Source of the DNA: an uncultured Clostridia bacterium
Lineage (GTDB): Bacteria > Bacillota > Clostridia > Christensenellales > UBA1242
Direction: 5' to 3'
DNA: 60,662 nt
NCBI GenBank assembly: GCA_944383245.1
Contig: CALWOU010000005.1
Coordinates: 1 to 60,662 of the forward strand
The notes under the pieces are model-generated. The model had not been told where the DNA came from, did no database searches, and saw nothing but the letters and a program-made list of their open reading frames with translations. Every line of letters starts with the position of its first letter. The first letter of the stretch is position 1. A program made the translations under genes and the position numbers. This document shows positions 1-60,662 of this stretch, one piece after another.

Positions 1-846
1 TTAATTAGAGAAATAGCCTGCTTTTGGTTCGCCTTCTGCGGTGTAATAATATCTTATTGAGCCTGAAGATTTTTGCTCTTCGGTGAGTTCGTTATATGCT
101 GAAAAGCAGACGTTCACTTTATAATCCAAATTTTCTTCTGGTTTGCCGATATCTATAACAAAGCCGTTAGATAAGTTTAAAATCACGCGTTTGTACTCTT
201 CATCTAGTGAATAATCCACACCGAACTCTATGCTATCTATGACGTCAATCATATCTTGGCGAGATAGGTATTCAGCATAACCATTTCCGTCGACGTCGAA
301 CATTGCGTTTGAATATAGCGCGCCATACAAGTTGTTAATAACTTGGCGGTAGTATTCAGTTGATAAAAAGTCAGACACTACCGTGTTTGAAGTTATTCCT
401 AAATCGGACAAATTTAAATGAATTAAGTTATTTAGAGTTGCTTCTATATTTTCGTCAATGCCCGTTTCAAGAATTCTTAAAACTTTAAGTTCTTCATCTA
501 ATATGTAATACTTATTTTCATTTTGAACATAGAACATTTCAACACGAGAGCGCACGCGAATTTCAACCTTAATAACGCTCACAGTTTTGATTTGGATTAC
601 TTTAATATTTGGAAATTCTCGTTCGATGTTGTTTATAGCACTATCTTTATCAAGCATAAAAATTGAAGTGCCGTGCTTAAAACCTGCTGAGTTTATTATT
701 TCATCTGAATTGATTTCAATGTTTGCCTCGTTAGAAACAACCACAACCTCTTCTTGCCTTAAGCAAAAAACCAAACCAAAAAGGATTGCAATAATTGCAA
801 GTATTCCAATAACTATTGAAATTATCGCGATTTTTGTTTTTGACAT
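1..846 (-). CDS. ftsQ: Cell division protein FtsQ/DivIB (TM + POTRA domain)
   Basis: N-terminal TM helix, then a POTRA-like segment (EIINSAGFKHGTSIFMLD...IEREFPNIK...VEIRVRSR); last gene of the dcw cluster; SD AGGAG; start overlaps the murA 3' end. Confidence 0.8.
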   Translation of the reverse strand: MSKTKIAIISIVIGILAIIAILFGLVFCLRQEEVVVVSNEANIEINSDEIINSAGFKHGTSIFMLDKDSAINNIEREFPNIKVIQIKTVSVIKVEIRVRSRVEMFYVQNENKYYILDEELKVLRILETGIDENIEATLNNLIHLNLSDLGITSNTVVSDFLSTEYYRQVINNLYGALYSNAMFDVDGNGYAEYLSRQDMIDVIDSIEFGVDYSLDEEYKRVILNLSNGFVIDIGKPEENLDYKVNVCFSAYNELTEEQKSSGSIRYYYTAEGEPKAGYFSN

Positions 847-2108
847 ACTCTCCTTATATTCGCGCCAAGAGATGAAAGCATATGTTCGATATGGTCATAA
901 CCTCTATCTATAAAATGGACGTCACTAATTATAGTTTTTCCTTTTGCTATAAGCCCTGCTAACACCAACCCCGCTCCACCGCGCAAGTCGGTTGCTTTAA
1001 CTGTTCGCCCGCGAGGAGCCGATAAACCGCGAACAAGTGCAGTATGTGCGTTGGATAAACTAATGTTCGCGCCCATCCTATTCAATTCTTTCGCAATTAA
1101 AAATCTATTTTCGAACACTAATTCTTGCACTTTGCTGTTCCCCTCGGCAACGCACAAAAGTGGCAAAATTATAGATTGCAAGTCGGTTGGAAATTTTGGA
1201 AAATACCCCGTTACAATATTGATATTTTTTAGTTCGCCCTCTCTTGACACTTTTATTATATCATTTTCCAAATCTATTTTGCAACCTATTGAGGACAAAA
1301 TTTTTATTAAACTTTCATTTTCTTTTGCGCACCCGTCAATAATTGTAACTTTTCCTTTAGTTAATGCGGTTGCAATCATAATTGTACCCGAAACTATTCT
1401 ATCTTTAATCGGCGTATATTGTATGCCAAACAAACTATCTACCCCATAAATAGTTATTTTCTTCGTGCCTGCACCCACAATTTTTGCACCCATAGAATTT
1501 AGAAAATTACATAAATCCACAACCTCTGGCTCACGCGCGGGATTAAAAATTTCAGTTTTTCCCTTTAATTTTACGGCAAATTGAACAATATTTTCAGTTG
1601 CACCAACACTTGGAATTTTTAGTTTAATTTTGTTTGGTTTTGCGCTCCTACCATCAAAGAAAAAACCGCTTTCATCTTCTATAACTTTAACATTTAATTT
1701 TTTTAATGCGTCAATATGCAAATCAATCGGTCTATTCCCTATTTTGCAACCACCCGGAAAAGTTATATGTGCCTCTTTAAATCTTGAAAGTAGTGCGCCA
1801 AGTAAAAATATGGATGAACGCATAGTTTTCGACAAATTTTCATCAACTTGAAAACGTGAAATTTTGCTTGAATCTAACAAAAGCGAATCTTTTTTCTTTG
1901 TTACTTTCACTCCAAGTTTACGTAAAATTTTTTTCATATTTTTTACGTCTAAAATGTCTGGCACTTGACGAATTTCAACAACTCCCTCTGTCATTATGCT
2001 CGCACTCATAATTGGCAAAACCGCATTTTTGCTCGTCTGATTTTTGAATGTGCCAAATAGTCTATTTCCGCCAACAATTTCTAATTTATCATTAAAACAA
2101 TAATTCAT
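822..2108 (-). CDS. murA: UDP-N-acetylglucosamine 1-carboxyvinyltransferase
   Basis: SKNAVLP, MRSSIFLLG, PGGCKIGNRP (catalytic Cys), SVGATEN, FPTDLQ, DLRGGA, DRGY motifs. Confidence 0.97.
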   Translation of the reverse strand: MNYCFNDKLEIVGGNRLFGTFKNQTSKNAVLPIMSASIMTEGVVEIRQVPDILDVKNMKKILRKLGVKVTKKKDSLLLDSSKISRFQVDENLSKTMRSSIFLLGALLSRFKEAHITFPGGCKIGNRPIDLHIDALKKLNVKVIEDESGFFFDGRSAKPNKIKLKIPSVGATENIVQFAVKLKGKTEIFNPAREPEVVDLCNFLNSMGAKIVGAGTKKITIYGVDSLFGIQYTPIKDRIVSGTIMIATALTKGKVTIIDGCAKENESLIKILSSIGCKIDLENDIIKVSREGELKNINIVTGYFPKFPTDLQSIILPLLCVAEGNSKVQELVFENRFLIAKELNRMGANISLSNAHTALVRGLSAPRGRTVKATDLRGGAGLVLAGLIAKGKTIISDVHFIDRGYDHIEHMLSSLGANIRRVCQKQKSR

Positions 2109-2113
2109 ATATA

Positions 2114-2141
2114 ATTATATGAAAATAAGTCTTTATTTAAC
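2114..2141 (-). promoter_or_regulatory. SigmaE-like promoter of murA, leaderless geometry
   Basis: GTTAAAT-N14-ATATAAT (CATATAAT); only 5 nt between the -10 element and the ATG; no SD. Confidence 0.5.
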
Positions 2142-3311
2142 CACATTTAATTTTTGTTTTAATTTAAACTTAAAATTGTGTTTTGATTCTTTTATTTCGT
2201 TTATTCCTTGGCTTATTTCTTTTGATGTTTGTTTATCTACGTTTATCACAACTCCAATTGCAGACATAAACACAAGCAGTGATGTGCTTCCTGCGCTAAT
2301 AAATGGAAGTGGAAGTCCTGTTGGAGGAATTGAACCTGTTACAACTGCAATATTTAGTATCACCTGAATACTAATAATTGCGCCAATACCAAAGCAAAGG
2401 AAAGCGGAAAATTTATTGTTTGCGCGCATTCCAACTTTAAAAATTGTAACAATTAAAATTGCAAACAATATCATAAGAATTAAGCAACCGATAAAACCTA
2501 ATTCTTCTGCTATGATTGAGAAAATGAAGTCGGATTCGCAAAACGGCAAGAAAAGTTCTGCTTGGCGCGAATTAAATAGACCCACTCCCCAAAGTCCGCC
2601 ACTACCTATTGCGTAAAGAGATTGTATTAATTGGTAGCCCTCGTCTAGCGGGTTTGCCCAAGGATTTAAAAACGCCACAATTCTACTTAGTCTATATGGT
2701 TCCATTAAGATTAGTACAACCACCAAAAGCACTGCTGGAATTACTAGTATTCCAAACACTTTCAATCTCATTCCGCCTATAAACATCATAAAAATTAGTG
2801 TGAAAGCAACGCACATTGTGATTGACATATTTGGTTCTAACATAATAAGAACGCAGTAAATTCCGCCAAGAGATAAAGTGATTAGGATATGTTTGAATTT
2901 TGATAGTTTGTCGCCGTCTGACAGGTAACCCGCAAGAAAGAAAACTAAGCAAAATTTGCTTATTTCGCTAGGTTGCATTGTGAAACTACCTATTCCTATC
3001 CACCTTGTTGCACCATAACTTGATTTGCCAAGCCCTGGAATGAACACGAGTGCCAAAAATACAAGTCCAACTATGTAGAAAACCCAATAAAACTTTTTGT
3101 AAACCCTATTATTGATGAATTGGACTATAATCATACCAACTAGTCCAATAATTACACCCGTGATTTGCTTTTTTAGATAGAAAAATTGGTCGTTATATTG
3201 CACAGTTGCCGAATATTTGCTCGCGCTATACACCATAACGCAACCAAAAATTGTGAGTATCAGTGTAAGAACAACTAAGATTATACTATTTTTTCGCGCA
3301 TTCAGTTTCAT
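2133..3311 (-). CDS. spoVE: SEDS family peptidoglycan glycosyltransferase SpoVE/FtsW
   Basis: About 10 TM helices; MVYSAS, GATRWI, QPSEISK, GYQLIQSLYAIGSGG, SDFIFSIIAEELG, TGLPLPFISAGSTS motifs; dcw context with spoVD. Confidence 0.9.
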   Translation of the reverse strand: MKLNARKNSIILVVLTLILTIFGCVMVYSASKYSATVQYNDQFFYLKKQITGVIIGLVGMIIVQFINNRVYKKFYWVFYIVGLVFLALVFIPGLGKSSYGATRWIGIGSFTMQPSEISKFCLVFFLAGYLSDGDKLSKFKHILITLSLGGIYCVLIMLEPNMSITMCVAFTLIFMMFIGGMRLKVFGILVIPAVLLVVVLILMEPYRLSRIVAFLNPWANPLDEGYQLIQSLYAIGSGGLWGVGLFNSRQAELFLPFCESDFIFSIIAEELGFIGCLILMILFAILIVTIFKVGMRANNKFSAFLCFGIGAIISIQVILNIAVVTGSIPPTGLPLPFISAGSTSLLVFMSAIGVVINVDKQTSKEISQGINEIKESKHNFKFKLKQKLNVVK

Positions 3312-4596
3312 AATTCATCACCAATTCATTAAAATGTTTTCCGCGCTCAATGTAGTTTGAATATTGGTCGTAACTTGCAGTGGCTGGGCTTAATAATATC
3401 GTGTCTCCCGCTAGAGCGTGAGTTGTGGCAATATTGAATGCTTCTTTTAAATCGACGCAAGTAGAATAATCAAATTTGTTATTGTTTGCTTTTTCTAAAT
3501 TTTCTGCAATCTCACCATAAAGTATTACGAACTTTACTCGCTTTGATAATTTATTAAATAATTCATCAAAATTTAACATTTTATTAGACCCGCCAAGTAA
3601 AATTATTATCGCGCCTTTTGTTGATTCGACGGATGCCAAAGTTGAGGCGATATTTGTTGATTTGCTATCGTTAATAAATTTAATTTGATTGATAACTCCA
3701 ACATTTTCAATTCTAAAATGCTCTGGCGTGTAGGATAAAATTGCCTGCCTAATAAGTTCGGGACGAACCTTATAAATATATCCAAAACAAATTGCGCACA
3801 TAATGTTTGAAATGTTGTGTTTGCCCGTTAATTTTAATTCATTAATGTTTGCAATTTTATGCTCGTGAAGATATATTGCACCGTCTTTTAAATAAACGTC
3901 GGCTGTGTGTTTTTGTGAATATGTAATTTTTAGTGTGTCGCTAGTTAGGTGAATATTGTCGTCAAGATTGATTACGGCATAATCGTTTGACTTTAAATTT
4001 TTGAATATACTTTTTTTTAGTGCAGTGTAATTTTCCATTGTTTTATGGCGAATGAGGTGGTCGGGAGATATGTTTAAAATTGTTGCAACGTGCGGAGAAA
4101 ATTTGTTTGCGTGCTCTAGCATAAACGAACTTACTTCTATCACTTTAATGTAGTTTTTCTTTTCAAGAACTGCGCGAGAAAGCGGATAACCAATGTTCCC
4201 GCACGCAACTGCTTTATATTTTTTATTCAAAATATCTGTAACCAATTCTGTGGTGGTGGTTTTTCCATTTGTACCCGTGATTGCTACATAATTTTTGCAA
4301 AACATTGAGGCGAATTCAAGTTCGCTCATAATGGTTATGTTGCGCTCGTTTGCTTTAACTAAAAATTCATTATCAAGCGGGATTGATGGAGACACGATTA
4401 TCAAATCAAACTGCTCAATTAAATTTTCGTTTAACGAATTTAGCATAAAACAATTTTTTATAGTTTTAGTTTTTAAAATTTCAAAATTATCGTCATACAA
4501 AAAAACATTAGCACGCTTATTTATCAACAATCTACTCGCCCATTCTCCCGACATCGATAACCCGTAAACTAAAACATTTAGATTTTTAAACTTCAT
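3286..4596 (-). CDS. murD: UDP-N-acetylmuramoyl-L-alanine--D-glutamate ligase
   Basis: AITGTNGKTTT, EVSSF, NISPDHL.RH, NDSKSTN, LSPATASYDQY motifs. Confidence 0.97.
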   Translation of the reverse strand: MKFKNLNVLVYGLSMSGEWASRLLINKRANVFLYDDNFEILKTKTIKNCFMLNSLNENLIEQFDLIIVSPSIPLDNEFLVKANERNITIMSELEFASMFCKNYVAITGTNGKTTTTELVTDILNKKYKAVACGNIGYPLSRAVLEKKNYIKVIEVSSFMLEHANKFSPHVATILNISPDHLIRHKTMENYTALKKSIFKNLKSNDYAVINLDDNIHLTSDTLKITYSQKHTADVYLKDGAIYLHEHKIANINELKLTGKHNISNIMCAICFGYIYKVRPELIRQAILSYTPEHFRIENVGVINQIKFINDSKSTNIASTLASVESTKGAIIILLGGSNKMLNFDELFNKLSKRVKFVILYGEIAENLEKANNNKFDYSTCVDLKEAFNIATTHALAGDTILLSPATASYDQYSNYIERGKHFNELVMNYETECAKK

Positions 4597-4616
4597 TTTA
4601 TATTCCTTTTAACAAA

Positions 4617-4643
4617 ACAATATGAAAATTTTTTTGAATATAC
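4617..4643 (-). promoter_or_regulatory. SigmaE-like promoter of murD-spoVE
   Basis: GTATATT-N13-ATATTGT (CATATTGT); no TTG-type -35 at sigmaA spacing. Confidence 0.4.
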
Positions 4644-4838
4644 TTAAATTTTTTGCGCATATAATTTTAATAATTTAATAAAAATTTTTAAAATTTTTCA
4701 TTTTTTTACGTTTTTTTGCAATTTTTTTACGATTTTTGCAATATTTTTAAAAATTTATTCAATTTTTCTATTTTTTAATTTTCAAAATACTTCAAAAATT
4801 TTTTATATAAATACACTATTTTTTTAAACATAAATTTA

Positions 4839-5837
4839 TTACAGCAAATACAAAATAATACAAATTACACCAATCGTGGCTGTGATGGACGAATAGATTG
4901 CAACTATTTTTGGTTCACTTAATCCGCACATTTGAAGGTGATGATGGAATGGTGCCATTTTAAAAACTCGCTTTCTTTTTATTTTGAAAACTGCCACTTG
5001 CAAAATTACAGATATAGCACTAAACACAAAGCAAAATCCAAGAATAGGAATTATAAGTTCCATTCCAAGAATACACGCGCTTGCACCAACGTAACCTCCA
5101 AGCATAAGCGAACCAACATCTCCCATAAAGATTGATGCCTTACTTGTGTTAAACATTAAAAATCCTAGTATTGCTCCAACAAACAGCATAGACAAAATGT
5201 TTATGTTTTGAATGTCTGTTAAAATTTGACTTGTGACACCCGCATTATACAAATTTATTGAAACTATGCTAGTGATTATTGTGAAAAAAATTAGATAAAA
5301 TAAACTTACATTTCCAGCAAGCCCGTCCAGCCCGTCGGTTAAATTTACACTATTAGTTGTAGCAAGTAAAACAAAAATTACAATTGGAATAATGAAAAAT
5401 TTTGTGTCAATCGCGGTGTCTAAAAAAGGAATAAATATTTCGCCCTGAACACTTGATAAAAAGTAAACAAACACTGCAAAAATTATTGATATGCCAAGTT
5501 GTCCAATAATCTTTTGATATGGTCTAAGACCCAAGTTTTGCTTATATTTAATTTTTAGATAATCATCCATTAGTCCTAGCACACCAAAGAATATGCTAAC
5601 TAAAAGAGTCATAAACCAACGCGTGTCAAAGCGCAAAAACACAAACGCAAGAAATAGTGTAGTTAATATGAATACTACACCACCCATAGTTAATGTTCCG
5701 TTTTTATCTTTATGATTTTCAACATAGCCAAGTATGGTTTGACTTGCGTGTTTTTTCTTAAAATAATGAATTATAAGTGGCATTAAAACAAGCGAAAGTG
5801 CAAACGAACTTAAAAATGCTAGCAATATTTTTATCAT
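4839..5837 (-). CDS. mraY: Phospho-N-acetylmuramoyl-pentapeptide transferase
   Basis: TLTMGG, GLMDDYLK, NSVNLTDGLDGL, FMGDVGS, MAPFHHH motifs; multi-TM. Confidence 0.97.
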   Translation of the reverse strand: MIKILLAFLSSFALSLVLMPLIIHYFKKKHASQTILGYVENHKDKNGTLTMGGVVFILTTLFLAFVFLRFDTRWFMTLLVSIFFGVLGLMDDYLKIKYKQNLGLRPYQKIIGQLGISIIFAVFVYFLSSVQGEIFIPFLDTAIDTKFFIIPIVIFVLLATTNSVNLTDGLDGLAGNVSLFYLIFFTIITSIVSINLYNAGVTSQILTDIQNINILSMLFVGAILGFLMFNTSKASIFMGDVGSLMLGGYVGASACILGMELIIPILGFCFVFSAISVILQVAVFKIKRKRVFKMAPFHHHLQMCGLSEPKIVAIYSSITATIGVICIILYLL

Positions 5838-7291
5838 GCTTTTATTTTGCCTTTTAAACTATATTTATTGCAATTATTGACAACTTCAAAATCGCTATAC
5901 GGGAATTTCACTCCTTTAATTTCTTGATAGTTTTCTGCACCCTTTCCAAGGATAGCGACTACATCATTTTCGTTTGCAATTTGCATTGCATATTCAATTG
6001 CAGATTTTCTATCGGTAATTCTAACAAGTTTTTCGCTTACCACTCCGCGCACAATATCATCAATAATTAGTTCGGGATTTTCATATCTAGGATTATCTGT
6101 TGTAACAATCACTAAATCGCTAAAATTTAGTGCCACGTCACACATCTCTCTTCTCTTAGTTTTATCCCTATTTCCGCCACAGCCAAACACTGTGATAATT
6201 TTCTTTTTAGCAAGAAGTTTAATTGCACCTAACACGTTTTTTATTCCGTCTGGCGTGTGCGCATAGTCAATGATTGCACTAAATTTATTGTTGCAATTTA
6301 TAACATTAAATCTGCCAGAAATGACAAACTCTGATTGTTTTATAACGCGCAAAATATCATAAACATTTATTCCTAGTTTTAATAATATTCCAATTGAAAG
6401 CATTATGTTTGAAATATTATATTCGCCTATTAAATTTGTTTTTGAATGATAAACTTTGCCTTTAATTGAAAAACTAAATTCAGTGCCGGACAGACTATAC
6501 TCGGTTGAAATTAGTTGTAAATCTGCGTCTTTTCCAATTTTACAAATTTCAATATTTGAATTTTTGGCAATATTTTGTGTGTTTTTACTATCGATATTTA
6601 TAACTCCTAACTTTGCGTGTTTGTAATCGAAAAGGCTTGCTTTACACTTTGTGTAGTTTTCCATATTGAGGAAAAAATCCAAATGGTCTTTAGTTATATT
6701 AGTTAGTCCAACCGCGTCAAAATATATGTTGTCAATTTTATTTAGCGCTATTGCGTGCGCGCTCACTTCCATAACGCAATACTCACAACCATTGTCTTCC
6801 ATATCTTTAATGAGTTTGTGCAAAACTATTGGGTCGGGAGTGGTTAAAGTTGGAGGAAGAAGTAAACTGCCTATGTATACCCCCTCCGTTCCAATCAATC
6901 CAACTTTTTTATTCAATGCGGTTAAAATGTTGCGAATAATCATCGTAGTTGTTGTTTTTCCGTTTGTTCCTGTTATACCTATAAACTTCATTTTAGATTT
7001 GTAAGTTCCATAAAAAGTTGAACATATTTGCGACATTGCAATTCTCACGTTTTCAACCAAAATCTGTGGCACGTCAACTTCTAAAAAACGTTCCACCACC
7101 AAACAAATTGCACCATTATTAATTGCTTGATAAGCATAGTTGTGACCGTCGTGTTTCATACCTTTTATGCAAAAATATAGCCCAGATTCCGTTTTTTCTT
7201 CGCTTGAACAAGTTAGCGAATCAATATCAATCTCGCGGTAGTTTTTAATCCCTATAAATTTTAGATTTGAGATTATTTCGTATAGTTTCAT
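5834..7291 (-). CDS. murE: UDP-N-acetylmuramoyl-L-alanyl-D-glutamate--2,6-diaminopimelate ligase
   Basis: GITGTNGKTT, TTPD, MEVSAH, DHLDF, DYAHTPDG, GCGGNRD, DNPR (meso-DAP-type motif), GKG motifs; 4-nt overlap with mraY. Confidence 0.97.
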   Translation of the reverse strand: MKLYEIISNLKFIGIKNYREIDIDSLTCSSEEKTESGLYFCIKGMKHDGHNYAYQAINNGAICLVVERFLEVDVPQILVENVRIAMSQICSTFYGTYKSKMKFIGITGTNGKTTTTMIIRNILTALNKKVGLIGTEGVYIGSLLLPPTLTTPDPIVLHKLIKDMEDNGCEYCVMEVSAHAIALNKIDNIYFDAVGLTNITKDHLDFFLNMENYTKCKASLFDYKHAKLGVINIDSKNTQNIAKNSNIEICKIGKDADLQLISTEYSLSGTEFSFSIKGKVYHSKTNLIGEYNISNIMLSIGILLKLGINVYDILRVIKQSEFVISGRFNVINCNNKFSAIIDYAHTPDGIKNVLGAIKLLAKKKIITVFGCGGNRDKTKRREMCDVALNFSDLVIVTTDNPRYENPELIIDDIVRGVVSEKLVRITDRKSAIEYAMQIANENDVVAILGKGAENYQEIKGVKFPYSDFEVVNNCNKYSLKGKIKA

Positions 7292-7342
7292 AATTCCCCC
7301 ACAATTTAGCTAAAATTGGTAAATAAACTTATTACTTCATTT

Positions 7343-7371
7343 AATATATCAGATAATTTTTCTTTTTTTAC
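7343..7371 (-). promoter_or_regulatory. Candidate promoter of murE-mraY (sigmaE-like, or extended -10 sigmaA)
   Basis: GTAAAAA-N15-ATATATT; also readable as TG-n-TATATT without a -35 element. Confidence 0.35.
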
Positions 7372-7398
7372 TTAGGGTATAAAATAAGACAAAATATT

Positions 7399-9303
7399 TC
7401 AATTTGTGATTAAATACGTCATTTCTCCTAAATAAAGCATTGTGCCAGCTATAGGGAGTTGGCTTAAAACATACTCGCCCTCATTTTCTATCACAGCATC
7501 TAGACCTAACTGCTTTAATTTGGCGCTTGCGTCTGCAAGAGTCATACCAATTAAGTTTGGCATTTCAATTGTCGGCTGACTTGTTAGTTGCGACTCGTCG
7601 TTTGGAGAAATCGCTTTAGTTTCAAAAATTCTAGTAAATATGCGTTGTCCAACTGGCTTTGCCACCACTCCACCATAGTATGCTCCCGCGCTTGGTTCGT
7701 TTACGCAGACAATTAAAATATACTCTGGATTGCTTGCTGGATAAGTGCCTATAAAACTTGAAATATATTTCCCACTTGCAATTTGACCATTTTCATCGTA
7801 TTTTTGCGCTGTCCCCGTCTTTCCGCCTATGTCGTAGCCCGCAACAAATGTCATATTGCCCTCGCTATTTATATTGTTTGCAAGCAATTTATTCACTGTT
7901 GAAATTGTGGATTCTTTTAAATCAATTTTTGTGGATGCAGATGAGTGTTTGTATAAAGTTGTGTCCTCTGCCACAATTTCTTCCACCAAATAAGGCGTTA
8001 AGTCTTTTCCTGAACAAATTTTTGCGTATACGTTAACAAGTTGAAGTTCAGTGACAGCGATTGCGTGCCCAAAACCAATGCGCGCCAAGTCTACAATTTT
8101 AACTTGGTCCTCACTCATCACAATTCCGCTAGACTCACTTGCAATATCCACTCCTGTTTTTTCGCCTAAACCAAATAAATTGAGATAGTCATAGTATTTT
8201 TCAATTCCAAGGCGCAAAGCGAGATTTACAAACACGCAGTTGCAACTCTTTTCAAATGCCTCGGATAAGGTTAAACTTCCGTGGCCCGTGCTTTTCCAAC
8301 ATTTTATAGTTTCGCCGTCAACCGTGGTTCTGCCCGAACAAAAGAAATGCTCGTCCTCACTCACTAACCCCTCATTTAACGCTGCGGCAAGAGTTACAAG
8401 TTTGAATGTACTACCTGGTTCGTAAACGTCAACTACGGTGGAATTTTTCGTCATAAGTTGAAGCGCGGAGATATCATCACGTGGAACATTATTTAGGTCG
8501 AAACTAGGTAGGCAACTCATCGCTTTTATTGCTCCTTTTTTTGCGTCGATTATTATTCCGCTAACACCGAGCGCTTTGTTTTCTAAATATGCAGTCATCA
8601 ACTCGCTTTCTAATATTGTTTGCATTTGAACGTCTATTGTGGTTGTTAAATTTGCGCCTGGCACACTTGGAATGTAGTAACTAAGGCTATTTTCGATTTC
8701 TTTTCCTTGTGCGTTGGTTTGAGTGAGGCTTTTTCCGTCCACACCTTTTAGGTATTTATCATAATACGCTTCAATTCCCGCTTGACCGATATTGTCGATT
8801 GTGCAATAGCCTAAAACTTGCGTTAGAAGTGATGAATATGGATAAACTCTCGCCACATTTTGTGATAAATACACACCGCTATATTCGGTTAGCGCCTTTG
8901 CTAAACTCTCTTCCACCTGCATTTTGATTAAGATTTCACTGAATGACTTGTTTGTTACTTTAGTGTATGCCGTTTCGTAATCTATATTTAAACTTTCACT
9001 TATTGCGCTTGCAAGACGGGCTGGTTCGGTTACATTTCTTGCGCGAACGTACACATCATATGTCGTGATTGTTGTGGCTAGGCTAACTCCGTTGCAATCT
9101 AATATTTCCCCGCGTCTACTTGCAAGTGGCAAATCTCTAAGCCACTCTTCACTTGCCAATATTTGAAGATGACGATTTGATATTATTTGCAAATAAAAAA
9201 CTCGTATGCTCAGCGCAAAAAATAAGGTTAAAATTATTAAAATTGTTGCTAAAAACCGCTTTTGAAGTGAATAAATGTTATAAAACGTTTTAAATTTTTT
9301 CAT
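7399..9303 (-). CDS. spoVD: Class B penicillin-binding protein SpoVD/FtsI with PASTA domain
   Basis: N-terminal TM; RGEILD, RVYP, GIEAYYD, EPGSTFK (SxxK), SCN (SxN), GKTGTAQ (KTG); C-terminal PASTA (MPNLIGMT). Confidence 0.9.
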   Translation of the reverse strand: MKKFKTFYNIYSLQKRFLATILIILTLFFALSIRVFYLQIISNRHLQILASEEWLRDLPLASRRGEILDCNGVSLATTITTYDVYVRARNVTEPARLASAISESLNIDYETAYTKVTNKSFSEILIKMQVEESLAKALTEYSGVYLSQNVARVYPYSSLLTQVLGYCTIDNIGQAGIEAYYDKYLKGVDGKSLTQTNAQGKEIENSLSYYIPSVPGANLTTTIDVQMQTILESELMTAYLENKALGVSGIIIDAKKGAIKAMSCLPSFDLNNVPRDDISALQLMTKNSTVVDVYEPGSTFKLVTLAAALNEGLVSEDEHFFCSGRTTVDGETIKCWKSTGHGSLTLSEAFEKSCNCVFVNLALRLGIEKYYDYLNLFGLGEKTGVDIASESSGIVMSEDQVKIVDLARIGFGHAIAVTELQLVNVYAKICSGKDLTPYLVEEIVAEDTTLYKHSSASTKIDLKESTISTVNKLLANNINSEGNMTFVAGYDIGGKTGTAQKYDENGQIASGKYISSFIGTYPASNPEYILIVCVNEPSAGAYYGGVVAKPVGQRIFTRIFETKAISPNDESQLTSQPTIEMPNLIGMTLADASAKLKQLGLDAVIENEGEYVLSQLPIAGTMLYLGEMTYLITN

Positions 9304-9308
9304 AACTA

Positions 9309-9336
9309 ATTATATTTAAAACTAAACCTAATTAGA
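9309..9336 (-). promoter_or_regulatory. SigmaE-like promoter of spoVD, leaderless geometry
   Basis: TCTAATT-N14-ATATAAT, then 5 nt and the ATG; no SD; spoVD is sigmaE-dependent in B. subtilis. Confidence 0.55.
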
Positions 9337-9362
9337 AGATTTTTTATTATATTTAAATGCAA

Positions 9363-9400
9363 ATAAAAAACTGAAATTTTTATTAATTTCAGTTTTTTAT
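9363..9400 (-). terminator. Intrinsic terminator after the giant-protein gene
   Basis: Inverted repeat ATAAAAAACTGAAATT...AATTTCAGTTTTTTAT with T tracts on both strands. Confidence 0.75.
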
Positions 9401-9409
9401 TATTGTTTA

Positions 9410-12400
9410 TTAAGTTGTTTCGGGAGGTGCTGGAACACCACTTGTTGGAATCATAAACATTATGCTAAATGTTAAAGTATAAGTGTAATCTGAATTTTCT
9501 ATTGAATATTCGCAAGTGTAATCTATAGTTATAGATTGCCTACCCGCTTGCATTAACTCGTACAATGTTTCGTCGGCTAAAACTATACTTTCACTATTTA
9601 TAGTTGTGTATGTTGTAGTTTCGCCACCCTCAAGTTGAGTTGGAATTTCATGAAGAGTATCCTCAGAGCTTGGAATATCAGCAGGTTTTTTTACTAATTT
9701 TCCGTTATCCATTGAATAAACTTTGATTTTGCCAGCAAGGTCAAATATAGAATCATTAAATGAATCTATTTCGCCCGCTGTATCATAACTATAACTTGGA
9801 TTAACTTGATAGAAGTATGATTGGAAGGTTGATGAATAATCCATTGTTACAATTTTTGCATTTTCTGTGCTTGTTACTATATAATAGAAATCTGCTTGCA
9901 AATTGTATAGATCTCCTATACTACTTCTAAATGTTACTAAATTCAAATAATATTCAACACCATTAACATTAAATGTTGCTATATGGGTTCTATTAATATC
10001 GCTTACACCGCTTGAAGAAATCCAATTAGTGCCAGCTGCTACTAATGTCGGATCTTCTAATTTTCCGTCTCCTGCAACAACACCTATGATTTGCTCGGTC
10101 ATTCCGTCACTTAAAGTAAAGTCACTTTCAACACTAGACAATTCGCTTGCTAAGAAAATGCTACCTAGTGTGATATCGGTTGTTTTTGCTTCAAGTTTAG
10201 AATTACCATATAATCTAAAGCCTTCGCCATTAGAATATGCGCTAATAGTAACTTCACTTTCGCCACTATTGCTTATAACACTTAAATCTGCAGTAAGTTG
10301 ATTATTGAATTTAAGTGGTGCATTAGTGCCGTCATATAGCAATATACCAAATCTGCCATCGCCGATATAAGATAACTCAATTTCAACATAGCCATTTTCA
10401 TTAGATTCTGCTGCTAAGCCATTTTCGTTAAAGTTGCTAAACCTAATAGTGCTGATATTATTAATAAATGTTGCAAATTCATCTATAGAATTAAATTGAC
10501 TTGTGAATAGTGATTCAATGTTTCCGCCTTCATATCTACCACTAGTAGTTGACGAATTGATTGTATATTCTTCTGGACTTTCGCTATCTGGATTTATTGT
10601 GATAGTATTTTTATTTTCATCGATTTCATATTCATCTGTAATCTCTATATTATTTCTAGTTAGCACGATTACATTTTCGTCAGAATCATTTTTCTCCACA
10701 TATTGTGTAAATGTTCCATCGTCCGTTTCGTAAGTCACCATATAATAGAATAGGTCTAAATATTGATTGTTTCCATTTTCGTAAAGTGATTTGTCCACAT
10801 TCACTGAACTATCTGATTCTGCCGTTACTGATTGATTATTGTAAACCTTGTAAGTTACGTAATAAGGACCATTAATTTGACCAAAATACTCAACATTAAC
10901 TTGATAAATAACCAAATAATATTCACGAGCAGATTGAGTTGATTGTGCCACACTTGGAAGGGTTGTTCTAATAATGTTGTTATTAGATAACAAAGTTGCT
11001 GATGCTATTTGCGAACTGCCAACATTGAATAATGAACTTGCATTGAAATTATTTTCATATTCGTTAAATGGCAAAATCATATATTTAACATCTAAAGAAT
11101 CTTTACTTAAAGAGATTTCATTAGTTATGCTACCATCTTCTGATAATCTTCCGTTTGTGTTTGTCATTCTTAGACCGCTTGAACTTGCAGTTTGTAGTGA
11201 ATTTGCTAAATCTACTGACGAGTTAGAAGTGAATCCCTCGCCGTTTGATTTTGTAAGGATTGTGTTCGCGCCAAGGTTGTAGCGATACTCCATTGTTACA
11301 AATCCAAGCACATCGATATTCCAATTTACTGAATAATCTCCATTACCTGTATTTAAAGTTAGTTGCAAGATTATTCTGCCGGTTATATCTTTGTTTAAAA
11401 TGATTTTTTGATTATCTTCATCAATAGTCACTCCAAAATCTGAAATTTCTCTAATTGTAACACTGCCTAAATCTAAAGGTTCTCCATTTATTTTATTTTT
11501 TAGTAGTAGTTGCAACGCATAATAATAATCTTGATTATTGTATGTTATGGTTGTAATACTATCATTTGTTGAATTATATTTCATTGAATAAGGGAATTGT
11601 TTATTCTGATTAGTTGCATCAAGGTTGCTAGTTGTTAAAATATAATTGGTTGTGAATGCTGAATTTCCACTTAAAGTTTCTCCGTTAACAACAAATTCAA
11701 AGTTTACTAAAAGTGTGAAATGGTATTCCATAACTTTAACTATATAGCCATAACTATCTTTCACTTCGATTGTTAACACAACAGTTGTATCGCGAGGAAC
11801 AGCATTTGTGTTGATTAAATGACTAGATTCATTATACCTAAAAATGCCGTTATCTGTTAGACTAGTGATTGTAACACGTTGAGTGCCACCGATATTATAG
11901 TATGACCTGCCGTCTGTTACAATACTTACATCCTTTAGAGAAAGTGCTGAATCAGTATCAGGAGCTGGTGAAGTTGATCGATAATTTGACTCAAACGTTA
12001 TGTCTTTTAGTAAATTTATAGGTTGCGTTGCATAAATAGATTTAGATGCGGTTTCATAGTCTGATGAAATTGTGTAATTATACAAAATTATATTGTAGGT
12101 TGTTGAAATTTGACCGCCGGTGCCATATATTGTAAACGTCATATTTAAGGCATCAAATGGATTTATATTTGACCTCGACGCACTAATATAAATTCGGTTA
12201 TTCAAACCTAGACGTAAAGATACTTTATAATTGCCATTTAGCGTTGTGTCGTCTGGGTTTGTTGTGCTACCAGAATAAGTGAATGTGTAAGTTGTGCCAT
12301 AAGTGTCATCAAATGCAGACTTTTTTACCTCTGTGAATGGTGAATATTTAGATTCAGGGTCTTTTGAAGTGTCAAATTTATACCCTGCGCTTGTGATGAA

Positions 12401-15400
12401 GAAATCTAAGTTTCTACCATCTCTTAACGAACCAATTTCAGTTTCCTCTAACAACAAAATTTCGTTGGTTGATTTGTCGGCACTAATTTCGTCATTAATT
12501 AAAAGTGTTGCATAATCTGTGCGAGTTGTTGTTTCTGTTGTGTCTTCTGTTTTGTTTATGTAGCCTGCTGAATCAATTGTTGGATCAATTCCGATTGTGC
12601 TATCAGCAGATATAATTTGATAAGTGTAAGTAGTATTCACACCTGTTTTGTTAGATATAACTAACTGACTTAGAGTGTTGTTTGTTGGAGATAGAATATT
12701 TAAATCAAATAAGTCACTGTCCGCTTCATTCGCCACAACATTGCTATAATTGCCTGCGCTAAATGATAAGTAGTTTGGATTATCTCGATCATTAAATCCA
12801 ATACCGCTTATCTGCGCTTCATTTAGGTTGACTTTTTCATTATTCAAACCTATTAGAGAAATTCGCCTTGAATTTAAGAAATTGCTACCAGCAACATCAG
12901 TTATATTATTATCTTCATTTAGGTCATTTCCTAACAACGTGGTAACTAAATCTTCAACTTTGGAATTTCTTGCAACGTTTTCATACATTTGGCTTGCATT
13001 AGATGAGTTAATTAGATAACCCGCTTGTAGACCTTGATATGTTTGCGCAATGCGAATATAGAAAGTGATTGTTTGGTTTACTCCGCCCTCTTGATAATAA
13101 TCATCTCCTGCTTTTATGCGGATTGTTACTGCAATGTCTTTTGCTTGTGCGGAATGAACGAAGTCGATAGTGCTATCATCTCCGCTTATAGTGAAAGTAT
13201 CTTCGCCTTGCAAATTATTTACATAACTACTATCTGCTGAACTAATGCTATCTGTTGAACTAAATTCAAATTCTAGCACACTATCTACACTCGTTTTGAT
13301 ATTTAATCCACCAATTGTATACTCGCGATATAAAGCACTATCAGTTTCTGAATTGTCTGTTATAGTTATGCTACTTCCATTTGGTGATGAATATCTACTA
13401 TCTATATTTGTTGATTCTAGCGGATTTGATGCGCTATAACCTTTTGATCCTGCTGGGAATGAAACATAAATTCCGCTATTTACGTTTGCATAAACTGTTT
13501 TAACTAAGTTTTCGCCCGTTAAATCATCAAACGTTACAGTGAACGACCTAGTGTAGCGATTAGTTAAAAGTTCAAACTCGAAGTAAGACTCGCCATTTTC
13601 ATAAACATATGTAACTGCTCCGGTTGTGCCATTTCTTGAATATATTTCAACTTCGTTGCGTCCGTCTGTTGCTGATATTATGTTATTAGTTGATAGCGTT
13701 ACTTCGCCTTTTGCTAAATCTATTTTAATTGGATTTTCTGTCGAATTGATACTATCAATTGTTATAGTTTTATTATAATCGCCAACAATTTCGGTTAAAT
13801 TGACGCGGTTATTGAATTTTGTATTGTCAAACGCGCCTATATTGTTGATTGTTACTGCGTTGTTATTTATTTCTAGTTGATTGTATGTGTAATGCACTAT
13901 TAAAACAAATTTTGAGGCTGTTTCACCTTCACCGATTGTGTAAGTGTACTTAACACTAAATTCTAAGTCTTCATTACGAACATATTTTGATAATTTTATT
14001 GTGCTCTCTTCTATTTGAACAACAACATCTTCGCCATTTTTAATTGAATTAGTACTAGTATCAAGAGTAAAATCAGATGAGGAATTAACAGATATAATCT
14101 CCACTGAAGTTGGGTCGCTTGCAATATTGCCCTCAGAACCTCTCATTTGAACACCTTCAAACGGAACAACAACTTCATCTTCATTGATTGTTATGACGCG
14201 AGTGTACTGACCATTTGAAATTGGTGTGGGCTCATCATCTGGATTAGTAATTGTTGTTTGATGCTGTAAATTAGTGTCACTTAAAACTTCCTTATAAATT
14301 GGTTGAACATAGAAATTTAAAACACCTAAATTTAAAATTGAGAAAGTTGACACTCTCATAACCACACCAATTTTGATATTGGTATAATTATTTAAATTGG
14401 TTAATTGAGAGTCACCTAATTTGCTATATCTATTAGGATTTGTTTCGTTGAAGAAATCGCTTCCGTCTAACATTTCGGCTGATAACAAATAGAATTCAAG
14501 GCGCGAGAAATCGGCGCTTGTAAACTCAAGGTTTGCTAAATTTGTGCTTGTTGAAATCAATGATTTTCCTAAAACCGCGCCATTATCTACAAAACTTTTT
14601 CCGCAACTTGCTTCACTTGTTACAACCGTTGTTGAATCTGCGGTTGCATAATTGTTGTTTCCTCCGGTTTGGTTATATAATTGCACGTAGTAATATGCTA
14701 AATATCCTGACGTTGATTCTATTCTAAACACAATGTAGCCGTATGACCTAGAAGTGAAAGTTGAACTTGGATTGAATGTGATAGTTTTGTTTACGTTATC
14801 AATATCAATATTACCATTATTTATGTAATTATTAATATTCGACCTTGGCGACCAACCTGCTATTGAAATTTCAAAATTGAGATTATCGTCAATGGTATCC
14901 GGCACTGCGTTTTTAACTTGAACACGCGAAACATTCATAATCTCATCATAATCAAAATCGATAGTTTGATTAATCATTACAGGCTCAAACTTGAAATTCT
15001 TAACAGAATATTGATTATATTGACTAGTTGATGAAACAAATGTGCCATTATTTGAGCCGTCTAGTTCGTTTGCAAAGTGCAAATTAGTGCCAGAAGCATT
15101 TGAATCTACAAATCCATCACCAAAAGGATATTGAATAGAAACTGATTGCCTGTTTTGAATTTCGAAATCGCGAGGGAATGTGTAGGTGTATGATTGAGTG
15201 CTACCTTCACTTAATGGAATTTCGTATTTTATTTGATATGTGATTGTTACAACCTTAGTTGAACCAACAATTTCTGCTAAATCTACTAATAAACCGGTTT
15301 GTGTTTCGCTTCCTTTATCATAACCGCCACCTATGAAATCAGTAGATTTAAATGCAGAGTCATCACTCACTTTAGTCACAATAAATCTTGACACTATATC

Positions 15401-18400
15401 ATTAATATTATCAATATCATAAATATTTCTTAACAAATCATACTCACCATTTGAATAAGCAGTTTTGATATCATTTAATTCATTTGGAACATATGGAGAA
15501 ATTGTGATTCCATCCTCTGTTGTTGTTTGATAAATTAGAATTTCACCACCAACTGAGAATGTAAATCTCAATATAACGTTATTTAGTTGTTCGATACGAC
15601 CTGTGGTTGTGCTAAACCTAAACATCTGCGTTGAAATATCGTAATTAACGTCTATTTGAGGAATCTCATCTGGTGTGAGATATTCAACAGACTGCAATTC
15701 TATTGTTTCGCTTTCGCCCGTTGGATTAGTGTTAGTTGGATTGGCAAAATTAATCACTGTTTCAGCCATATATGTGGTTTCTTTTTTCAATGAATAAGTG
15801 TATTTATTAGAAATAGTAACATCTATTAAACCTAAATTATATGTTCCATAATTAAATGTTAATGTTTCACTTAAACTAGAACCTATTTGCTGAATCCAAC
15901 CTGTGGAAATTTTGAAATCTTCCTTATTAAGTGTAAATAGTGAATTAGTTGATAAATTTGAAGTCATTGAGATATTTTCGCCAAATACTGTTGAATAATC
16001 TTCAGTTTCAACTTCAACTAAATCTGAATCTAAATAAACTTCTCCTGTACCCTCGCCATATACTTTGGTTGTTTTGTATTGGCTAATCGTTACAAAGTTA
16101 CTTAAATTATAAGTGCTATCGCTTACAATTGTTGAATCTTCGCCTATTATATTAGAGTTTGCGCTTAATAAAATGTTTGGAATTACAGTGATTGTTCTTC
16201 TTTCAATTTCTGCGTCATCCAACACAAATGAAACAACATAATTTCCAAGTTTTTCAAAGGTTATAACATCTTCAATTGCGTTCGCTTCTGTTGACGAACT
16301 TGTTAAATTGACAGGCTGATTATCAGGACCTGTTACATTAATACTTATACCTGCTGTTGGCGTTGTTGAGTTGATTCTAAAAATTGAGTTGTTGCTAAAT
16401 GTGTTGTTACCACTCATTTCAAAAAGCAATGCGCTTGTGCCTTGATAATAATTTGACCAACTATTATTTTGATTGATTGTTATTGAAGAGGTGAATTTAA
16501 TAGTTACTCGTTCAAGACTACCTGTTGGAGTTACTACCTTAAATCTAATATTTAAATTAGCAGTTTGGAATCTTTCGCGAGTGAAAGTCCACCCTGTTGA
16601 AGATTTTACAACTCGAAGCACAATTTCTGCCGTATCGTCAGGATTTATTGTTTCGGTTTGAATAGTAAAGCCATTTTCATTTTCAATAACTTCAAGATTT
16701 CTACCGCCACCAAAATATGTAACTTCTAAATTTTCAATGTTAACGTGGCTATTTGATGAAATATCTGTTCCATCGTATGTGTAATTAATAATTTCATTTA
16801 GGTTGCAACTATTTGAACTAATTTGAGAGTTTTTAGTGCTTAGACTAAACATTCCGTCCGTTTCAACAACAACAACAATTCTTAAATATTTTGCAGATTG
16901 ACTATCTGATTCAATCATAATTGTAACTTCTCCGACTGAATTTATAGATATTGCACCCTCATCATTAAACGAGATTACGTTTGAATTTAAACTTGTGTAG
17001 TCCAAATTATGTGTGATATTAGGAAGATATTCTGGATTGAATATATCTGATATAATAGAACGTACTTTAAATCCATTAGTTGTGTTGTTATCTGAAGTTG
17101 CATTAAAGAAAGTTGAATCAATTAAAATTCTAGCTCTATTCTCTTCTGTTATTAAATAATAATTGTAAACATATTCATTTGTTTCAACATTATAACTAAC
17201 TTCAACTTTAATATAGTTTGGTGAATTTTCTGCACCTCTAGGATTATCGCTTAAATCGATTTCGTTGTTAGTTACAACTCCGTCCGAACCTGTGGTAGTA
17301 TAGACCAAATCAATATCGGTTGGCGCCGTGCTAATAATATAGATTGGTGCGCTTTCAATCATTCTTCCGTTGTAAGTTAAACATAATTTTAAATAGTAGT
17401 CAGGATTAGATAAACTTCCGCGTACATCATAATTAATTATAAGTGCGGACTCATCTTCGCTAAGACTAATATCACCCAAAAACAATCCATTTTGGAAATT
17501 ATCACTTAGAAGTGATCCGTTATCACTATATAGGCGCACGGAAAGATTAGAACTATCAAAGTCCGCATTAAACATATTTTTAATCATATCTTGAACATTT
17601 GGTGCAGATAATGATATAACGTGAGAAGTGGTATTTTCCACAATATTTACTCTTCCTTGATTATCTATGACAATATTGTTATCTACACCAATTTCATTTC
17701 TTTCATTATAATTAAACTGAATTTCGCTTTTTATTATTGAATAAGATACACTTACACTCACTTCGCGAGATGTTGAAACAGCATCATCAACCACGTCTGC
17801 TAGCCCAGATGAATTGGTTTTGTTTGCTAAAACAACTTCTTCTTGAGTTGAACCTTGATCGCTTTCAGTTTCTATAAAGAAATTAACAAGGTTAAATTCG
17901 CTAACTGTTTGATCATTTGATAATTCTACAACAAGTAAACCCTCTTCAATTTCTGCGCTAACAACAGTTATATCCTGCACATCAACAAGGTTTGCACTAA
18001 CTAAAACATTATTTTCTTCGTCTATTGAATATTTTATATTCAAAGTTGCGTTGGTGTTAGTGGTTTCGCCGTCAGGGTTGTTAGACTCTAAACTAAATGA
18101 ATATTTTGCAAACACATTTTCATTATAAATAATGTTATTTATATATTCTTCTGCAGTTTGATTATATTGATTTCTTAGTTGAATGAAGTAAAGGGTTGTG
18201 TCCGTGTTGGTTGCTCCCTTTCTAACTTTCACAACGTTTTGATAACTTCCACCTTCAAACGTGCCTACTAACACATATTTATTGCCCGTTCTATCAATAA
18301 AAGTTACACCTTCCAAAACTTCAACATCATAATTACCTTCAGCACTATGTGGAGTTACAAACACGCAGGCGTCATATGTTCCTTCCACAATATTAACTAT

Positions 18401-20281
18401 TTCATCAAAGTTCATACTGTCGTACACAGGAACAAAGTTATCTTCTCCTGCGCTAACGTAATCAACGTTTAAAGTGATTTCGTCACCATTAACAAATTCA
18501 GGGTCTAAGGCTAATTCTTGAATATTAACATCAACAAAGTCAAAGTAGCTTTCGCCATTTGCGTTTACAACCAAAATTCCAAGCACCAAGTTTTCGTTTG
18601 TTGCTAAACTTGGAATAGGATTGTTTTGCATAATGATATTAAATGTTTTTTCTCTACCTGAGCCAACAGAAGTTACCGAATACTCTATATTATCAAATTT
18701 ATAATACTTTTGAGTGTCATAATCATAAATATAAAACTCTAAATAACTACCTGTTTTCAAAAGTGTGAGATTTTTGATGCTTTCGCCAATATCTAAGAAA
18801 GTCACTCCTGAGCTTGCCATAAATTCTATAGTTGCCAAATTATATTCGCAAGTGAATTTTTTAATCAATATTTTATCTAGGTTTTCAACATCTCCGTCCA
18901 CACTTCTTTCCAAAGCGATATTAGACGTTTCAATTGTGAGAGTTAAAACAACCTCTGTTGGATTACCTCTACCATAAATTTCTAACACATAATTTGAATC
19001 ACTTTCTAAAATCTGATAACTGAACACATTGTCTGGTGAGTTATATCCAAATCCTTCTAAAACTGCTTGTTGAGTTATTCCATCATTTGTTAGCACAATT
19101 GAATAAGTTCCGTCCGTTGATTCAAGAGTGATTCTATCAGTTTGGAAATTGCTATCCATCGTGAAATCAACCTCATTGAAACGAGAGAATGTTTCACGGT
19201 CGTTTTGCAGCATATATAAACCTAAATTGTTAGGAGTTGCATCGTCTAAACTTGATAGAGTCATACTAGACTCATCATATAAATTAAATGAAATTCCTGA
19301 AGACTCAAATCCAACTTCTTCAATATCTGAATTTACAACGTTGAACACAACTGTTGTGTTAACCATATTGTTTAGGCGTTCAAAATTGCTGTCGGTTAGA
19401 TTTGATTCGTCCGATAAATATGCCTCTCTTGATGCATATGTGTCAAACACTGCAATTTTAAATGTGTAACTTCCAGCATCTGCTGTTTCAAAATACATTT
19501 GATTTGTGTCTTGATCTAAATGCAAAAAATTATAATCTGTTATATTGTCATTATCAATTAAAACATACTCATTTGAATCAAAATAATAAATTTCAACAAT
19601 TTTTTCTTCCTCTCTGCTTATTGGTCTTAATGAATAATTTGGCTCGACTAATATATCAAAATATTGGCTTACTTCCAATCCAATTGGAATAGTTTGAATA
19701 GTTTCGTTGGCTTCATTTGTTGTCTCGCCTACTATTATAGGGTTTTCGCCGTTATACTCGCCTATAAAAATTTCATCAATCTTTCTATCAACCCAAATTG
19801 TTAGTTGATTGCTTTGATGTTGACCTCGCTCATCACGCGCTTGGATTAAAATTCTACCATATGTACTATCATTAAAGTGAGATGCACCGATACTTTTCAA
19901 TTTGTAATAAATTCTTTCGTTGCACTGCACTAAATAACGATTTGGATATCTGTTGCCATTTTCATCCACATATTCGGTTAAGTTTTCGCCGTTTGAAGAG
20001 CAAAGTTGAATAAGGTCTGTTCCGTCTAAAACGTCGATAAAACAATTTTTTTGGTTTACTTCGTTTTCGCTATTTGAATATCCGTTTAATATAAAATAAT
20101 ACAATCCGTTTTGATTGTCGTTTACAATTGTTTGCTCGCTTTCAACAAATTCTAGGCGAGACGGATACACAACAGGTGTTCTGAATCTGCCCATTAGTGC
20201 GTAAACACCAATAACAGCGCCCGCAAAAACAAGCGCCGAACCTAAAACTATTCCAATTATTGCAAAAACTCTTTTTACCAT
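9410..20281 (-). CDS. Giant (3623 aa) N-terminally membrane-anchored, acidic, beta-rich extracellular protein
   Basis: Uninterrupted 10.9-kb ORF; SD GTAGGGG; N-terminal hydrophobic helix; rich in S/T/N/D/E; one Big_2-like segment (YTSLNSNVISFNDEGAISINSVGEVTIMIES). Confidence 0.85.
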   Translation of the reverse strand: MVKRVFAIIGIVLGSALVFAGAVIGVYALMGRFRTPVVYPSRLEFVESEQTIVNDNQNGLYYFILNGYSNSENEVNQKNCFIDVLDGTDLIQLCSSNGENLTEYVDENGNRYPNRYLVQCNERIYYKLKSIGASHFNDSTYGRILIQARDERGQHQSNQLTIWVDRKIDEIFIGEYNGENPIIVGETTNEANETIQTIPIGLEVSQYFDILVEPNYSLRPISREEEKIVEIYYFDSNEYVLIDNDNITDYNFLHLDQDTNQMYFETADAGSYTFKIAVFDTYASREAYLSDESNLTDSNFERLNNMVNTTVVFNVVNSDIEEVGFESSGISFNLYDESSMTLSSLDDATPNNLGLYMLQNDRETFSRFNEVDFTMDSNFQTDRITLESTDGTYSIVLTNDGITQQAVLEGFGYNSPDNVFSYQILESDSNYVLEIYGRGNPTEVVLTLTIETSNIALERSVDGDVENLDKILIKKFTCEYNLATIEFMASSGVTFLDIGESIKNLTLLKTGSYLEFYIYDYDTQKYYKFDNIEYSVTSVGSGREKTFNIIMQNNPIPSLATNENLVLGILVVNANGESYFDFVDVNIQELALDPEFVNGDEITLNVDYVSAGEDNFVPVYDSMNFDEIVNIVEGTYDACVFVTPHSAEGNYDVEVLEGVTFIDRTGNKYVLVGTFEGGSYQNVVKVRKGATNTDTTLYFIQLRNQYNQTAEEYINNIIYNENVFAKYSFSLESNNPDGETTNTNATLNIKYSIDEENNVLVSANLVDVQDITVVSAEIEEGLLVVELSNDQTVSEFNLVNFFIETESDQGSTQEEVVLANKTNSSGLADVVDDAVSTSREVSVSVSYSIIKSEIQFNYNERNEIGVDNNIVIDNQGRVNIVENTTSHVISLSAPNVQDMIKNMFNADFDSSNLSVRLYSDNGSLLSDNFQNGLFLGDISLSEDESALIINYDVRGSLSNPDYYLKLCLTYNGRMIESAPIYIISTAPTDIDLVYTTTGSDGVVTNNEIDLSDNPRGAENSPNYIKVEVSYNVETNEYVYNYYLITEENRARILIDSTFFNATSDNNTTNGFKVRSIISDIFNPEYLPNITHNLDYTSLNSNVISFNDEGAISINSVGEVTIMIESDSQSAKYLRIVVVVETDGMFSLSTKNSQISSNSCNLNEIINYTYDGTDISSNSHVNIENLEVTYFGGGRNLEVIENENGFTIQTETINPDDTAEIVLRVVKSSTGWTFTRERFQTANLNIRFKVVTPTGSLERVTIKFTSSITINQNNSWSNYYQGTSALLFEMSGNNTFSNNSIFRINSTTPTAGISINVTGPDNQPVNLTSSSTEANAIEDVITFEKLGNYVVSFVLDDAEIERRTITVIPNILLSANSNIIGEDSTIVSDSTYNLSNFVTISQYKTTKVYGEGTGEVYLDSDLVEVETEDYSTVFGENISMTSNLSTNSLFTLNKEDFKISTGWIQQIGSSLSETLTFNYGTYNLGLIDVTISNKYTYSLKKETTYMAETVINFANPTNTNPTGESETIELQSVEYLTPDEIPQIDVNYDISTQMFRFSTTTGRIEQLNNVILRFTFSVGGEILIYQTTTEDGITISPYVPNELNDIKTAYSNGEYDLLRNIYDIDNINDIVSRFIVTKVSDDSAFKSTDFIGGGYDKGSETQTGLLVDLAEIVGSTKVVTITYQIKYEIPLSEGSTQSYTYTFPRDFEIQNRQSVSIQYPFGDGFVDSNASGTNLHFANELDGSNNGTFVSSTSQYNQYSVKNFKFEPVMINQTIDFDYDEIMNVSRVQVKNAVPDTIDDNLNFEISIAGWSPRSNINNYINNGNIDIDNVNKTITFNPSSTFTSRSYGYIVFRIESTSGYLAYYYVQLYNQTGGNNNYATADSTTVVTSEASCGKSFVDNGAVLGKSLISTSTNLANLEFTSADFSRLEFYLLSAEMLDGSDFFNETNPNRYSKLGDSQLTNLNNYTNIKIGVVMRVSTFSILNLGVLNFYVQPIYKEVLSDTNLQHQTTITNPDDEPTPISNGQYTRVITINEDEVVVPFEGVQMRGSEGNIASDPTSVEIISVNSSSDFTLDTSTNSIKNGEDVVVQIEESTIKLSKYVRNEDLEFSVKYTYTIGEGETASKFVLIVHYTYNQLEINNNAVTINNIGAFDNTKFNNRVNLTEIVGDYNKTITIDSINSTENPIKIDLAKGEVTLSTNNIISATDGRNEVEIYSRNGTTGAVTYVYENGESYFEFELLTNRYTRSFTVTFDDLTGENLVKTVYANVNSGIYVSFPAGSKGYSASNPLESTNIDSRYSSPNGSSITITDNSETDSALYREYTIGGLNIKTSVDSVLEFEFSSTDSISSADSSYVNNLQGEDTFTISGDDSTIDFVHSAQAKDIAVTIRIKAGDDYYQEGGVNQTITFYIRIAQTYQGLQAGYLINSSNASQMYENVARNSKVEDLVTTLLGNDLNEDNNITDVAGSNFLNSRRISLIGLNNEKVNLNEAQISGIGFNDRDNPNYLSFSAGNYSNVVANEADSDLFDLNILSPTNNTLSQLVISNKTGVNTTYTYQIISADSTIGIDPTIDSAGYINKTEDTTETTTRTDYATLLINDEISADKSTNEILLLEETEIGSLRDGRNLDFFITSAGYKFDTSKDPESKYSPFTEVKKSAFDDTYGTTYTFTYSGSTTNPDDTTLNGNYKVSLRLGLNNRIYISASRSNINPFDALNMTFTIYGTGGQISTTYNIILYNYTISSDYETASKSIYATQPINLLKDITFESNYRSTSPAPDTDSALSLKDVSIVTDGRSYYNIGGTQRVTITSLTDNGIFRYNESSHLINTNAVPRDTTVVLTIEVKDSYGYIVKVMEYHFTLLVNFEFVVNGETLSGNSAFTTNYILTTSNLDATNQNKQFPYSMKYNSTNDSITTITYNNQDYYYALQLLLKNKINGEPLDLGSVTIREISDFGVTIDEDNQKIILNKDITGRIILQLTLNTGNGDYSVNWNIDVLGFVTMEYRYNLGANTILTKSNGEGFTSNSSVDLANSLQTASSSGLRMTNTNGRLSEDGSITNEISLSKDSLDVKYMILPFNEYENNFNASSLFNVGSSQIASATLLSNNNIIRTTLPSVAQSTQSAREYYLVIYQVNVEYFGQINGPYYVTYKVYNNQSVTAESDSSVNVDKSLYENGNNQYLDLFYYMVTYETDDGTFTQYVEKNDSDENVIVLTRNNIEITDEYEIDENKNTITINPDSESPEEYTINSSTTSGRYEGGNIESLFTSQFNSIDEFATFINNISTIRFSNFNENGLAAESNENGYVEIELSYIGDGRFGILLYDGTNAPLKFNNQLTADLSVISNSGESEVTISAYSNGEGFRLYGNSKLEAKTTDITLGSIFLASELSSVESDFTLSDGMTEQIIGVVAGDGKLEDPTLVAAGTNWISSSGVSDINRTHIATFNVNGVEYYLNLVTFRSSIGDLYNLQADFYYIVTSTENAKIVTMDYSSTFQSYFYQVNPSYSYDTAGEIDSFNDSIFDLAGKIKVYSMDNGKLVKKPADIPSSEDTLHEIPTQLEGGETTTYTTINSESIVLADETLYELMQAGRQSITIDYTCEYSIENSDYTYTLTFSIMFMIPTSGVPAPPETT

Positions 20282-20467
20282 AACCCCTACCTAATGAAGA
20301 TAAAACAATAAAGGACGAATTATTGTTATTATCTACAAATTCTTACAAAATAATTACATACATTTAAATTTTATTTTTCCACCTAATAAAAACAAAATTT
20401 AAATTTTTGAAGTTATCATTTGTTTTTAAATTTGAATCAAATGTAAATTGAAATTAACTTCTAGTTA

Positions 20468-20497
20468 ATTATAATATTTTTAAATATTTAAAGTCAA
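20468..20497 (-). promoter_or_regulatory. SigmaA-like promoter of the giant-protein gene
   Basis: TTGACT-N18-TATAAT, implying a ~180-nt 5' UTR. Confidence 0.55.
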
Positions 20498-20806
20498 ATA
20501 AAATCATCTAAAATAAAAAAGAAAAACAAGTAAACGCGCTTGTTTTAAATAGTTACAATAAAAATAAGTTTTTATTAAAAATTTTTTAAAAATCATAAAA
20601 ATTTAATAAAAATTTAATTTTTTTTATAAAAATTTCGTGTTTTTTGATTATTTTTTTAATTTTTTTATTGTTTTCACATATTTTGGTTGTTGAATTGGAT
20701 AAATTTTTAACGTTTTGTAAATTTTAGATTTTTTTAAATTTAGATTTTTTATTTCTTTAAATTTAGATCCTTACTTTCTTTAAATTTAATTATGTTAACC
20801 TTTTTT

Positions 20807-21586
20807 TTAGTTTAAACTATCAAAAATCTTTATAAAATTTTCCACACTGATTTGCTCTGGTCGCACTGTTAATGGATAAGAATTTTCATTCAATGCAGAA
20901 ATAATTTTTTCTTTATCGTAATTATTTTTTAGATTGTTTATTAAGGTTTTTCTTCGCATTGAAAAACACAAATGAATAAAAGATTTAAATTTCTCAAAAT
21001 CTGAAATTTTATATTTGTTGTGCGGAATCATTTTAACAAGTGCACTATCAACTTTCGGGCTTGGAGTGAAACATTCCTTTTTAACAATACGCGGAATGCT
21101 AACATGAAATATAGATTGCAAAATTACACTTGTTATGCCATACTCCTTTCCACCGCAGTTTGAGGCAAATCGCTCGGCAACTTCTTTTTGAACTAAAATT
21201 AAAATTGATTTAAATTTTTTAATGTGGTCAATTAGTTTGAACACGATTGGCGTTGTGATATAATAAGGAATGTTTGCAATAACTCGCGCTGACGATAAAT
21301 TTAAACTATCAATATCAGCCGCCATAAAATCTTGAAAATGAAATTCTATATTTTTATACTTATTTCTTAAACTTTCAAGGGTCAGGCGTAAACTTTCATC
21401 AATTTCAAAAGATATCACTTTGCTAGACATCTCAGCGAGCACCTCAGTTAACGTGCCCGCACCCGCACCAATTTCTAACACTACGTCTGATTTTTCAACG
21501 TCGCCAGCACGTGCAATCGCACGCAATAAATTTTTATCAAATATGAAATTTTGACCTAAATTTTTCTTAAAATTGAATTTTTCCAT
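20807..21586 (-). CDS. rsmA: 16S rRNA m6,2A1518/1519 dimethyltransferase
   Basis: KKNLGQNF, EIGAGAG, ANIPYYIT, QKEVAER, PKVDS, RRKTL motifs; start moved to ATG 21586 behind SD AGGAG. Confidence 0.96.
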   Translation of the reverse strand: MEKFNFKKNLGQNFIFDKNLLRAIARAGDVEKSDVVLEIGAGAGTLTEVLAEMSSKVISFEIDESLRLTLESLRNKYKNIEFHFQDFMAADIDSLNLSSARVIANIPYYITTPIVFKLIDHIKKFKSILILVQKEVAERFASNCGGKEYGITSVILQSIFHVSIPRIVKKECFTPSPKVDSALVKMIPHNKYKISDFEKFKSFIHLCFSMRRKTLINNLKNNYDKEKIISALNENSYPLTVRPEQISVENFIKIFDSLN

Positions 21587-21602
21587 ATTTTTTATTCTCC
21601 TA

Positions 21603-21631
21603 TTGACAATTTTTGTCGAATATGATAAAAT
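21603..21631 (+). promoter_or_regulatory. Near-consensus sigmaA promoter with a Spo0A box in the spacer
   Basis: TTGACA-N17-TAAAAT with TG extension; TGTCGAA (0A box) at 21614-21620. Confidence 0.75.
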
Positions 21632-21637
21632 TTTGTT

Positions 21638-21693
21638 GTACAAAAGAAACACAAAAGAAACTCTAATGATGAAACGGCATTATGCCGTTTTTT
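21638..21693 (+). ncRNA. Candidate small RNA (~55 nt) with tandem ACAAAAGAAAC repeat
   Basis: Lies between a near-consensus promoter and a terminator hairpin; exact 11-nt tandem repeat at 21640-21661; no SD-led ORF. Confidence 0.55.
21672..21693 (+). terminator. Intrinsic terminator of the candidate sRNA
   Basis: AAACGGCA-TTA-TGCCGTTT followed by a T tract. Confidence 0.75.
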
Positions 21694-22002
21694 ATTTTTT
21701 AGATAGTTTAAAATAAAAAATACAACTTTTTTATCTTTAACAATAAAATTATATCATAAAATCATCAATAAAGATAGCAAATTTATAAAAATTTAATTAT
21801 TGTTCTAGATTAAATTAATTTTAAAAAATTATTAAAAGTTCACTAAAAATGCAAAATTTTTATGAAATTTTCTTAATTTTTCGTCATTTTTTATAATTTT
21901 TTATTATTTTTATAAATTTTTTATATTTTTTTCTTTTAAATGACATATACAATTTTTTAATTTACCACAATAAAAAATTAAATAATCTTAATATATAAAT
22001 AG

Positions 22003-22031
22003 TTGACTTTAATATAGTTTTATGTTAGAAT
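22003..22031 (+). promoter_or_regulatory. SigmaA promoter of the valS leader
   Basis: TTGACT-N17-TAGAAT with TG extension. Confidence 0.8.
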
Positions 22032-22044
22032 AAAATTAGAGAAA

Positions 22045-22278
22045 CGTTATAAAAGTTTGAGGAGTAACTAACACTCGCCTTATAGAGAGAATTGCCTAAG
22101 GCTGTGAGCAATTTAGGATAGAATTAGTGAAGGTAGCAAACGAGTTCGGGCGAAGAAGAATAGTAGACCGCCCGCGTAGTTGAAAAGATACGTCAGTTTG
22201 AAATGAGGAGTGCTTTGCGCTTGAAGTAAGGTGGTACCACGAGAAAATTCGTCCTTGCATTTTGCAAGATTTTTTTAT
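22045..22278 (+). ncRNA. T-box riboswitch leader (Val specifier GUA)
   Basis: AGAGA box ~22084, GGCTG box ~22100, specifier GAAG-GTA-GC (GTA 22133-22135), T-box AAGGTGGTACCACG ~22228-22241, terminator CTTGCA-TTT-TGCAAG plus T tract; sits upstream of valS. Confidence 0.92.
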
Positions 22279-22293
22279 TTTTAAGGAGATTTT

Positions 22294-24921
22294 ATGTTAG
22301 ATAAATCGTATGAACCACAAAAAAATGAAAGTTTAATTTACAAAAAGTGGGAAGAAAATAAATGTTTTAAGCCACATTCTGATTTTGATAAAAATTTTGC
22401 TGGTGAAAATTACACTATCATTATGCCACCACCAAATATCACCGGGCAGTTGCATATCGGCCACGCGTTAAATAATACAACGCAAGATTTTTTAATTCGT
22501 TATAAACGTATGAAAGGTTATAACACTCTTTGGATTCCGGGAACTGATCACGCGTCTATTGCAACCGAAGTGAAAATAATTGAAGCACTGAAAAAAGAAG
22601 GTCTAACTAAAGAGATGTTAGGTCGTGAAAAATTTTTAGAGCGCGCTTGGCTTTGGAATGATAAATATGGCGGTAGAATAAAAACTCAACTTAAATCGCT
22701 TGGTTGCAGTCCCGATTGGGATAGGTGCGCGTTCACTATGGATGAACAGAGGCAAAAATCTGTTTTGCACGTCTTTAAAAAGTTGTATGATGAAGGTTAC
22801 ATTTATCGTGGCGAAAAACTTATAAATTGGTGCCCTACTTGCAAAACTGCTTTATCTGACGCAGAGGTTGAGCACGTGGATGAGGATTCGTCTTTGTGGT
22901 ATATTCGCTACCCTTATGAAGATAATTCAGGTTATTTAGTTGTTGCAACAACAAGACCAGAAACAATGTTTGGCGATGTTTGTGTGGCAGTGAATCCTGA
23001 GGACGAGAGGTATAAAGATAAAATAGGTAAAAACGTTATTCTTCCTATTAAAAATAAGAAAATTCCAATCATTGCAGATGATTATGTTGAAAAAGATTTT
23101 GGAACAGGCGTTGTTAAAATAACTCCAGCGCACGATTTTAACGACTATGAAGTTGGAAAAAGGCACAATTTTGAACCTATTAAAATAATGAACCTTGATG
23201 GCAGTATGAACGAAGAGTGCGGAAAATTCAACACATTAGACAGGTATGAGTGCAGAAAAAAGCTAGTTGAAGAATTAAAAAATCTCAATTTGATTGAAAA
23301 AATTGAACCTTATCGTTTGCCTAAGGCAACTTGTTATAGATGCCACAACGCGGTTGAACCTATGATGAGTAAGCAATGGTTTATGTCTATGCAAGAAATG
23401 GCAAATCTTGGGCTTGATGCGTTAAATAATGGTGAACTTGAAATTGTTCCAAACAGAGTTGAAAAAATCTACACTCATTGGCTTGAAAATATTAAAGATT
23501 GGTGTATTTCAAGGCAATTGTGGTGGGGGCATAGAATTCCTGCGTATTATTGTAAAGACTGCGGAAATATGATGGTTGAACTAACAAAACCTAGCAAGTG
23601 CAGTAAGTGTGCAAGCACCAATATTGAGCAAGACTCAGACGTTTTGGACACTTGGTTTAGTTCCGCCCTTTGGCCATTCTCAACTCTTGGCTACCCTGAC
23701 GACACAGACGATTTAAAGAAATTTTTCCCAACAAGCACACTTGTTACTGCGCAAGATATTATTTTCTTCTGGGTGGCGCGAATGGTTATGCTTTCTAAAA
23801 AAATTATGGGAAAAACTCCGTTTAGCAAAGTGTTAATCAACGGAATTGTGCGTGACGACGAAGGCAAGAAAATGAGCAAATCTTCAAATAATGGTGTTGA
23901 CCCAATTGAAATTATAGAAAAGTATGGCGCGGACTCACTTAGACTTTCACTCCTATTTGGAAACGGAACAGGAAACGATTTTAGGTTTAGCGAAGAAAAG
24001 ATTTTGGAAGATAGAAAATTTATAAATAAAGTTTTCAATTCGGGGAAATTTTTAGAGCTTGTGTTAAGCCAAACTTACGAAACGAAATTAGATGATACTA
24101 AATTAAACATTTTCGATAAATGGATTTACACAAAGCTAGACGAAACGATTGATGAAATAAATAAGTTGGTTGACAATTTAGATATTTGCCAAGCAGTTAA
24201 TAAAATGTATTCATTCGTGTGGGATGATTTCTGCAATTACTATCTTGAATTTACAAAACCATATGTTTATAGTGACAATCAAGAAACTCGTGCAAACGCG
24301 TGTGCAATTTTAAAAGATGTTTACCTAAACATTTTAAAACTACTCCACCCTATCATTCCTTTTATAACTGAAAATATTTATTCAAATTTTACAAACGAAA
24401 TGCTAATAAGTCAATCTTACGCAAAATCAATTGGAACGTTTGAAACAGAAAGTCAAAGAGTTGAAAAAATAATTTCACTAATTCAAAAAATTAGAGAAAC
24501 AAGGCTTAGTTACAACGTTGCTCCGTCAAAGAAAATTACCCTTGTTGCTAACAAAAATAACATTTCAGATAAGTCATTAAAAACTGTAGAAGAAGCAAAA
24601 TTAGTGTTATCTAAAATGACAAATATTGAACGCGTTGATATGGTTGAAAATATCAATTCAGATTGTATCAAATTTGTGACCGAATTAGGCGAATTTTATT
24701 TCTACAAAAATGAAGTGGTGGATACTGAAAAAGAACGCGAAAAAATCAATAAAGATATTGAAAAAATTGTTGCTGAAATTAAACTTCTTGAAACGCGAAT
24801 TTTAAATCCAAATTTTGTTTCAAGAGCGCCAAAAGAATTGGTTGAAAAAGATAAGTCAAGATATGAATTTTTATTAACGAGCAAAAACTCACTTGAAGAA
24901 AAACTAAAAGAATTAAACTAA
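22294..24921 (+). CDS. valS: Valine--tRNA ligase
   Basis: PPPNITGQLHIGHA (HIGH), DWCISRQLWWGHRIP, DVLDTWFSS, KMSKS, C-terminal coiled-coil arm; Val T-box upstream. Confidence 0.98.
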   Translation: MLDKSYEPQKNESLIYKKWEENKCFKPHSDFDKNFAGENYTIIMPPPNITGQLHIGHALNNTTQDFLIRYKRMKGYNTLWIPGTDHASIATEVKIIEALKKEGLTKEMLGREKFLERAWLWNDKYGGRIKTQLKSLGCSPDWDRCAFTMDEQRQKSVLHVFKKLYDEGYIYRGEKLINWCPTCKTALSDAEVEHVDEDSSLWYIRYPYEDNSGYLVVATTRPETMFGDVCVAVNPEDERYKDKIGKNVILPIKNKKIPIIADDYVEKDFGTGVVKITPAHDFNDYEVGKRHNFEPIKIMNLDGSMNEECGKFNTLDRYECRKKLVEELKNLNLIEKIEPYRLPKATCYRCHNAVEPMMSKQWFMSMQEMANLGLDALNNGELEIVPNRVEKIYTHWLENIKDWCISRQLWWGHRIPAYYCKDCGNMMVELTKPSKCSKCASTNIEQDSDVLDTWFSSALWPFSTLGYPDDTDDLKKFFPTSTLVTAQDIIFFWVARMVMLSKKIMGKTPFSKVLINGIVRDDEGKKMSKSSNNGVDPIEIIEKYGADSLRLSLLFGNGTGNDFRFSEEKILEDRKFINKVFNSGKFLELVLSQTYETKLDDTKLNIFDKWIYTKLDETIDEINKLVDNLDICQAVNKMYSFVWDDFCNYYLEFTKPYVYSDNQETRANACAILKDVYLNILKLLHPIIPFITENIYSNFTNEMLISQSYAKSIGTFETESQRVEKIISLIQKIRETRLSYNVAPSKKITLVANKNNISDKSLKTVEEAKLVLSKMTNIERVDMVENINSDCIKFVTELGEFYFYKNEVVDTEKEREKINKDIEKIVAEIKLLETRILNPNFVSRAPKELVEKDKSRYEFLLTSKNSLEEKLKELN

Positions 24922-24931
24922 TATATTATAC

Positions 24932-24963
24932 AAAAAAACGAACTTTATTTTGTTCGTTTTTTA
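24932..24963 (+). terminator. valS terminator
   Basis: AAAAAAACGAAC...GTTCGTTTTTT. Confidence 0.75.
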
Positions 24964-25294
24964 TATTTTCTTTTTTGCATTTTAACAATCAAAATTTAAT
25001 AATAAAATTTATCTAATGAATTTATTTGAAGATTTAATATGATTTGATTAATAAAAATAATTTGAAAATTGAATTAAATTTAAGTTAAATAAGAAAACAC
25101 AAAATATATAAAAATTCATAAAAATTTTTATTTTTTATTAAAAAATCATTAAAAATTGCGATTTTTATGTTAAATTTTAGCGATTTTTAAAAATTTTTTT
25201 AATTTTTATAAATTTTATTTAATACTTTATTTTTTATTGTCCTACCGTTCTTATGCTTTTTAATAAATATTTTTTATTCTATTTTAATAAAAAT

Positions 25295-27173
<1,879 letters not shown>

Positions 27174-27195
27174 AATCCTCCTATTTTACATACAG

Positions 27196-27224
27196 ATTAT
27201 ATGACAAAAATTTGAAATTTTAAC
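27196..27224 (-). promoter_or_regulatory. SigmaE-like promoter of groES-groEL; no CIRCE
   Basis: GTTAAAA-N15-ATATAAT (CATATAAT), nearly the same as the murA promoter; no TTAGCACTC-N9-GAGTGCTAA in the 100-bp spacer. Confidence 0.5.
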
Positions 27225-27240
27225 CTCGACCTGCCATTTT

Positions 27241-27269
27241 TCATAAATTATCAAATATTTAAATAAAAT
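27241..27269 (+). promoter_or_regulatory. SigmaE-like promoter, leaderless geometry
   Basis: TCATAAA-N15-ATAAAAT, then 4 nt and the ATG at 27274. Confidence 0.5.
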
Positions 27270-27273
27270 AGGT

Positions 27274-28098
27274 ATGAAAAAAAATAGATATGAAAGTTAT
27301 TCAAAATATTCGTTTGATAGAAAAAATATTAATAAATCATACAGCGATAGCGAAAATGTGAATAGTTTAGCATTGAATTATTCATATAATTCTTCGTATT
27401 ACGTAAATAAAAATAAAAAACAAGTTAGCATTACAATTTTAATTTTTTTAATCATAATTCTGCTTGCTGTTGCTGTGTTTTTAATAGAGAAAAAAGAAAA
27501 GAAAACATATTTTTATTTTCTGCAAGCAAATGAATTTTTAAATTACAAAGATGCGAGCAATCTCGCTAATGAATTACAATCAAAGCAGGGCGCAGGATAT
27601 ATTTATTATGACGGAAGTTATCACGTGATAATTAGTTTTTATGCCACAATTGAGGAAGCAGAAAGTGTTTTAGAAAATATAAAAAATGAGTATACTAATG
27701 CAAAAATTTTTGATATTTCAGCCCAACAATTTATGGAAAATTCACGTTACACAAATGAAGAAAATGAGCAAATAAAAAATATGATTTTAACGAATGAAAA
27801 CTTAATAAATCAAACGTACAATCAAATTTTATCGTATGATAAAGATGAAATTTCTAAAGATATTTTAGAAGTAAATATGAAAAATATTTCGGATGAATAT
27901 GCTAAAAGTTTTGAAAATTTTAAAAAAATTTTAAAAAATAACAAAAATTACGCAATTTTTTTAAAAAAATTGACAAAAATCGATGAAAATTTTAAAAATT
28001 TATATAATTATGCGAAAAATGGTTTTGAAGATTATCAATTAAAATATGAGTTAGTAAATATAGTTTCTTGTCACGCAATGTTTTTATCTAGTTTATAA
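27274..28098 (+). CDS. Membrane-anchored protein with SPOR-like domain (probably sporulation-related)
   Basis: Single TM near aa 50-70, then a SPOR-like pattern (FLQANEF...A...ANELQSKQGAGYIY...YHVIISFYAT.EEA) and a helical C-terminus. Confidence 0.6.
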   Translation: MKKNRYESYSKYSFDRKNINKSYSDSENVNSLALNYSYNSSYYVNKNKKQVSITILIFLIIILLAVAVFLIEKKEKKTYFYFLQANEFLNYKDASNLANELQSKQGAGYIYYDGSYHVIISFYATIEEAESVLENIKNEYTNAKIFDISAQQFMENSRYTNEENEQIKNMILTNENLINQTYNQILSYDKDEISKDILEVNMKNISDEYAKSFENFKKILKNNKNYAIFLKKLTKIDENFKNLYNYAKNGFEDYQLKYELVNIVSCHAMFLSSL

Positions 28099-28247
28099 TT
28101 TTCCGCTAAAAACTTTAGTGTTAGAATTAAAAACACATATAAATTTTTTATAAAATTTTCATAATTTGCATTCGTTTATTTATACTTTTTTATAATTTTC
28201 GTTTGTCTATCTACATATATAATTGAAAATTAAAAACGGCAAAAATG

Positions 28248-28667
28248 TTACTTTTTAATATTGCTATTGTTTTCATTATTATTTAACTTTTCTTCTTTTT
28301 CCTTTTTATGATTTTTAATCATCACCACCAACTGCCAAATAGCAAGTCCAATTAAAAAGAGAGCAAATAACTTTTTTAGTACTCCACTTGAAATATGGTT
28401 TGCAACAAGTGCACCAACTAAACTAAAAATGCTTCCAACAAGCGCAAGTAACCAGGTTTGTTTAAATGCCACTAAATGATTTTTTGCGTGTATTATAAGT
28501 GCCACCACACTCATTGGTAAAAATGCGATTAAATTTATTCCTTGCGCTTGAAGTTGTTCGTACGATAGAAAAATAGTAAGGATTGGTATTGTGAGTGTTC
28601 CACCTCCCATTCCCATTCCACCAACTATTCCTCCGATAACTCCTGCTAAAACTTCTAAAAATATCAT
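28248..28667 (-). CDS. TauE/SafE (TSUP) family half-size membrane protein
   Basis: GGIVGGMGMGGGTLTIPIL, QAQGINL motifs; 4 TM helices. Confidence 0.85.
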   Translation of the reverse strand: MIFLEVLAGVIGGIVGGMGMGGGTLTIPILTIFLSYEQLQAQGINLIAFLPMSVVALIIHAKNHLVAFKQTWLLALVGSIFSLVGALVANHISSGVLKKLFALFLIGLAIWQLVVMIKNHKKEKEEKLNNNENNSNIKK

Positions 28668-28671
28668 ATTC

Positions 28672-29034
28672 TCACCAAATTAACATTCCTATTCCGCCTA
28701 AAAACATAAAGAAAATAAATATACCTTTTACGACCTTATTGTTTAGTTTATTTAGTAATGTAGCGCCGACAACTCCGCCTAAAATAATCCCTACGATTAC
28801 CGGCCAACCTGACTTAAAGTCTATTGAGTTGTAGCACATATATACTATCGTGCTAACCAAACTAATTGGTAGTATCACAAATAGTGCGGTTGCTTGTGCC
28901 TTTTTTTGCTCCATACCAAACAATTTGTTTAGCAGTGGCACAACAACCATTCCTCCTCCGCCACCAAAAAAGCCGTTTATTATACCGATCAGCGCCCCGA
29001 ATAAGACAATGTGCAACTTTTTCACTTTTTTCAT
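28672..29034 (-). CDS. TauE/SafE (TSUP) family half-size membrane protein
   Basis: GIINGFFGGGGGMVVVPLL, KAQATAL motifs; no SD; AATAAT lies 6 nt before the ATG. Confidence 0.85.
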   Translation of the reverse strand: MKKVKKLHIVLFGALIGIINGFFGGGGGMVVVPLLNKLFGMEQKKAQATALFVILPISLVSTIVYMCYNSIDFKSGWPVIVGIILGGVVGATLLNKLNNKVVKGIFIFFMFLGGIGMLIW

Positions 29035-29066
29035 AAAGATATTATTGGTTAGATTGCAAAATTTAT

Positions 29067-29095
29067 TTGCTTTTTTTTTAAGTTTATATTATAAT
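29067..29095 (+). promoter_or_regulatory. SigmaA-like promoter of the 1045-aa gene
   Basis: TTGCTT-N17-TATAAT. Confidence 0.6.
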
Positions 29096-29138
29096 TATTT
29101 AGTTTTATAACAATAATCATTTAATTGGAGTACTTATA

Positions 29139-32100
29139 ATGAAAACAAAGAAAACAAGATTTATTAAAAACGCAGTTAGTTACATTCTATCAATCGCTCT
29201 ATTTGTTTTGGCAAACTTCGGTTTGATAAGCATTTTGGCGCCAGAAATGATAAGTTATGGAGCAAATGGCGGTTCGCCAAATGAAATAACTATTGAAAAT
29301 TCAAATTTTTCATCTGACACTAGCAATACTTACCCTTTCTCACCTACAGGTTGGGTTGCCTCATCAGATGAGTATACTTCTAGTGTTGACGCGGGTGTTA
29401 TCAACCTAGAAGCGGACGATTATAAGGATATTTATTCAAAAAATCCTAATTCGGACGATAATTATGTGTTGATGATTAATAGCGAAAACGTTGGCAGTGA
29501 TTTTAGTTACACAACTAAAAAGGCAGTTGATTTAGGAAAATCAACCAATTATGAGTTTACTATTGATGTTTACACTGATAACAACAACGGAATTGTTAAC
29601 TTATATTTAATGCAAGAGGACACAGTTTTTGCTTCGCTTATAAATGTATCGTCACAAAACAGTTGGTCGACTTTCCACTTCTTTGTTTCAACTAACGATG
29701 TGGATGACTTAAGTTTAAATTTAAAATTGAACGCAAAAAATGCGGGTGTTGCACTGTTTGACAACGTTTCGTGCAATGAGTTAAATGATAGTGAATTAGA
29801 AACTCGTATGAGAAATTTAACCTCATCACAATATCAGTACATTGACGAATCAAACAAATATCAAGTTACAACAATTGACCTATCTCAAAATGGAATGTTT
29901 GCAAACTTTTCATCAGGGGACGGATTGATTGCTGACGGATTGGAAGTTAATGACACATCGTTTGACGGAAGCACAAATTCAGCATTTAAAGTGCAAATTT
30001 CAAATAACACTCCTAGTTACGCAAAATACGAAACGGCGGACGATTTTATTACAATTGAGCAAAACAAAATTTATAAAATCAGTTTAATGGTTAAAACCAC
30101 TAACCTATCTGGCAATGCAAATTTACAACTTGTTGAAACTAATTTGGAGGACGATGCTGAAGGTAATGACACTGAGGTTATATCTATAACAAGCAACACA
30201 ACTTCTACCCTTTACAACAATTATCAAGTTTATTCGTTCTACATTTTCGGTTATGTTAATAAGGACACAACTTACAAGTTGGTGGTTGGTCTTGGTGACG
30301 CAGATGACGAAACTATGACGTCTGGCGAATTGTATCTAACAACCGCTAAGATTTCAAATGTAACTTACACTATTTTTAATGATGTTTCAAAAGGTTCAAC
30401 TGAAGAAAAATTAAATTTAAATGAACTATCAACTTCGGACACTTCAATCTATTTAACAAATGGTCAGTTCTATCAATTTGAAACAACAGATATTGAAAAC
30501 CCATACCCTGCCACTCCTTCCTCTTGGTCGGTGACTGCTGGCGAAGGCGAACAAAAATATGGTGTGGTTAACACATCTAATGATGAATGGGCATTATTTA
30601 GTTCTAATAATCAATTATCCAATCTTTCTAATCCAAATTCAAACAATGAAAACAATAATGTGTTAATGATGTATAATGCTAGCCGTGACACACTATCTTA
30701 CACTAGCACTAGCGCTGGCAAATTATCTGCAAAAACCTATCATAGATTTAGCATAGATGTGCAAACACAAAATTCTCCTGTTACAATTTCACTTATCACA
30801 ACTAACAATAGCACTGAAGTTACACTTTCTTCTATCACTGTAAACAAAAATTATAATTGGCAAACTGTTGAACTTTATTTATACACAGGTTTCTCAGAAC
30901 TTGAAGTTTCTCTAAAAATCACACTTGATAGTGATGCTTGGGCTTACTGTTATGTTGATAATGCAACGTTTGATTACTATGGCGAGCCAACAAGTGATAT
31001 GTTTAATAGTCTAGTAAATACAAACACAAGAGTTGTGACTGATTTAACTGATTTGTTATCTACTAATTCAACATCAAATTGGGCAAACGCAAATTTCGTT
31101 ACAACCTCTAATGAAGGCAACATTAAATATGGTATTACAAATTTAAATAATGCTAATTTAAGGCAAGAAGTTATTCAAGATGAAAATGATTATATCAATT
31201 TCATTTCACTTGATAGCGAAAATAAAAATGTTTATGGTATTAGAACATATGAAGATACAAACTTCACAGCAACCACTCTTCTTGGCTACAAATTGACGGG
31301 CGGAAATTATTATAGATTAACTGTTTCAGTGTTTACAAAAAATCTTCAAATTTTAAATGAAGAAAATATGCCTGAGGCTGATGAAAATGGAAACATTCAT
31401 TTTGGAGCGGGTCTATCACTTACGGGATTTGATAACAGTTTCACAAATATAGTTTCGGACGGACGTTGGACAACTTACACCTTCTATATTAATCCTACAG
31501 ATGACACAACAACCTATCTTCAATTCTCTCTTGGAAGTTCTAGTGCGTTAGTTACAGGCGACGTGTTCTTCGGCGGAATTATATTTGAAGATGAAGGGAT
31601 TGACACACTTTTCGATTCTGTTATTGAAGACGGTCGCACATTAAAACTTCAAACAACAACTGAAACAACTGACGATACGGAAGAGGAAACAACTGACGAT
31701 GAAAATAATGGTGGCGTAAATTGGTTATATGTTTTACCAAGTTTAGTGTTCGCGTTAGCAATTATTATCGCAGTGGTTGGAATACTTGCTCGCAAAGTTA
31801 AATGGAAAAAACCAACTAAAAAATCTAAAACTGAGTATGATAGAAATCGCACAGTTTCAAAACAAATTTATGAAAGAAAAGCAACTACTATTCGTGAAGA
31901 AAAATTAAGCGAATTAAACAAAGAGTTAAAAACTTTAACCGACGAGCGCACTCAATATGAAGAAAATTATAAGCGCGATATTAATAAACTAAGAGATATG
32001 AAAATTAAACGTGCTAGCCAATCTGAAATTAACAAACTTAATAAAGAAATGAAGAAAGATCAAAAACTTGCTTCAAATCTAGGACTTACAATATCTAAAA

Positions 32101-32276
32101 TTGAATCAGAAATTGAGTATGTTAAATCAGATGTTTATTATAAAACTCTTATTAAAAAACTTGAGCGCGAATCATTGAATTCTAAAACTGACGCGGAAGA
32201 AAATTCAAAAGAAAATGAATTAAATTCTGATAAAACAAAAGGCACTAAAAAGAACACTGATAAAAGCAAAAAATAA
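29139..32276 (+). CDS. Type I membrane protein: repeated CBM-like jelly-roll ectodomain, TM helix, long basic cytoplasmic coiled coil
   Basis: Signal/TM at the N-terminus; internal repeats (ENSNF...YPFSPTGW vs TNGQF...YPATPSSW; NPNS..N.VLM); acidic linker; TM VNWLYVLPSLVFALAIIIAVVGILA; ~160-aa K/E-rich tail. Confidence 0.75.
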   Translation: MKTKKTRFIKNAVSYILSIALFVLANFGLISILAPEMISYGANGGSPNEITIENSNFSSDTSNTYPFSPTGWVASSDEYTSSVDAGVINLEADDYKDIYSKNPNSDDNYVLMINSENVGSDFSYTTKKAVDLGKSTNYEFTIDVYTDNNNGIVNLYLMQEDTVFASLINVSSQNSWSTFHFFVSTNDVDDLSLNLKLNAKNAGVALFDNVSCNELNDSELETRMRNLTSSQYQYIDESNKYQVTTIDLSQNGMFANFSSGDGLIADGLEVNDTSFDGSTNSAFKVQISNNTPSYAKYETADDFITIEQNKIYKISLMVKTTNLSGNANLQLVETNLEDDAEGNDTEVISITSNTTSTLYNNYQVYSFYIFGYVNKDTTYKLVVGLGDADDETMTSGELYLTTAKISNVTYTIFNDVSKGSTEEKLNLNELSTSDTSIYLTNGQFYQFETTDIENPYPATPSSWSVTAGEGEQKYGVVNTSNDEWALFSSNNQLSNLSNPNSNNENNNVLMMYNASRDTLSYTSTSAGKLSAKTYHRFSIDVQTQNSPVTISLITTNNSTEVTLSSITVNKNYNWQTVELYLYTGFSELEVSLKITLDSDAWAYCYVDNATFDYYGEPTSDMFNSLVNTNTRVVTDLTDLLSTNSTSNWANANFVTTSNEGNIKYGITNLNNANLRQEVIQDENDYINFISLDSENKNVYGIRTYEDTNFTATTLLGYKLTGGNYYRLTVSVFTKNLQILNEENMPEADENGNIHFGAGLSLTGFDNSFTNIVSDGRWTTYTFYINPTDDTTTYLQFSLGSSSALVTGDVFFGGIIFEDEGIDTLFDSVIEDGRTLKLQTTTETTDDTEEETTDDENNGGVNWLYVLPSLVFALAIIIAVVGILARKVKWKKPTKKSKTEYDRNRTVSKQIYERKATTIREEKLSELNKELKTLTDERTQYEENYKRDINKLRDMKIKRASQSEINKLNKEMKKDQKLASNLGLTISKIESEIEYVKSDVYYKTLIKKLERESLNSKTDAEENSKENELNSDKTKGTKKNTDKSKK

Positions 32277-32284
32277 CATTAAAG

Positions 32285-32340
32285 AAAGTGACTAAAATGA
32301 AATGAAAATATAAATCGTTTCAATATAGTCACTTTTTTAT
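32285..32340 (+). terminator. Terminator between the 1045-aa gene and the LysM gene
   Basis: AAAGTGACTA...TAGTCACTTTTTT. Confidence 0.65.
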
Positions 32341-32389
32341 TTCTATATATTGTGTATTTTATAAAATAAATACCTAATATTTTGCGAAG

Positions 32390-32692
32390 TTACTTATAAA
32401 TTTTTAAAATCTTACCTATAAAAATAGGGTTGTTTTTTAAATCATTATCATTAATTATCTTTTCAGGCGAGATATTATACAATGTGGAAATTTTATCTAA
32501 ATTTTCTGCAGGTTTAACTATGTGAGATATGTAATCATTTATCTTTATACGCACCCATTCGCCTTTGTGAAACTTTGCGTTTTTATCGTTTCTTAACACG
32601 TTTTCTTTGTTTGTGTTAAACTTTAAATAAAAAGTTTTTTTATCCTCATCTTCTACTTTATAATAAAAACATTTTGAAGGTTGAATTTTCAT
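32390..32692 (-). CDS. Small LysM-domain protein without signal peptide (spore coat/cortex candidate)
   Basis: C-terminal LysM (HIVKPAENLDKISTLYNIS...NDL...IFIGKILKI) plus a degenerate N-terminal LysM; CATATAT lies 6 nt before the ATG; no SD. Confidence 0.75.
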   Translation of the reverse strand: MKIQPSKCFYYKVEDEDKKTFYLKFNTNKENVLRNDKNAKFHKGEWVRIKINDYISHIVKPAENLDKISTLYNISPEKIINDNDLKNNPIFIGKILKIYK

Positions 32693-32954
32693 ATTTTTAT
32701 ATATGTAAATTTATTTATTTTAGTTAAATTATAAAGATTTTTACGTTTAAAATTTATATCTTTTTAATTACATTTTAAATAGTTTTGTTTTGTTTCTTAA
32801 CTAAAATTTTTAAATTAGTTTTGTTTCTTAGTAAATTTTTAAAAGTGATTTTATTAATATTAATTTAGTTAAATAAAGAATAAATTTTTTAACCTTAATT
32901 TAAATTTTTTTACTGATTTTATGCATTGAATGGTAGTTGTTTAACGATTGAATA

Positions 32955-32983
32955 GCATATAAACGACAAAAAATTTATATATT
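32955..32983 (+). promoter_or_regulatory. SigmaE-like promoter of spoVB
   Basis: GCATATA-N15-ATATATT; spoVB is sigmaE-dependent in B. subtilis. Confidence 0.6.
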
Positions 32984-32998
32984 AATCTAGGACAAATT

Positions 32999-34516
32999 AT
33001 GAAATCATTATTTAAAGCAGTTGCTATTGTGAGCATTTTTTCAATAATCACGCGTTTGCTTGGATTTTTCTTTCGCATATTTTTATCTAGAAAACTTGGT
33101 GCTGAGGGTTTAGGGCTTTTTCAAATGGCAACAAGTGTGCTGGGAATATTTATGACGGTGATTTCTAGTGGACTACCTCTTACCACTGCTAAACTAGTGT
33201 CTAAATACGAAGTGAATAACGAATTAAAAAGGCGAAATCAAGTTGTCACTTCTGCGCTAATTATTGCTTTATCTATTGCAGTCATATGTTCGCTGATTAT
33301 ATTGCTATTAAAAAAAGTTTGGGGAATAATTTTAACTGACAATAGAGCGGTTGAACTTCTTATAATTTTAATTCCATCCATTATATTTAGTGCGGTTTAT
33401 GCCATTTTCCGCGGTGCGCTTTGGGGTCAAAACGATTATTTTAGTTGTGGATTGACCGAACTTATTGAACAAATTGTGAGATTTGCATTAACTTTCATTA
33501 TGTTATTTACAATAACTGATATGTTCGAAGCAACTAGAAATTCGGCTATTGCATTCAATATTACCTGCCTTGTGTCTGCTATTATCACAATGATTATCTA
33601 CCTTAGGCGCGGAAAACTTAAATTTTCGCGTGCAGAATTTAGACCCGTACTTAAAAGCGCAATGCCAATTACCGGTGTGAGGTTAGCAAATTCGCTTGTG
33701 CAACCTCTTACTACCCTAATTATTCCTAATATGCTTATTATGATTGGATATTCAGCAAGTGAGGCAGTGGCTAGTTTTGGTGTAATTATGGGGATGACTT
33801 TTCCTATGCTGTTTGTGCCTATGTCGGTGGTTGGAAGCATTAGTATGGTGCTTGTTCCGTCAATTAGTTCAATGCTAACTAAAAATCAGTACGACACCAT
33901 TCAAGGAAACATTACAAAATCTCTAGAAGTTTCAATTTTTATTAGTATGCTTTTCATTCCGCTTTACCTCTCGGTAGGTGATTTGATTGGATTGGTGCTA
34001 TATGATAACCAAATGTCTGGTATTTTACTTCAATTATCTGCTGTTTGTGTGTTACCTATCACTTTATGCAACCTCACTGGAAGCATTTTAAATGCACTGA
34101 GTTTGGAAGTGAAATCGTTTGTAAATTACATAATCGGCTCGGTTGTTCTGTTTGTAAGTTTAATTGCGCTCACCCCGCTTGTTGGAATCAATTCAATAAT
34201 TATAGCATTCTTCCTATCAATGGCAACAATCACTCTACTTAATTTAAGAATGATTAAAAAGAAATTGCCACATTTTGAATTTAATCTCATGCCAATACTT
34301 TCAAAATACACTATTGTTACAATCATTTCATGTTTAACAGGGCATTTTATTTCAAACATTTTGCTTCACTTTATTAACAATTTCTTCACTGCCATTATCG
34401 CTGGAGGAATTAGTATTGCAATCACGTTGGTGCTTTGCAAAGTGTTTAATCTATACGATTTAACAACATTGTTTTCACTTATAAAAAAGAAAAAACAATC
34501 CAAACAAAAAAACTAA
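32999..34516 (+). CDS. spoVB: SpoVB-like MOP superfamily lipid II flippase
   Basis: ITRLLGFFFRIFLSRKLGAEGLGLFQ, SGLP, EQIVR, GVIMGMTFP, LVPSIS motifs; about 14 TM helices. Confidence 0.85.
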   Translation: MKSLFKAVAIVSIFSIITRLLGFFFRIFLSRKLGAEGLGLFQMATSVLGIFMTVISSGLPLTTAKLVSKYEVNNELKRRNQVVTSALIIALSIAVICSLIILLLKKVWGIILTDNRAVELLIILIPSIIFSAVYAIFRGALWGQNDYFSCGLTELIEQIVRFALTFIMLFTITDMFEATRNSAIAFNITCLVSAIITMIIYLRRGKLKFSRAEFRPVLKSAMPITGVRLANSLVQPLTTLIIPNMLIMIGYSASEAVASFGVIMGMTFPMLFVPMSVVGSISMVLVPSISSMLTKNQYDTIQGNITKSLEVSIFISMLFIPLYLSVGDLIGLVLYDNQMSGILLQLSAVCVLPITLCNLTGSILNALSLEVKSFVNYIIGSVVLFVSLIALTPLVGINSIIIAFFLSMATITLLNLRMIKKKLPHFEFNLMPILSKYTIVTIISCLTGHFISNILLHFINNFFTAIIAGGISIAITLVLCKVFNLYDLTTLFSLIKKKKQSKQKN

Positions 34517-34582
34517 AAGCAATTTTAGTTTTTTTGTTCTTTTATTAAAATTTGTTTTTCTATTGCCACAAAAGATTTTTAA

Positions 34583-35188
34583 TTATTTAGTAACTTTCTT
34601 TTGCCAAGATTTTTTATTGCATTTTGGGCATTTCATATACCTGGTGCGTCCATAGTGCATAGAAAATAAAACTTGTTTATACGTTGGAATGTATTTATTA
34701 TGGCAATGGGCACATTCATAATAGCCTGCGTCCTTTTCAATGCACAAGCAAAAATGAATGGCAACAACAAATTCAATAAATCCTATAACAATTAAAACAA
34801 TTCTAAGCCATGTAGCCATATCTATAAACGAAGCAACAAAAATTAGTATAAGGAAAGTGATAGACGCCATATAGCCAATTACATTCTCAACAGTTAATAA
34901 AAATTTATGATTATGTTCTTCTCTTGCTTTTAATTGAATTAAATTGTTTTCTGCCTGCATTTTATATTCGTCGCTAGTTAATATTTTGCCAGATAATAGT
35001 TCATTTGCACTGATTTCTAATATCTTGCATAGTGGCAACATAAGGCTTGTGTCTGGGAAACCATTGCCACACTCCCATTTTGATATTGTCTTTTCGCTTA
35101 CGTTTAGTTTGTTAGCAAGTTGCACTTGTGTTAACTTTTTTTCCTTTCTTCGTTCTTTTATAAACTTTCCTATAATTTGTAAATCCAT
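34583..35188 (-). CDS. XRE-family HTH regulator with two TM helices and C-terminal Zn ribbon
   Basis: IGKFIKERRK..LTQ.QLA..LNVS..TISKWECG..PD; 2 TM; CAHC...CPKC; start moved to ATG 35188 (SD GGAG). Confidence 0.88.
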   Translation of the reverse strand: MDLQIIGKFIKERRKEKKLTQVQLANKLNVSEKTISKWECGNGFPDTSLMLPLCKILEISANELLSGKILTSDEYKMQAENNLIQLKAREEHNHKFLLTVENVIGYMASITFLILIFVASFIDMATWLRIVLIVIGFIEFVVAIHFCLCIEKDAGYYECAHCHNKYIPTYKQVLFSMHYGRTRYMKCPKCNKKSWQKKVTK

Positions 35189-35234
35189 TTTTACTCCCTC
35201 CCTACACATTCATTATATCACATTAATTTAATAA

Positions 35235-35260
35235 AAAACTCCTATGCATCGTAGAGTTTT
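35235..35260. promoter_or_regulatory. Imperfect palindrome, candidate operator of the XRE gene
   Basis: AAAACTCCTATGCATCGTAGAGTTTT, just upstream of a TG-n-TATAAT -10 element (35212-35220, minus strand). Confidence 0.4.
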
Positions 35261-35474
35261 AATCTTTTTTGTATGCTAACTAATTGAAATATTAAATTTT
35301 TCATTAAAATTTTAAAAAATTGTTATAAATTTTTATTTTTTTTTGAATTTGAAAAAATAATAGTCAAATTTAAATTGTTTTAAGGTTTTGTTTATTTAAT
35401 TATTTTTAGGTTAAAAATACCAAATGTGATTATGTTTTGCGCATATTTTTGATAATTTAGTAGATAACTAAAGT

Positions 35475-36188
35475 ATGTTTATTATATTTTTACGCGTAAT
35501 AATAATTTATGTTATCGTTTTGGTGTTTCTTCGCCTTATGGGCAAACGTCAAATCGGTGAAATGCAACCATATGAAGTGGTTATAACACTAATAATTGCA
35601 GACCTTGCCACAATTCCTATGAGTGACACAAACATCCCGCTTATGAACGGGATTTTACCGCTTGCAATTTTGGTGTTAATTCACTTTTTCATCACTCTTC
35701 TCACACGTAAAAGTATAAAAATAAGGCGACTTATGAGTGGTTCGCCCGTGGTTGTGATTAGCCCTAAAGGAATTGAATATTCTGCTCTAAAGCAACTTAA
35801 TATGAACATTGACGATTTACTAGAGGCAATTAGGCAATGCAACTATTATAGTTTTGACCAAGTTTTGTATGCAATCATAGAGACAAACGGAAAAATGAGT
35901 GTTATACCTGTAAGTTCGAGTGCTCCTGCAACAGCCTCAGATGTGGGAGTAAACAATCCGCCTGCAAACCTACCTCACGTTATAGTGAGTGATGGAAAAT
36001 TAATTAAAGATGAAATGAAAAAACTTTCTATTACTCACGAAAAATTAGATAAAATTTTCAAGCATTTAAAAATTAACTCAATAAAAGATTTAATAATTTT
36101 GAGTATGGATAGCAATGGTAAGGTTTATTATCAATTAAAAGGAGAAAATTATAAAATAATACAAAACATTCACGAGGTGATAGAATGA
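35475..36188 (+). CDS. YetF/DUF421 family membrane protein (spore inner-membrane family)
   Basis: LRLMGKRQIGEM, IIADLA, G.P.V.I...G.I, AIIETNGKMSV motifs; GCATATT...GATAACT then 5 nt to the ATG; no SD. Confidence 0.9.
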   Translation: MFIIFLRVIIIYVIVLVFLRLMGKRQIGEMQPYEVVITLIIADLATIPMSDTNIPLMNGILPLAILVLIHFFITLLTRKSIKIRRLMSGSPVVVISPKGIEYSALKQLNMNIDDLLEAIRQCNYYSFDQVLYAIIETNGKMSVIPVSSSAPATASDVGVNNPPANLPHVIVSDGKLIKDEMKKLSITHEKLDKIFKHLKINSIKDLIILSMDSNGKVYYQLKGENYKIIQNIHEVIE

Positions 36189-36574
36189 AACTTTGGGTAG
36201 CAATGATTACAATTTTGATTGCCGTCACAGGAATTTGTGTTTATGATGGCATACATACAAAAAATGTGTTTGAACATATGGAGGAGGAAAGCGAAATGAT
36301 ATCCTCCGCACTAATAGATGGCACGCAAATTACAAACGAAAGATTATCCGAGCGCATACAAAATTTAACCGATTATTGGACGGATAATATGGATATGCTT
36401 TGCCTTTCAATTTCAAGAAAAGATATGCAACCTATAAGCGATTATTTGCAATATCTAAACTCTGCCATAATAAACGAAAATCAAGAAGACGCAATAACCT
36501 ATTCTCTACTATTGGACTATAATATCAAAGGTTTAACACAATCCACAGGAATAAGTATTTTAAATTTATTTTAA
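36185..36574 (+). CDS. DUF4363-like protein coupled to the DUF421 gene
   Basis: 4-nt overlap with DUF421; N-terminal TM; helical body; ends SILNLF; typical DUF421 partner position. Confidence 0.65.
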   Translation: MKLWVAMITILIAVTGICVYDGIHTKNVFEHMEEESEMISSALIDGTQITNERLSERIQNLTDYWTDNMDMLCLSISRKDMQPISDYLQYLNSAIINENQEDAITYSLLLDYNIKGLTQSTGISILNLF

Positions 36575-36576
36575 CA

Positions 36577-36640
36577 AAAAACAGCATATGAATTTGGTGC
36601 AAAATTAAACTATAATTTTTAATCATATGCCGTTTTTTTC
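36577..36640 (+). terminator. Terminator after the DUF421 operon
   Basis: AACAGCATATGA...TCATATGCCGTTTTTTT (long loop). Confidence 0.5.
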
Positions 36641-36785
36641 TTTATATTTATTAATATTTTTTATGTTTTTTTTAAATTTTATATAATTTTTTTACAAAAA
36701 TATTTATTCTTTTAATAATTTAACATATATATATTTTTCTTTTATGTTTTAACATATTTATTTAAATTTTTAAAAATATTACAAT

Positions 36786-37103
36786 TTAAATTAATGCGAT
36801 AAATGTTACTAGAAACAACATTAATGCCACAACAAACGTGAAAAACAAAGAGGCTAAATCATACTTATTTGTTTTATAAAAAGGGAGTGGTTCGTTTGAA
36901 TTGTCGTGCGATGAAATATAAGATAAAATTGTTTCAGTGGCGGTATTTACCTTTTCAATTTTATCGGACAAATTTTTTCTTTTTTTCTCGCCTTTTGCGT
37001 GCAAAACTTTAATCATAACCTCTTGCCTCATTTTAACTTTTTCGACACTTGCGTTATAATCTAAATTCATAAAATCAAATAATTTTTTTATTTCTTTTGG
37101 CAT
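36786..37103 (-). CDS. Hypothetical protein with C-terminal TM helix
   Basis: ATG 37103 behind SD AGGGG; helical N-terminus; hydrophobic C-terminal tail anchor. Confidence 0.6.
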   Translation of the reverse strand: MPKEIKKLFDFMNLDYNASVEKVKMRQEVMIKVLHAKGEKKRKNLSDKIEKVNTATETILSYISSHDNSNEPLPFYKTNKYDLASLFFTFVVALMLFLVTFIALI

Positions 37104-37295
37104 AATTCCCCTAATTTTTTGCAAAAATTTAATAAAATTTCAAATTTTTTGTTGTTTTTATTAAATTTTTTTGAAATTTCCCAAATTTTTTAATGTTGAA
37201 CATTTTTTAATATTTTTAATTTTTACCGTTTGCTTTTTTATTTTTTTGCCACAAGTTTTTAATTTTTAATATAATTCTTATAATAAAATACAAAA

Positions 37296-40124
37296 TTATT
37301 TTGATTTATCTCTTTCAAGGATTTTCTTTAAATACATTCCTGTGTAACTACCTTGAACTTGTGTGACCTCTTCTGGTGTGCCTGTTGCGACTATTTTTCC
37401 GCCACCTTCTCCGCCTTCTGGACCCATATCAATAATGTAATCAGCAGTTTTAACAATATCAAGGTTATGTTCTATCACAACAACTGTGTTTCCATTTCCA
37501 ACAAGACGTTGCAAAATATTTACTAATTTTTTAACGTCATATGAATGAAGTCCTGTGGTTGGTTCATCCAAAATATATACAGTGTTACCCGTATCTCTTC
37601 TAGTTAGTTCGCTTGCGAGTTTCAATCTTTGTGCCTCGCCTCCTGAAAGTGTGGTTGCGCTCTGACCTAATTTAATGTAACCTAATCCGACATCCACAAG
37701 AGTTTGCAAAATGTGTTTTATATTTGGAATTGCATCAAAAAACTCATATGCTTCATCGATTGTCATTTCAAGCACGTCATAAATTGATTTACCCTTATAT
37801 TTCACTTCCAAAATTTCGCGCGAATAACGTTTTCCGCCACACACTTCACACGGGACGAACACGTCCGCCATAAAATACATTCTAAGGCGCTTCACGCCAT
37901 CGCCCGCACACGCTTCACATCGCCCGCCAGAAACATTGAAACTAAAATGTGTTGAAGTTAGTCCGCGCTCTTTTGCACTTGGAGTGGAGGCAAAAAGTTC
38001 GCGAATTTTTGTAAACAAACCTGAATAGGTCGCTGGATTACTTCTTGGCGTTCGCCCGATTGGTGTTTGGTCGATTTGAATAACCTTATCTATATCTTCA
38101 ATTCCTAGAATTTCGCCTATGTTTCTATCTTTATCTCGTTTATTTAGTTTGTTGAATAGTGCGCGATAGAAAATATCGTTTACAAGGGTGGATTTTCCGC
38201 TCCCGCTAACTCCTGTAACGCAAGTTAAAACTCCGCGAGGAATAGCAACATCCAACCCTTCAATATTGTGTTCTTTGCAATCAAGCAGTCTGATATACCC
38301 TTTTTTAATTGGTCTACGAACGCTTGGCACTTCAATTTTCTCTTCGCCAGATAAGAATTTTCCCGTGATTGAACGAGGGCTAGCGATTATATCTTCAACA
38401 CTCCCTGTGGCTACCACCTCTCCACCGTGAACACCTGCTTTTGGACCGATATCCACGACGTAATCTGCCGAACGAATTGTGTCCTCATCGTGCTCAACAA
38501 CAATAAGAGTGTTGCCTAAATCACGAAGGCTTTTAAGAGTGTCTATCAACTTGTCGTTATCGCGTTGGTGTAGACCTATGCTAGGTTCGTCTAAAATATA
38601 TAGCACTCCACTAAGTCCGCTTCCGATTTGAGTGGCAAGCCTTATGCGTTGGCTCTCTCCACCAGATAGTGTTCCTGCGCGCCTTGATAGGTTCAAATAA
38701 GTTAGTCCAACATTTACAAGGAAACTTAGTCGCGACAAGATTTCATGCAAAATGCTTTCTGCTATCATTTGCTCTGTTTTTGTTAGTTTCAACTCTTTTA
38801 AAAACGCATATAATTTAATGATTGACATATCGCACAAGTCTGCAATATTCTTATTTTCAATCTTGATTGAAAGTGCGCTTGGATTGAGGCGCTTTCCTAA
38901 ACATTCCGGGCAAGTATCTTCACTCATAAGTTTATAAATTTCTTCTTTAACATACTCGCTCGTGCTTTCTTGAAACCTTCTAAGAAGGTCTGGAATAATT
39001 CCCATAAAAAGTGCATCTTTTTGCGTCAAATATTGATGAAGATTTGGTGCAATTTTATCTTTATCTCCCTTTTCGCCGTTTATAAGCGCCTCTCTACCCT
39101 CTTTACTTATTTTATAGTATGGAGTGTCGGCAGTGTAGCCATATTTTTTACCTAATTTTATAAGTGCTTTTTTAGTGAGCCCGGTTGCATCTATATTAAA
39201 TCCCATAACAGACAGCGCACCCTCGTTAATTGACAATCTATCGTTTTTGACAATGGCATTTTCACCTATTTTTATAACGTAACCAAGACCGCCACATTTA
39301 GGGCAAGCACCTGCGTGATTATTAAAACTAAATAGTGTTGGTTCAATATCTGGAATAGAAATTCCGCAATCCACACAACTATATTTCACACTATACAATT
39401 TATCTTCGCCATTTGTGTTTACAATCACGATGCCGTTTGCCATTTGCAAGCATTTATCAATAGACTCAGTTAAACGCGAAATAATTCCCTCTTTTTTTAC
39501 AATTCTATCCACAATAACATATAAATCGTGACGTTTATTTTTTTCAAGCACGATTGAATCATCTAGCGAATAGATTTGTTTATCTATCATAACGCGAACA
39601 AATCCGTCTTTTTTCAAGCCTTCAATGGTCTTTTCGTGCGTACCCTTTTGTGCGCGTATGATAGGTGCCATAATAAGCATTTTGGCGCCGTCCTCTGCCT
39701 CCATTACTCTATCAACTATTTGGTCCAAAGTTTGAACAGTGATAGGTTTTCCGCAATTTGGGCAGTATGGCTTTCCAATACGTGCAAAAAGTAGGCGCAA
39801 ATAATCGTAAATTTCAGTTATTGTGCCGACCGTTGAACGAGGATTATTATTTGTGCTTTTTTGGTCTATTGATATGGCAGGGCTCAGTCCATCAATACTT
39901 TCAACGTCTGGTTTTTGCATTTGACCTAAAAATTGTCGCGCATAACTAGACAAACTCTCCATATATCTTCGCTGACCTTCTGCAAAAATAGTGTCGAACG
40001 CAAGTGTTGATTTTCCGCAACCACTAACTCCTGAAAAAACAACTAATTTATTTTTTGGAATAACTAAATCAACATTTTTTAAATTGTTCTCTTTTGCTCC
40101 TTTAATTACTATATTTTCTAACAT
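37296..40124 (-). CDS. uvrA: Excinuclease ABC subunit A
   Basis: Two ABC domains (GVSGCGKS, LSGGESQR, GVSGSGKS, LSGGEAQR), Zn fingers, EGQRRYMESLSSYARQFLG. Confidence 0.98.
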   Translation of the reverse strand: MLENIVIKGAKENNLKNVDLVIPKNKLVVFSGVSGCGKSTLAFDTIFAEGQRRYMESLSSYARQFLGQMQKPDVESIDGLSPAISIDQKSTNNNPRSTVGTITEIYDYLRLLFARIGKPYCPNCGKPITVQTLDQIVDRVMEAEDGAKMLIMAPIIRAQKGTHEKTIEGLKKDGFVRVMIDKQIYSLDDSIVLEKNKRHDLYVIVDRIVKKEGIISRLTESIDKCLQMANGIVIVNTNGEDKLYSVKYSCVDCGISIPDIEPTLFSFNNHAGACPKCGGLGYVIKIGENAIVKNDRLSINEGALSVMGFNIDATGLTKKALIKLGKKYGYTADTPYYKISKEGREALINGEKGDKDKIAPNLHQYLTQKDALFMGIIPDLLRRFQESTSEYVKEEIYKLMSEDTCPECLGKRLNPSALSIKIENKNIADLCDMSIIKLYAFLKELKLTKTEQMIAESILHEILSRLSFLVNVGLTYLNLSRRAGTLSGGESQRIRLATQIGSGLSGVLYILDEPSIGLHQRDNDKLIDTLKSLRDLGNTLIVVEHDEDTIRSADYVVDIGPKAGVHGGEVVATGSVEDIIASPRSITGKFLSGEEKIEVPSVRRPIKKGYIRLLDCKEHNIEGLDVAIPRGVLTCVTGVSGSGKSTLVNDIFYRALFNKLNKRDKDRNIGEILGIEDIDKVIQIDQTPIGRTPRSNPATYSGLFTKIRELFASTPSAKERGLTSTHFSFNVSGGRCEACAGDGVKRLRMYFMADVFVPCEVCGGKRYSREILEVKYKGKSIYDVLEMTIDEAYEFFDAIPNIKHILQTLVDVGLGYIKLGQSATTLSGGEAQRLKLASELTRRDTGNTVYILDEPTTGLHSYDVKKLVNILQRLVGNGNTVVVIEHNLDIVKTADYIIDMGPEGGEGGGKIVATGTPEEVTQVQGSYTGMYLKKILERDKSK

Positions 40125-40168
40125 ATCTATTAATTTTCTCCGTTTGTGTAAATTTTATAAGCGTATAT

Positions 40169-40197
40169 ATTATAACAAAAAAATAAATATTTTTCAA
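40169..40197 (-). promoter_or_regulatory. SigmaA promoter of uvrA
   Basis: TTGAAA-N17-TATAAT with TG extension. Confidence 0.7.
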
Positions 40198-40309
40198 CAC
40201 TAATGAAACTTTTTTATTTTTATAGTAGTTTTTAATTTTATGTTTAATTTTTTAAAAATTTATAAATTTTTTATATTATCATATAGGTTTTAATTATATA
40301 TTCAGATAA

Positions 40310-40360
40310 AAAAACTCCTATATGAGAAAAATTTATATTATTTCATATTGGAGTTTTTTA
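40310..40360 (-). terminator. Terminator after the 141-aa membrane protein gene
   Basis: AAAAAACTCC-TATATGA...TCATAT-TGGAGTTTTTT. Confidence 0.6.
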
Positions 40361-40363
40361 TAA

Positions 40364-40789
40364 TTAACTTCTTCTTGGGATTGTTATAACTAGTAAAAGT
40401 GCAAGCACTCCTATTCCTATTGTTACCCACATTCCAACTTGGTTTGTTGCAACGTTTGCCTCAGTGTCGGTTATAGATAATACAGTAGGCATATTGATTT
40501 GATACATATTGTTGATTGCTAGTTTAATATCGTTATCATCGAAAGTTTCATCTTCACTTATGATAACTTTATTTCCGCTTAGTTTGTAGAAATATTCGGT
40601 TGTTGAGTCTGTTACGCTTGAACCAACTGTAACTTTTCCGTTGAAACCAAATTTGTAAGTTGTGGTGACCTCTTGCTCCAACACGGTTGTTGTGTAAGAA
40701 TAAGTGCCTAATGGAAGAACAAAACAAGGATATCCATAACAAACCACCACGAAAGCAATGCAAATTATTAATAAAATTTTTCTAAACAT
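40364..40789 (-). CDS. Hypothetical membrane protein (N- and C-terminal TM, small beta ectodomain)
   Basis: ATG 40789 behind SD GAGG; GTY..., YKFGFNGKV, YKLSGNKVII beta pattern; own promoter and terminator. Confidence 0.75.
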   Translation of the reverse strand: MFRKILLIICIAFVVVCYGYPCFVLPLGTYSYTTTVLEQEVTTTYKFGFNGKVTVGSSVTDSTTEYFYKLSGNKVIISEDETFDDNDIKLAINNMYQINMPTVLSITDTEANVATNQVGMWVTIGIGVLALLLVITIPRRS

Positions 40790-40807
40790 ACGCACCTCTC
40801 TATTTTT

Positions 40808-40836
40808 ATTTTAGCATAACAGAATTAAAAAGTCAA
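40808..40836 (-). promoter_or_regulatory. SigmaA promoter of the 141-aa gene
   Basis: TTGACT-N17-TAAAAT with TG extension. Confidence 0.7.
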
Positions 40837-40984
40837 TAGCAGGAAATATTAAAATGCAAGTTTAAACGATTAATATATTATTTCTCACACTTTCATTATA
40901 TGCAATAATATTTGATAAAAAATAAATACAAATTAAAATTTTGCATAAAACTAGTTACAAATTTACAATAAAATAAAACTTCAC

Positions 40985-41013
40985 TTGACCAAATTTAAAG
41001 AAAAAATTAAAAT
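40985..41013 (+). promoter_or_regulatory. SigmaA promoter of pepF
   Basis: TTGACC-N17-TAAAAT. Confidence 0.65.
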
Positions 41014-41032
41014 ATATATGATTGGAGGAAAT

Positions 41033-42799
41033 ATGAAAAAAAGAAGTCAAATACCGGAAAAATACAAATGGGATTTATCAACTCATATAAAGGACGAAAA
41101 TGAGATTAAACGCATTTTATCTATTATGGAAAAATTGCCAGATAAACTAGCAAAATATAATGGAAAATTAAACGACAAAGAGTTATTAATTGAAAGGTTT
41201 AATAAATTCACAAAAGATTTTAGCGAGATAGATAAACTAGCAAGTTACATTTCTAATTCGCTTAATGTGGATTCTGAAAACATAGAAATGATAAAATTGT
41301 CGCAGAGATTTAACACTCTCGCTCAAAAAATTGACCTTGCCGATGCGTTTTTTGAACCTCAAATGTATGAGTTAGATGATAAATATTTAAATGAATTATT
41401 AAATGAAAAGCGATTGAAAAATTGGGACAATTATATTCGCGATATCATCAAATTCAAACCTCATAAACTAGACGAGCAAAGCAGTTTGTTATTATCTAAA
41501 ATGAGTAAATTCACATCTCCTGAAGCAGGTTTGCATTCTGATATGTTAGACGAATTAAAGTATGCAGATATTGTTGATGAAAACGGCAAAAAGTATAAAC
41601 TAGACAATTCTAACATTTCAAAATTTTTGCAAGGGAAAAATAGAACATTAAGAAAGAACGCATATATTTCTAGGCTTAAAGCGTATAAACAATTTAATAA
41701 AACCTTTGCAGACATTTACATCAACGAACTTGAAAAATGCAAATTTTATGCAGAGATTCACAAATATAAGAGTCGTTTAGAGAGTGTTTTGCTTAGTTCT
41801 GAAATCCCTGAGTCTATTCTTGAAAATAATATAAAAATTGTAACAAAAAACATAAAAATTCTCCAAAATTTTGTGAAAATTCAAAAAAAATTATCAAATT
41901 TGAAAGATTTTTCATTCTATGACCTTCTAGAAGACAGTGGACTTAACAAAAAATTTACAATTGAACAGTCGCAAAAAATTATTCTTGAAGCGCTTAAACC
42001 TTTAGGAGAAGAATATTTATCAATTGTAAAACGAAAATTTGCTGACCGTTCAATCGACTATCTTCCTTGTGAACATAAAGAAACGGGCGGATATTGCTCT
42101 AACACTTATGGGACAAAAACAGTGATTTTGATGAATTTTGTTGATGATTTTGATTCACTTAGCACACTTATTCACGAAATGGGTCATTGTGTTAACGCTG
42201 AATATTTCAATGCAAATCAACCTTATCAAAAAGCGGGAATTACTATTTTTTCGGCTGAGATTGCAAGCACAGTGAATGAAATATTACTTAACTTTTATAT
42301 GCAAAATAACGCAAAAACAAAACGTGAAAAATCATATTATTTAAAGCAATTTTTAGACGGTGTAAACAACACAATTTTTAGGCAAACATTGTTTACTGAA
42401 TTTGAGTTGTTTGCTCACACAAAAATTGAAAATGACGAAAATTTAACTTACAAAGATTTAAATAATGAATATTTGCGCTTATCTAAAAAATATTATGGTG
42501 CGTCAATTATTCCTAGTGTGCAACAATACGAATGGATGAGAATTCCTCACTTCTATTCATCTTACTATGTTTACACCTACTCCACAGGTATGTTAACAGC
42601 AATCACTATTGCAAACAAACTTTTAACAGATGCTAGTTTTAAAGATAAATACATTAAATTCTTAAAAAACGGAGTTAACAAACCTGCAGTTGAAATGTTA
42701 AAAGAAATTGGAATTGATGTAACGAATTTAACAACTTTTGAGAGCGCTTTTAATTTCATATCTAAACAACTTAAAACGTATGCCGATATCAATAAATAA
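41033..42799 (+). CDS. pepF: Oligoendopeptidase F (peptidase M3B)
   Basis: KRSQIPEKYKWDLS, K.TGGY, HEMGH (HExxH), AEIASTVNE, FRQTLFTEFE, EWMRIPHFY..YYVYTYSTG; start moved to ATG 41033 (SD GGAGG). Confidence 0.95.
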   Translation: MKKRSQIPEKYKWDLSTHIKDENEIKRILSIMEKLPDKLAKYNGKLNDKELLIERFNKFTKDFSEIDKLASYISNSLNVDSENIEMIKLSQRFNTLAQKIDLADAFFEPQMYELDDKYLNELLNEKRLKNWDNYIRDIIKFKPHKLDEQSSLLLSKMSKFTSPEAGLHSDMLDELKYADIVDENGKKYKLDNSNISKFLQGKNRTLRKNAYISRLKAYKQFNKTFADIYINELEKCKFYAEIHKYKSRLESVLLSSEIPESILENNIKIVTKNIKILQNFVKIQKKLSNLKDFSFYDLLEDSGLNKKFTIEQSQKIILEALKPLGEEYLSIVKRKFADRSIDYLPCEHKETGGYCSNTYGTKTVILMNFVDDFDSLSTLIHEMGHCVNAEYFNANQPYQKAGITIFSAEIASTVNEILLNFYMQNNAKTKREKSYYLKQFLDGVNNTIFRQTLFTEFELFAHTKIENDENLTYKDLNNEYLRLSKKYYGASIIPSVQQYEWMRIPHFYSSYYVYTYSTGMLTAITIANKLLTDASFKDKYIKFLKNGVNKPAVEMLKEIGIDVTNLTTFESAFNFISKQLKTYADINK

Positions 42800-42810
42800 T
42801 TACTAAAAGA

Positions 42811-42839
42811 TTGCAAAAAATAATTTTAGATGTTATAAT
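42811..42839 (+). promoter_or_regulatory. SigmaA promoter of the wHTH-wHTH-uvrB operon
   Basis: TTGCAA-N17-TATAAT with TG extension; only 9 nt to the ATG. Confidence 0.7.
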
Positions 42840-42848
42840 AGAGGTAAT

Positions 42849-43217
42849 ATGCTAGACAAAAAATCTACAGCAGTTTTGAAAGCATTGAATAAATTAGCAA
42901 TAAATAGTGCGTATAAGGTTGTCACAACTGATGAAATTATATCTAATTTAACGCAAAAATCGCAGTTTGACACTGACTGTGTGAATGAAATAATGTCCTA
43001 TCTTGGAAAGCAAGAGTATATCAACATCAAATTTAGCGAGGAAAACACTTATTGCTATTCACTGCTTCCAAAAGCGAGAATATTATTAGAGCAAAGTGAT
43101 GGAAAGATTAAACAAACTAAACCTAATATGCCGTTTTTAAATTATGTTTATATTTTCATCGCGTCTTTTGTTGGAACTATGCTAGCGCTAATTATTTTCT
43201 TTTTAATAACGTTATAA
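42849..43217 (+). CDS. Hypothetical winged-helix-like protein with C-terminal TM (paralog A)
   Basis: Helix-helix-helix-beta-hairpin pattern (AVLKAL...DEII...IMSYL..QEYI...YCYSLLPKA); C-terminal TM. Confidence 0.7.
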   Translation: MLDKKSTAVLKALNKLAINSAYKVVTTDEIISNLTQKSQFDTDCVNEIMSYLGKQEYINIKFSEENTYCYSLLPKARILLEQSDGKIKQTKPNMPFLNYVYIFIASFVGTMLALIIFFLITL

Positions 43218-43225
43218 GGATTGTT

Positions 43226-43585
43226 ATGTTAACATTTAAAGAAAAATATGTAATGGAATATGTTTATCAAAAATGTCAAGGCAAGAAATCTTGCCTTATT
43301 TCGCCACGCGAGATTATTTCGCACGCGTCGGATAAATATGTCATCTACCCTGACGAACTTGAAAAGATTATGACCAATCTTAGTTATGATAACTATATTG
43401 AACTTTTCAAGTCGGACAAAAAAGGTAGTCCTGTTTTTTGTGTTTCGTTAAAAATTAAAGGCGAGGGCTTTCATAGAGAGCTATCAAACAATAAGCGCAA
43501 TTTTTTCTTATTACTTGGAAGAACAGTTGCATTTGCAGCAATTAGTGCGCTAATCGGTGTGCTAATTAGATTTATATTTTTGTAA
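43226..43585 (+). CDS. Hypothetical winged-helix-like protein with C-terminal TM (paralog B)
   Basis: Aligns by eye with the upstream gene (EIIS, IMxxL, YI, CxSLxxK); C-terminal TM; 9 nt from uvrB. Confidence 0.7.
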   Translation: MLTFKEKYVMEYVYQKCQGKKSCLISPREIISHASDKYVIYPDELEKIMTNLSYDNYIELFKSDKKGSPVFCVSLKIKGEGFHRELSNNKRNFFLLLGRTVAFAAISALIGVLIRFIFL

Positions 43586-43594
43586 GAAGGCGCT

Positions 43595-45550
43595 ATGGAG
43601 TATAGAGATTTTGAGTTAGTTTCTAAATACAAGCCAACAGGCGACCAACCTGAAGCGATTGAAAGTCTTGTTGAAGGAGTTAAAGACGGATTAACCGCGC
43701 AAGTTTTAAAAGGTGTTACAGGTAGTGGAAAAACTTTCACTATGGCAAACGTAATTGCAAAGTTGAACCGCCCAACTCTTGTGCTTGCTCATAATAAAAC
43801 ATTGGCAGCACAGTTGTGCAATGAATTTAGAGAATTTTTCCCAAACAATCGCGTTGAATTTTTTGTTTCGTATTATGATTACTATCAACCTGAAGCATAC
43901 ATTGTTTCTAGCGACACTTACATTGAAAAAGATATGAGTGTAAACGACGAAATTGATAAACTTCGTCATAGTGCCACGAGTAGCCTTCTAGAGCGCAGTG
44001 ACACTATTGTTGTGGCATCCGTTTCGTGCATATATGGTTTAGGTGCGCCAAAAGAATATTTCGATTTGCATATTTCTCTTCGTGTTGGCGATAAACTTTC
44101 GCGCGAAGATTTAATTAAAAGGCTTATTAGCATTCAATACACTCGCAACGAAATTGATTTTACACGTTCAACTTTCCGTGCGCGTGGCGACGTTGTGGAT
44201 ATTTTTCCAGCAGATAGCAGTGACCACGCGATACGTGTGCAGTTTTTCGACGATGAAATTGAAGAAATTTCTGAGTTTGAAGTTGTAACAGGTAAAGTTA
44301 CGAATAGATTAAAGCACGCATCAATCTTCCCTGCTAGCCACTATGCGGTTGGTAGCGAAAAATTAAACAAAGCGCTTGAAGACATTAAGCACGACGCAAT
44401 TGAGCGCGAACAATATTTCACTCGCGAAGGAAAATACATTGAAGCGCAAAGAATTAAAGAGCGCACGAATTATGACCTTGAAATGATGAAAGAAATGGGA
44501 TATTGTTCGGGAATTGAAAATTATTCAAGGTATTTTGACGGCAGACGCCCAGGCGAACCGCCTTATACTCTACTTGACTATTTTCCAGACGGATTTTTAT
44601 TATTTGTGGATGAAAGTCATATCACTTTACCACAGGTTCGCGGAATGTATAATGGAGATAGGGCGCGAAAAACAAGTTTAGTTGACTATGGTTTTAGGCT
44701 TCCTAGTGCGTTTGATAATCGACCGCTAAATTTTGAAGAATTTAATGCGCGAATTGGTCAAGCAATTTACGTTTCAGCTACACCTAATGAGTATGAATTG
44801 TCACTCGCTGGAAATGTGGTTGAACAAATCATTCGCCCTACATACTTGCTTGACCCAGTTGTTGAAGTACGACCAAGCGAAGGTCAAGTTGACGATTTAT
44901 TTGATGAAATTAACAAAAATATTGAAAAGCACGGAAAAGTTCTTATAACCACACTAACTAAGAAAATGGCGGAAGATTTATGCGCATACTTTGGCGAAAA
45001 CGGGGTTCGAGTTAAGTATTTGCACAGTGACATTGACACATTGGAGCGCATTAAAATAATTAACGAACTTAGAAGTGATGAGTTTGATGTGCTTATTGGA
45101 ATTAACCTACTGCGCGAGGGCTTAGATTTACCAGAAGTGACACTCGTTGCCATTCTAGATGCAGATAAAGAAGGATTTTTGCGAAGTGCTACCTCATTAA
45201 TTCAAACAATTGGTCGTGCTGCTAGAAATAGTGAAAGCAAAGTTATAATGTATGCCGATAGAATGACTGATAGTATGAAAGTAGCGATTGATGAAACGAA
45301 TTATAGGCGCGAAAAACAAATTGCGTACAACACTGCGCACAATGTTAAACCTCAAACCATTAAAAAAGCAGTTGTGGATACTCTTAAAATCAGAATGGAT
45401 GCAAAAGAAGAAAAAATGGACAAAAAAGATATATCTAAAAAGATTGAGCAATTAAAAGGAATGATGACAACCGCTGCTAGCCAATTAGATTTTGAAACTG
45501 CAATAAAACTTCGCGAGGAAATAGCAAAGTTGAAACGAAAATTGAGATAA
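43595..45550 (+). CDS. uvrB: Excinuclease ABC subunit B
   Basis: [49 protein letters not shown]-terminal UVR domain. Confidence 0.98.
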
Positions 45551-45575
45551 AACGAACATCGAGTTCGTTTTTTTA
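45549..45575 (+). terminator. uvrB terminator
   Basis: AAAACGAAC-ATCGA-GTTCGTTTTTTT. Confidence 0.75.
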
Positions 45576-45760
45576 TGTTTTATTTATCTCCATACAATTT
45601 ATCTCACTGCTCTTTATATTTATTCTTTATTTATATATCATACATTGTTTATATTTTTTGCTTTGATTGTGTTTATATTTTGTTTTTGTATATATAATTA
45701 ATTTTGTGTGTTTTTTAAAGTTGGAAAATAAGAATTTATAAAAAAATAATAAGAATAGAT

Positions 45761-45796
45761 AAAAAATATGAAGTGAGAAATTCACTTCATATTTTT
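45761..45796 (-). terminator. Terminator of the 1283-aa gene
   Basis: AAAAAATATGAAGTGA-GAAAT-TCACTTCATATTTTT. Confidence 0.8.
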
Positions 45797-45801
45797 ATTT
45801 A

Positions 45802-48800
45802 TTATTCAACTTCGCCTGATTTTGGTTCTTCGTCTGTTGAATCTTTTGTTTCAACTGTTTCTTGGCTTTCAGTGTTATTATCAGAAGTTTCTTCAACTAT
45901 TTCAGAAGTTTTTCTTGATTTTCTACTTGTTCCGCCCTTTTTACCTGTGAATGTGAAGAATAAGATTACTCCTGCCAAAATCACAAGTGAAAGAACAATT
46001 AAGACAGTTCCAACAACTGTGTCGTTAGTGTTATCTTCAGGTGCGGTTTCAGTTACAACTTCGAATTTAATTTCTTTAGTTGCAGTGTTAGAATAACTAT
46101 CTGTCATAGTCAAAGTAAGAGTACATTCGCCTGTGCCTGAAATTGTATACAAGCCTGTTGTTTCACTGCTTTCAGTAACGTTGTCACCGGTTAGTTCAAC
46201 GGTTAAGTTTGTCCAACTAGTCATTTTTTTACTGCTACCGCTATCATCTCTATCCCAAATCTCTAATTTTGTGTCGTGAGTATAGATGGTTGTATCGCCA
46301 CTCTTAACAACAATTTCAAGTGTATTTTTAGACCTATTTAGGTTGATTTGATAAGATATTTGAGTTTCGCCGTCATAGATTAGATCTTGCCCTAACACGT
46401 CCTCGCCAACAATTGTGAATGTTGGAGCAACGTTATCGCCCACTTTGATTTCAAAAGTTTGCTCTATTGAACCATTTGAAGTTGTTGCAGTGTAAGTTAC
46501 AGTATAAGTTCCTTTTGAATTTTCGTTAGTTGTGAACATCCACACTTGATAACCATTTAATGTTACAAGTTTGGCATCTCCTGCAACAGGAGTATGTCCG
46601 TCTGGATCAAGAACATTAACTACAACAGTTGCCGTTTCATCGCCTTGACTTGCTGTTAAATAAGGAAGATAAACATCTTGACCTGTACGTGCTGTTGTTT
46701 GAACAGTTATTTCGTTATCCCAAGTTGTCTCTGGCAAAGTGATATTAACATAGATTACTCTTTCAACAGCAGTTCTGCCATCATATTCGCCTGTTACTTT
46801 AACTGTGTAACTACCAACATCGTTGAATGTGTAAGAATTGCCATTTTTCTCGTAATCTAGTCCGCCATTATCGTCAACAGTGACAACCACTCCGTCATCT
46901 GGCAAAACTTGTTTTCCATCTGAAGCATATAGAGTTGGGTCAAAAGTGATTGTTGAACCCATTTCGGCTGTTACAGTGTTACCTGACTTAGATATTTCAT
47001 CATCACTTGTAACTTCGACGTTCAAAATTGGGTCTGAACTATCCTCAACAACAAATGTGAAGTAAACACTAGTTGTGTTGCCTGCATCATCTGTTGCAGT
47101 GTAGATAACATAATATGTTCCTACTTGAGTTGTTTTAATTGTGCCTCCGATAATTGAATTATCGCCGAACACTTTTCCGCTTGTAGATAAATATTGAAGT
47201 CCTGCTTTTTCAGTTTCTGGTGAATTTACATAGTAAACAACATTCATTGCAAGGGTTGAGTCTGCATCAGTAAATTGAATTGCTGGAAGGATAACATCTT
47301 CTGCTTGATTGAACACTTTTTCGCTTGTAACAGTTGTGCTACCATCAATCAAATCACCATATGTTCCGTCTGATAATGCAATTATATCAGCTACAGGAGC
47401 ATCGGTTTCAGTTGAGTTTTCAATAGTGAGAGTTCTAGAATCAATTCCCACTCTGTTATAATCATTTAAGCTTACTGCTACTATAGTAATGTTTGGATTT
47501 TCACTATAACCTGTGAAATCTACAACAAATTCGGTGTTGTTAACTTCATCTTGAGTTGCAACTGCAAAACCATTGTAACCTAGGTCTACCATTTTAGTGA
47601 TTAATTGTGGATCATCTAAAAGGTTGCATTTGTGTTTGTTTGTATCGCTTTCATCGTCGGCAAGGATTGCATTCATAGCAGTATATAAATCTTGTTCAAA
47701 CACACTTGAATAACCCTCATCTAATACGGTTTCAGATGTTGAGTTGTAATAATAGAAAACTGCATTTTTAAGTCTACTATCGCCCTCATCAGTTGCTGAG
47801 ATATAAACAGTTAAATCTTCATTACTGCTTACTGTATCATTATTTCTAATATTGCTAATATTTGTGATTGGAGTGGTTTGTTCACTTTCATCCAAGCCTT
47901 CCTCAGATCCAACTGTTGCACGCGATAAAATGTTGAAAGAATATCTAGTTGTGCCAGAAGAATAAAGGTTAGATTCTTGCACTTTTATAGTGTTAGAGTA
48001 AACGTAGTAACCTAAAGTATATTCGCCAGCATAACGCGAAATATCACTTTCTTCGCCACTCTCTGTGAATTGGAATTTAACTGCCCTGTTATAATTTCTA
48101 TAACCTGGGTTTGTGGCTACGTCTGCAGCATAGTTATAACCCGTTTCGCCCTCAGTTACTTCAACCAATTCACCATCCTCAAATTTATAGTTATCAAGAT
48201 AATAAATTGTTCTAGTATTAGTGTTTTGAATGTAACGAACGAATGTAAAATCGCTATATTTACTTACACTATCAGTTGCATAAATTGCTGGGAAAACAAG
48301 TTCGTTCCATCCATAATTTGCTTTTAAATCAACAGCATAATTAGTGTTAACATCGTCAACAATTTCTCCGTCAACAGTGGTTGTTGTAGGAGTTTGATTG
48401 CCAGCCTCTCCCTCTAACTCATAATCATAAGCCATATAAATAGTTGGAGCAGTGTTATCTGTTACGTTTGACAATCTTACTTGAATAGATTTTTCGTTTC
48501 CATACGCGTCAACAATAGTGTATTTAACAAGGTAATTACCAACTAAATCTCTATAATCAGTGACATTAGTAAATCCATCCTCGCCCGTTGTCATATTAAA
48601 GGTGTAGGTGTTGTTTGTTAAAGTTTGTTTAATTTCAGAATTGTTTGACTTAGTGATTTCTATTGATTTTAAGTTGAATGATGCGTTATTAGAAATTCCG
48701 TCGCTAACAGTGATTGAAGGAAGAGTTACATCAGTGTCTCCCAATTCAATTGTTGGCATTGATTGAACTGTCAAGCGCAAGTCGTCAACGGTTGGTTCAA

Positions 48801-49653
48801 CGAAATCTTCTGAAACGTCGATAACAAAGGTTTGAGTAGGACGGTTTGCACCATAATTGTAGGTGTATTCTATAGTATATCTACCCTCTTCACTTGGAGT
48901 TAGGTAGTATCTTTGAGTGTCCTCATCAAATTTAAGTTTACCATCAACTTCATTTTCAGCCAAAATTGCGCCGTTATAGTAAACTACAGGTTTAATCATT
49001 TCAGACAACTCAACATACTCATCTTCGCCTGCAAGCTTAACGTTTGCAACAGGAAGTTCGATTTCCTCAGTTGATGGTGCCATATTGCTTGGAAGAAGAA
49101 CATTTAATCCAGCATTCTCGCCTTCACGAATAGAAAAATCAAGTTCGTATGAAACGTTTTTGACAGTTACAGAATAAGTGTTTGAATAGTACGTTTTATC
49201 TCCAATTGTTACAACGTAAACAATTGAATATTTACCGCTATTTCTAACGTTTACTCTTAGACCTGGTTTTTCAGGGTCTTGCAATTTAGAATCGTCAAAA
49301 AACTCATCCGCATCTGGATTTGTTGCTAAATTTTCTTGAACGACATAATCGTGGTTTTGACCTGCTGGGTCAACAACACGAATAGTGTAACTATCTAAGC
49401 CTTCAGTTTCGCCAAAAGAAGAACTTAGAAGTGGAATAACAAATTCCTTGCCTTCAACGGACATATCAATTGTCCCCTTAGGCATTTTGATTGAATTCAT
49501 AGCAAGTTTATAGTTAGTTACTGCATAATTGATTGCGTCATAACTCGTTGCAGCATAAGACGTGAAAACAGGGCTTACTGCAAAGATAAAACTTATCACA
49601 GCGAATGCTATGAAACTAATGATTAATTTAAAATATCTCTTAAAAGTTGCCAT
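45802..49653 (-). CDS. Large Ig-like-repeat surface protein with C-terminal TM anchor
   Basis: Signal peptide (SYA/A); repeated D..AP and GTY.V.YTATD..GN Ig-like motifs; C-terminal TM plus charged tail; no LPxTG or SLH. Confidence 0.8.
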   Translation of the reverse strand: MATFKRYFKLIISFIAFAVISFIFAVSPVFTSYAATSYDAINYAVTNYKLAMNSIKMPKGTIDMSVEGKEFVIPLLSSSFGETEGLDSYTIRVVDPAGQNHDYVVQENLATNPDADEFFDDSKLQDPEKPGLRVNVRNSGKYSIVYVVTIGDKTYYSNTYSVTVKNVSYELDFSIREGENAGLNVLLPSNMAPSTEEIELPVANVKLAGEDEYVELSEMIKPVVYYNGAILAENEVDGKLKFDEDTQRYYLTPSEEGRYTIEYTYNYGANRPTQTFVIDVSEDFVEPTVDDLRLTVQSMPTIELGDTDVTLPSITVSDGISNNASFNLKSIEITKSNNSEIKQTLTNNTYTFNMTTGEDGFTNVTDYRDLVGNYLVKYTIVDAYGNEKSIQVRLSNVTDNTAPTIYMAYDYELEGEAGNQTPTTTTVDGEIVDDVNTNYAVDLKANYGWNELVFPAIYATDSVSKYSDFTFVRYIQNTNTRTIYYLDNYKFEDGELVEVTEGETGYNYAADVATNPGYRNYNRAVKFQFTESGEESDISRYAGEYTLGYYVYSNTIKVQESNLYSSGTTRYSFNILSRATVGSEEGLDESEQTTPITNISNIRNNDTVSSNEDLTVYISATDEGDSRLKNAVFYYYNSTSETVLDEGYSSVFEQDLYTAMNAILADDESDTNKHKCNLLDDPQLITKMVDLGYNGFAVATQDEVNNTEFVVDFTGYSENPNITIVAVSLNDYNRVGIDSRTLTIENSTETDAPVADIIALSDGTYGDLIDGSTTVTSEKVFNQAEDVILPAIQFTDADSTLAMNVVYYVNSPETEKAGLQYLSTSGKVFGDNSIIGGTIKTTQVGTYYVIYTATDDAGNTTSVYFTFVVEDSSDPILNVEVTSDDEISKSGNTVTAEMGSTITFDPTLYASDGKQVLPDDGVVVTVDDNGGLDYEKNGNSYTFNDVGSYTVKVTGEYDGRTAVERVIYVNITLPETTWDNEITVQTTARTGQDVYLPYLTASQGDETATVVVNVLDPDGHTPVAGDAKLVTLNGYQVWMFTTNENSKGTYTVTYTATTSNGSIEQTFEIKVGDNVAPTFTIVGEDVLGQDLIYDGETQISYQINLNRSKNTLEIVVKSGDTTIYTHDTKLEIWDRDDSGSSKKMTSWTNLTVELTGDNVTESSETTGLYTISGTGECTLTLTMTDSYSNTATKEIKFEVVTETAPEDNTNDTVVGTVLIVLSLVILAGVILFFTFTGKKGGTSRKSRKTSEIVEETSDNNTESQETVETKDSTDEEPKSGEVE

Positions 49654-49683
49654 TTTGTCTCCTATAATATATAAGTCTAGAAT

Positions 49684-49712
49684 ATTCTAATAAATACAGA
49701 AATTTTTGTCAA
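49684..49712 (-). promoter_or_regulatory. Strong sigmaA promoter of the 1283-aa gene
   Basis: TTGACA-N17-TAGAAT. Confidence 0.8.
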
Positions 49713-49827
49713 ACAAAATAATGCTAATTTTAGAAAGTTTACACAAATAGTTTGATGACAAATTCAAATTTTATAATAAGAAAAAAAACTAGTTTTGTCG
49801 ATTTCTGACGACTTAACTAATTTTTTA

Positions 49828-50352
49828 CTATATTTTTTTAAGTTGCTCTTCTGCATACTCTTTCGTAATAAAGTTAAATTCGTCGCTACTTGCCAAAAAA
49901 TATTGCCTTTCTCTATGGTTATTAAGTTTTAATAAAAACTCGTTGTCAAGCATCTTATATCGTTCAATCAAAATATTGTTTAACACTTCAAAATCTGTGC
50001 TGTTTATATCTATTAATGCGTGTTTATTTTCAATTGCCCATTCAATTGGATTTACTTTGGATGTGTTGAAATTGGTTAGCACGTTCATATCCTCAGGTGT
50101 GGTTACAACGCGCGTGACGATTTTGATTTTTTCAAGAATTGTTCGTGGCAATTCCTTCACTGCATTTGCATCCAAATAATAAAATTCACACAACTTTTGT
50201 GGCTCGCCAAAAATGGCTTCGGCGTGTTTTTGACGTTTTAATATCACTCTATCGCCATACACTCCGCGACCGCGCTTGTATTCGACAATTTCATAAAAAT
50301 TATTTATCAAAAAGTCTAATTGAGGCCAATTTGCTGGATTAACCTTTGTCAT
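49828..50352 (-). CDS. Hypothetical soluble protein, second gene of the HicB-like operon
   Basis: 174-aa ORF; SD AGGT; starts 12 nt after the HicB-like gene. Confidence 0.7.
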   Translation of the reverse strand: MTKVNPANWPQLDFLINNFYEIVEYKRGRGVYGDRVILKRQKHAEAIFGEPQKLCEFYYLDANAVKELPRTILEKIKIVTRVVTTPEDMNVLTNFNTSKVNPIEWAIENKHALIDINSTDFEVLNNILIERYKMLDNEFLLKLNNHRERQYFLASSDEFNFITKEYAEEQLKKI

Positions 50353-50364
50353 ACTAACCTACTT

Positions 50365-50637
50365 TTAAGCCAATGCATCTACTAATAAAACAATGTTTTT
50401 CTTTCCGTATTCTTTATACACTTTTTCAAAATCAGTTGGAGATTCAATCTCACAGTTGAATTTGATGGCGCAATCAACAAGTGAGCATAAATCTACTTTT
50501 GCTCTAACATATGCGCTTTCAACTGTTTCGCCGTCAGTGATAATGCCTAGGTCTGGAATCTTGATAGTGTACCAACCCGTGTTGGTGCCAGACTCATCGT
50601 CTTTAAAAAGTATTGCAGGATAAACTAATTCTTTCAT
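50365..50637 (-). CDS. HicB-like antitoxin N-terminal domain protein
   Basis: LVYPAIL...YTIKIPDL.IITDGETVESAY..AK..L...IESPT HicB pattern; no C-terminal HTH/RHH; start moved to ATG 50637. Confidence 0.8.
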   Translation of the reverse strand: MKELVYPAILFKDDESGTNTGWYTIKIPDLGIITDGETVESAYVRAKVDLCSLVDCAIKFNCEIESPTDFEKVYKEYGKKNIVLLVDALA

Positions 50638-50683
50638 TTTCCACCTTCTTTGTATTTTATTCAAAATTTAGTTAATCATTACG

Positions 50684-50712
50684 ATTATATCATAAAAAAA
50701 ATTTAATGTAAA
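50684..50712 (-). promoter_or_regulatory. SigmaA promoter of the HicB-like operon
   Basis: TTTACA-N17-TATAAT with TG extension. Confidence 0.7.
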
Positions 50713-50842
50713 ACAAATAAAATGTAAATTTAAAAAAATAATTGTAGATTTTTTGATATAACCTTATCAATATTTGAACAAATAATCTGTGAAACGCGCT
50801 CTGAAAAATTACCACATTGCATAATATTCTCTAATATTAAAT

Positions 50843-50870
50843 AAAAAAATTCTCACTTGATGTGAGAATT
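50843..50870 (-). terminator. Terminator of the 115-aa gene
   Basis: AAATTCTCAC-TTGAT-GTGAGAATTT, with a T tract on the minus strand. Confidence 0.75.
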
Positions 50871-50881
50871 TAATTATCGAA

Positions 50882-51229
50882 TTACATTGCTAAACCTTTT
50901 GAGTTTTCTTCATGTGCATCAACTCTTGCTCTTGCATTTTTAGCACGCCTTTTTTTCATCATGCGCTCCATCATTGTGTTTGAGATTTTAGGTTTTTCAG
51001 ATTTTTCAGATTTTTCTAATAGCTTTAGAACCATATTTTCTATTTTATTATTTTTTTTCACATTTTCGGCGAAAACTTCCCTAACTGCTTGAATTGTTGC
51101 AGGAGATGTTCCATTAACAACGTCAGCATTCTTCGTTAACATATTTCTGAATTTATTTTCTCTTTTCATTTCTTCAATGTGTAACCTATAGAACTCTATT
51201 TTTGCTCTTAATATATCTGCTGGGTTCAT
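50882..51229 (-). CDS. Hypothetical basic helical protein
   Basis: SD AGGAGG; own promoter (TTTACA-N17-TATTAT, 51253-51281) and terminator. Confidence 0.75.
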   Translation of the reverse strand: MNPADILRAKIEFYRLHIEEMKRENKFRNMLTKNADVVNGTSPATIQAVREVFAENVKKNNKIENMVLKLLEKSEKSEKPKISNTMMERMMKKRRAKNARARVDAHEENSKGLAM

Positions 51230-51641
51230 ATCTCCCTCCTATTTATGACTACATAATAACACAAAAAAATTAATTTGTAAATAGATTTTAAGATATTTTT
51301 TAAATTAATTTAAAAATATTTTTTAATTGCTTGAGATTGCCTATTTTATAGCATATTTTAAAAGTTTTTTATTTTTTATTTTTAATATTTTTTAATTTTT
51401 TTTATTATTAAATTTTCATATGTTCATTATTTAAATATTTATATAAAATTTATAATTTTTATTTAAAATTCTTAATGAAAAATTATGCGTTCCATTTACA
51501 AATATTAATATTTTCTATTAAAAATGATGATAAAAAATTTAATGTTTGTTACCAATTTAAATTGATAATATTAATAATAATTAATATAATGCTTGATTTT
51601 TTTATAAAGATTTTTATTAAAATTTTTGTGTTTTAAAAAAT

Positions 51642-51676
51642 AAAAAAACTAGCATTGGTTTTAAATGCTAGTTTTA
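51642..51676 (-). terminator. rpoC terminator
   Basis: AAAACTAGCATT...AATGCTAGTTTT with a T tract on the minus strand. Confidence 0.8.
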
Positions 51677-51681
51677 AAAAA

Positions 51682-54600
51682 TTATTCTTCTTCGATATCG
51701 TCAAATTTAATATCAACGTCTTGATTTATCATTGAGGCATTATCTTTAATTTGTTTTGGAAGAAGATTTCTATAAATTGGAGCACCTGTTCCTGCTGGAA
51801 TCATCTTACCGATTATGATATTTTCTTTAAGACCTCTTAAGTGGTCTACTTTACCTTTTAATGCTGCCTCAGTTAGCACATTACTGCTTTCTTGGAATGA
51901 TGCAGCGGATAAGAAACTTTCAGTTGTTAAAGATGCCTTAGTGATACTTTGAAGTTCACGTTTAGCAGTTGCTGGAACGCCACCTTCTTGGATTGCCTTA
52001 GTGTTTGCCTCTTCATAAACTCTAATATCAACAGTGTCACCTGGAAGAAGGTCAGTATCTCCTGGATTTTCGATTTTAACCTTTCTAAGCATTTGCCTAA
52101 TGATGATTTCCAAGTGTTTAGCATTGATTGAAACACCTTGTGTTTTATACACTTGCAAGACTTCGTTTAACAAATATTCTTGAACTGCTTTCACACCGCT
52201 AGTACGCAACACATCTTTAGGATTTAATGGTCCGTCTGTTAGCGGAGTTCCTGGAGCAACAACATCTCCGTTTTTAACTTTCAAAGTTGCGCCGTATGGA
52301 AGCAAGTAGCTTTCTTCGGTTGTGCCTTTAACTGTTACTTCGAAACGTTTATCGATTTGATTAATTGTAACTTTACCACCGATTTCGCTCATAACAGCCG
52401 CACCTTTAGGATTGCGCGCTTCAAAGATTTCTTCAACCCTTGGTAAACCTGTTGTGATATCACGAGATGCGACACCACCGCTGTGGAAGGTACGAAGCAC
52501 CAACTGAGTACCTGGTTCACCGATTGATTGAGCAGCGATTACGCCGACAGCCTCTCCCACGTGAACTATGTCGTTAGTTGACATATCTCTACCATAACAT
52601 TTAGCACAAATACCAGATTTTGCCTTACAAGTGAGTGCGCTTCTGATTTGCACTTTTTCAATTCCTGCGTTGACAATTTGTTTTGCGAGTTCGTTTGTGA
52701 TAAACACATCAGCACCACAAATTTCTTTCTTGGTTTTAGGGTCAATAACAGGAGCAGATGTAAATCTACCAATAATTCTGTTTTCAAGAGTTTCAACAAT
52801 TGTTCCGTTTTGTTCGATTGTTTTTACGTCTATACCTTTAACGTGTTCGCCTAATGAAGCAAAGCAATCTTCTTCTGTGATTGTTGTGTCTTGCGCGATG
52901 TCCACAAGACGACGAGTTAGATAACCTGAATCTGCTGTTTTTAATGCTGTATCCATCAATTGTTTACGAGCACCACGCGCTGCGCTATAGTATTCAAGCG
53001 CGGACAAACCTCTGCGATAGTTAGATTTAACAGGAACATCAGATGCATTACCGCTTGCCACGTCCATTATACCAAGCATACCGCTTAGAGTTTGATATTG
53101 ACCATCGTTACCACGTGCACCAGATGTTAAAATAATCTTCAATGGATTGAATTTATCTGCCACACTTGCTGTTTCTTTGGTTATTTCTTCTCTAACTTTT
53201 GCCCACAATTCTGTGTTTTTACCTGCTTTATCGTCGTAACTCATAAAGCCTTGCATATATAATGCATCGTTTTGCTTTGCAAGTTCGTTGGTTTCTTCAA
53301 TCTTTTTATCTCTATCTTTTAGTTCGGTTATATCAAAGATTGAGAATGAAACACTCGATAACGTTGAATATTTGTAACCCATATTTTTGAGGTTATCAAT
53401 CATTTCAACTGTTGTGTTAGTGCCGTGTTTTCTATAACAAATTTCAATAAGTTTTGAATAGAAACCTTTTTTAACTTCTTCATTTACCTCATACTCAAAG
53501 GCATTTTCGCGTTTAGTTCTATCAACATAGCCTAAATCTTGAGGTATTATGCTATTGAATATAATTCTTCCAAGAGTTGTTTCAGTTCTTCCTGTTATCA
53601 TCTTGCCTTCAAATTCAACAGTTCTACGCACTTTTATTTTTGCTTGTAATGATAAATCGCCATTTTCATAAGCAAGTTGTGCCTCATCTGGCGAACTGAA
53701 CACCATACCCTCGCCTTTTGCGCCTGGTTTAACCACTGTGATATAGTAGTTACCTAAAATCATATCTTGGCTTGGCACCATATTTGGAGCGCCGTCACTT
53801 GGTTTTAACACGTTATTTGAAGCAAGAAGCAACATTCTAGCTTCAGTTCTAGCCTCAACTGACAAAGGCACGTGAATACTCATTTGGTCACCGTCGAAGT
53901 CGGCATTAAAGCCCGAACAAGCAAGAGGTGGCAAACGAATAGCTTTACCTTCAACTAAGATTGGTTCAAATGCTTGCACACTGAGTTTGTGCAAAGTTGG
54001 CGCACGGTTTAGTAGCACAGGGTGACCTTGAACAACCTCAGACAAAATATCATAAACGATAGGTCGCTCTTGCTCTATCATACGAGTTGCTTTCCTTAAA
54101 TTATTTGTTGCGTTTAATTCAAGCAACCTTTTAATAATAAATGGACGGAACAATTCGAGCGCCATCATCTTTGGCAAACCGCATTGATAAATTTTAAGTT
54201 CTGGTCCAACCACGATAACACTACGACCTGAATAATCCACACGTTTACCAAGCAAGTTTTGACGGAAGCGTCCGTGTTTACCCTTCAAACTTGCAGTTAA
54301 AGATTTCAAATCACGTTGACGGCTACCCTGCACTGCGCGACCACGTTTTCCGTTATCAAATAGCGCATCCACTGCCTCTTGAAGCATACGTTTTTCGTTT
54401 CTCACAATGATTTCAGGAGCGCCCAATTCCATTAATTTTTTCAAACGGTTATTTCTGTTAATTACCCTACGGTATAGGTCATTTAAGTCACTTGCTGCGA
54501 ACTTTCCGCCGTCGATTTGAACAAGCGGTCTAAGATCTGGTGGAATAACAGGAATAACGTCTAATATCATCCAACTTGGCTTATTTCCGCTTTTAATAAA

Positions 54601-55248
54601 TGCTTCGATAATTTCCAACTTTTTAGTGGCTTTAAGTTTTCTTTGACCTTTGGAAGTGTGCATAATCTTGGTGAGTTCATCGCGCTCTTTTTCAAGGTCA
54701 ACTTGCTCTAAAAGTTCTTTTATTGCCTCAGCACCCATTCCTGCACGGAAACCATCTGGGCCATATTTTTCAACTGCCTCGCGGTATTCTCTATCGCGAA
54801 TTACTTGTTTATAAGTAAATTCTGTGTTTTTAGGATCAAGCACAACGTAACTAACATAATATAAAACTTCGTCTAATTGCTTTGGACTCATTTCAAGAAC
54901 AAGACCAATCCTACTTGGCACACCTTTGAAAAACCAAATATGGCTAACCGGGCAAGCAAGTTCGATGTGACCCATACGTTCACGTCTAACCTTACTACGA
55001 GTGACCTCAACACCACATTTATCGCAGACTACACCTTTATATCTTACTCTTTTATACTTTCCGCAGTGGCATTCCCAATCTTTTTTAGGTCCAAAAATAC
55101 GTTCGCAAAAAAGACCGTCTTTTTCAGGTTTTTGCGTGCGATAGTTGATTGTTTCTGGCTTGGTAACCTCTCCTCTTGACCACGATCTAATCATCTCAGG
55201 GGATGCGATACCAACACGGATAGAGTCAAAATTGTTTAATTCAAACAT
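51682..55248 (-). CDS. rpoC: DNA-directed RNA polymerase subunit beta'
   Basis: Zn finger CHCGKY...[59 protein letters not shown]. Confidence 0.99.
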
Positions 55249-55292
55249 TACTAATTCTCCTAAAAACTTTTACTTAACTTTTTAAAGTTTCT

Positions 55293-55502
55293 TCACATTT
55301 CTTTTTCTTTTGTTTTGTCATTAAAACTTAAATTTTCAAGTTTGTAAACTTCTTCTAAATCTTTTAAATACCTATTATATTGCTCTTTGTTTAGCATTGT
55401 GTTATTGCGTTCAAGCCACTCATTGTAACCATATTTTTTAAATAAATAAAGTGACAATGGTGGCAAGTGCAATATAACTTTTTCAATTTCGCTATATTTC
55501 AT
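55293..55502 (-). CDS. Hypothetical 69-aa protein inside the rpoB-rpoC operon
   Basis: ATG 2 nt after the rpoB stop codon; fills most of the 256-bp gap; helical, Y/L/K/E-rich. Confidence 0.6.
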   Translation of the reverse strand: MKYSEIEKVILHLPPLSLYLFKKYGYNEWLERNNTMLNKEQYNRYLKDLEEVYKLENLSFNDKTKEKEM

Positions 55503-55504
55503 AA

Positions 55505-58500
55505 TTACTCGTCTAAATCATCGAATAACTCAGATTCATCAAATGCAGTGTTGTTAACATCTTGCTCGAAATCGTTTTGAATATCGTCAAATTCAAGTGT
55601 GACATCGTCAAGCGATTGTTTGTTGACTGGTTCAACTGCTGTAACTTCCTCGCCTTCTTCGCTAACTTCGTTGATTGTGAGTTCGTGATTATCTGCAGTT
55701 AAAATTCTAACGTCTAAGCACAATCCTTGCATTTCTTTAACCAAAACTTTGAATGATTCTGGCATTCCTGGTTCAGGAATTGGCTCGCCACGAACGATTG
55801 CGTCATAAGTTTTGATACGACCTTCAACATCGTCCGATTTAATTGTTAACATCTCTTGAAGAAGCCTTGATGCACCATAAGCTTCCAATGCCCAAACTTC
55901 CATTTCACCGAAACGTTGACCACCTAGTTGACCACGTCCGCCAAGAGGCTGTTGAGTGATAAGTGCATATGTTCCAATTCCACGCGCGTGAATTTTATCT
56001 TCAACCATATGGTTAAGTTTTAACATATACATTACGCCAACAGTTGTTTTATTTTCAAATGGAAGGCCTGTTCTTCCGTCGTATAGTTGCATTTTTCCGT
56101 CCTCAGGTAGACCATTTGCACGCAACAATTCTTTGATTTCTGATTCTTTTGCACCATCGAATGCTGGAGTTGCAACCTTCCAATCAAGTTGCTTTGCAAC
56201 CAAACCTAAGTGAGTTTCAAGCAATTGACCTAAGTTCATACGCGAAGGAACACCTAGTGGATTTAACACAATATCCACAGTTTCTCCGTTTGCCATATAT
56301 GGCATATCTGATTCAGGAAGAACAACAGAAACGACACCTTTATTACCATAACGACCAGCAAGTTTATCACCAACTTGAAGCACACGTTTTTGCGCGATGT
56401 ACACTTTAACTACCATATTTACGCCCGCATCAAGTTCGTCTTTATTCTTTCTAGATAAGATTTCAACGTTAACTACGACACCTTCCTCGCCGTGCTTAAC
56501 TTTAAGGCTTGTGTTTTTAACTTCTTTAGTTTTCTCGCCAAAGATTGCTTTAAGTAGTCTTTCTTCTGGAGTTAGGTCAGTTTCGCCTTTTGGTGTTACT
56601 TTACCAACCAAAATATCGCCAGGGCGCACTTCTGTTCCAATACGAACAATACCATTTTCATCAAGATTTCTAAGCGCATCTTCGCCAACGCCTGGGATGT
56701 CTGCCGTGATTTCTTCATCGCCAAGTTTTGTGGTGCGTGCCTCAGTTTTCACTTGTTGAATGCTAATTGAAGTGAATGCATCTTCTCTAACTATTCTTTG
56801 GTTAACTAAAATAGCATCTTCGTAGTTATAACCTTCCCAATTCATAAATGCGATTGTCATATTTTTACCAAGTGCCAATTCGCCTTTATCTGTGGATGCT
56901 CCGTCTGCTAAAACGTCACCTTTTTTAACCTTTTCTCCCTTTGTTACAAGAGGTTTTTGATTAAAGCAGGCTTTTTCGTTTGTTCTTTCAAATTTTCTAA
57001 GTTTGTGGTTAACGATTGAGCCGTCTGCATATTCCATTGTGATGTAGTCTGCTGAAACGTATTTACATTCACCGTCTTGTTCGGCAAGTATCATAGCGCC
57101 AGAGTCAACCGCCACCTTATGCTCGATACCCGTTCCTACGATTGGGCTGTCTGTTCTAATTAATGGCACTGATTGACATTGCATATTAGTACCCATCAAC
57201 GCACGGTTACCTGCGCAGTGTTCAACGAAAGGAATAAGACCAGCACCAACTGATAACAACTGCCTTGAACTGATATCAACAAGGTCTATCATACTTGAAT
57301 CAACGTGAACTGTTTGATTGTATGTTCTGCAGTCGACAAATCCTGGTTTTATAACGTTGTTATCATCCACATCAATTGTGGCTTGTGCAATGTAGTGACC
57401 TTTTTCTTCATCTGCCATTAAATATACAACATCGTTTGTGATTTGATGAGTTTTAGGGTCTACTTTTCTATAAGGAGTTTCAATAAATCCATATCTATTT
57501 ACGCGCGCATAAGCGGCAAGTGAAGTCATAAGACCAATTGATTGACCTTCTGGAGTTTCAACCACACAGATACGTCCGTAGTGAGAAGGATGAATATCAC
57601 GAGTTGAAGGAGTGGCACGTTCTTTCTTAACACCGCCAACACCTAGCGAACTCAATCTGCGTTTGTGTCTTAGGCTTGCTGCTGGGTTAATTTCATCCAT
57701 TAAGCCACTTAATTGGCTAGTTGCCATAAATTCTTTAAATGCTTTGTTGATTTGCCTTGCGTTAACGATTTGGCTAGGAGTTGCGTCAGTTAAATCACGG
57801 CTTTGAAGAGCTTCACGAACCTGAGTTTGAAGTTTTTTCATACCGCTTCTAAATTCATCGCGAAGAAGTTCGCCACAAGTTGCAACTCTTTTCATTGTTA
57901 AACTATCAATTTCATCTGTTTCGCCAAGGCCATCAATCAAATTTAAGTGATAACTAACAAGCGCTATTAAATCATCCAAAGTCATTTGGAAATCAACTAA
58001 TTTTCTAGCATTTTGTTGAATTGCGTTCTTAAGCCCTGCCTCATCGTCCTTATACTCTTTCATTATCTCTTGAAGAAGTGGCAAATAAACAAGTTCAGTG
58101 ATTCCAAACTCTTCAGGGTCAAGTTTAGCATATGCTTTAAGGTCAACACGTTTATTTCCAACAACGCGCACCAATTTTTCGCCAACTAAAACGTTAACTG
58201 AGTTAATACCCGCATTTTGAATAGCAATTGCCATATCGTGAGTGATAAGGTCCCCCGCTTTTGCGTAAACTTTCTTTCCAAGTTTAATATCTTCGCCTGC
58301 GATTTGGTCAGTTATACGATTTGCAAGTGACAATTTCTTATTAGTTTTAAATCTTCCTGCCAACTCTAAATTGTAGTTTTGTGGGTTGAAGAAACGGTCA
58401 TTAATGTATGCTAGTGTGTTGTCTGGGTTAGGAATTTCACCAGGACGAGTGCGACGACCAAATTCAATCAATGCATCCTCTTGCGTGATTTGTGGTTCTT

Positions 58501-59179
58501 TCTCTAAAGTGTTAACCATAAAAGGATGATTTGCAAAAATTGATAGGAGTTCGTCGTTTGTGTAGCCAAAACATTTTAGCAACACACCAAGACTCATTTT
58601 GTATTTATTTTCAACCATAACACGCAATGTGTCGCCCGTAACTTGCTCAGTTTCCACTCTTATTCCGTGGTCTGGGGCTAACATTCCGTGATAGTCCATT
58701 CTACCAAATTTATTTATTTCTCCGTCAAAAATAACACCAGGAGATTTTTTGAATTGGTTTAAAATAACACGTTCAACACCATTCCAAATAAATCCACCGT
58801 CGTTTGACATATATGGCACGTCGCCTAAGAACACATCTTGGTCCATAACTTGACCGGTTTCCTTAACAAGCAAACGAACAGTTACAGTTAGTGGAACTGT
58901 GTAACTAAGTTGTTTGGTTTTGCAAGTTGACCATGAATATTTTGGTGTGTCGCCAACTGTATATGCCAAAAAAGACAACTCTGCTTTATTAGAGTAGTCT
59001 ATAATCGGATTATATTCGTTCAAAACCTCACCAATGCCAACGTCTTTAAACCAAGCGTAACTTTGTTTAGGTATGCTTAACCAATCTTGCACTTCATATG
59101 GAATAACCTTTTTGGAAAAGTCGTGGCGAACAGCCTTTCCATTCTTGACTTTTTTAATGTTGAGTATGTTTGAATCCAT
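55505..59179 (-). CDS. rpoB: DNA-directed RNA polymerase subunit beta (divergent)
   Basis: HKRRLS, HYGRIC..ETPEG, GYNYEDAI, GDILVGKVTPKG, NPLGVPSRMN, GGQRFGEMEVWALEAYG; SD AGGAG. Confidence 0.99.
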   Translation of the reverse strand: MDSNILNIKKVKNGKAVRHDFSKKVIPYEVQDWLSIPKQSYAWFKDVGIGEVLNEYNPIIDYSNKAELSFLAYTVGDTPKYSWSTCKTKQLSYTVPLTVTVRLLVKETGQVMDQDVFLGDVPYMSNDGGFIWNGVERVILNQFKKSPGVIFDGEINKFGRMDYHGMLAPDHGIRVETEQVTGDTLRVMVENKYKMSLGVLLKCFGYTNDELLSIFANHPFMVNTLEKEPQITQEDALIEFGRRTRPGEIPNPDNTLAYINDRFFNPQNYNLELAGRFKTNKKLSLANRITDQIAGEDIKLGKKVYAKAGDLITHDMAIAIQNAGINSVNVLVGEKLVRVVGNKRVDLKAYAKLDPEEFGITELVYLPLLQEIMKEYKDDEAGLKNAIQQNARKLVDFQMTLDDLIALVSYHLNLIDGLGETDEIDSLTMKRVATCGELLRDEFRSGMKKLQTQVREALQSRDLTDATPSQIVNARQINKAFKEFMATSQLSGLMDEINPAASLRHKRRLSSLGVGGVKKERATPSTRDIHPSHYGRICVVETPEGQSIGLMTSLAAYARVNRYGFIETPYRKVDPKTHQITNDVVYLMADEEKGHYIAQATIDVDDNNVIKPGFVDCRTYNQTVHVDSSMIDLVDISSRQLLSVGAGLIPFVEHCAGNRALMGTNMQCQSVPLIRTDSPIVGTGIEHKVAVDSGAMILAEQDGECKYVSADYITMEYADGSIVNHKLRKFERTNEKACFNQKPLVTKGEKVKKGDVLADGASTDKGELALGKNMTIAFMNWEGYNYEDAILVNQRIVREDAFTSISIQQVKTEARTTKLGDEEITADIPGVGEDALRNLDENGIVRIGTEVRPGDILVGKVTPKGETDLTPEERLLKAIFGEKTKEVKNTSLKVKHGEEGVVVNVEILSRKNKDELDAGVNMVVKVYIAQKRVLQVGDKLAGRYGNKGVVSVVLPESDMPYMANGETVDIVLNPLGVPSRMNLGQLLETHLGLVAKQLDWKVATPAFDGAKESEIKELLRANGLPEDGKMQLYDGRTGLPFENKTTVGVMYMLKLNHMVEDKIHARGIGTYALITQQPLGGRGQLGGQRFGEMEVWALEAYGASRLLQEMLTIKSDDVEGRIKTYDAIVRGEPIPEPGMPESFKVLVKEMQGLCLDVRILTADNHELTINEVSEEGEEVTAVEPVNKQSLDDVTLEFDDIQNDFEQDVNNTAFDESELFDDLDE

Positions 59180-59258
59180 TCATTAACTCCTTATTAAGTT
59201 GTATTACCGCGAGCCATTCACAATATCTAGAACTAGCGATAATTATTCATACTAGACG

Positions 59259-59287
59259 AGTTTAACATAATCTTCAACTAATGTCAA
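59259..59287 (-). promoter_or_regulatory. SigmaA promoter of rpoB
   Basis: TTGACA-N17-TAAACT with TG extension; ~72-nt leader. Confidence 0.8.
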
Positions 59288-59502
59288 TAGTTTTTCACAA
59301 CTTTTTTTAATAATTTTTTCCACCTAAACAAAACTTAAACTGCTTATAATGAATTAATTCATAAATATTGATGTATGTACAAAATTAGTATTGTGTAAGA
59401 AAAAAGTAAATATATGAGATATATAAAAGCGCATATAACTTAAAATTTATTACTCATAAATAGTTATTTACAAAAACATAAAATCGTAAGATTATATCAA
59501 AT

Positions 59503-59596
59503 TATGAAATTATACTATAACATCTAATCACGAAATTATGTTAGAGCATCTAAATATGTTGTATACGTTAGGTAGTTACACGTAACCTACTAAACG
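59503..59596. repeat. Degenerate 26-nt direct repeat pair plus imperfect inverted repeat
   Basis: TATGAAATTATACTATAACATCTAAT / CACGAAATTATGTTAGAGCATCTAAA, followed by CGTTAGGTAGTTAC..GTAACCTACTAAACG. Confidence 0.35.
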
Positions 59597-59620
59597 AACA
59601 CTCAAACTAAGCAAATTCAA

Positions 59621-60640
59621 CTAAACTTCCACTCCTGCGCGATTTTCTTTTAAGGCTTTCACTTCTTTTATTAATTCTTTTGGATTTGCTAGGTGCACGT
59701 AGTTTTTATTCATTTTACTTGTACTCTTTGCAATATCGCAAAACTCATCCCAAGTTAAGTCCTTATACACTTGCAAGCACAACGCGTACATTCCCACAGC
59801 CTGCGGAATTGTCCACGAAAAAGAACCCTCATTCACATATTGATATCCATTTTCACTTTTGTATTCCGGAATAACTTTGCCAGCACAAATAAATGAAACT
59901 CTACCATTTTCTTTTTCATAGTTATAAAAATTGGTTAAATCTTCATCGTCTGGTTTGTAAAAGGAAGCAAAATCTAAATTATCTAAATTTTCAAAATCGT
60001 CATAATATTTAAAATCTGCACATTCAAAATTTTCGCCAAATCTAGTGGAATCCACCAACACGCAACCAAGACGCTCTAATTCGTCCACTTTTAAAAGCAC
60101 TCTTTCAAAATTTTCAATGCTTCCATAAATTTTTGTTATTTCTTCTTTGCACCAATTTTTATCTTTATATTTTTCATAAACATCTCGTGAATATAAGGCA
60201 CCACTTCTAATAAGGGCTTTTATGGGTATTCCCAATTTGATTTTGCTTATAATATCATCTAAATATTTTGTGTATAATTCAATAAATTTTTCGCCCTGCC
60301 AAAAATGCACAGCATAATAATAGCATTCAACATCTGGTGCAACTCCAATATTTTTGCCTAGCAGATTTGATAAAACTCCTTCGCTATGAAAGTGCGGTTC
60401 TTGCTTTACTTCATCTTTAATATGTATGTTAGCATCGCCAAATTCAATATGTGAATTATTTAAGCAATTATCCATACATGCAACAACTATTTCTTTACCT
60501 GTTATTCCATTCTTGTGCAGTTCGCGAATTCCAAGCATTGGGTTTTTGCCACGTTCTAATATCTCTTGCGGATTAAAATCTTTTAGCATTTTGTCCGCAC
60601 TTGGCCAAATTGTGGACGAATTAAAGATTAGCATCGCCAT
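59621..60640 (-). CDS. S8 (subtilase) family peptidase, no signal peptide
   Basis: LHKNGITGKEIVVACMD (Asp), HFHSEGVLS..G..IGVAP (His), GSFSWTIP..VG (Ser); true start may lie beyond the window edge. Confidence 0.75.
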   Translation of the reverse strand: MAMLIFNSSTIWPSADKMLKDFNPQEILERGKNPMLGIRELHKNGITGKEIVVACMDNCLNNSHIEFGDANIHIKDEVKQEPHFHSEGVLSNLLGKNIGVAPDVECYYYAVHFWQGEKFIELYTKYLDDIISKIKLGIPIKALIRSGALYSRDVYEKYKDKNWCKEEITKIYGSIENFERVLLKVDELERLGCVLVDSTRFGENFECADFKYYDDFENLDNLDFASFYKPDDEDLTNFYNYEKENGRVSFICAGKVIPEYKSENGYQYVNEGSFSWTIPQAVGMYALCLQVYKDLTWDEFCDIAKSTSKMNKNYVHLANPKELIKEVKALKENRAGVEV

Positions 60641-60662
60641 ATGTTCTTTATCTAGTTGAGAT

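Follow-up and report, generated by a model that had tools for sequence, protein, structure and literature searches.

In Bacillus subtilis, spoVD and spoVE are read by σE within the vegetatively expressed murE-mraY-murD-spoVE-murG-murB operon. Sporulation promoters also lie within wall-gene clusters of this bacterium, and its wall is made in growth. Leaderless promoters, whose -10 element lies at a constant short distance upstream of the start codon, are best known from Actinobacteria and Deinococcus. For Clostridioides difficile, the study of Shrestha et al. 2023 (PMC10693644) describes the dcw SEDS protein and class B PBP (bPBP) of spore-formers as SpoVE and SpoVD, with a class A PBP (aPBP) driving division. 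The study of Saujet et al. 2013 (PMC3789822) gives σK/σA promoters for C. difficile murE and glmS. It also states that σE and σK share the -10 element and differ at the -35 (ATA versus AC). From these two sources (PMC3789822, PMC10693644), sporulation promoters are known inside wall-gene clusters of C. difficile, which is walled in growth.

The locus described here belongs to an Onthoplasma-like, spore-forming gut bacterium of the family UBA1242, with a genome of 1.17 Mb (completeness 95.6%). The window, that is, the whole stretch of DNA analysed, spans 60,662 nt. A genome search found only six sigma-70-family factors, RpoD and SigE-, SigF-, SigG-, SigK- and SigH-like proteins, whose best matches are all sporulation or housekeeping factors. 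The genome also carries spoIVA, which occurs in all 31 of 31 UBA1242-family genomes examined. Gene identities were assigned by NCBIfam profiles with curated cut-offs.

A dcw cluster lies on the minus strand of the window, where a SpoVD-like bPBP, murE, mraY, murD, a SEDS glycosyltransferase (SpoVE/FtsW), murA and an FtsQ-like gene are co-directional. The order from bPBP to SEDS recurs in most of 75 related loci; murF and murG lie outside the cluster (C10 and C29, respectively). The PBP gene (7399..9303) encodes the sole bPBP of the genome. Its best match is SpoVD (TIGR02214, 523.3 bits, below the equivalog cut-off of 688), followed by PBP2/MrdA (328) and FtsI (230). murE (5834..7291; NF001126, 505.7 bits, above cut-off) overlaps mraY (4839..5837) by 4 nt. 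murD (3286..4596; TIGR01087, 366 bits) overlaps the gene of the sole SEDS protein (2133..3311), which passes the FtsW cut-off (TIGR02614, 356.8 against 337.5 bits) and stays below that of SpoVE (TIGR02615, 359.2 against 448.8). The single-copy murA (822..2108) follows 24 nt past the SEDS gene. From murE to murA the successive gaps are -4, 242, -26 and 24 nt, consistent with a continuous operon, and the promoter scan found neither an own promoter nor a σE match upstream of the SEDS gene. The last ORF (1..846) has a hydrophobic N-terminus with a membrane helix and a marginal POTRA_1 match (PF08478, 23.3 bits against a cut-off of 23, E = 7.7e-5, residues 39-99). It is conserved after murA in relatives, as an FtsQ/DivIB-like protein. 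Facing it inside murA is a σA-type promoter, TTGCAA-N18-TATAAT with TG (1255..1284, minus strand). At the other end, an intrinsic terminator (9363..9400, minus strand) follows the gene of a 3623-aa surface protein. As originally predicted, it shields the PBP gene from upstream transcription (-15.5 kcal/mol, z -6.2, 0 of 200 shuffles folding as well, U run directly after).

Two reference promoter classes were available for comparison. For σE, 28 of 30 spoIVA upstream regions agree with KMATAWW-N14-CATAnnnT in at least 10 of its 12 positions. For σA, the end of TAnAAT lies precisely 6 nt upstream of the start codon in 47 of 673 ATG genes, against 2-8 at neighbouring distances. This fixed position, with no Shine-Dalgarno sequence, resembles known leaderless promoters. 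Within the σA leaderless class, 40 of 47 show a -35 TTG or are TG-extended (TG in 28/47). The dinucleotide before the hexamer separates the two classes: CA occurs in 1/47 and AA in 0/47 σA promoters, against 27/28 and 1/28 at spoIVA. Unlike the leaderless systems described elsewhere, the genome would hold a further class of sporulation type, proposed from sequence and typically spaced at 5 nt; its spacing is non-uniform (4-7 nt). The σE and σA weight matrices are partly circular, because both were trained on consensus-picked sites. On the σA matrix, uvrA (25.6), the uvrB operon (17.5), rpoB (14.1) and two surface-protein genes (16.5 and 15.4) bear out the original prediction that housekeeping genes have clear σA promoters, whereas valS (-2.9) and pepF (3.8) score low.

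A gap of 5 nt, with no Shine-Dalgarno sequence, separates the PBP promoter, TTCTAAT-N14-AATATAAT (9309..9337, minus strand), from the ATG; the promoter is probably leaderless and of σE type. Among the genomes compared for motif conservation, which are kin and not independent samples, AATAnnnT stands 5 nt upstream of the ATG in 16/23, a TCTAw box is kept at -35 in 20/23 and the 5-nt spacing in 19/23. One of the 23 has a -35 TTG or is TG-extended. In the window, AA precedes the hexamer of AATATAAT and the spacing is 5 nt, not the 6 nt of the σA leaderless class. The TAnnnT hexamer is still there: the promoter holds a perfect σA -10, TATAAT, 17 nt from TTCTAA. Against the σE consensus KMATAWW-N14-CATAcAnT, TTCTAAT matches 5/7 positions, the spacer is 14 nt and AATATAAT lacks the C. 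Scored with the σE matrix trained on spoIVA sites, the promoter reaches 1.7 here, and its counterparts in relatives range from -20.6 to +7.9; the training set itself stands at 14.2 +/- 3.7. The promoters of cwlD (TCCTATT-N14-AATATATT-N5) and ylbJ (TCATATT-N14-AATATTAT-N5) are of the same build, as is that of a Ca-ATPase gene, whose TTCTAAT box is identical. In other genera, cwlD orthologues keep a σE-type -35 with AATA or CATA 5-6 nt before the start, and Ca-ATPase orthologues have the canonical GCATATC-N14-CATATCTT and similar. An A-first -10 and a TTCTAwT-like -35 are also seen at one spoIVA orthologue, at cwlD and at the Ca-ATPase gene. Together, these comparisons support a sporulation (σE/K-like) build for the PBP promoter, unlike the 47 σA leaderless promoters, and the sole bPBP is likely sporulation-specific. 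Other genera of the family have the PBP gene immediately after an ftsL-like ORF; there it has a ribosome-binding site but lacks a promoter of its own. The σE-type promoter would therefore be confined to the Onthoplasma clade.

murE looks different. Its extended -10, TGATATATT (7343..7351, minus strand), is followed by a leader with a GGGGG Shine-Dalgarno sequence. TGnTAnATT is invariant in 24/24 genomes. The third base of this extended element varies (A in 14, C in 8, T in 2), whereas σE promoters hold A at the same place, and TAnATT-type hexamers are present among σA-like sites. The TG at -15/-14 and the TAnnnT hexamer are σA features. The -35 is weak (GTnAAA), the σA matrix gives no more than 8.7, a score that random windows reach at about their 95th percentile, and the ATT ending is similar to the σE -10. 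Judged by its build, this is a σA-type promoter; it heads the murE-mraY-murD-SEDS unit, which ends 24 nt before murA. Upstream of it, a conserved block, TTTTGTCTTATTTTA (7380..7394, minus strand; TTTG[TC]CT in 24/24), is possibly a second promoter's -35 or a regulator site.

The gap between mraY and murD is an A-rich spacer (4597..4838, minus strand) with tandem TTGCAAAAAnCGTAAAAAAA units, shared with the closest relative alone; the insert measures 242 nt, against about 43 nt in most relatives. It holds a σA-like TTTAAA-N17-TAAAAT at 4692..4664 (σA matrix 18.2). The sporulation-type element proposed at murD lies in this spacer, which most relatives lack, and was rejected as a conserved feature. 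At murA, the promoter GGTTAAA-N14-CATATAAT (2114..2142, minus strand; σE matrix 9.3) is likewise 5 nt from the ATG, and no Shine-Dalgarno sequence is present. Its CATA-type -10 is kept in 12/12 aligned sequences at 5 nt, and its -35 is not conserved. With GGTTAAA at -35, CA before a TAnnnT hexamer and 5-nt spacing, murA departs from the σA class, and a sporulation (σE/K-like) build is supported.

The original prediction had placed one loose pattern, (G/T)nnnAnn-N13-15-ATATnnT, at spoVD, murE, murD and murA. All four elements are present, but the pattern occurs within 110 nt upstream of 184/867 genes (21%). The window has 259 occurrences, against 158.8 +/- 17 in Markov resamples. The pattern also fits aTATAAT and, as written, proves little; the murD element is unconserved and the murE element is σA-type.

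Outside the window, σE-like promoters were also found at murG, glmM and the murB and murF operons. CATA lies near the murG start in 25/30 genera, with TTG at -35 in 0/30 and ATA in 9/30. The head gene of the murB operon carries TAATAAA-N14-AATATATT-N5, and that of the murF operon scores 15.7 on the σE matrix. Wall transcription units make up five of the 21 genes in the σE/K-like class (post hoc hypergeometric p = 1.6e-4), which also includes the bona fide sporulation genes cwlD, ylbJ and ymxH. In contrast, mreB has a strong σA promoter (16.7 on the σA matrix), and one aPBP, ftsZ, ftsA and two Dac carboxypeptidases are encoded. One bPBP and one aPBP occur in 30/31 family genomes. In the inventory of the 95.6%-complete genome, no second SEDS or bPBP, RodA-PBP2, sortase, LCP or NlpC/P60 protein was found. 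Neither were mreC/mreD, which are also absent at the syntenic place; SLH is confined to a contaminant contig of 57% GC. The missing sortase, LCP, NlpC/P60, MreC/D and second SEDS-bPBP pair support the original prediction; the σA promoter of mreB and the presence of aPBP, ftsZ and ftsA speak against it. The description of the window's surface proteins as membrane-anchored proved correct: they have N-terminal hydrophobic anchors, and the domain and motif search found no LPxTG and no Pfam domain.

On balance, we favour dual control of the dcw cluster by growth-type and sporulation-type promoters, as in Bacillus and C. difficile. The PBP and murA genes have spore-stage-type promoters and the core precursor genes a growth-type one, so that the wall is probably made in both growth and spore formation. 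The PBP gene, behind its terminator, would be read from a promoter of mother-cell (σE) build, probably as a leaderless mRNA. The murE promoter, with its normal leader, would drive murE, mraY, murD and SEDS, very likely continuing into murA. murA would additionally be read from its own CATA-type -10, and the FtsQ-like gene from the promoter inside murA. Growing cells would obtain wall precursors from the σA promoter; the sporulating mother cell would supplement these with PBP and more MurA to build septum and cortex, and would draw on other loci for additional MurG and GlmM and for the MurB and MurF operons. Because the SpoVD-like PBP is the sole bPBP, we propose that growth-phase polymerisation is mainly carried out by the single aPBP, a role that an aPBP has been shown to play in C. 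difficile division.

As in B. subtilis, the gene of a SpoVD-like PBP, under a promoter of mother-cell type, immediately precedes a murE operon that has a vegetative promoter of its own, and sporulation promoters are embedded in the wall-gene operon. The arrangement differs in that no σE promoter was found before SEDS, murG and murB lie elsewhere and the promoters look leaderless. B. subtilis also has a separate PBP2B, FtsW, RodA and several other PBPs, whereas the SpoVD-like PBP and SEDS are here the sole pair. With C. difficile, the likeness extends to a SpoVE/SpoVD-like dcw pair with no extra FtsW/FtsI pair, a single aPBP that could serve vegetative septal synthesis, an FtsQ-like gene within the cluster, and mother-cell-type promoters on wall-precursor genes on top of vegetative expression. 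C. difficile retains RodA-PBP2 and MreCD for elongation, whereas the window genome shows none. Its murE also looks σA-only, with sporulation-type promoters instead at PBP, murA, murG, glmM and the murB and murF operons, abutting the start codon.

Could all cluster promoters be ordinary weak σA promoters, recognised by a -10 only, whose σE likeness in AT-rich DNA is coincidental and implies no sporulation control? The commonness of the loose motif, the perfect TATAAT and low σE score at PBP, a sigma-70 consensus scan at background level (43 sites against 42.6 in shuffles) and a genome-wide count of TTCTAww-N14-[AC]ATAnnnT that is not enriched (34 against 36.6 +/- 4.4 expected) are all consistent with this. 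We nevertheless consider it unlikely: most relatives keep the 5-nt spacing and a TCTAw box that departs from consensus, AA or CA precedes the hexamer in 1/47 σA promoters against 28/28 σE promoters, cwlD, ylbJ and ymxH are of like build, and the Ca-ATPase orthologues have canonical σE promoters. A separate envelope regulon, in which another regulator or sigma factor is tuned to growth rate or wall stress and not to sporulation, would fit the over-representation of wall genes, the poorly conserved -35 of murA and murG and the direct-repeat-like block before murE. This is highly improbable given the six sigma factors, the sporulation genes in the same class and the fact that no candidate regulator was identified.

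According to the original prediction, wall synthesis may be largely sporulation-restricted. In its full form, mother-cell sigma factors would switch on mur genes and PBPs for septum, germ-cell wall and cortex, and growing cells with little or no wall would rely on membrane-anchored surface proteins. The promoters at PBP, murA, murG, glmM and the murB- and murF-operon heads, the share of wall units in their class and the missing sortase, LCP, NlpC/P60, mreC/mreD and second SEDS or bPBP point in this direction; so does the partner-dependent life predicted for the family in PMC12306168. Against it stand the σA signature at murE (TG, 24/24), the unconserved murD element, the lack of an own PBP promoter in other genera of the family, murA only 24 nt behind the murE operon, the σA promoter of mreB, and the aPBP, ftsZ, ftsA and Dac genes. 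MurE, MraY and MurD without MurA, MurB, MurF and MurG would also serve no purpose, and each CATA or AATA -10 includes a TAnnnT hexamer weakly usable by σA. We know of no wall-less spore-former. Walled spore-formers have similar sporulation promoters at wall genes (PMC3789822). The step from sporulation-type promoters to a wall mainly for spores is unproven, because promoters of this kind also occur in the clusters of B. subtilis and C. difficile, whose walls are made in growth too. Sporulation-only wall synthesis is not supported by these sequence features, and we regard this reading as very doubtful.

Also very doubtful is a family-wide version, in which the only SEDS-bPBP pair of UBA1242 would be a sporulation machine, most precursor units (PBP, murA, murG, glmM and the murB and murF operons) would be mother-cell-driven via leaderless promoters, and bulk peptidoglycan would be developmental. 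If this were true, growing UBA1242 cells, spore-formers of about 1 Mb, would have a thin aPBP-made wall or none, under a giant membrane-anchored protein coat.

The window, contig 5 of a 1.17-Mb assembly (95.6% complete), is most closely related, among named organisms, to Candidatus Onthoplasma (class B penicillin-binding protein, hereafter PBP, 88% identical), in GTDB family UBA1242. This family is described in print as reduced and probably partner-dependent, with sporulation genes that are 'quite unexpected' (PMC12306168); in the main text of that article, 'peptidoglycan' occurs only twice, once on other lineages and once in a reference title. The genome encodes RpoD and SigE-, SigF-, SigG-, SigK- and SigH-like sigma factors, each named by its best family match, below its equivalog cut-off. 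Spo0A, SipL, YqfD, YunB, YlbJ, CwlD, an M50 protease and YmxH are also encoded; sigma-factor and sporulation-protein names are best family matches, several below curated cut-offs. spoIVA is found in 31/31 family genomes (0.8-1.3 Mb).

The minus strand of 1-9400 carries seven genes and is a dcw cluster. The PBP gene (9303..7399; best family match SpoVD, 523 bits, below the 688 cut-off) is followed by murE (7291..5834), mraY (5837..4839), murD (4596..3286), the gene of a SpoVE/FtsW-type SEDS protein (3311..2133; FtsW 356.8 bits, above cut-off; SpoVE 359.2, below cut-off), murA (2108..822) and an FtsQ-like ORF (846..1), whose product combines a membrane helix with a POTRA domain of FtsQ type. The successive intergenic gaps are 107, -4, 242, -26, 24 and -25 nt. 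This gene order is shared by the majority of 75 related loci, among them some from Christensenellales with contigs of several megabases. Upstream of the PBP gene, the gene of a 3623-aa surface protein is closed by a genuine terminator (-15.5 kcal/mol, z -6.2). Other genera of the family have the PBP gene directly behind an ftsL-like ORF and without a promoter of its own, so that a separate PBP promoter is a feature of the Onthoplasma clade.

Two promoter classes were defined from the genome itself, using a crude gene call in which 878 ORFs account for 82% of the genome and each ORF is taken to begin at its first start codon. Of 673 ATG genes, 47 (about 7%) have a TAnAAT whose end lies exactly 6 nt upstream of the ATG, compared with 2-8 at neighbouring distances; examples in the window lie upstream of 40124 (uvrA) and 42849. 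Because this spacing leaves no room for a ribosome-binding site, the 47 genes were taken as leaderless. They look like a large leaderless-mRNA class, which would be unusual in Firmicutes. A TTG -35 with a 17-nt spacer or a TG extension is present in 40 of them, and the hexamer is preceded by GA or GT in 26, by CA in one and by AA in none. On these features, we assign the set to sigmaA, the growth sigma factor.

The upstream regions of spoIVA served as the reference for sigE, a mother-cell sporulation sigma factor. Among these, 28/30 fit KMATAWW-N14-CATAnnnT at at least 10 of 12 positions, and TAnnnT is preceded by CA in 27 and by AA in one. Position weight matrices (PWMs) of both classes were trained on consensus-picked sites, and their scores are therefore biased by the choice of training sites. 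On the sigE PWM, 33 genes score at least 8.5 bits, including sipL, yunB, yqfD, an M50 protease gene, sigK and cwlD, as well as murG (11.5) and murA (9.3). A small group (cwlD, ylbJ, ymxH, a Ca-ATPase gene, the PBP gene and murA) shares an (A/C)ATAnnnT that ends 5 nt upstream of the ATG. A sigE-like -35 followed by an AATA or CATA -10, mostly at 5 nt, is retained by the cwlD orthologues of other genera. The Ca-ATPase orthologues there have promoters of canonical sigE form, for example GCATATC-N14-CATATCTT; within the window's genus the Ca-ATPase -35 is TTCTAAT or TTCTATT. The P-type Ca-ATPase gene (C2:91798-94419 in the window's genome, G000; family loci L279-L296) has sigE-type promoters family-wide, of which GCATAAA-N14-CGTAAGAT is a further example, and spore calcium uptake may belong to the mother-cell programme. 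The comparison suggests a rule for the lineage: sigmaA promoters would be marked by TTG and/or TG and 6 nt to the ATG, sigE-type promoters by CA or AA before the hexamer and mostly 5 nt.

The PBP promoter (9337..9309, minus strand) reads TTCTAAT-N14-AATATAAT-N5-ATG. Across the window and 22 relatives, which are kin and not independent samples, AATAnnnT is found at 5 nt in 16, TCTAw at -35 in 20, and TTG or TG in one. As far as its sequence goes, this promoter groups with the sigE type on every feature that separates the classes. Use by sigmaA is possible, since the promoter also contains TATAAT 17 nt from TTCTAA. It scores low (1.7) on the spoIVA-trained sigE PWM, and its PWM likelihood ratios range from -14.5 to +17.8. 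Genome-wide, TTCTAww-N14-[AC]ATAnnnT is not enriched (34 sites, 7 of them upstream of genes, versus 36.6 +/- 4.4 in shuffled sequences). As a separate matter, TTCTAA was considered as a Spo0A box and ruled out: the boxes upstream of spoIIGA and spoIIAA resemble TGCGACA and TTCGGCA, and the genome has 315 copies of TTCTAAA. In 12/12 aligned genomes, a CATAnAnn stops 5 nt short of the murA ATG, with an unconserved -35 and no ribosome-binding site upstream.

The original prediction had placed similar sporulation-type elements before murE and murD. The murE element is conserved (TGATATATT) but has the signature of a sigmaA-type extended -10. TGnTAnATT is found in 24/24 genomes, with A (14), C (8) or T (2) as the middle base; the invariant TG and the free third base indicate an extended -10; in sigE promoters the A is fixed and is preceded by C rather than G. 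Hexamers of the TAnATT type are found in 11/117 sigmaA-like sites. The murE promoter has a weak -35 and scores low on both PWMs. Upstream of it lies a TTTTGTCTwATTTTG block (7380-7394, minus strand; TTTG[TC]CT in 24/24 genomes), which resembles two direct half-sites 10 nt apart and may serve as a second -35 or as the site of a response regulator. The murD element did not survive comparison: in most relatives, mraY and murD are about 43 nt apart, and no promoter is conserved between them. The 242-nt A-rich insert of the window contains a sigmaA-like TTTAAA-N17-TAAAAT. Tandem A-rich units (TTGCAAAAAnCGTAAAAAAA) are seen in this spacer at 4700-4760 (minus strand), and similar TTGCAAAAAAC repeats lie upstream of rsmH (G000 contig C12, about 1950-2000). 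mraZ was not found with the E. coli protein as query. Inside murD, neither the window nor any of 20 relatives has a sigE-like promoter for the SEDS gene (best score 2.3).

Several wall genes outside the window also have mother-cell-type promoters. In 25/30 genera a CATA -10 lies near the start of murG (at 6 nt in 11 and 5 nt in 3); the murG -35 is TTG in 0/30 and ATA in 9/30. The glmM promoter reads CATAAATT-N6. The lead gene of the murB operon has TAATAAA-N14-AATATATT-N5 and that of the murF operon GCAAAAT-N14-CATATAAT-N4 (sigE PWM 15.7). Wall transcription units account for five of the 21 genes of the class, more than expected by chance in a test devised after seeing the data (p = 1.6e-4). 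At the class A PBP (aPBP) gene, CATA words occur at about the chance rate, with only 6/21 N-termini alignable.

Elsewhere in the window, the gene of a MurJ/SpoVB-family (Polysacc_synt) protein (32999-34516, plus strand) has GCATATA-N14-TATATATT 15 nt before its start (sigE PWM 7.8), in agreement with the element predicted for spoVB. A 274-aa protein with no family match (27274-28098, plus strand) is preceded by a sigE-type TCATAAA-N14-AATAAAAT 4 nt before the ATG (PWM 10.9), which makes it a candidate unknown sporulation protein. Close by, two adjacent minus-strand ORFs (28248-28667 and 28672-29034) each match half of the profile of TauE/SafE exporters (positions 3-118 and 124-237) and are a split or interrupted gene.

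murA, murB, murC, murD, murE, murF, murG, ddl and mraY are single-copy in the genome, which has one SEDS protein, one class B PBP and one aPBP. Exactly one PBP of each class is found in 30/31 family genomes, the exception being 84% complete. Sortase, LCP and NlpC/P60 proteins were not found in this genome, nor was SLH outside a 3158-nt contig (C43) that bears its only SLH matches; at 57% GC versus about 31% elsewhere, this contig is probably bin contamination. ftsZ, ftsA and a divergent MreB (170 bits) are also present, each as a single copy. mreB, minD, an M50 protease gene, rplU and prp follow one another at C8:35353-39400, where mreC, mreD and minC are absent and spoIVFA was not seen. The mreB-minD-M50 protease-rplU locus keeps the Bacillus order, minus mreC, mreD and minC. 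MreB is retained without its usual partners. The mreB promoter is strong and of sigmaA type (sigmaA PWM 16.7), unlike the mother-cell-type promoters of the wall genes. From the inventory and the mreB locus, the genome has neither a second, vegetative mur set nor a recognisable elongasome.

Metatranscriptomes were available as assembled contigs from three chicken or gut RNA runs (two studies) and one probable DNA run. The contigs, which give neither starts nor levels, span the giant ORF and a stretch from the 3' part of murA through the FtsQ-like gene; only scattered pieces fall within 1500-9300. A strong sigmaA-type promoter lies inside murA (1255-1284, minus strand), facing the FtsQ-like gene (1-846, minus strand). 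RNA contigs of two studies end at 1222 and 1243, and a third ends at 1444, a weak hint of a start inside murA.

The observation behind the idea that wall synthesis is largely restricted to sporulation survives in part. The wall genes of this lineage do tend to carry mother-cell-type promoters, as judged by motif, and this pattern is real and reaches beyond the window, but the core precursor operon, beginning at murE, does not follow it. That operon runs into murA, and MurE, MraY and MurD would be purposeless in growth without MurA, MurB, MurF and MurG. The simplest account is that the cluster is under dual control, in growth and in sporulation. Such dual control is known in Bacillus subtilis. 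For C. difficile, sigK/sigA promoters are described at murE and glmS (PMC3789822), and the SEDS protein and class B PBP of the dcw cluster are SpoVE and SpoVD, with an aPBP driving division (PMC10693644). The novelty lies in how far the system is reduced: a single SEDS protein, a single class B PBP whose sigE-type promoter follows a terminator, a single aPBP, and MreCD absent. This combination points to growth by the aPBP alone.

Should the promoter assignments fail, what is left is an ordinary dcw operon within AT-rich DNA. If they hold, the lineage promoter rule could serve to read sporulation regulons in uncultured genomes. The family would then offer a minimal natural example for addressing two open questions: how cells grow and divide when they have a single class A PBP and neither an FtsW-FtsI nor a RodA-PBP2 pair is active in growth, and how a 1-Mb genome retains endospore formation.

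Follow-up and report, generated by a model that had tools for sequence, protein, structure and literature searches.

Stepwise remodelling around the active centre of RNA polymerase in both large subunits in a species of Candidatus Onthoplasma (Christensenellales, family UBA1242)

The window analysed here, a stretch of 60,662 nucleotides (GCA_944383245.1 CALWOU010000005.1:1-60662), belongs to an uncultured chicken gut Candidatus Onthoplasma species, below called the host species or host, of the family UBA1242 (Christensenellales), whose genome of 1.17 Mb (~1.2 Mb) is a metagenome assembly of 43 contigs (95.6 % complete). Two genes for the large subunits of RNA polymerase (RNAP) are located on the minus strand: rpoB (beta subunit; 55505..59179, (-)), an open frame of 1224 aa identified by translation and domain/profile search, and directly downstream rpoC (beta-prime subunit; 51682..55248, (-)) of 1188 aa, whose changes parallel those of rpoB. 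The predicted RpoB matched the complete set of six Rpb2/RpoB Pfam domains in order (PF04563, PF04561, PF04565, PF10385, PF00562, PF04560), and the profiles NF001616 and TIGR02013 scored 1387 bits (cut-off 896) and 1351 bits (cut-off 801), respectively. This rpoB HMM score of 1351 bits is the lowest among 19 relatives scored, as compared to 1643-1784 bits in six other families.

One rpoB and one rpoC were detected by HMMER and tblastn in the 95.6 %-complete genome, and relatives possess a single full-length rpoB apiece. Second rpoB matches in five relatives represent split genes or fragments, since they locate on other contigs or further along the same contig and cover different parts of the query. 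A preliminary description of the locus, made from the sequence alone, had considered rpoB to be possibly one of two RNAP paralogs, e.g., vegetative versus sporulation; a resistant spare as in some actinomycetes would be a further variant. Sporulation-type genes do exist (SpoVD/E/B-like genes in the window, a SpoIIE-like gene and three sigma-70-family matches), and duplicated rpoB genes with one resistant copy are known in 90 species (PMC12337354). The paralog reading nevertheless fails, because rpoB and rpoC are both single, and its probability is considered negligible. Separately, a contig with an rpoB match of 36-57 % identity was observed in genome G094, which has 6 % contamination.

Residues are numbered according to an alignment to E. 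coli K-12 RpoB. All peptides quoted in the preliminary description were recovered in the translation of 55505-59179 (-), and alignment to E. coli and to Christensenellales of other families upheld its claim that near-invariant motifs are remodelled. Each numbered substitution named there (V146L, R151K, W183R, R451K, Q513G, F514L, R540K, E546S, V547T, N568S, I572M, D675A and R687C) was borne out, and further changes were identified, namely H447S, G449T, N450M, T525R, P535V, L538V, F545P, P567Q, D674C and H1070Y. The block (E. coli 505-575; 57518..57730, (-)) that takes in both Rif clusters, I and II, as well as fork loop 2, close to the ~57600-57740 at which Rif cluster I had been placed, carries F506M, G507A, S508T, Q513G, F514L, L521A, S522A, E523S, I524L, T525R, A532S, P535V, L538V, T539K, R540K, G544T, F545P, E546S, V547T, P560V, I561V, P567Q, N568S, I572M and N573T. 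The CRE pocket, as defined in PMC4499132, is altered in the segment corresponding to E. coli 443-451 (57890..57916, (-); D444E, H447S, G449T, N450M, R451K, with D446 retained), at W183R (codon AGA, 58658..58660, (-); AGG and thus still Arg in another strain), W183 itself stacking against the non-template base at +1 (PMC4499132), and in the N-terminal Rif cluster/CRE wall (E. coli 143-151; 58745..58771, (-); V146L, S147N, L149F, R151K). The link region (E. coli 672-688; 57173..57223, (-)) displays D674C, D675A, A676G and R687C but retains N677 and R678 (for the role of D675/N677 see PMC4029172 and PMC2652393), and the motif GRYGNKG (E. coli 1068-1074; 56336..56356, (-)) carries H1070Y, with K1065 and K1073 retained.

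In the beta-prime subunit, the stretch comprising the F-loop and the bridge helix (52891..53100, (-); E. coli 736-805) harbours I737Y, Q739T, R744L, L746I, P750A, V769A, F773Y, I774S, S775A, H777R, G782Q and A784M, and the trigger loop (E. coli 925-940; 52471..52518, (-)) T931V and M932L. All 22 catalytic/core contact residues checked by alignment to E. coli (13 in beta, 9 in beta-prime) are intact. The active-centre and substrate-contact residues R678, E813, D814, K1065, K1073, R1106 and H1237 of beta are identical to E. coli, and rpoC encodes NADFDGD as well as the trigger-loop residues R933 and H936. Rebuilding thus spans both large subunits. In beta it comprises fork loop 2 and the pockets for rifampicin and the CRE; added to these is a "bridge-helix cap", to which beta contributes the link region (D674/D675) and beta-prime the F-loop and the N-terminal bridge-helix hinge including G782Q.

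The extent of these changes, which surpasses chance as well as ordinary divergence, was related to columns invariant in E. coli and eight, or in four, genomes of other Christensenellales families, rather than in all bacteria. By this definition, RpoB alters 90 of the 429 columns (21 %) shared by E. coli and the eight genomes, and 187/643 (29.1 %) of those shared by the four, as compared to 385/3163 (12.2 %) for nine pooled ordinary markers (Fisher p about 3e-24, to be taken loosely, as sites and kin are not independent). The rifampicin site (38 residues, 510-537 and 563-572) differs from E. coli at 15 residues versus 4-8 in eight other families, and the CRE set at 14 of 25 versus 2-5; residues contacting salinamide are altered at 8 of 15 positions, whereas seven other families have 0-2 such changes and G034 has 5. 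Changed invariant columns amount to 48/143 in beta 1-575 and 42/286 in beta 576-1342, and to 14/46 in beta-prime 731-805 and 42/418 in its remainder.

Maximum-likelihood path lengths to other families, scaled by the distance that separates those families from one another, are 2.21 for RpoB, 1.92 for RpoC and 1.35 for UvrA+B. In the marker comparison, divergence ratios of EF-Tu, EF-G, DnaK, SecA, GyrA/B, DnaE and UvrA/B range from 0.93 to 1.25, that of RpoB is 1.68, and those of GroEL and LeuS reach 2.06 and 1.90; HMM scores of EF-G, EF-Tu, DnaK, SecA and GreA are within 0-6 % of other families. RpoB divergence is accordingly not proportional to that of the nine housekeeping markers. The proposal of an RNAP-specific divergence is overstated: RpoB, and to a lesser degree RpoC and sigma-A, are outliers against these markers, but acceleration is not unique to RNAP, because the divergence of GroEL and LeuS equals or exceeds that of RpoB. 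Both were left out of the ordinary markers, as a basal family member is equally far for either, which suggests family-wide replacement or acceleration. The ordinary appearance ascribed to UvrA and UvrB agrees with the marker comparison, next to a mild family-wide trend (1.07 to 1.43). ValS, proposed as a further ordinary control, proved invalid and was dropped: no match at E<=1e-100 was found in 4/4 congeners, nor in 2/3 near-genus genomes searched, and congeners carry a different ValS scoring much lower (668-717 bits in relatives versus 1035 bits here).

The history of the changes was read from 41 RpoB/RpoC pairs on a UvrA+UvrB tree (FastTree), which is independent of RNAP. Canonical sequences are present in the genomes of eight further families of this order (8/8), and the two basal UBA1242 genera are nearly canonical. 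Most of UBA1242 possesses F514L, H526Q/N and an altered fork loop 2; among other genera of the family, 526Q/N occurs in 13 of 15 (11 with 526Q, 2 with 526N), 10 of these 13 also having 514L. Beta D674C/D675A and H1070Y and beta-prime G782Q and A784M were gained on the same branch, leading to G082 and the genus, and the Onthoplasma genus additionally gained Q513A/G/S and R687C. Species-level additions in the host are W183R, R451K and F545P-E546S-V547T; out of 13 genus members, R451K is confined to the host species and W183R is found in one other. Most changes are common to all 13 full-length genus members and earlier steps are visible in the family. The lineage-wide rewiring envisaged in the preliminary description has thus taken place stepwise, without a second specialised polymerase.

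Within the genus, 42 of the 90 changed invariant columns share one new residue among 12 or all 13 members. The other 48 are still variable, which is consistent with relaxed constraint as well as with adaptation. Strain variation in four public runs comprises 38 variable places, 33 synonymous and 5 non-synonymous, and G513, L514 and R183 persist across strains via silent codon changes. Since about half of the new residues are genus-fixed and strains differ almost exclusively by synonymous changes, the new state is under purifying selection. Contigs spanning 57400-58800 from 4 runs of 4 studies differ at 10-27 places, with only silent differences at motif residues. That the unusual residues are products of mis-assembly, a chimeric bin or sequencing error, as might be suspected of a 43-contig metagenome assembly, is hardly conceivable in view of the frame being open across 1224 aa, the pattern being common to 12 full-length congeners and the same residues being carried by contigs from these independent runs. 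Four metatranscriptome runs (two studies) hold 62-74 % of the sampled words of the stretch, and RNA-library contigs (X15, X17) cover rpoB, although such contigs cannot prove transcription. Runs X19-X24, with shares of 0.00-0.15, are uninformative either way.

Taken together, rpoB of the window is probably the sole copy, functional and expressed, arisen by stepwise, lineage-wide rebuilding of the active-centre cleft in both subunits and held under purifying selection, with an altered kinetic set-point. The shift would concern elongation speed, pausing, open-complex stability and contacts to the +1/+2 non-template bases, coupled beta and beta-prime changes would have kept the enzyme working, and reduced inhibitor binding would be a by-product of the cleft changes. 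It would have taken place in a lineage without canonical Rho that lives on scavenged nucleotides. Canonical Rho was found in 8/8 other-family genomes versus 0/16 UBA1242 genomes, and none scored above the cut-off among 81 UBA1242 genomes searched, 14 of which contain weak Rho-like ORFs below it. NusG, GreA, Mfd and RelA/SpoT are all present in the host, Rho being the only absentee among the partners checked; explanations by loss of one of the other partners were therefore rejected. Members of UBA1242 lack nucleotide biosynthesis and have genomes of ~1 Mb with a predicted partner-dependent life (PMC12306168), and PMC10550828 attributes to substitutions in the Rif site a control over RNAP speed, Rho dependence and nucleotide pools. 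The two basal genera have no canonical Rho, yet their Rif site is nearly canonical, and loss of Rho is one family-wide phylogenetic event, so that its link to remodelling is a coincidence in time rather than a tested correlation. A more far-reaching reading is offered tentatively and may well not hold: after loss of canonical Rho and nucleotide synthesis, UBA1242 would have re-tuned its nucleotide-addition machinery through joint evolution of all parts as a single unit (the Rif and CRE pockets, fork loop 2, link region, F-loop and bridge-helix hinge including G782Q), yielding a kinetically distinct, multi-inhibitor-insensitive enzyme, convergent with Mollicutes but far more extensive, with Onthoplasma as the extreme.

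Reduced genomes and dependence on partners also agree with a non-adaptive origin, in which drift and a relaxation of purifying selection in a symbiont of small population size would have let near-invariant RNAP sites decay, with compensatory changes keeping the enzyme alive but no new optimum. The strong divergence of GroEL and LeuS, the decay of Rho in the family and the 48 columns variable within the genus point in the same direction. Drift is not genome-wide, though, because EF-Tu, EF-G, DnaK, SecA, GyrA/B, DnaE and UvrA/B have near-normal ratios, with HMM scores of the first four being near-normal likewise. Together with the 42 columns fixed to a single new residue, the preponderance of synonymous strain variation including silent changes inside unusual codons, and the clustering of changes in specific modules of both subunits, this renders drift a rather doubtful explanation.

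With respect to rifamycins, host RpoB retains D516, H526, R529 and S531, and none of the resistance residues named in PMC12337354 (526N, 526Q, 531N, 574Y, 518D, 522D) is present, the host having H526, S531, S574, I518 and A522. The panel of 57 mutations of that study includes positions 146, 508, 513 and 572, at which the host carries 146L, 508T, 513G and 572M. T525R occurs in 13/13 genus members; 525R is a screen-predicted resistance residue common in nature (PMC12337354), but positions 514, 521 and 525 can also yield hypersensitivity in E. coli, as reported in PMC10550828. At position 526, 6 of 13 genus members have Asn and the host and 6 others His, as have all 5 near-genus genomes; 526N/Q is found in 19 of the 33 UBA1242 genomes examined. 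The rifamycin insensitivity and altered pausing predicted in the preliminary description are plausible, and loss of CRE function in host RpoB is unproven, D446, the reader of +2G, being retained. Weaker binding of rifamycins and of inhibitors of the bridge-helix cap and fork loop is a likely by-product, well grounded for relatives with 526N/Q and uncertain for the host species.

Inhibitors could conversely have been the cause, if natural compounds (rifamycin/sorangicin-like, streptolydigin-like or salinamide-like) selected the changes, with multi-inhibitor resistance as function and kinetic effects on the side. The three altered modules are targets of known inhibitors (for the Rif site see PMC12337354 and PMC10550828), beta D675 and beta-prime G782 are sites of high-level salinamide resistance (PMC4029172), the 526N/Q of the family are validated resistance residues, positions 513, 526, 533, 568, 674/675 and 687 are still changing within the genus in an arms-race-like manner, and the same origin was proposed for other intrinsically resistant clades (PMC12337354). 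However, neither a producer nor an exposure is known in the case of this gut lineage, and the residue giving the strongest resistance has not been maintained: H526 is carried by the host, 6 congeners and the 5 near-genus genomes. Moreover, changes reach W183, R151, 443-451 and both lobes, which no known inhibitor contacts, and such residues may arise neutrally or otherwise, their presence not guaranteeing a phenotype (PMC12337354). Selection by antibiotics is therefore regarded as unlikely.

Among the closest known systems are the Mollicutes (Mycoplasma, Spiroplasma), Bacillota that likewise have reduced genomes, depend on a host or partner and carry an altered Rif site throughout the lineage, with natural 526N/526Q and rifampicin resistance; Mycoplasma and phytoplasmas also lack Rho (PMC3322544). 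In contrast, the host species has H526, its remodelling is far wider (15/38 residues of the Rif site, the CRE pocket and the link region, and in beta-prime the F-loop and bridge helix), cell-wall and sporulation-type SpoVD/E/B-like genes are present, and the change in UBA1242 arose independently inside Clostridia. Predicted insensitivity is likewise rpoB-encoded and clade-clustered in spirochaetes and actinomycetes with 531N and in Nocardia, Nonomuraea and Actinomadura with duplicated resistant rpoB (PMC12337354), but these cases rest on one or two residues rather than on a rebuilt cleft, and here S531 is unchanged and a second rpoB absent. The E. coli saturation mutants of Yang et al. 2023 cover the same 38 residues, and that study (PMC10550828) classifies I524L as "fast" and P567Q as "probably slow, stringent" and bicyclomycin- and 5-FU-resistant; both co-occur here with T525R, which is enriched under rifampicin (PMC12337354). 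Those mutants are single changes in a canonical enzyme with Rho present; because 15 changes co-occur here with beta-prime partners in a Rho-less organism, the net phenotype is unreadable from a single-mutant map. The salinamide contacts described along with resistant E. coli mutants (Degen et al. 2014, PMC4029172), beta D675 and beta-prime R744, L746, S775 and G782, are all changed in 13/13 genus members, naturally and fixed instead of laboratory-selected, and G782, reported there as conserved from bacteria to human RNAPs, is Gln in the host. In the E. coli CRE pocket (Petushkov et al. 2015, PMC4499132), W183A reduces open-complex half-life to 0.19, and E546A doubles the elongation rate and lowers pausing and termination. 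The same two residues are substituted here as W183R and E546S, i.e., not by alanine; the base-specific contact D446 is retained, and 443-451 and 533-547 are changed as well.

Natural Rif-site variation is already known, and intrinsic resistance to rifampicin is predicted for about 8 % of species, mostly via one residue; the present case is a whole clade of common animal-gut bacteria with remodelling of both subunits. To judge from sequence comparison, rebuilding of the active centre probably changes transcription and the response of the polymerase to antibiotics. Resistance predictors that consider one residue, and phylogenetic markers based on rpoB, will go wrong on the UBA1242 clade. If the enzyme behaves differently, it would represent a natural experiment on joint rewiring of the "invariant" nucleotide-addition machinery, would bear on the demands that Rho and nucleotide supply set on RNAP kinetics, and may help to explain why some gut bacteria tolerate rifamycins such as those given to animals and people.

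The rpoB gene (window 55505-59179, minus strand) forms an unbroken frame of 1224 codons with matches to all six RpoB/Rpb2 Pfam domains and is directly followed by rpoC (51682-55248, minus strand). Protein search, family model and tblastn detected one rpoB in the genome holding the window (G000; 1,166,297 bases, 43 contigs, 95.55 % complete), and only one rpoC was found; therefore, the idea of two RNA polymerase (RNAP) paralogs, raised in the preliminary description, was rejected. Every peptide quoted there occurs in the rpoB translation, and alignment to E. coli K-12 and relatives bore out all of its substitutions (E. coli numbering, as throughout), i.e. V146L, R151K, W183R, R451K, Q513G, F514L, R540K, E546S, V547T, N568S, I572M, D675A and R687C. 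Not numbered there were H447S, G449T, N450M, T525R, P535V, L538V, F545P, P567Q, D674C and H1070Y. Positions 146 and 687 belong to Rif clusters N and III, respectively, and streptolydigin resistance maps to fork loop 2 (543-546). Residues identical to E. coli include 13 in β (D446, D516, H526, R529, S531, N677, R678, E813, D814, K1065, K1073, R1106, H1237) and nine in β′ (D460, D462, D464, G778, A779, D785, K789, R933, H936). The best matches among solved structures are clostridial RNAPs. With respect to gene neighbourhood, rplL is not located upstream of rpoB, nor rpsL-rpsG-fusA downstream of rpoC, and EF-G and EF-Tu are encoded on contig C1 of the same genome. Frames large and small that flank rpoBC (window 45802-49653, 49828-51229 and 59621-60640, minus strand; 29139-32276, plus strand) yielded no NCBIfam match.

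The 38-residue Rif site of this Candidatus Onthoplasma species (family UBA1242, Christensenellales) differs from E. coli at 15 positions, compared to 8-14 in the rest of UBA1242 and 4-8 in other families; fewer than five substitutions are reported for the same window in most of ~4,000 species (Yang et al., PMC10550828, in excerpt). The 25-residue set of the core recognition element (CRE) pocket shows 14 differences (other families 2-5), and the 15 salinamide-contact residues show eight (0-2 in seven other families, five in the relative G034). Among alignment columns invariant in E. coli and eight other families, 90 of 429 are changed in RpoB and 56 of 464 in RpoC. These changes are unevenly distributed, affecting 48/143 such columns in β 1-575 versus 42/286 in β 576-1342 (p ~1.5e-5), and 14/46 in β′ 731-805 (F-loop and bridge helix) versus 42/418 in the rest of β′ (p ~3.5e-4).

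Of 41 relatives, 39 gave an RpoB match; the remaining two genomes are 69 % and 51 % complete. Identity to the window protein amounts to 73-88 % within the genus, 48-71 % in UBA1242 genomes of other genera (74 matched of 78 searched) and 49-52 % in other families of the order (full-length matches). Both rpoB and rpoC were compared in 12 of the 19 genus genomes with full-length match, in 20 of the 74 matched other-genus genomes (spread over the identity range, on contigs with room for rpoC) and in 8 of 15 other-family genomes. The branching order was taken from a UvrA+UvrB tree made without RNAP and runs from other families via the basal genera (G064, G072) and mid-family genera to a pair of genomes (G069, G050) beside G082 plus the genus; RNAP residue states track this order. 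All eight other-family genomes are canonical at 513, 514, 526, 533, 572, 675 and β′ 782, and the two basal genera nearly so. Thirteen of the 15 other UBA1242 genera carry 526Q (11) or 526N (2) along with a changed position 533 (533V in 12, 533I in one); 514L occurs in ten of these 13, and fork loop 2 reads K539-K540-T/S544 in most. The near genera and the genus gain 513A/I/P/G/S and A532S, G082 and the genus gain β D674C/D675A and H1070Y together with β′ G782Q and A784M, and the genus gains R687C/A. H447N/S, G449S/T, N450M/I and β′ T931V and M932L follow in the genus minus its two deepest members. Of the 13 genus members only this species has R451K, while W183R is common to it and one further member; it also has P535V, F545P, E546S and V547T. 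Position 526 is split within the genus, with H526 in seven members, including this species, and 526N in six. The lineage-wide rewiring considered possible from the sequence is thereby supported as an accrual of residue changes along the UBA1242 tree up to genus and species.

Divergence was quantified for 14 proteins as ln(identity of G000 to four references) / ln(identity among references), with four other-family genomes (G028, G026, G036, G040), drawn from the eight, as references. The ratios are 2.06 for GroEL, 1.90 for LeuS, 1.68 for RpoB, 1.45 for RpoC, 1.39 for ValS, 1.25 for EF-Tu, 1.24 for UvrA, 1.23 for GyrB, 1.21 for EF-G, 1.20 for GyrA, 1.10 for SecA, 1.09 for DnaE, 1.07 for DnaK and 0.93 for UvrB; versus all eight other families, RpoB reaches 1.77, RpoC 1.53, UvrA 1.29 and UvrB 0.99. 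Maximum-likelihood (ML) branch lengths were fitted on the fixed UvrA+B topology, and the path from G000 to other families, scaled by their mutual distance, is 2.21 for RpoB, 1.92 for RpoC, 1.35 for UvrA+B and 2.87 for GroEL. For RpoB this ratio climbs from 1.27-1.34 in the basal genera via 1.57-1.70 and 1.84-2.02 to the 2.21 of G000. Model scores (bits, other families in brackets) are 1351 (1643-1784) for rpoB, 1642 (1783-1859) for rpoC, 360 (402-410) for sigma-A, 1134 (1153-1176) for EF-G, 739 (730-754) for EF-Tu, 926 (923-954) for DnaK, 1091 (1102-1154) for SecA and 177.5 (176-180) for GreA. Identity ratios, ML paths and model scores together identify RNAP, β above all, as an outlier against nine ordinary markers, though not as the sole one. 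The claim of RNAP-specific divergence holds insofar as RpoB and RpoC exceed these nine; it fails for GroEL and LeuS, both above RpoB. In GroEL and LeuS, a basal UBA1242 member is as distant as G000; RpoB divergence instead increases within UBA1242.

GroEL (window 25295-26899, minus strand) is the fastest marker of those tested. It shares 58-59 % identity with three close congeners and 53 % with a deep one, in contrast to ~80 % for RpoB within the genus, and 43-53 % with family and order relatives; other families share ~72 % among themselves. LeuS (contig C3 of G000, 48421-50829; 12421-14829, minus strand, in locus L177) shows 44 % identity to its counterparts in other families (65 % among themselves), and the equally large distance of the basal member suggests family-wide divergence or replacement in UBA1242. 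ValS (window 22294-24921, plus strand; 1035 bits on TIGR00422) resides in a plus-strand island with a local GC of 0.37 and shares 48-51 % identity over nearly full length with seven of eight other-family ValS matches. It found no match at E<=1e-100 in four of four congeners or in two of three near-genus genomes searched. The ValS of those six genomes is shorter (668-717 bits) and in at least one case located beside groEL, as in the window; the window ValS looks like an in-place replacement in this species.

The rpoB stretch 57400-58800 is present in 20 of the 24 public runs listed, which come from 14 studies and for the most part from the gut of chickens or other birds; four of them are metatranscriptome runs from two studies, with 62-74 % of sampled words. 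Strain variation was assessed from two DNA and two RNA-library runs of four studies, the RNA-library contigs being no proof of transcription. Contigs spanning the stretch carry 10-27 differences per 1401 bases, and their origin from four independent-study runs rules out assembly error as the source of the odd RpoB residues. The 38 variable places comprise 33 synonymous and five non-synonymous ones, and no motif residue is altered; G513 (GGC/GGT), L514 (TTA/CTA) and R183 (AGA/AGG) are retained despite silent codon changes. This synonymous excess and the silent changes within these codons show that the odd residues are under purifying selection. Of the 90 otherwise invariant columns that are changed in RpoB, 42 show one identical new residue in 12 or more of the 13 genus members, and the remaining 48 are still variable; plain relaxed constraint is a live alternative explanation of the RNAP changes.

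The altered parts have known roles. The CRE pocket is made of β ~440-455 and 535-555; W183 stacks onto the non-template base at +1, D446 is the reader of +2G, W183A lowers open-complex half-life to 0.19, and E546A doubles elongation rate while lowering termination and hairpin pausing (PMC4499132, in excerpt). In the bridge-helix cap, salinamide contacts β′ 738, 739, 744-748, 775, 778, 779, 781, 782 and 785 and β 675 and 677; high-level resistance sites include D675 and G782, the latter conserved from bacterial to human RNAPs (PMC4029172, in excerpt). D675Y is among two characterised E. coli fidelity mutations (PMC2652393, in excerpt). According to excerpts of PMC10550828, Rif-site substitutions result in fast or slow RNAPs, RNAP speed governs nucleotide pools as well as dependence on Rho, and 524L and 526N are 'fast'; 567Q is bicyclomycin- and 5-FU-resistant and termed probably slow and stringent, its suitability for nucleotide-limited life being the authors' speculation, and positions 514, 521 and 525 can confer rifampicin hypersensitivity. 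Excerpts of PMC12337354 report a panel resistance residue in 8 % of 18,127 species, with 526N/Q in Mollicutes, 531N in spirochaetes and 144 flagged Clostridia species; 525R, which a screen predicts to confer resistance, is common in nature, and presence of a resistance residue does not guarantee the phenotype. The predicted rifampicin insensitivity of this species is about an even bet, as 513G, 514L, 525R and 572M are present but the four main contacts are kept; such a prediction is better grounded for relatives with 526N/Q. Antibiotic-driven selection is likewise a live alternative explanation of the RNAP changes. Rif-site variants in nature and intrinsic resistance of entire clades have been described before. 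Remodelling on such a scale with a β′ counterpart was not found for UBA1242 or Onthoplasma in the literature searches made, though the supplements of PMC12337354 may list these genomes; among the papers matched by full-text search for either taxon, none treats the RNAP of these bacteria in its title or abstract.

Among transcription-related genes, G000 possesses those for GreA, NusG, Mfd, PcrA and RelA/SpoT. Rho scored above model cut-off in all eight other-family genomes; none was detected at E<=1e-30 in 16 of 16 UBA1242 genomes (93-100 % complete) or at E<=0.001 in G000. In a wider draw, 0 of 81 UBA1242 genomes had canonical Rho above cut-off and 67 had nothing at E<=1e-20, while 14 harbour a weak Rho-like frame (~400-500 aa, 72-197 bits) that looks like decaying or very divergent Rho. 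UBA1242 resembles Mycoplasma and phytoplasmas in missing canonical Rho (PMC3322544, in excerpt). The basal genera G064 and G072 also lack it, yet their Rif site is near-canonical. Rho loss in UBA1242 represents one shared event, and its relation to RNAP remodelling is therefore a coincidence in time, not a tested association.

Onthoplasma is placed in GTDB family UBA1242, whose genomes are mostly <1 Mb and devoid of amino-acid, nucleotide and lipid pathways, with incomplete glycolysis and without standard transporters; sporulation genes are retained and a symbiotic or parasitic life is predicted (PMC12306168). In agreement with this retention, the reduced genome G000 contains SpoVE/FtsW-, SpoVD- and SpoVB-like genes (window 2133-3311, 7399-9303 and 32999-34516), a SpoIIE-like gene (contig C2, 100807-103089) and three sigma-70-family genes. 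Nine giant frames (7132, 3790, 3623, 3113, 2958, 2933, 2784, 2252 and 2037 aa), two of them at window 9410-20281 (minus strand; no NCBIfam match) and contig C1 82790-104188, may encode proteins for the surface or for attachment in a cell that depends on a partner. A VirB4-type ATPase (contig C9, 12264-15020; locus L171, plus strand) scored 560 bits (cut-off 590) on the 'Mbov_0397 family ICE conjugal transfer ATPase' model, which derives from mycoplasma integrative conjugative elements. A 1329-aa frame (contig C24, 4948-8937; locus L186, minus strand) matched anti-phage ProA (585 bits) and Hhe (433 bits), both under cut-offs.

The RNAP of this species is single, intact and conserved. Its active-centre cleft has been remodelled stepwise in both β and β′, and the changes are concentrated in four parts, namely the Rif pocket, fork loop 2, CRE pocket and bridge-helix cap (β link region, β′ F-loop and bridge-helix hinge). 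This remodelled state is under purifying selection in a lineage without canonical Rho. The β and β′ changes may well be coupled, and lowered affinity for rifamycins and for bridge-helix-cap or fork-loop inhibitors would likely be a by-product. For the organism, the remodelling would mean a shifted kinetic set-point of transcription, comprising speed, pausing, open-complex stability and +1/+2 contacts.
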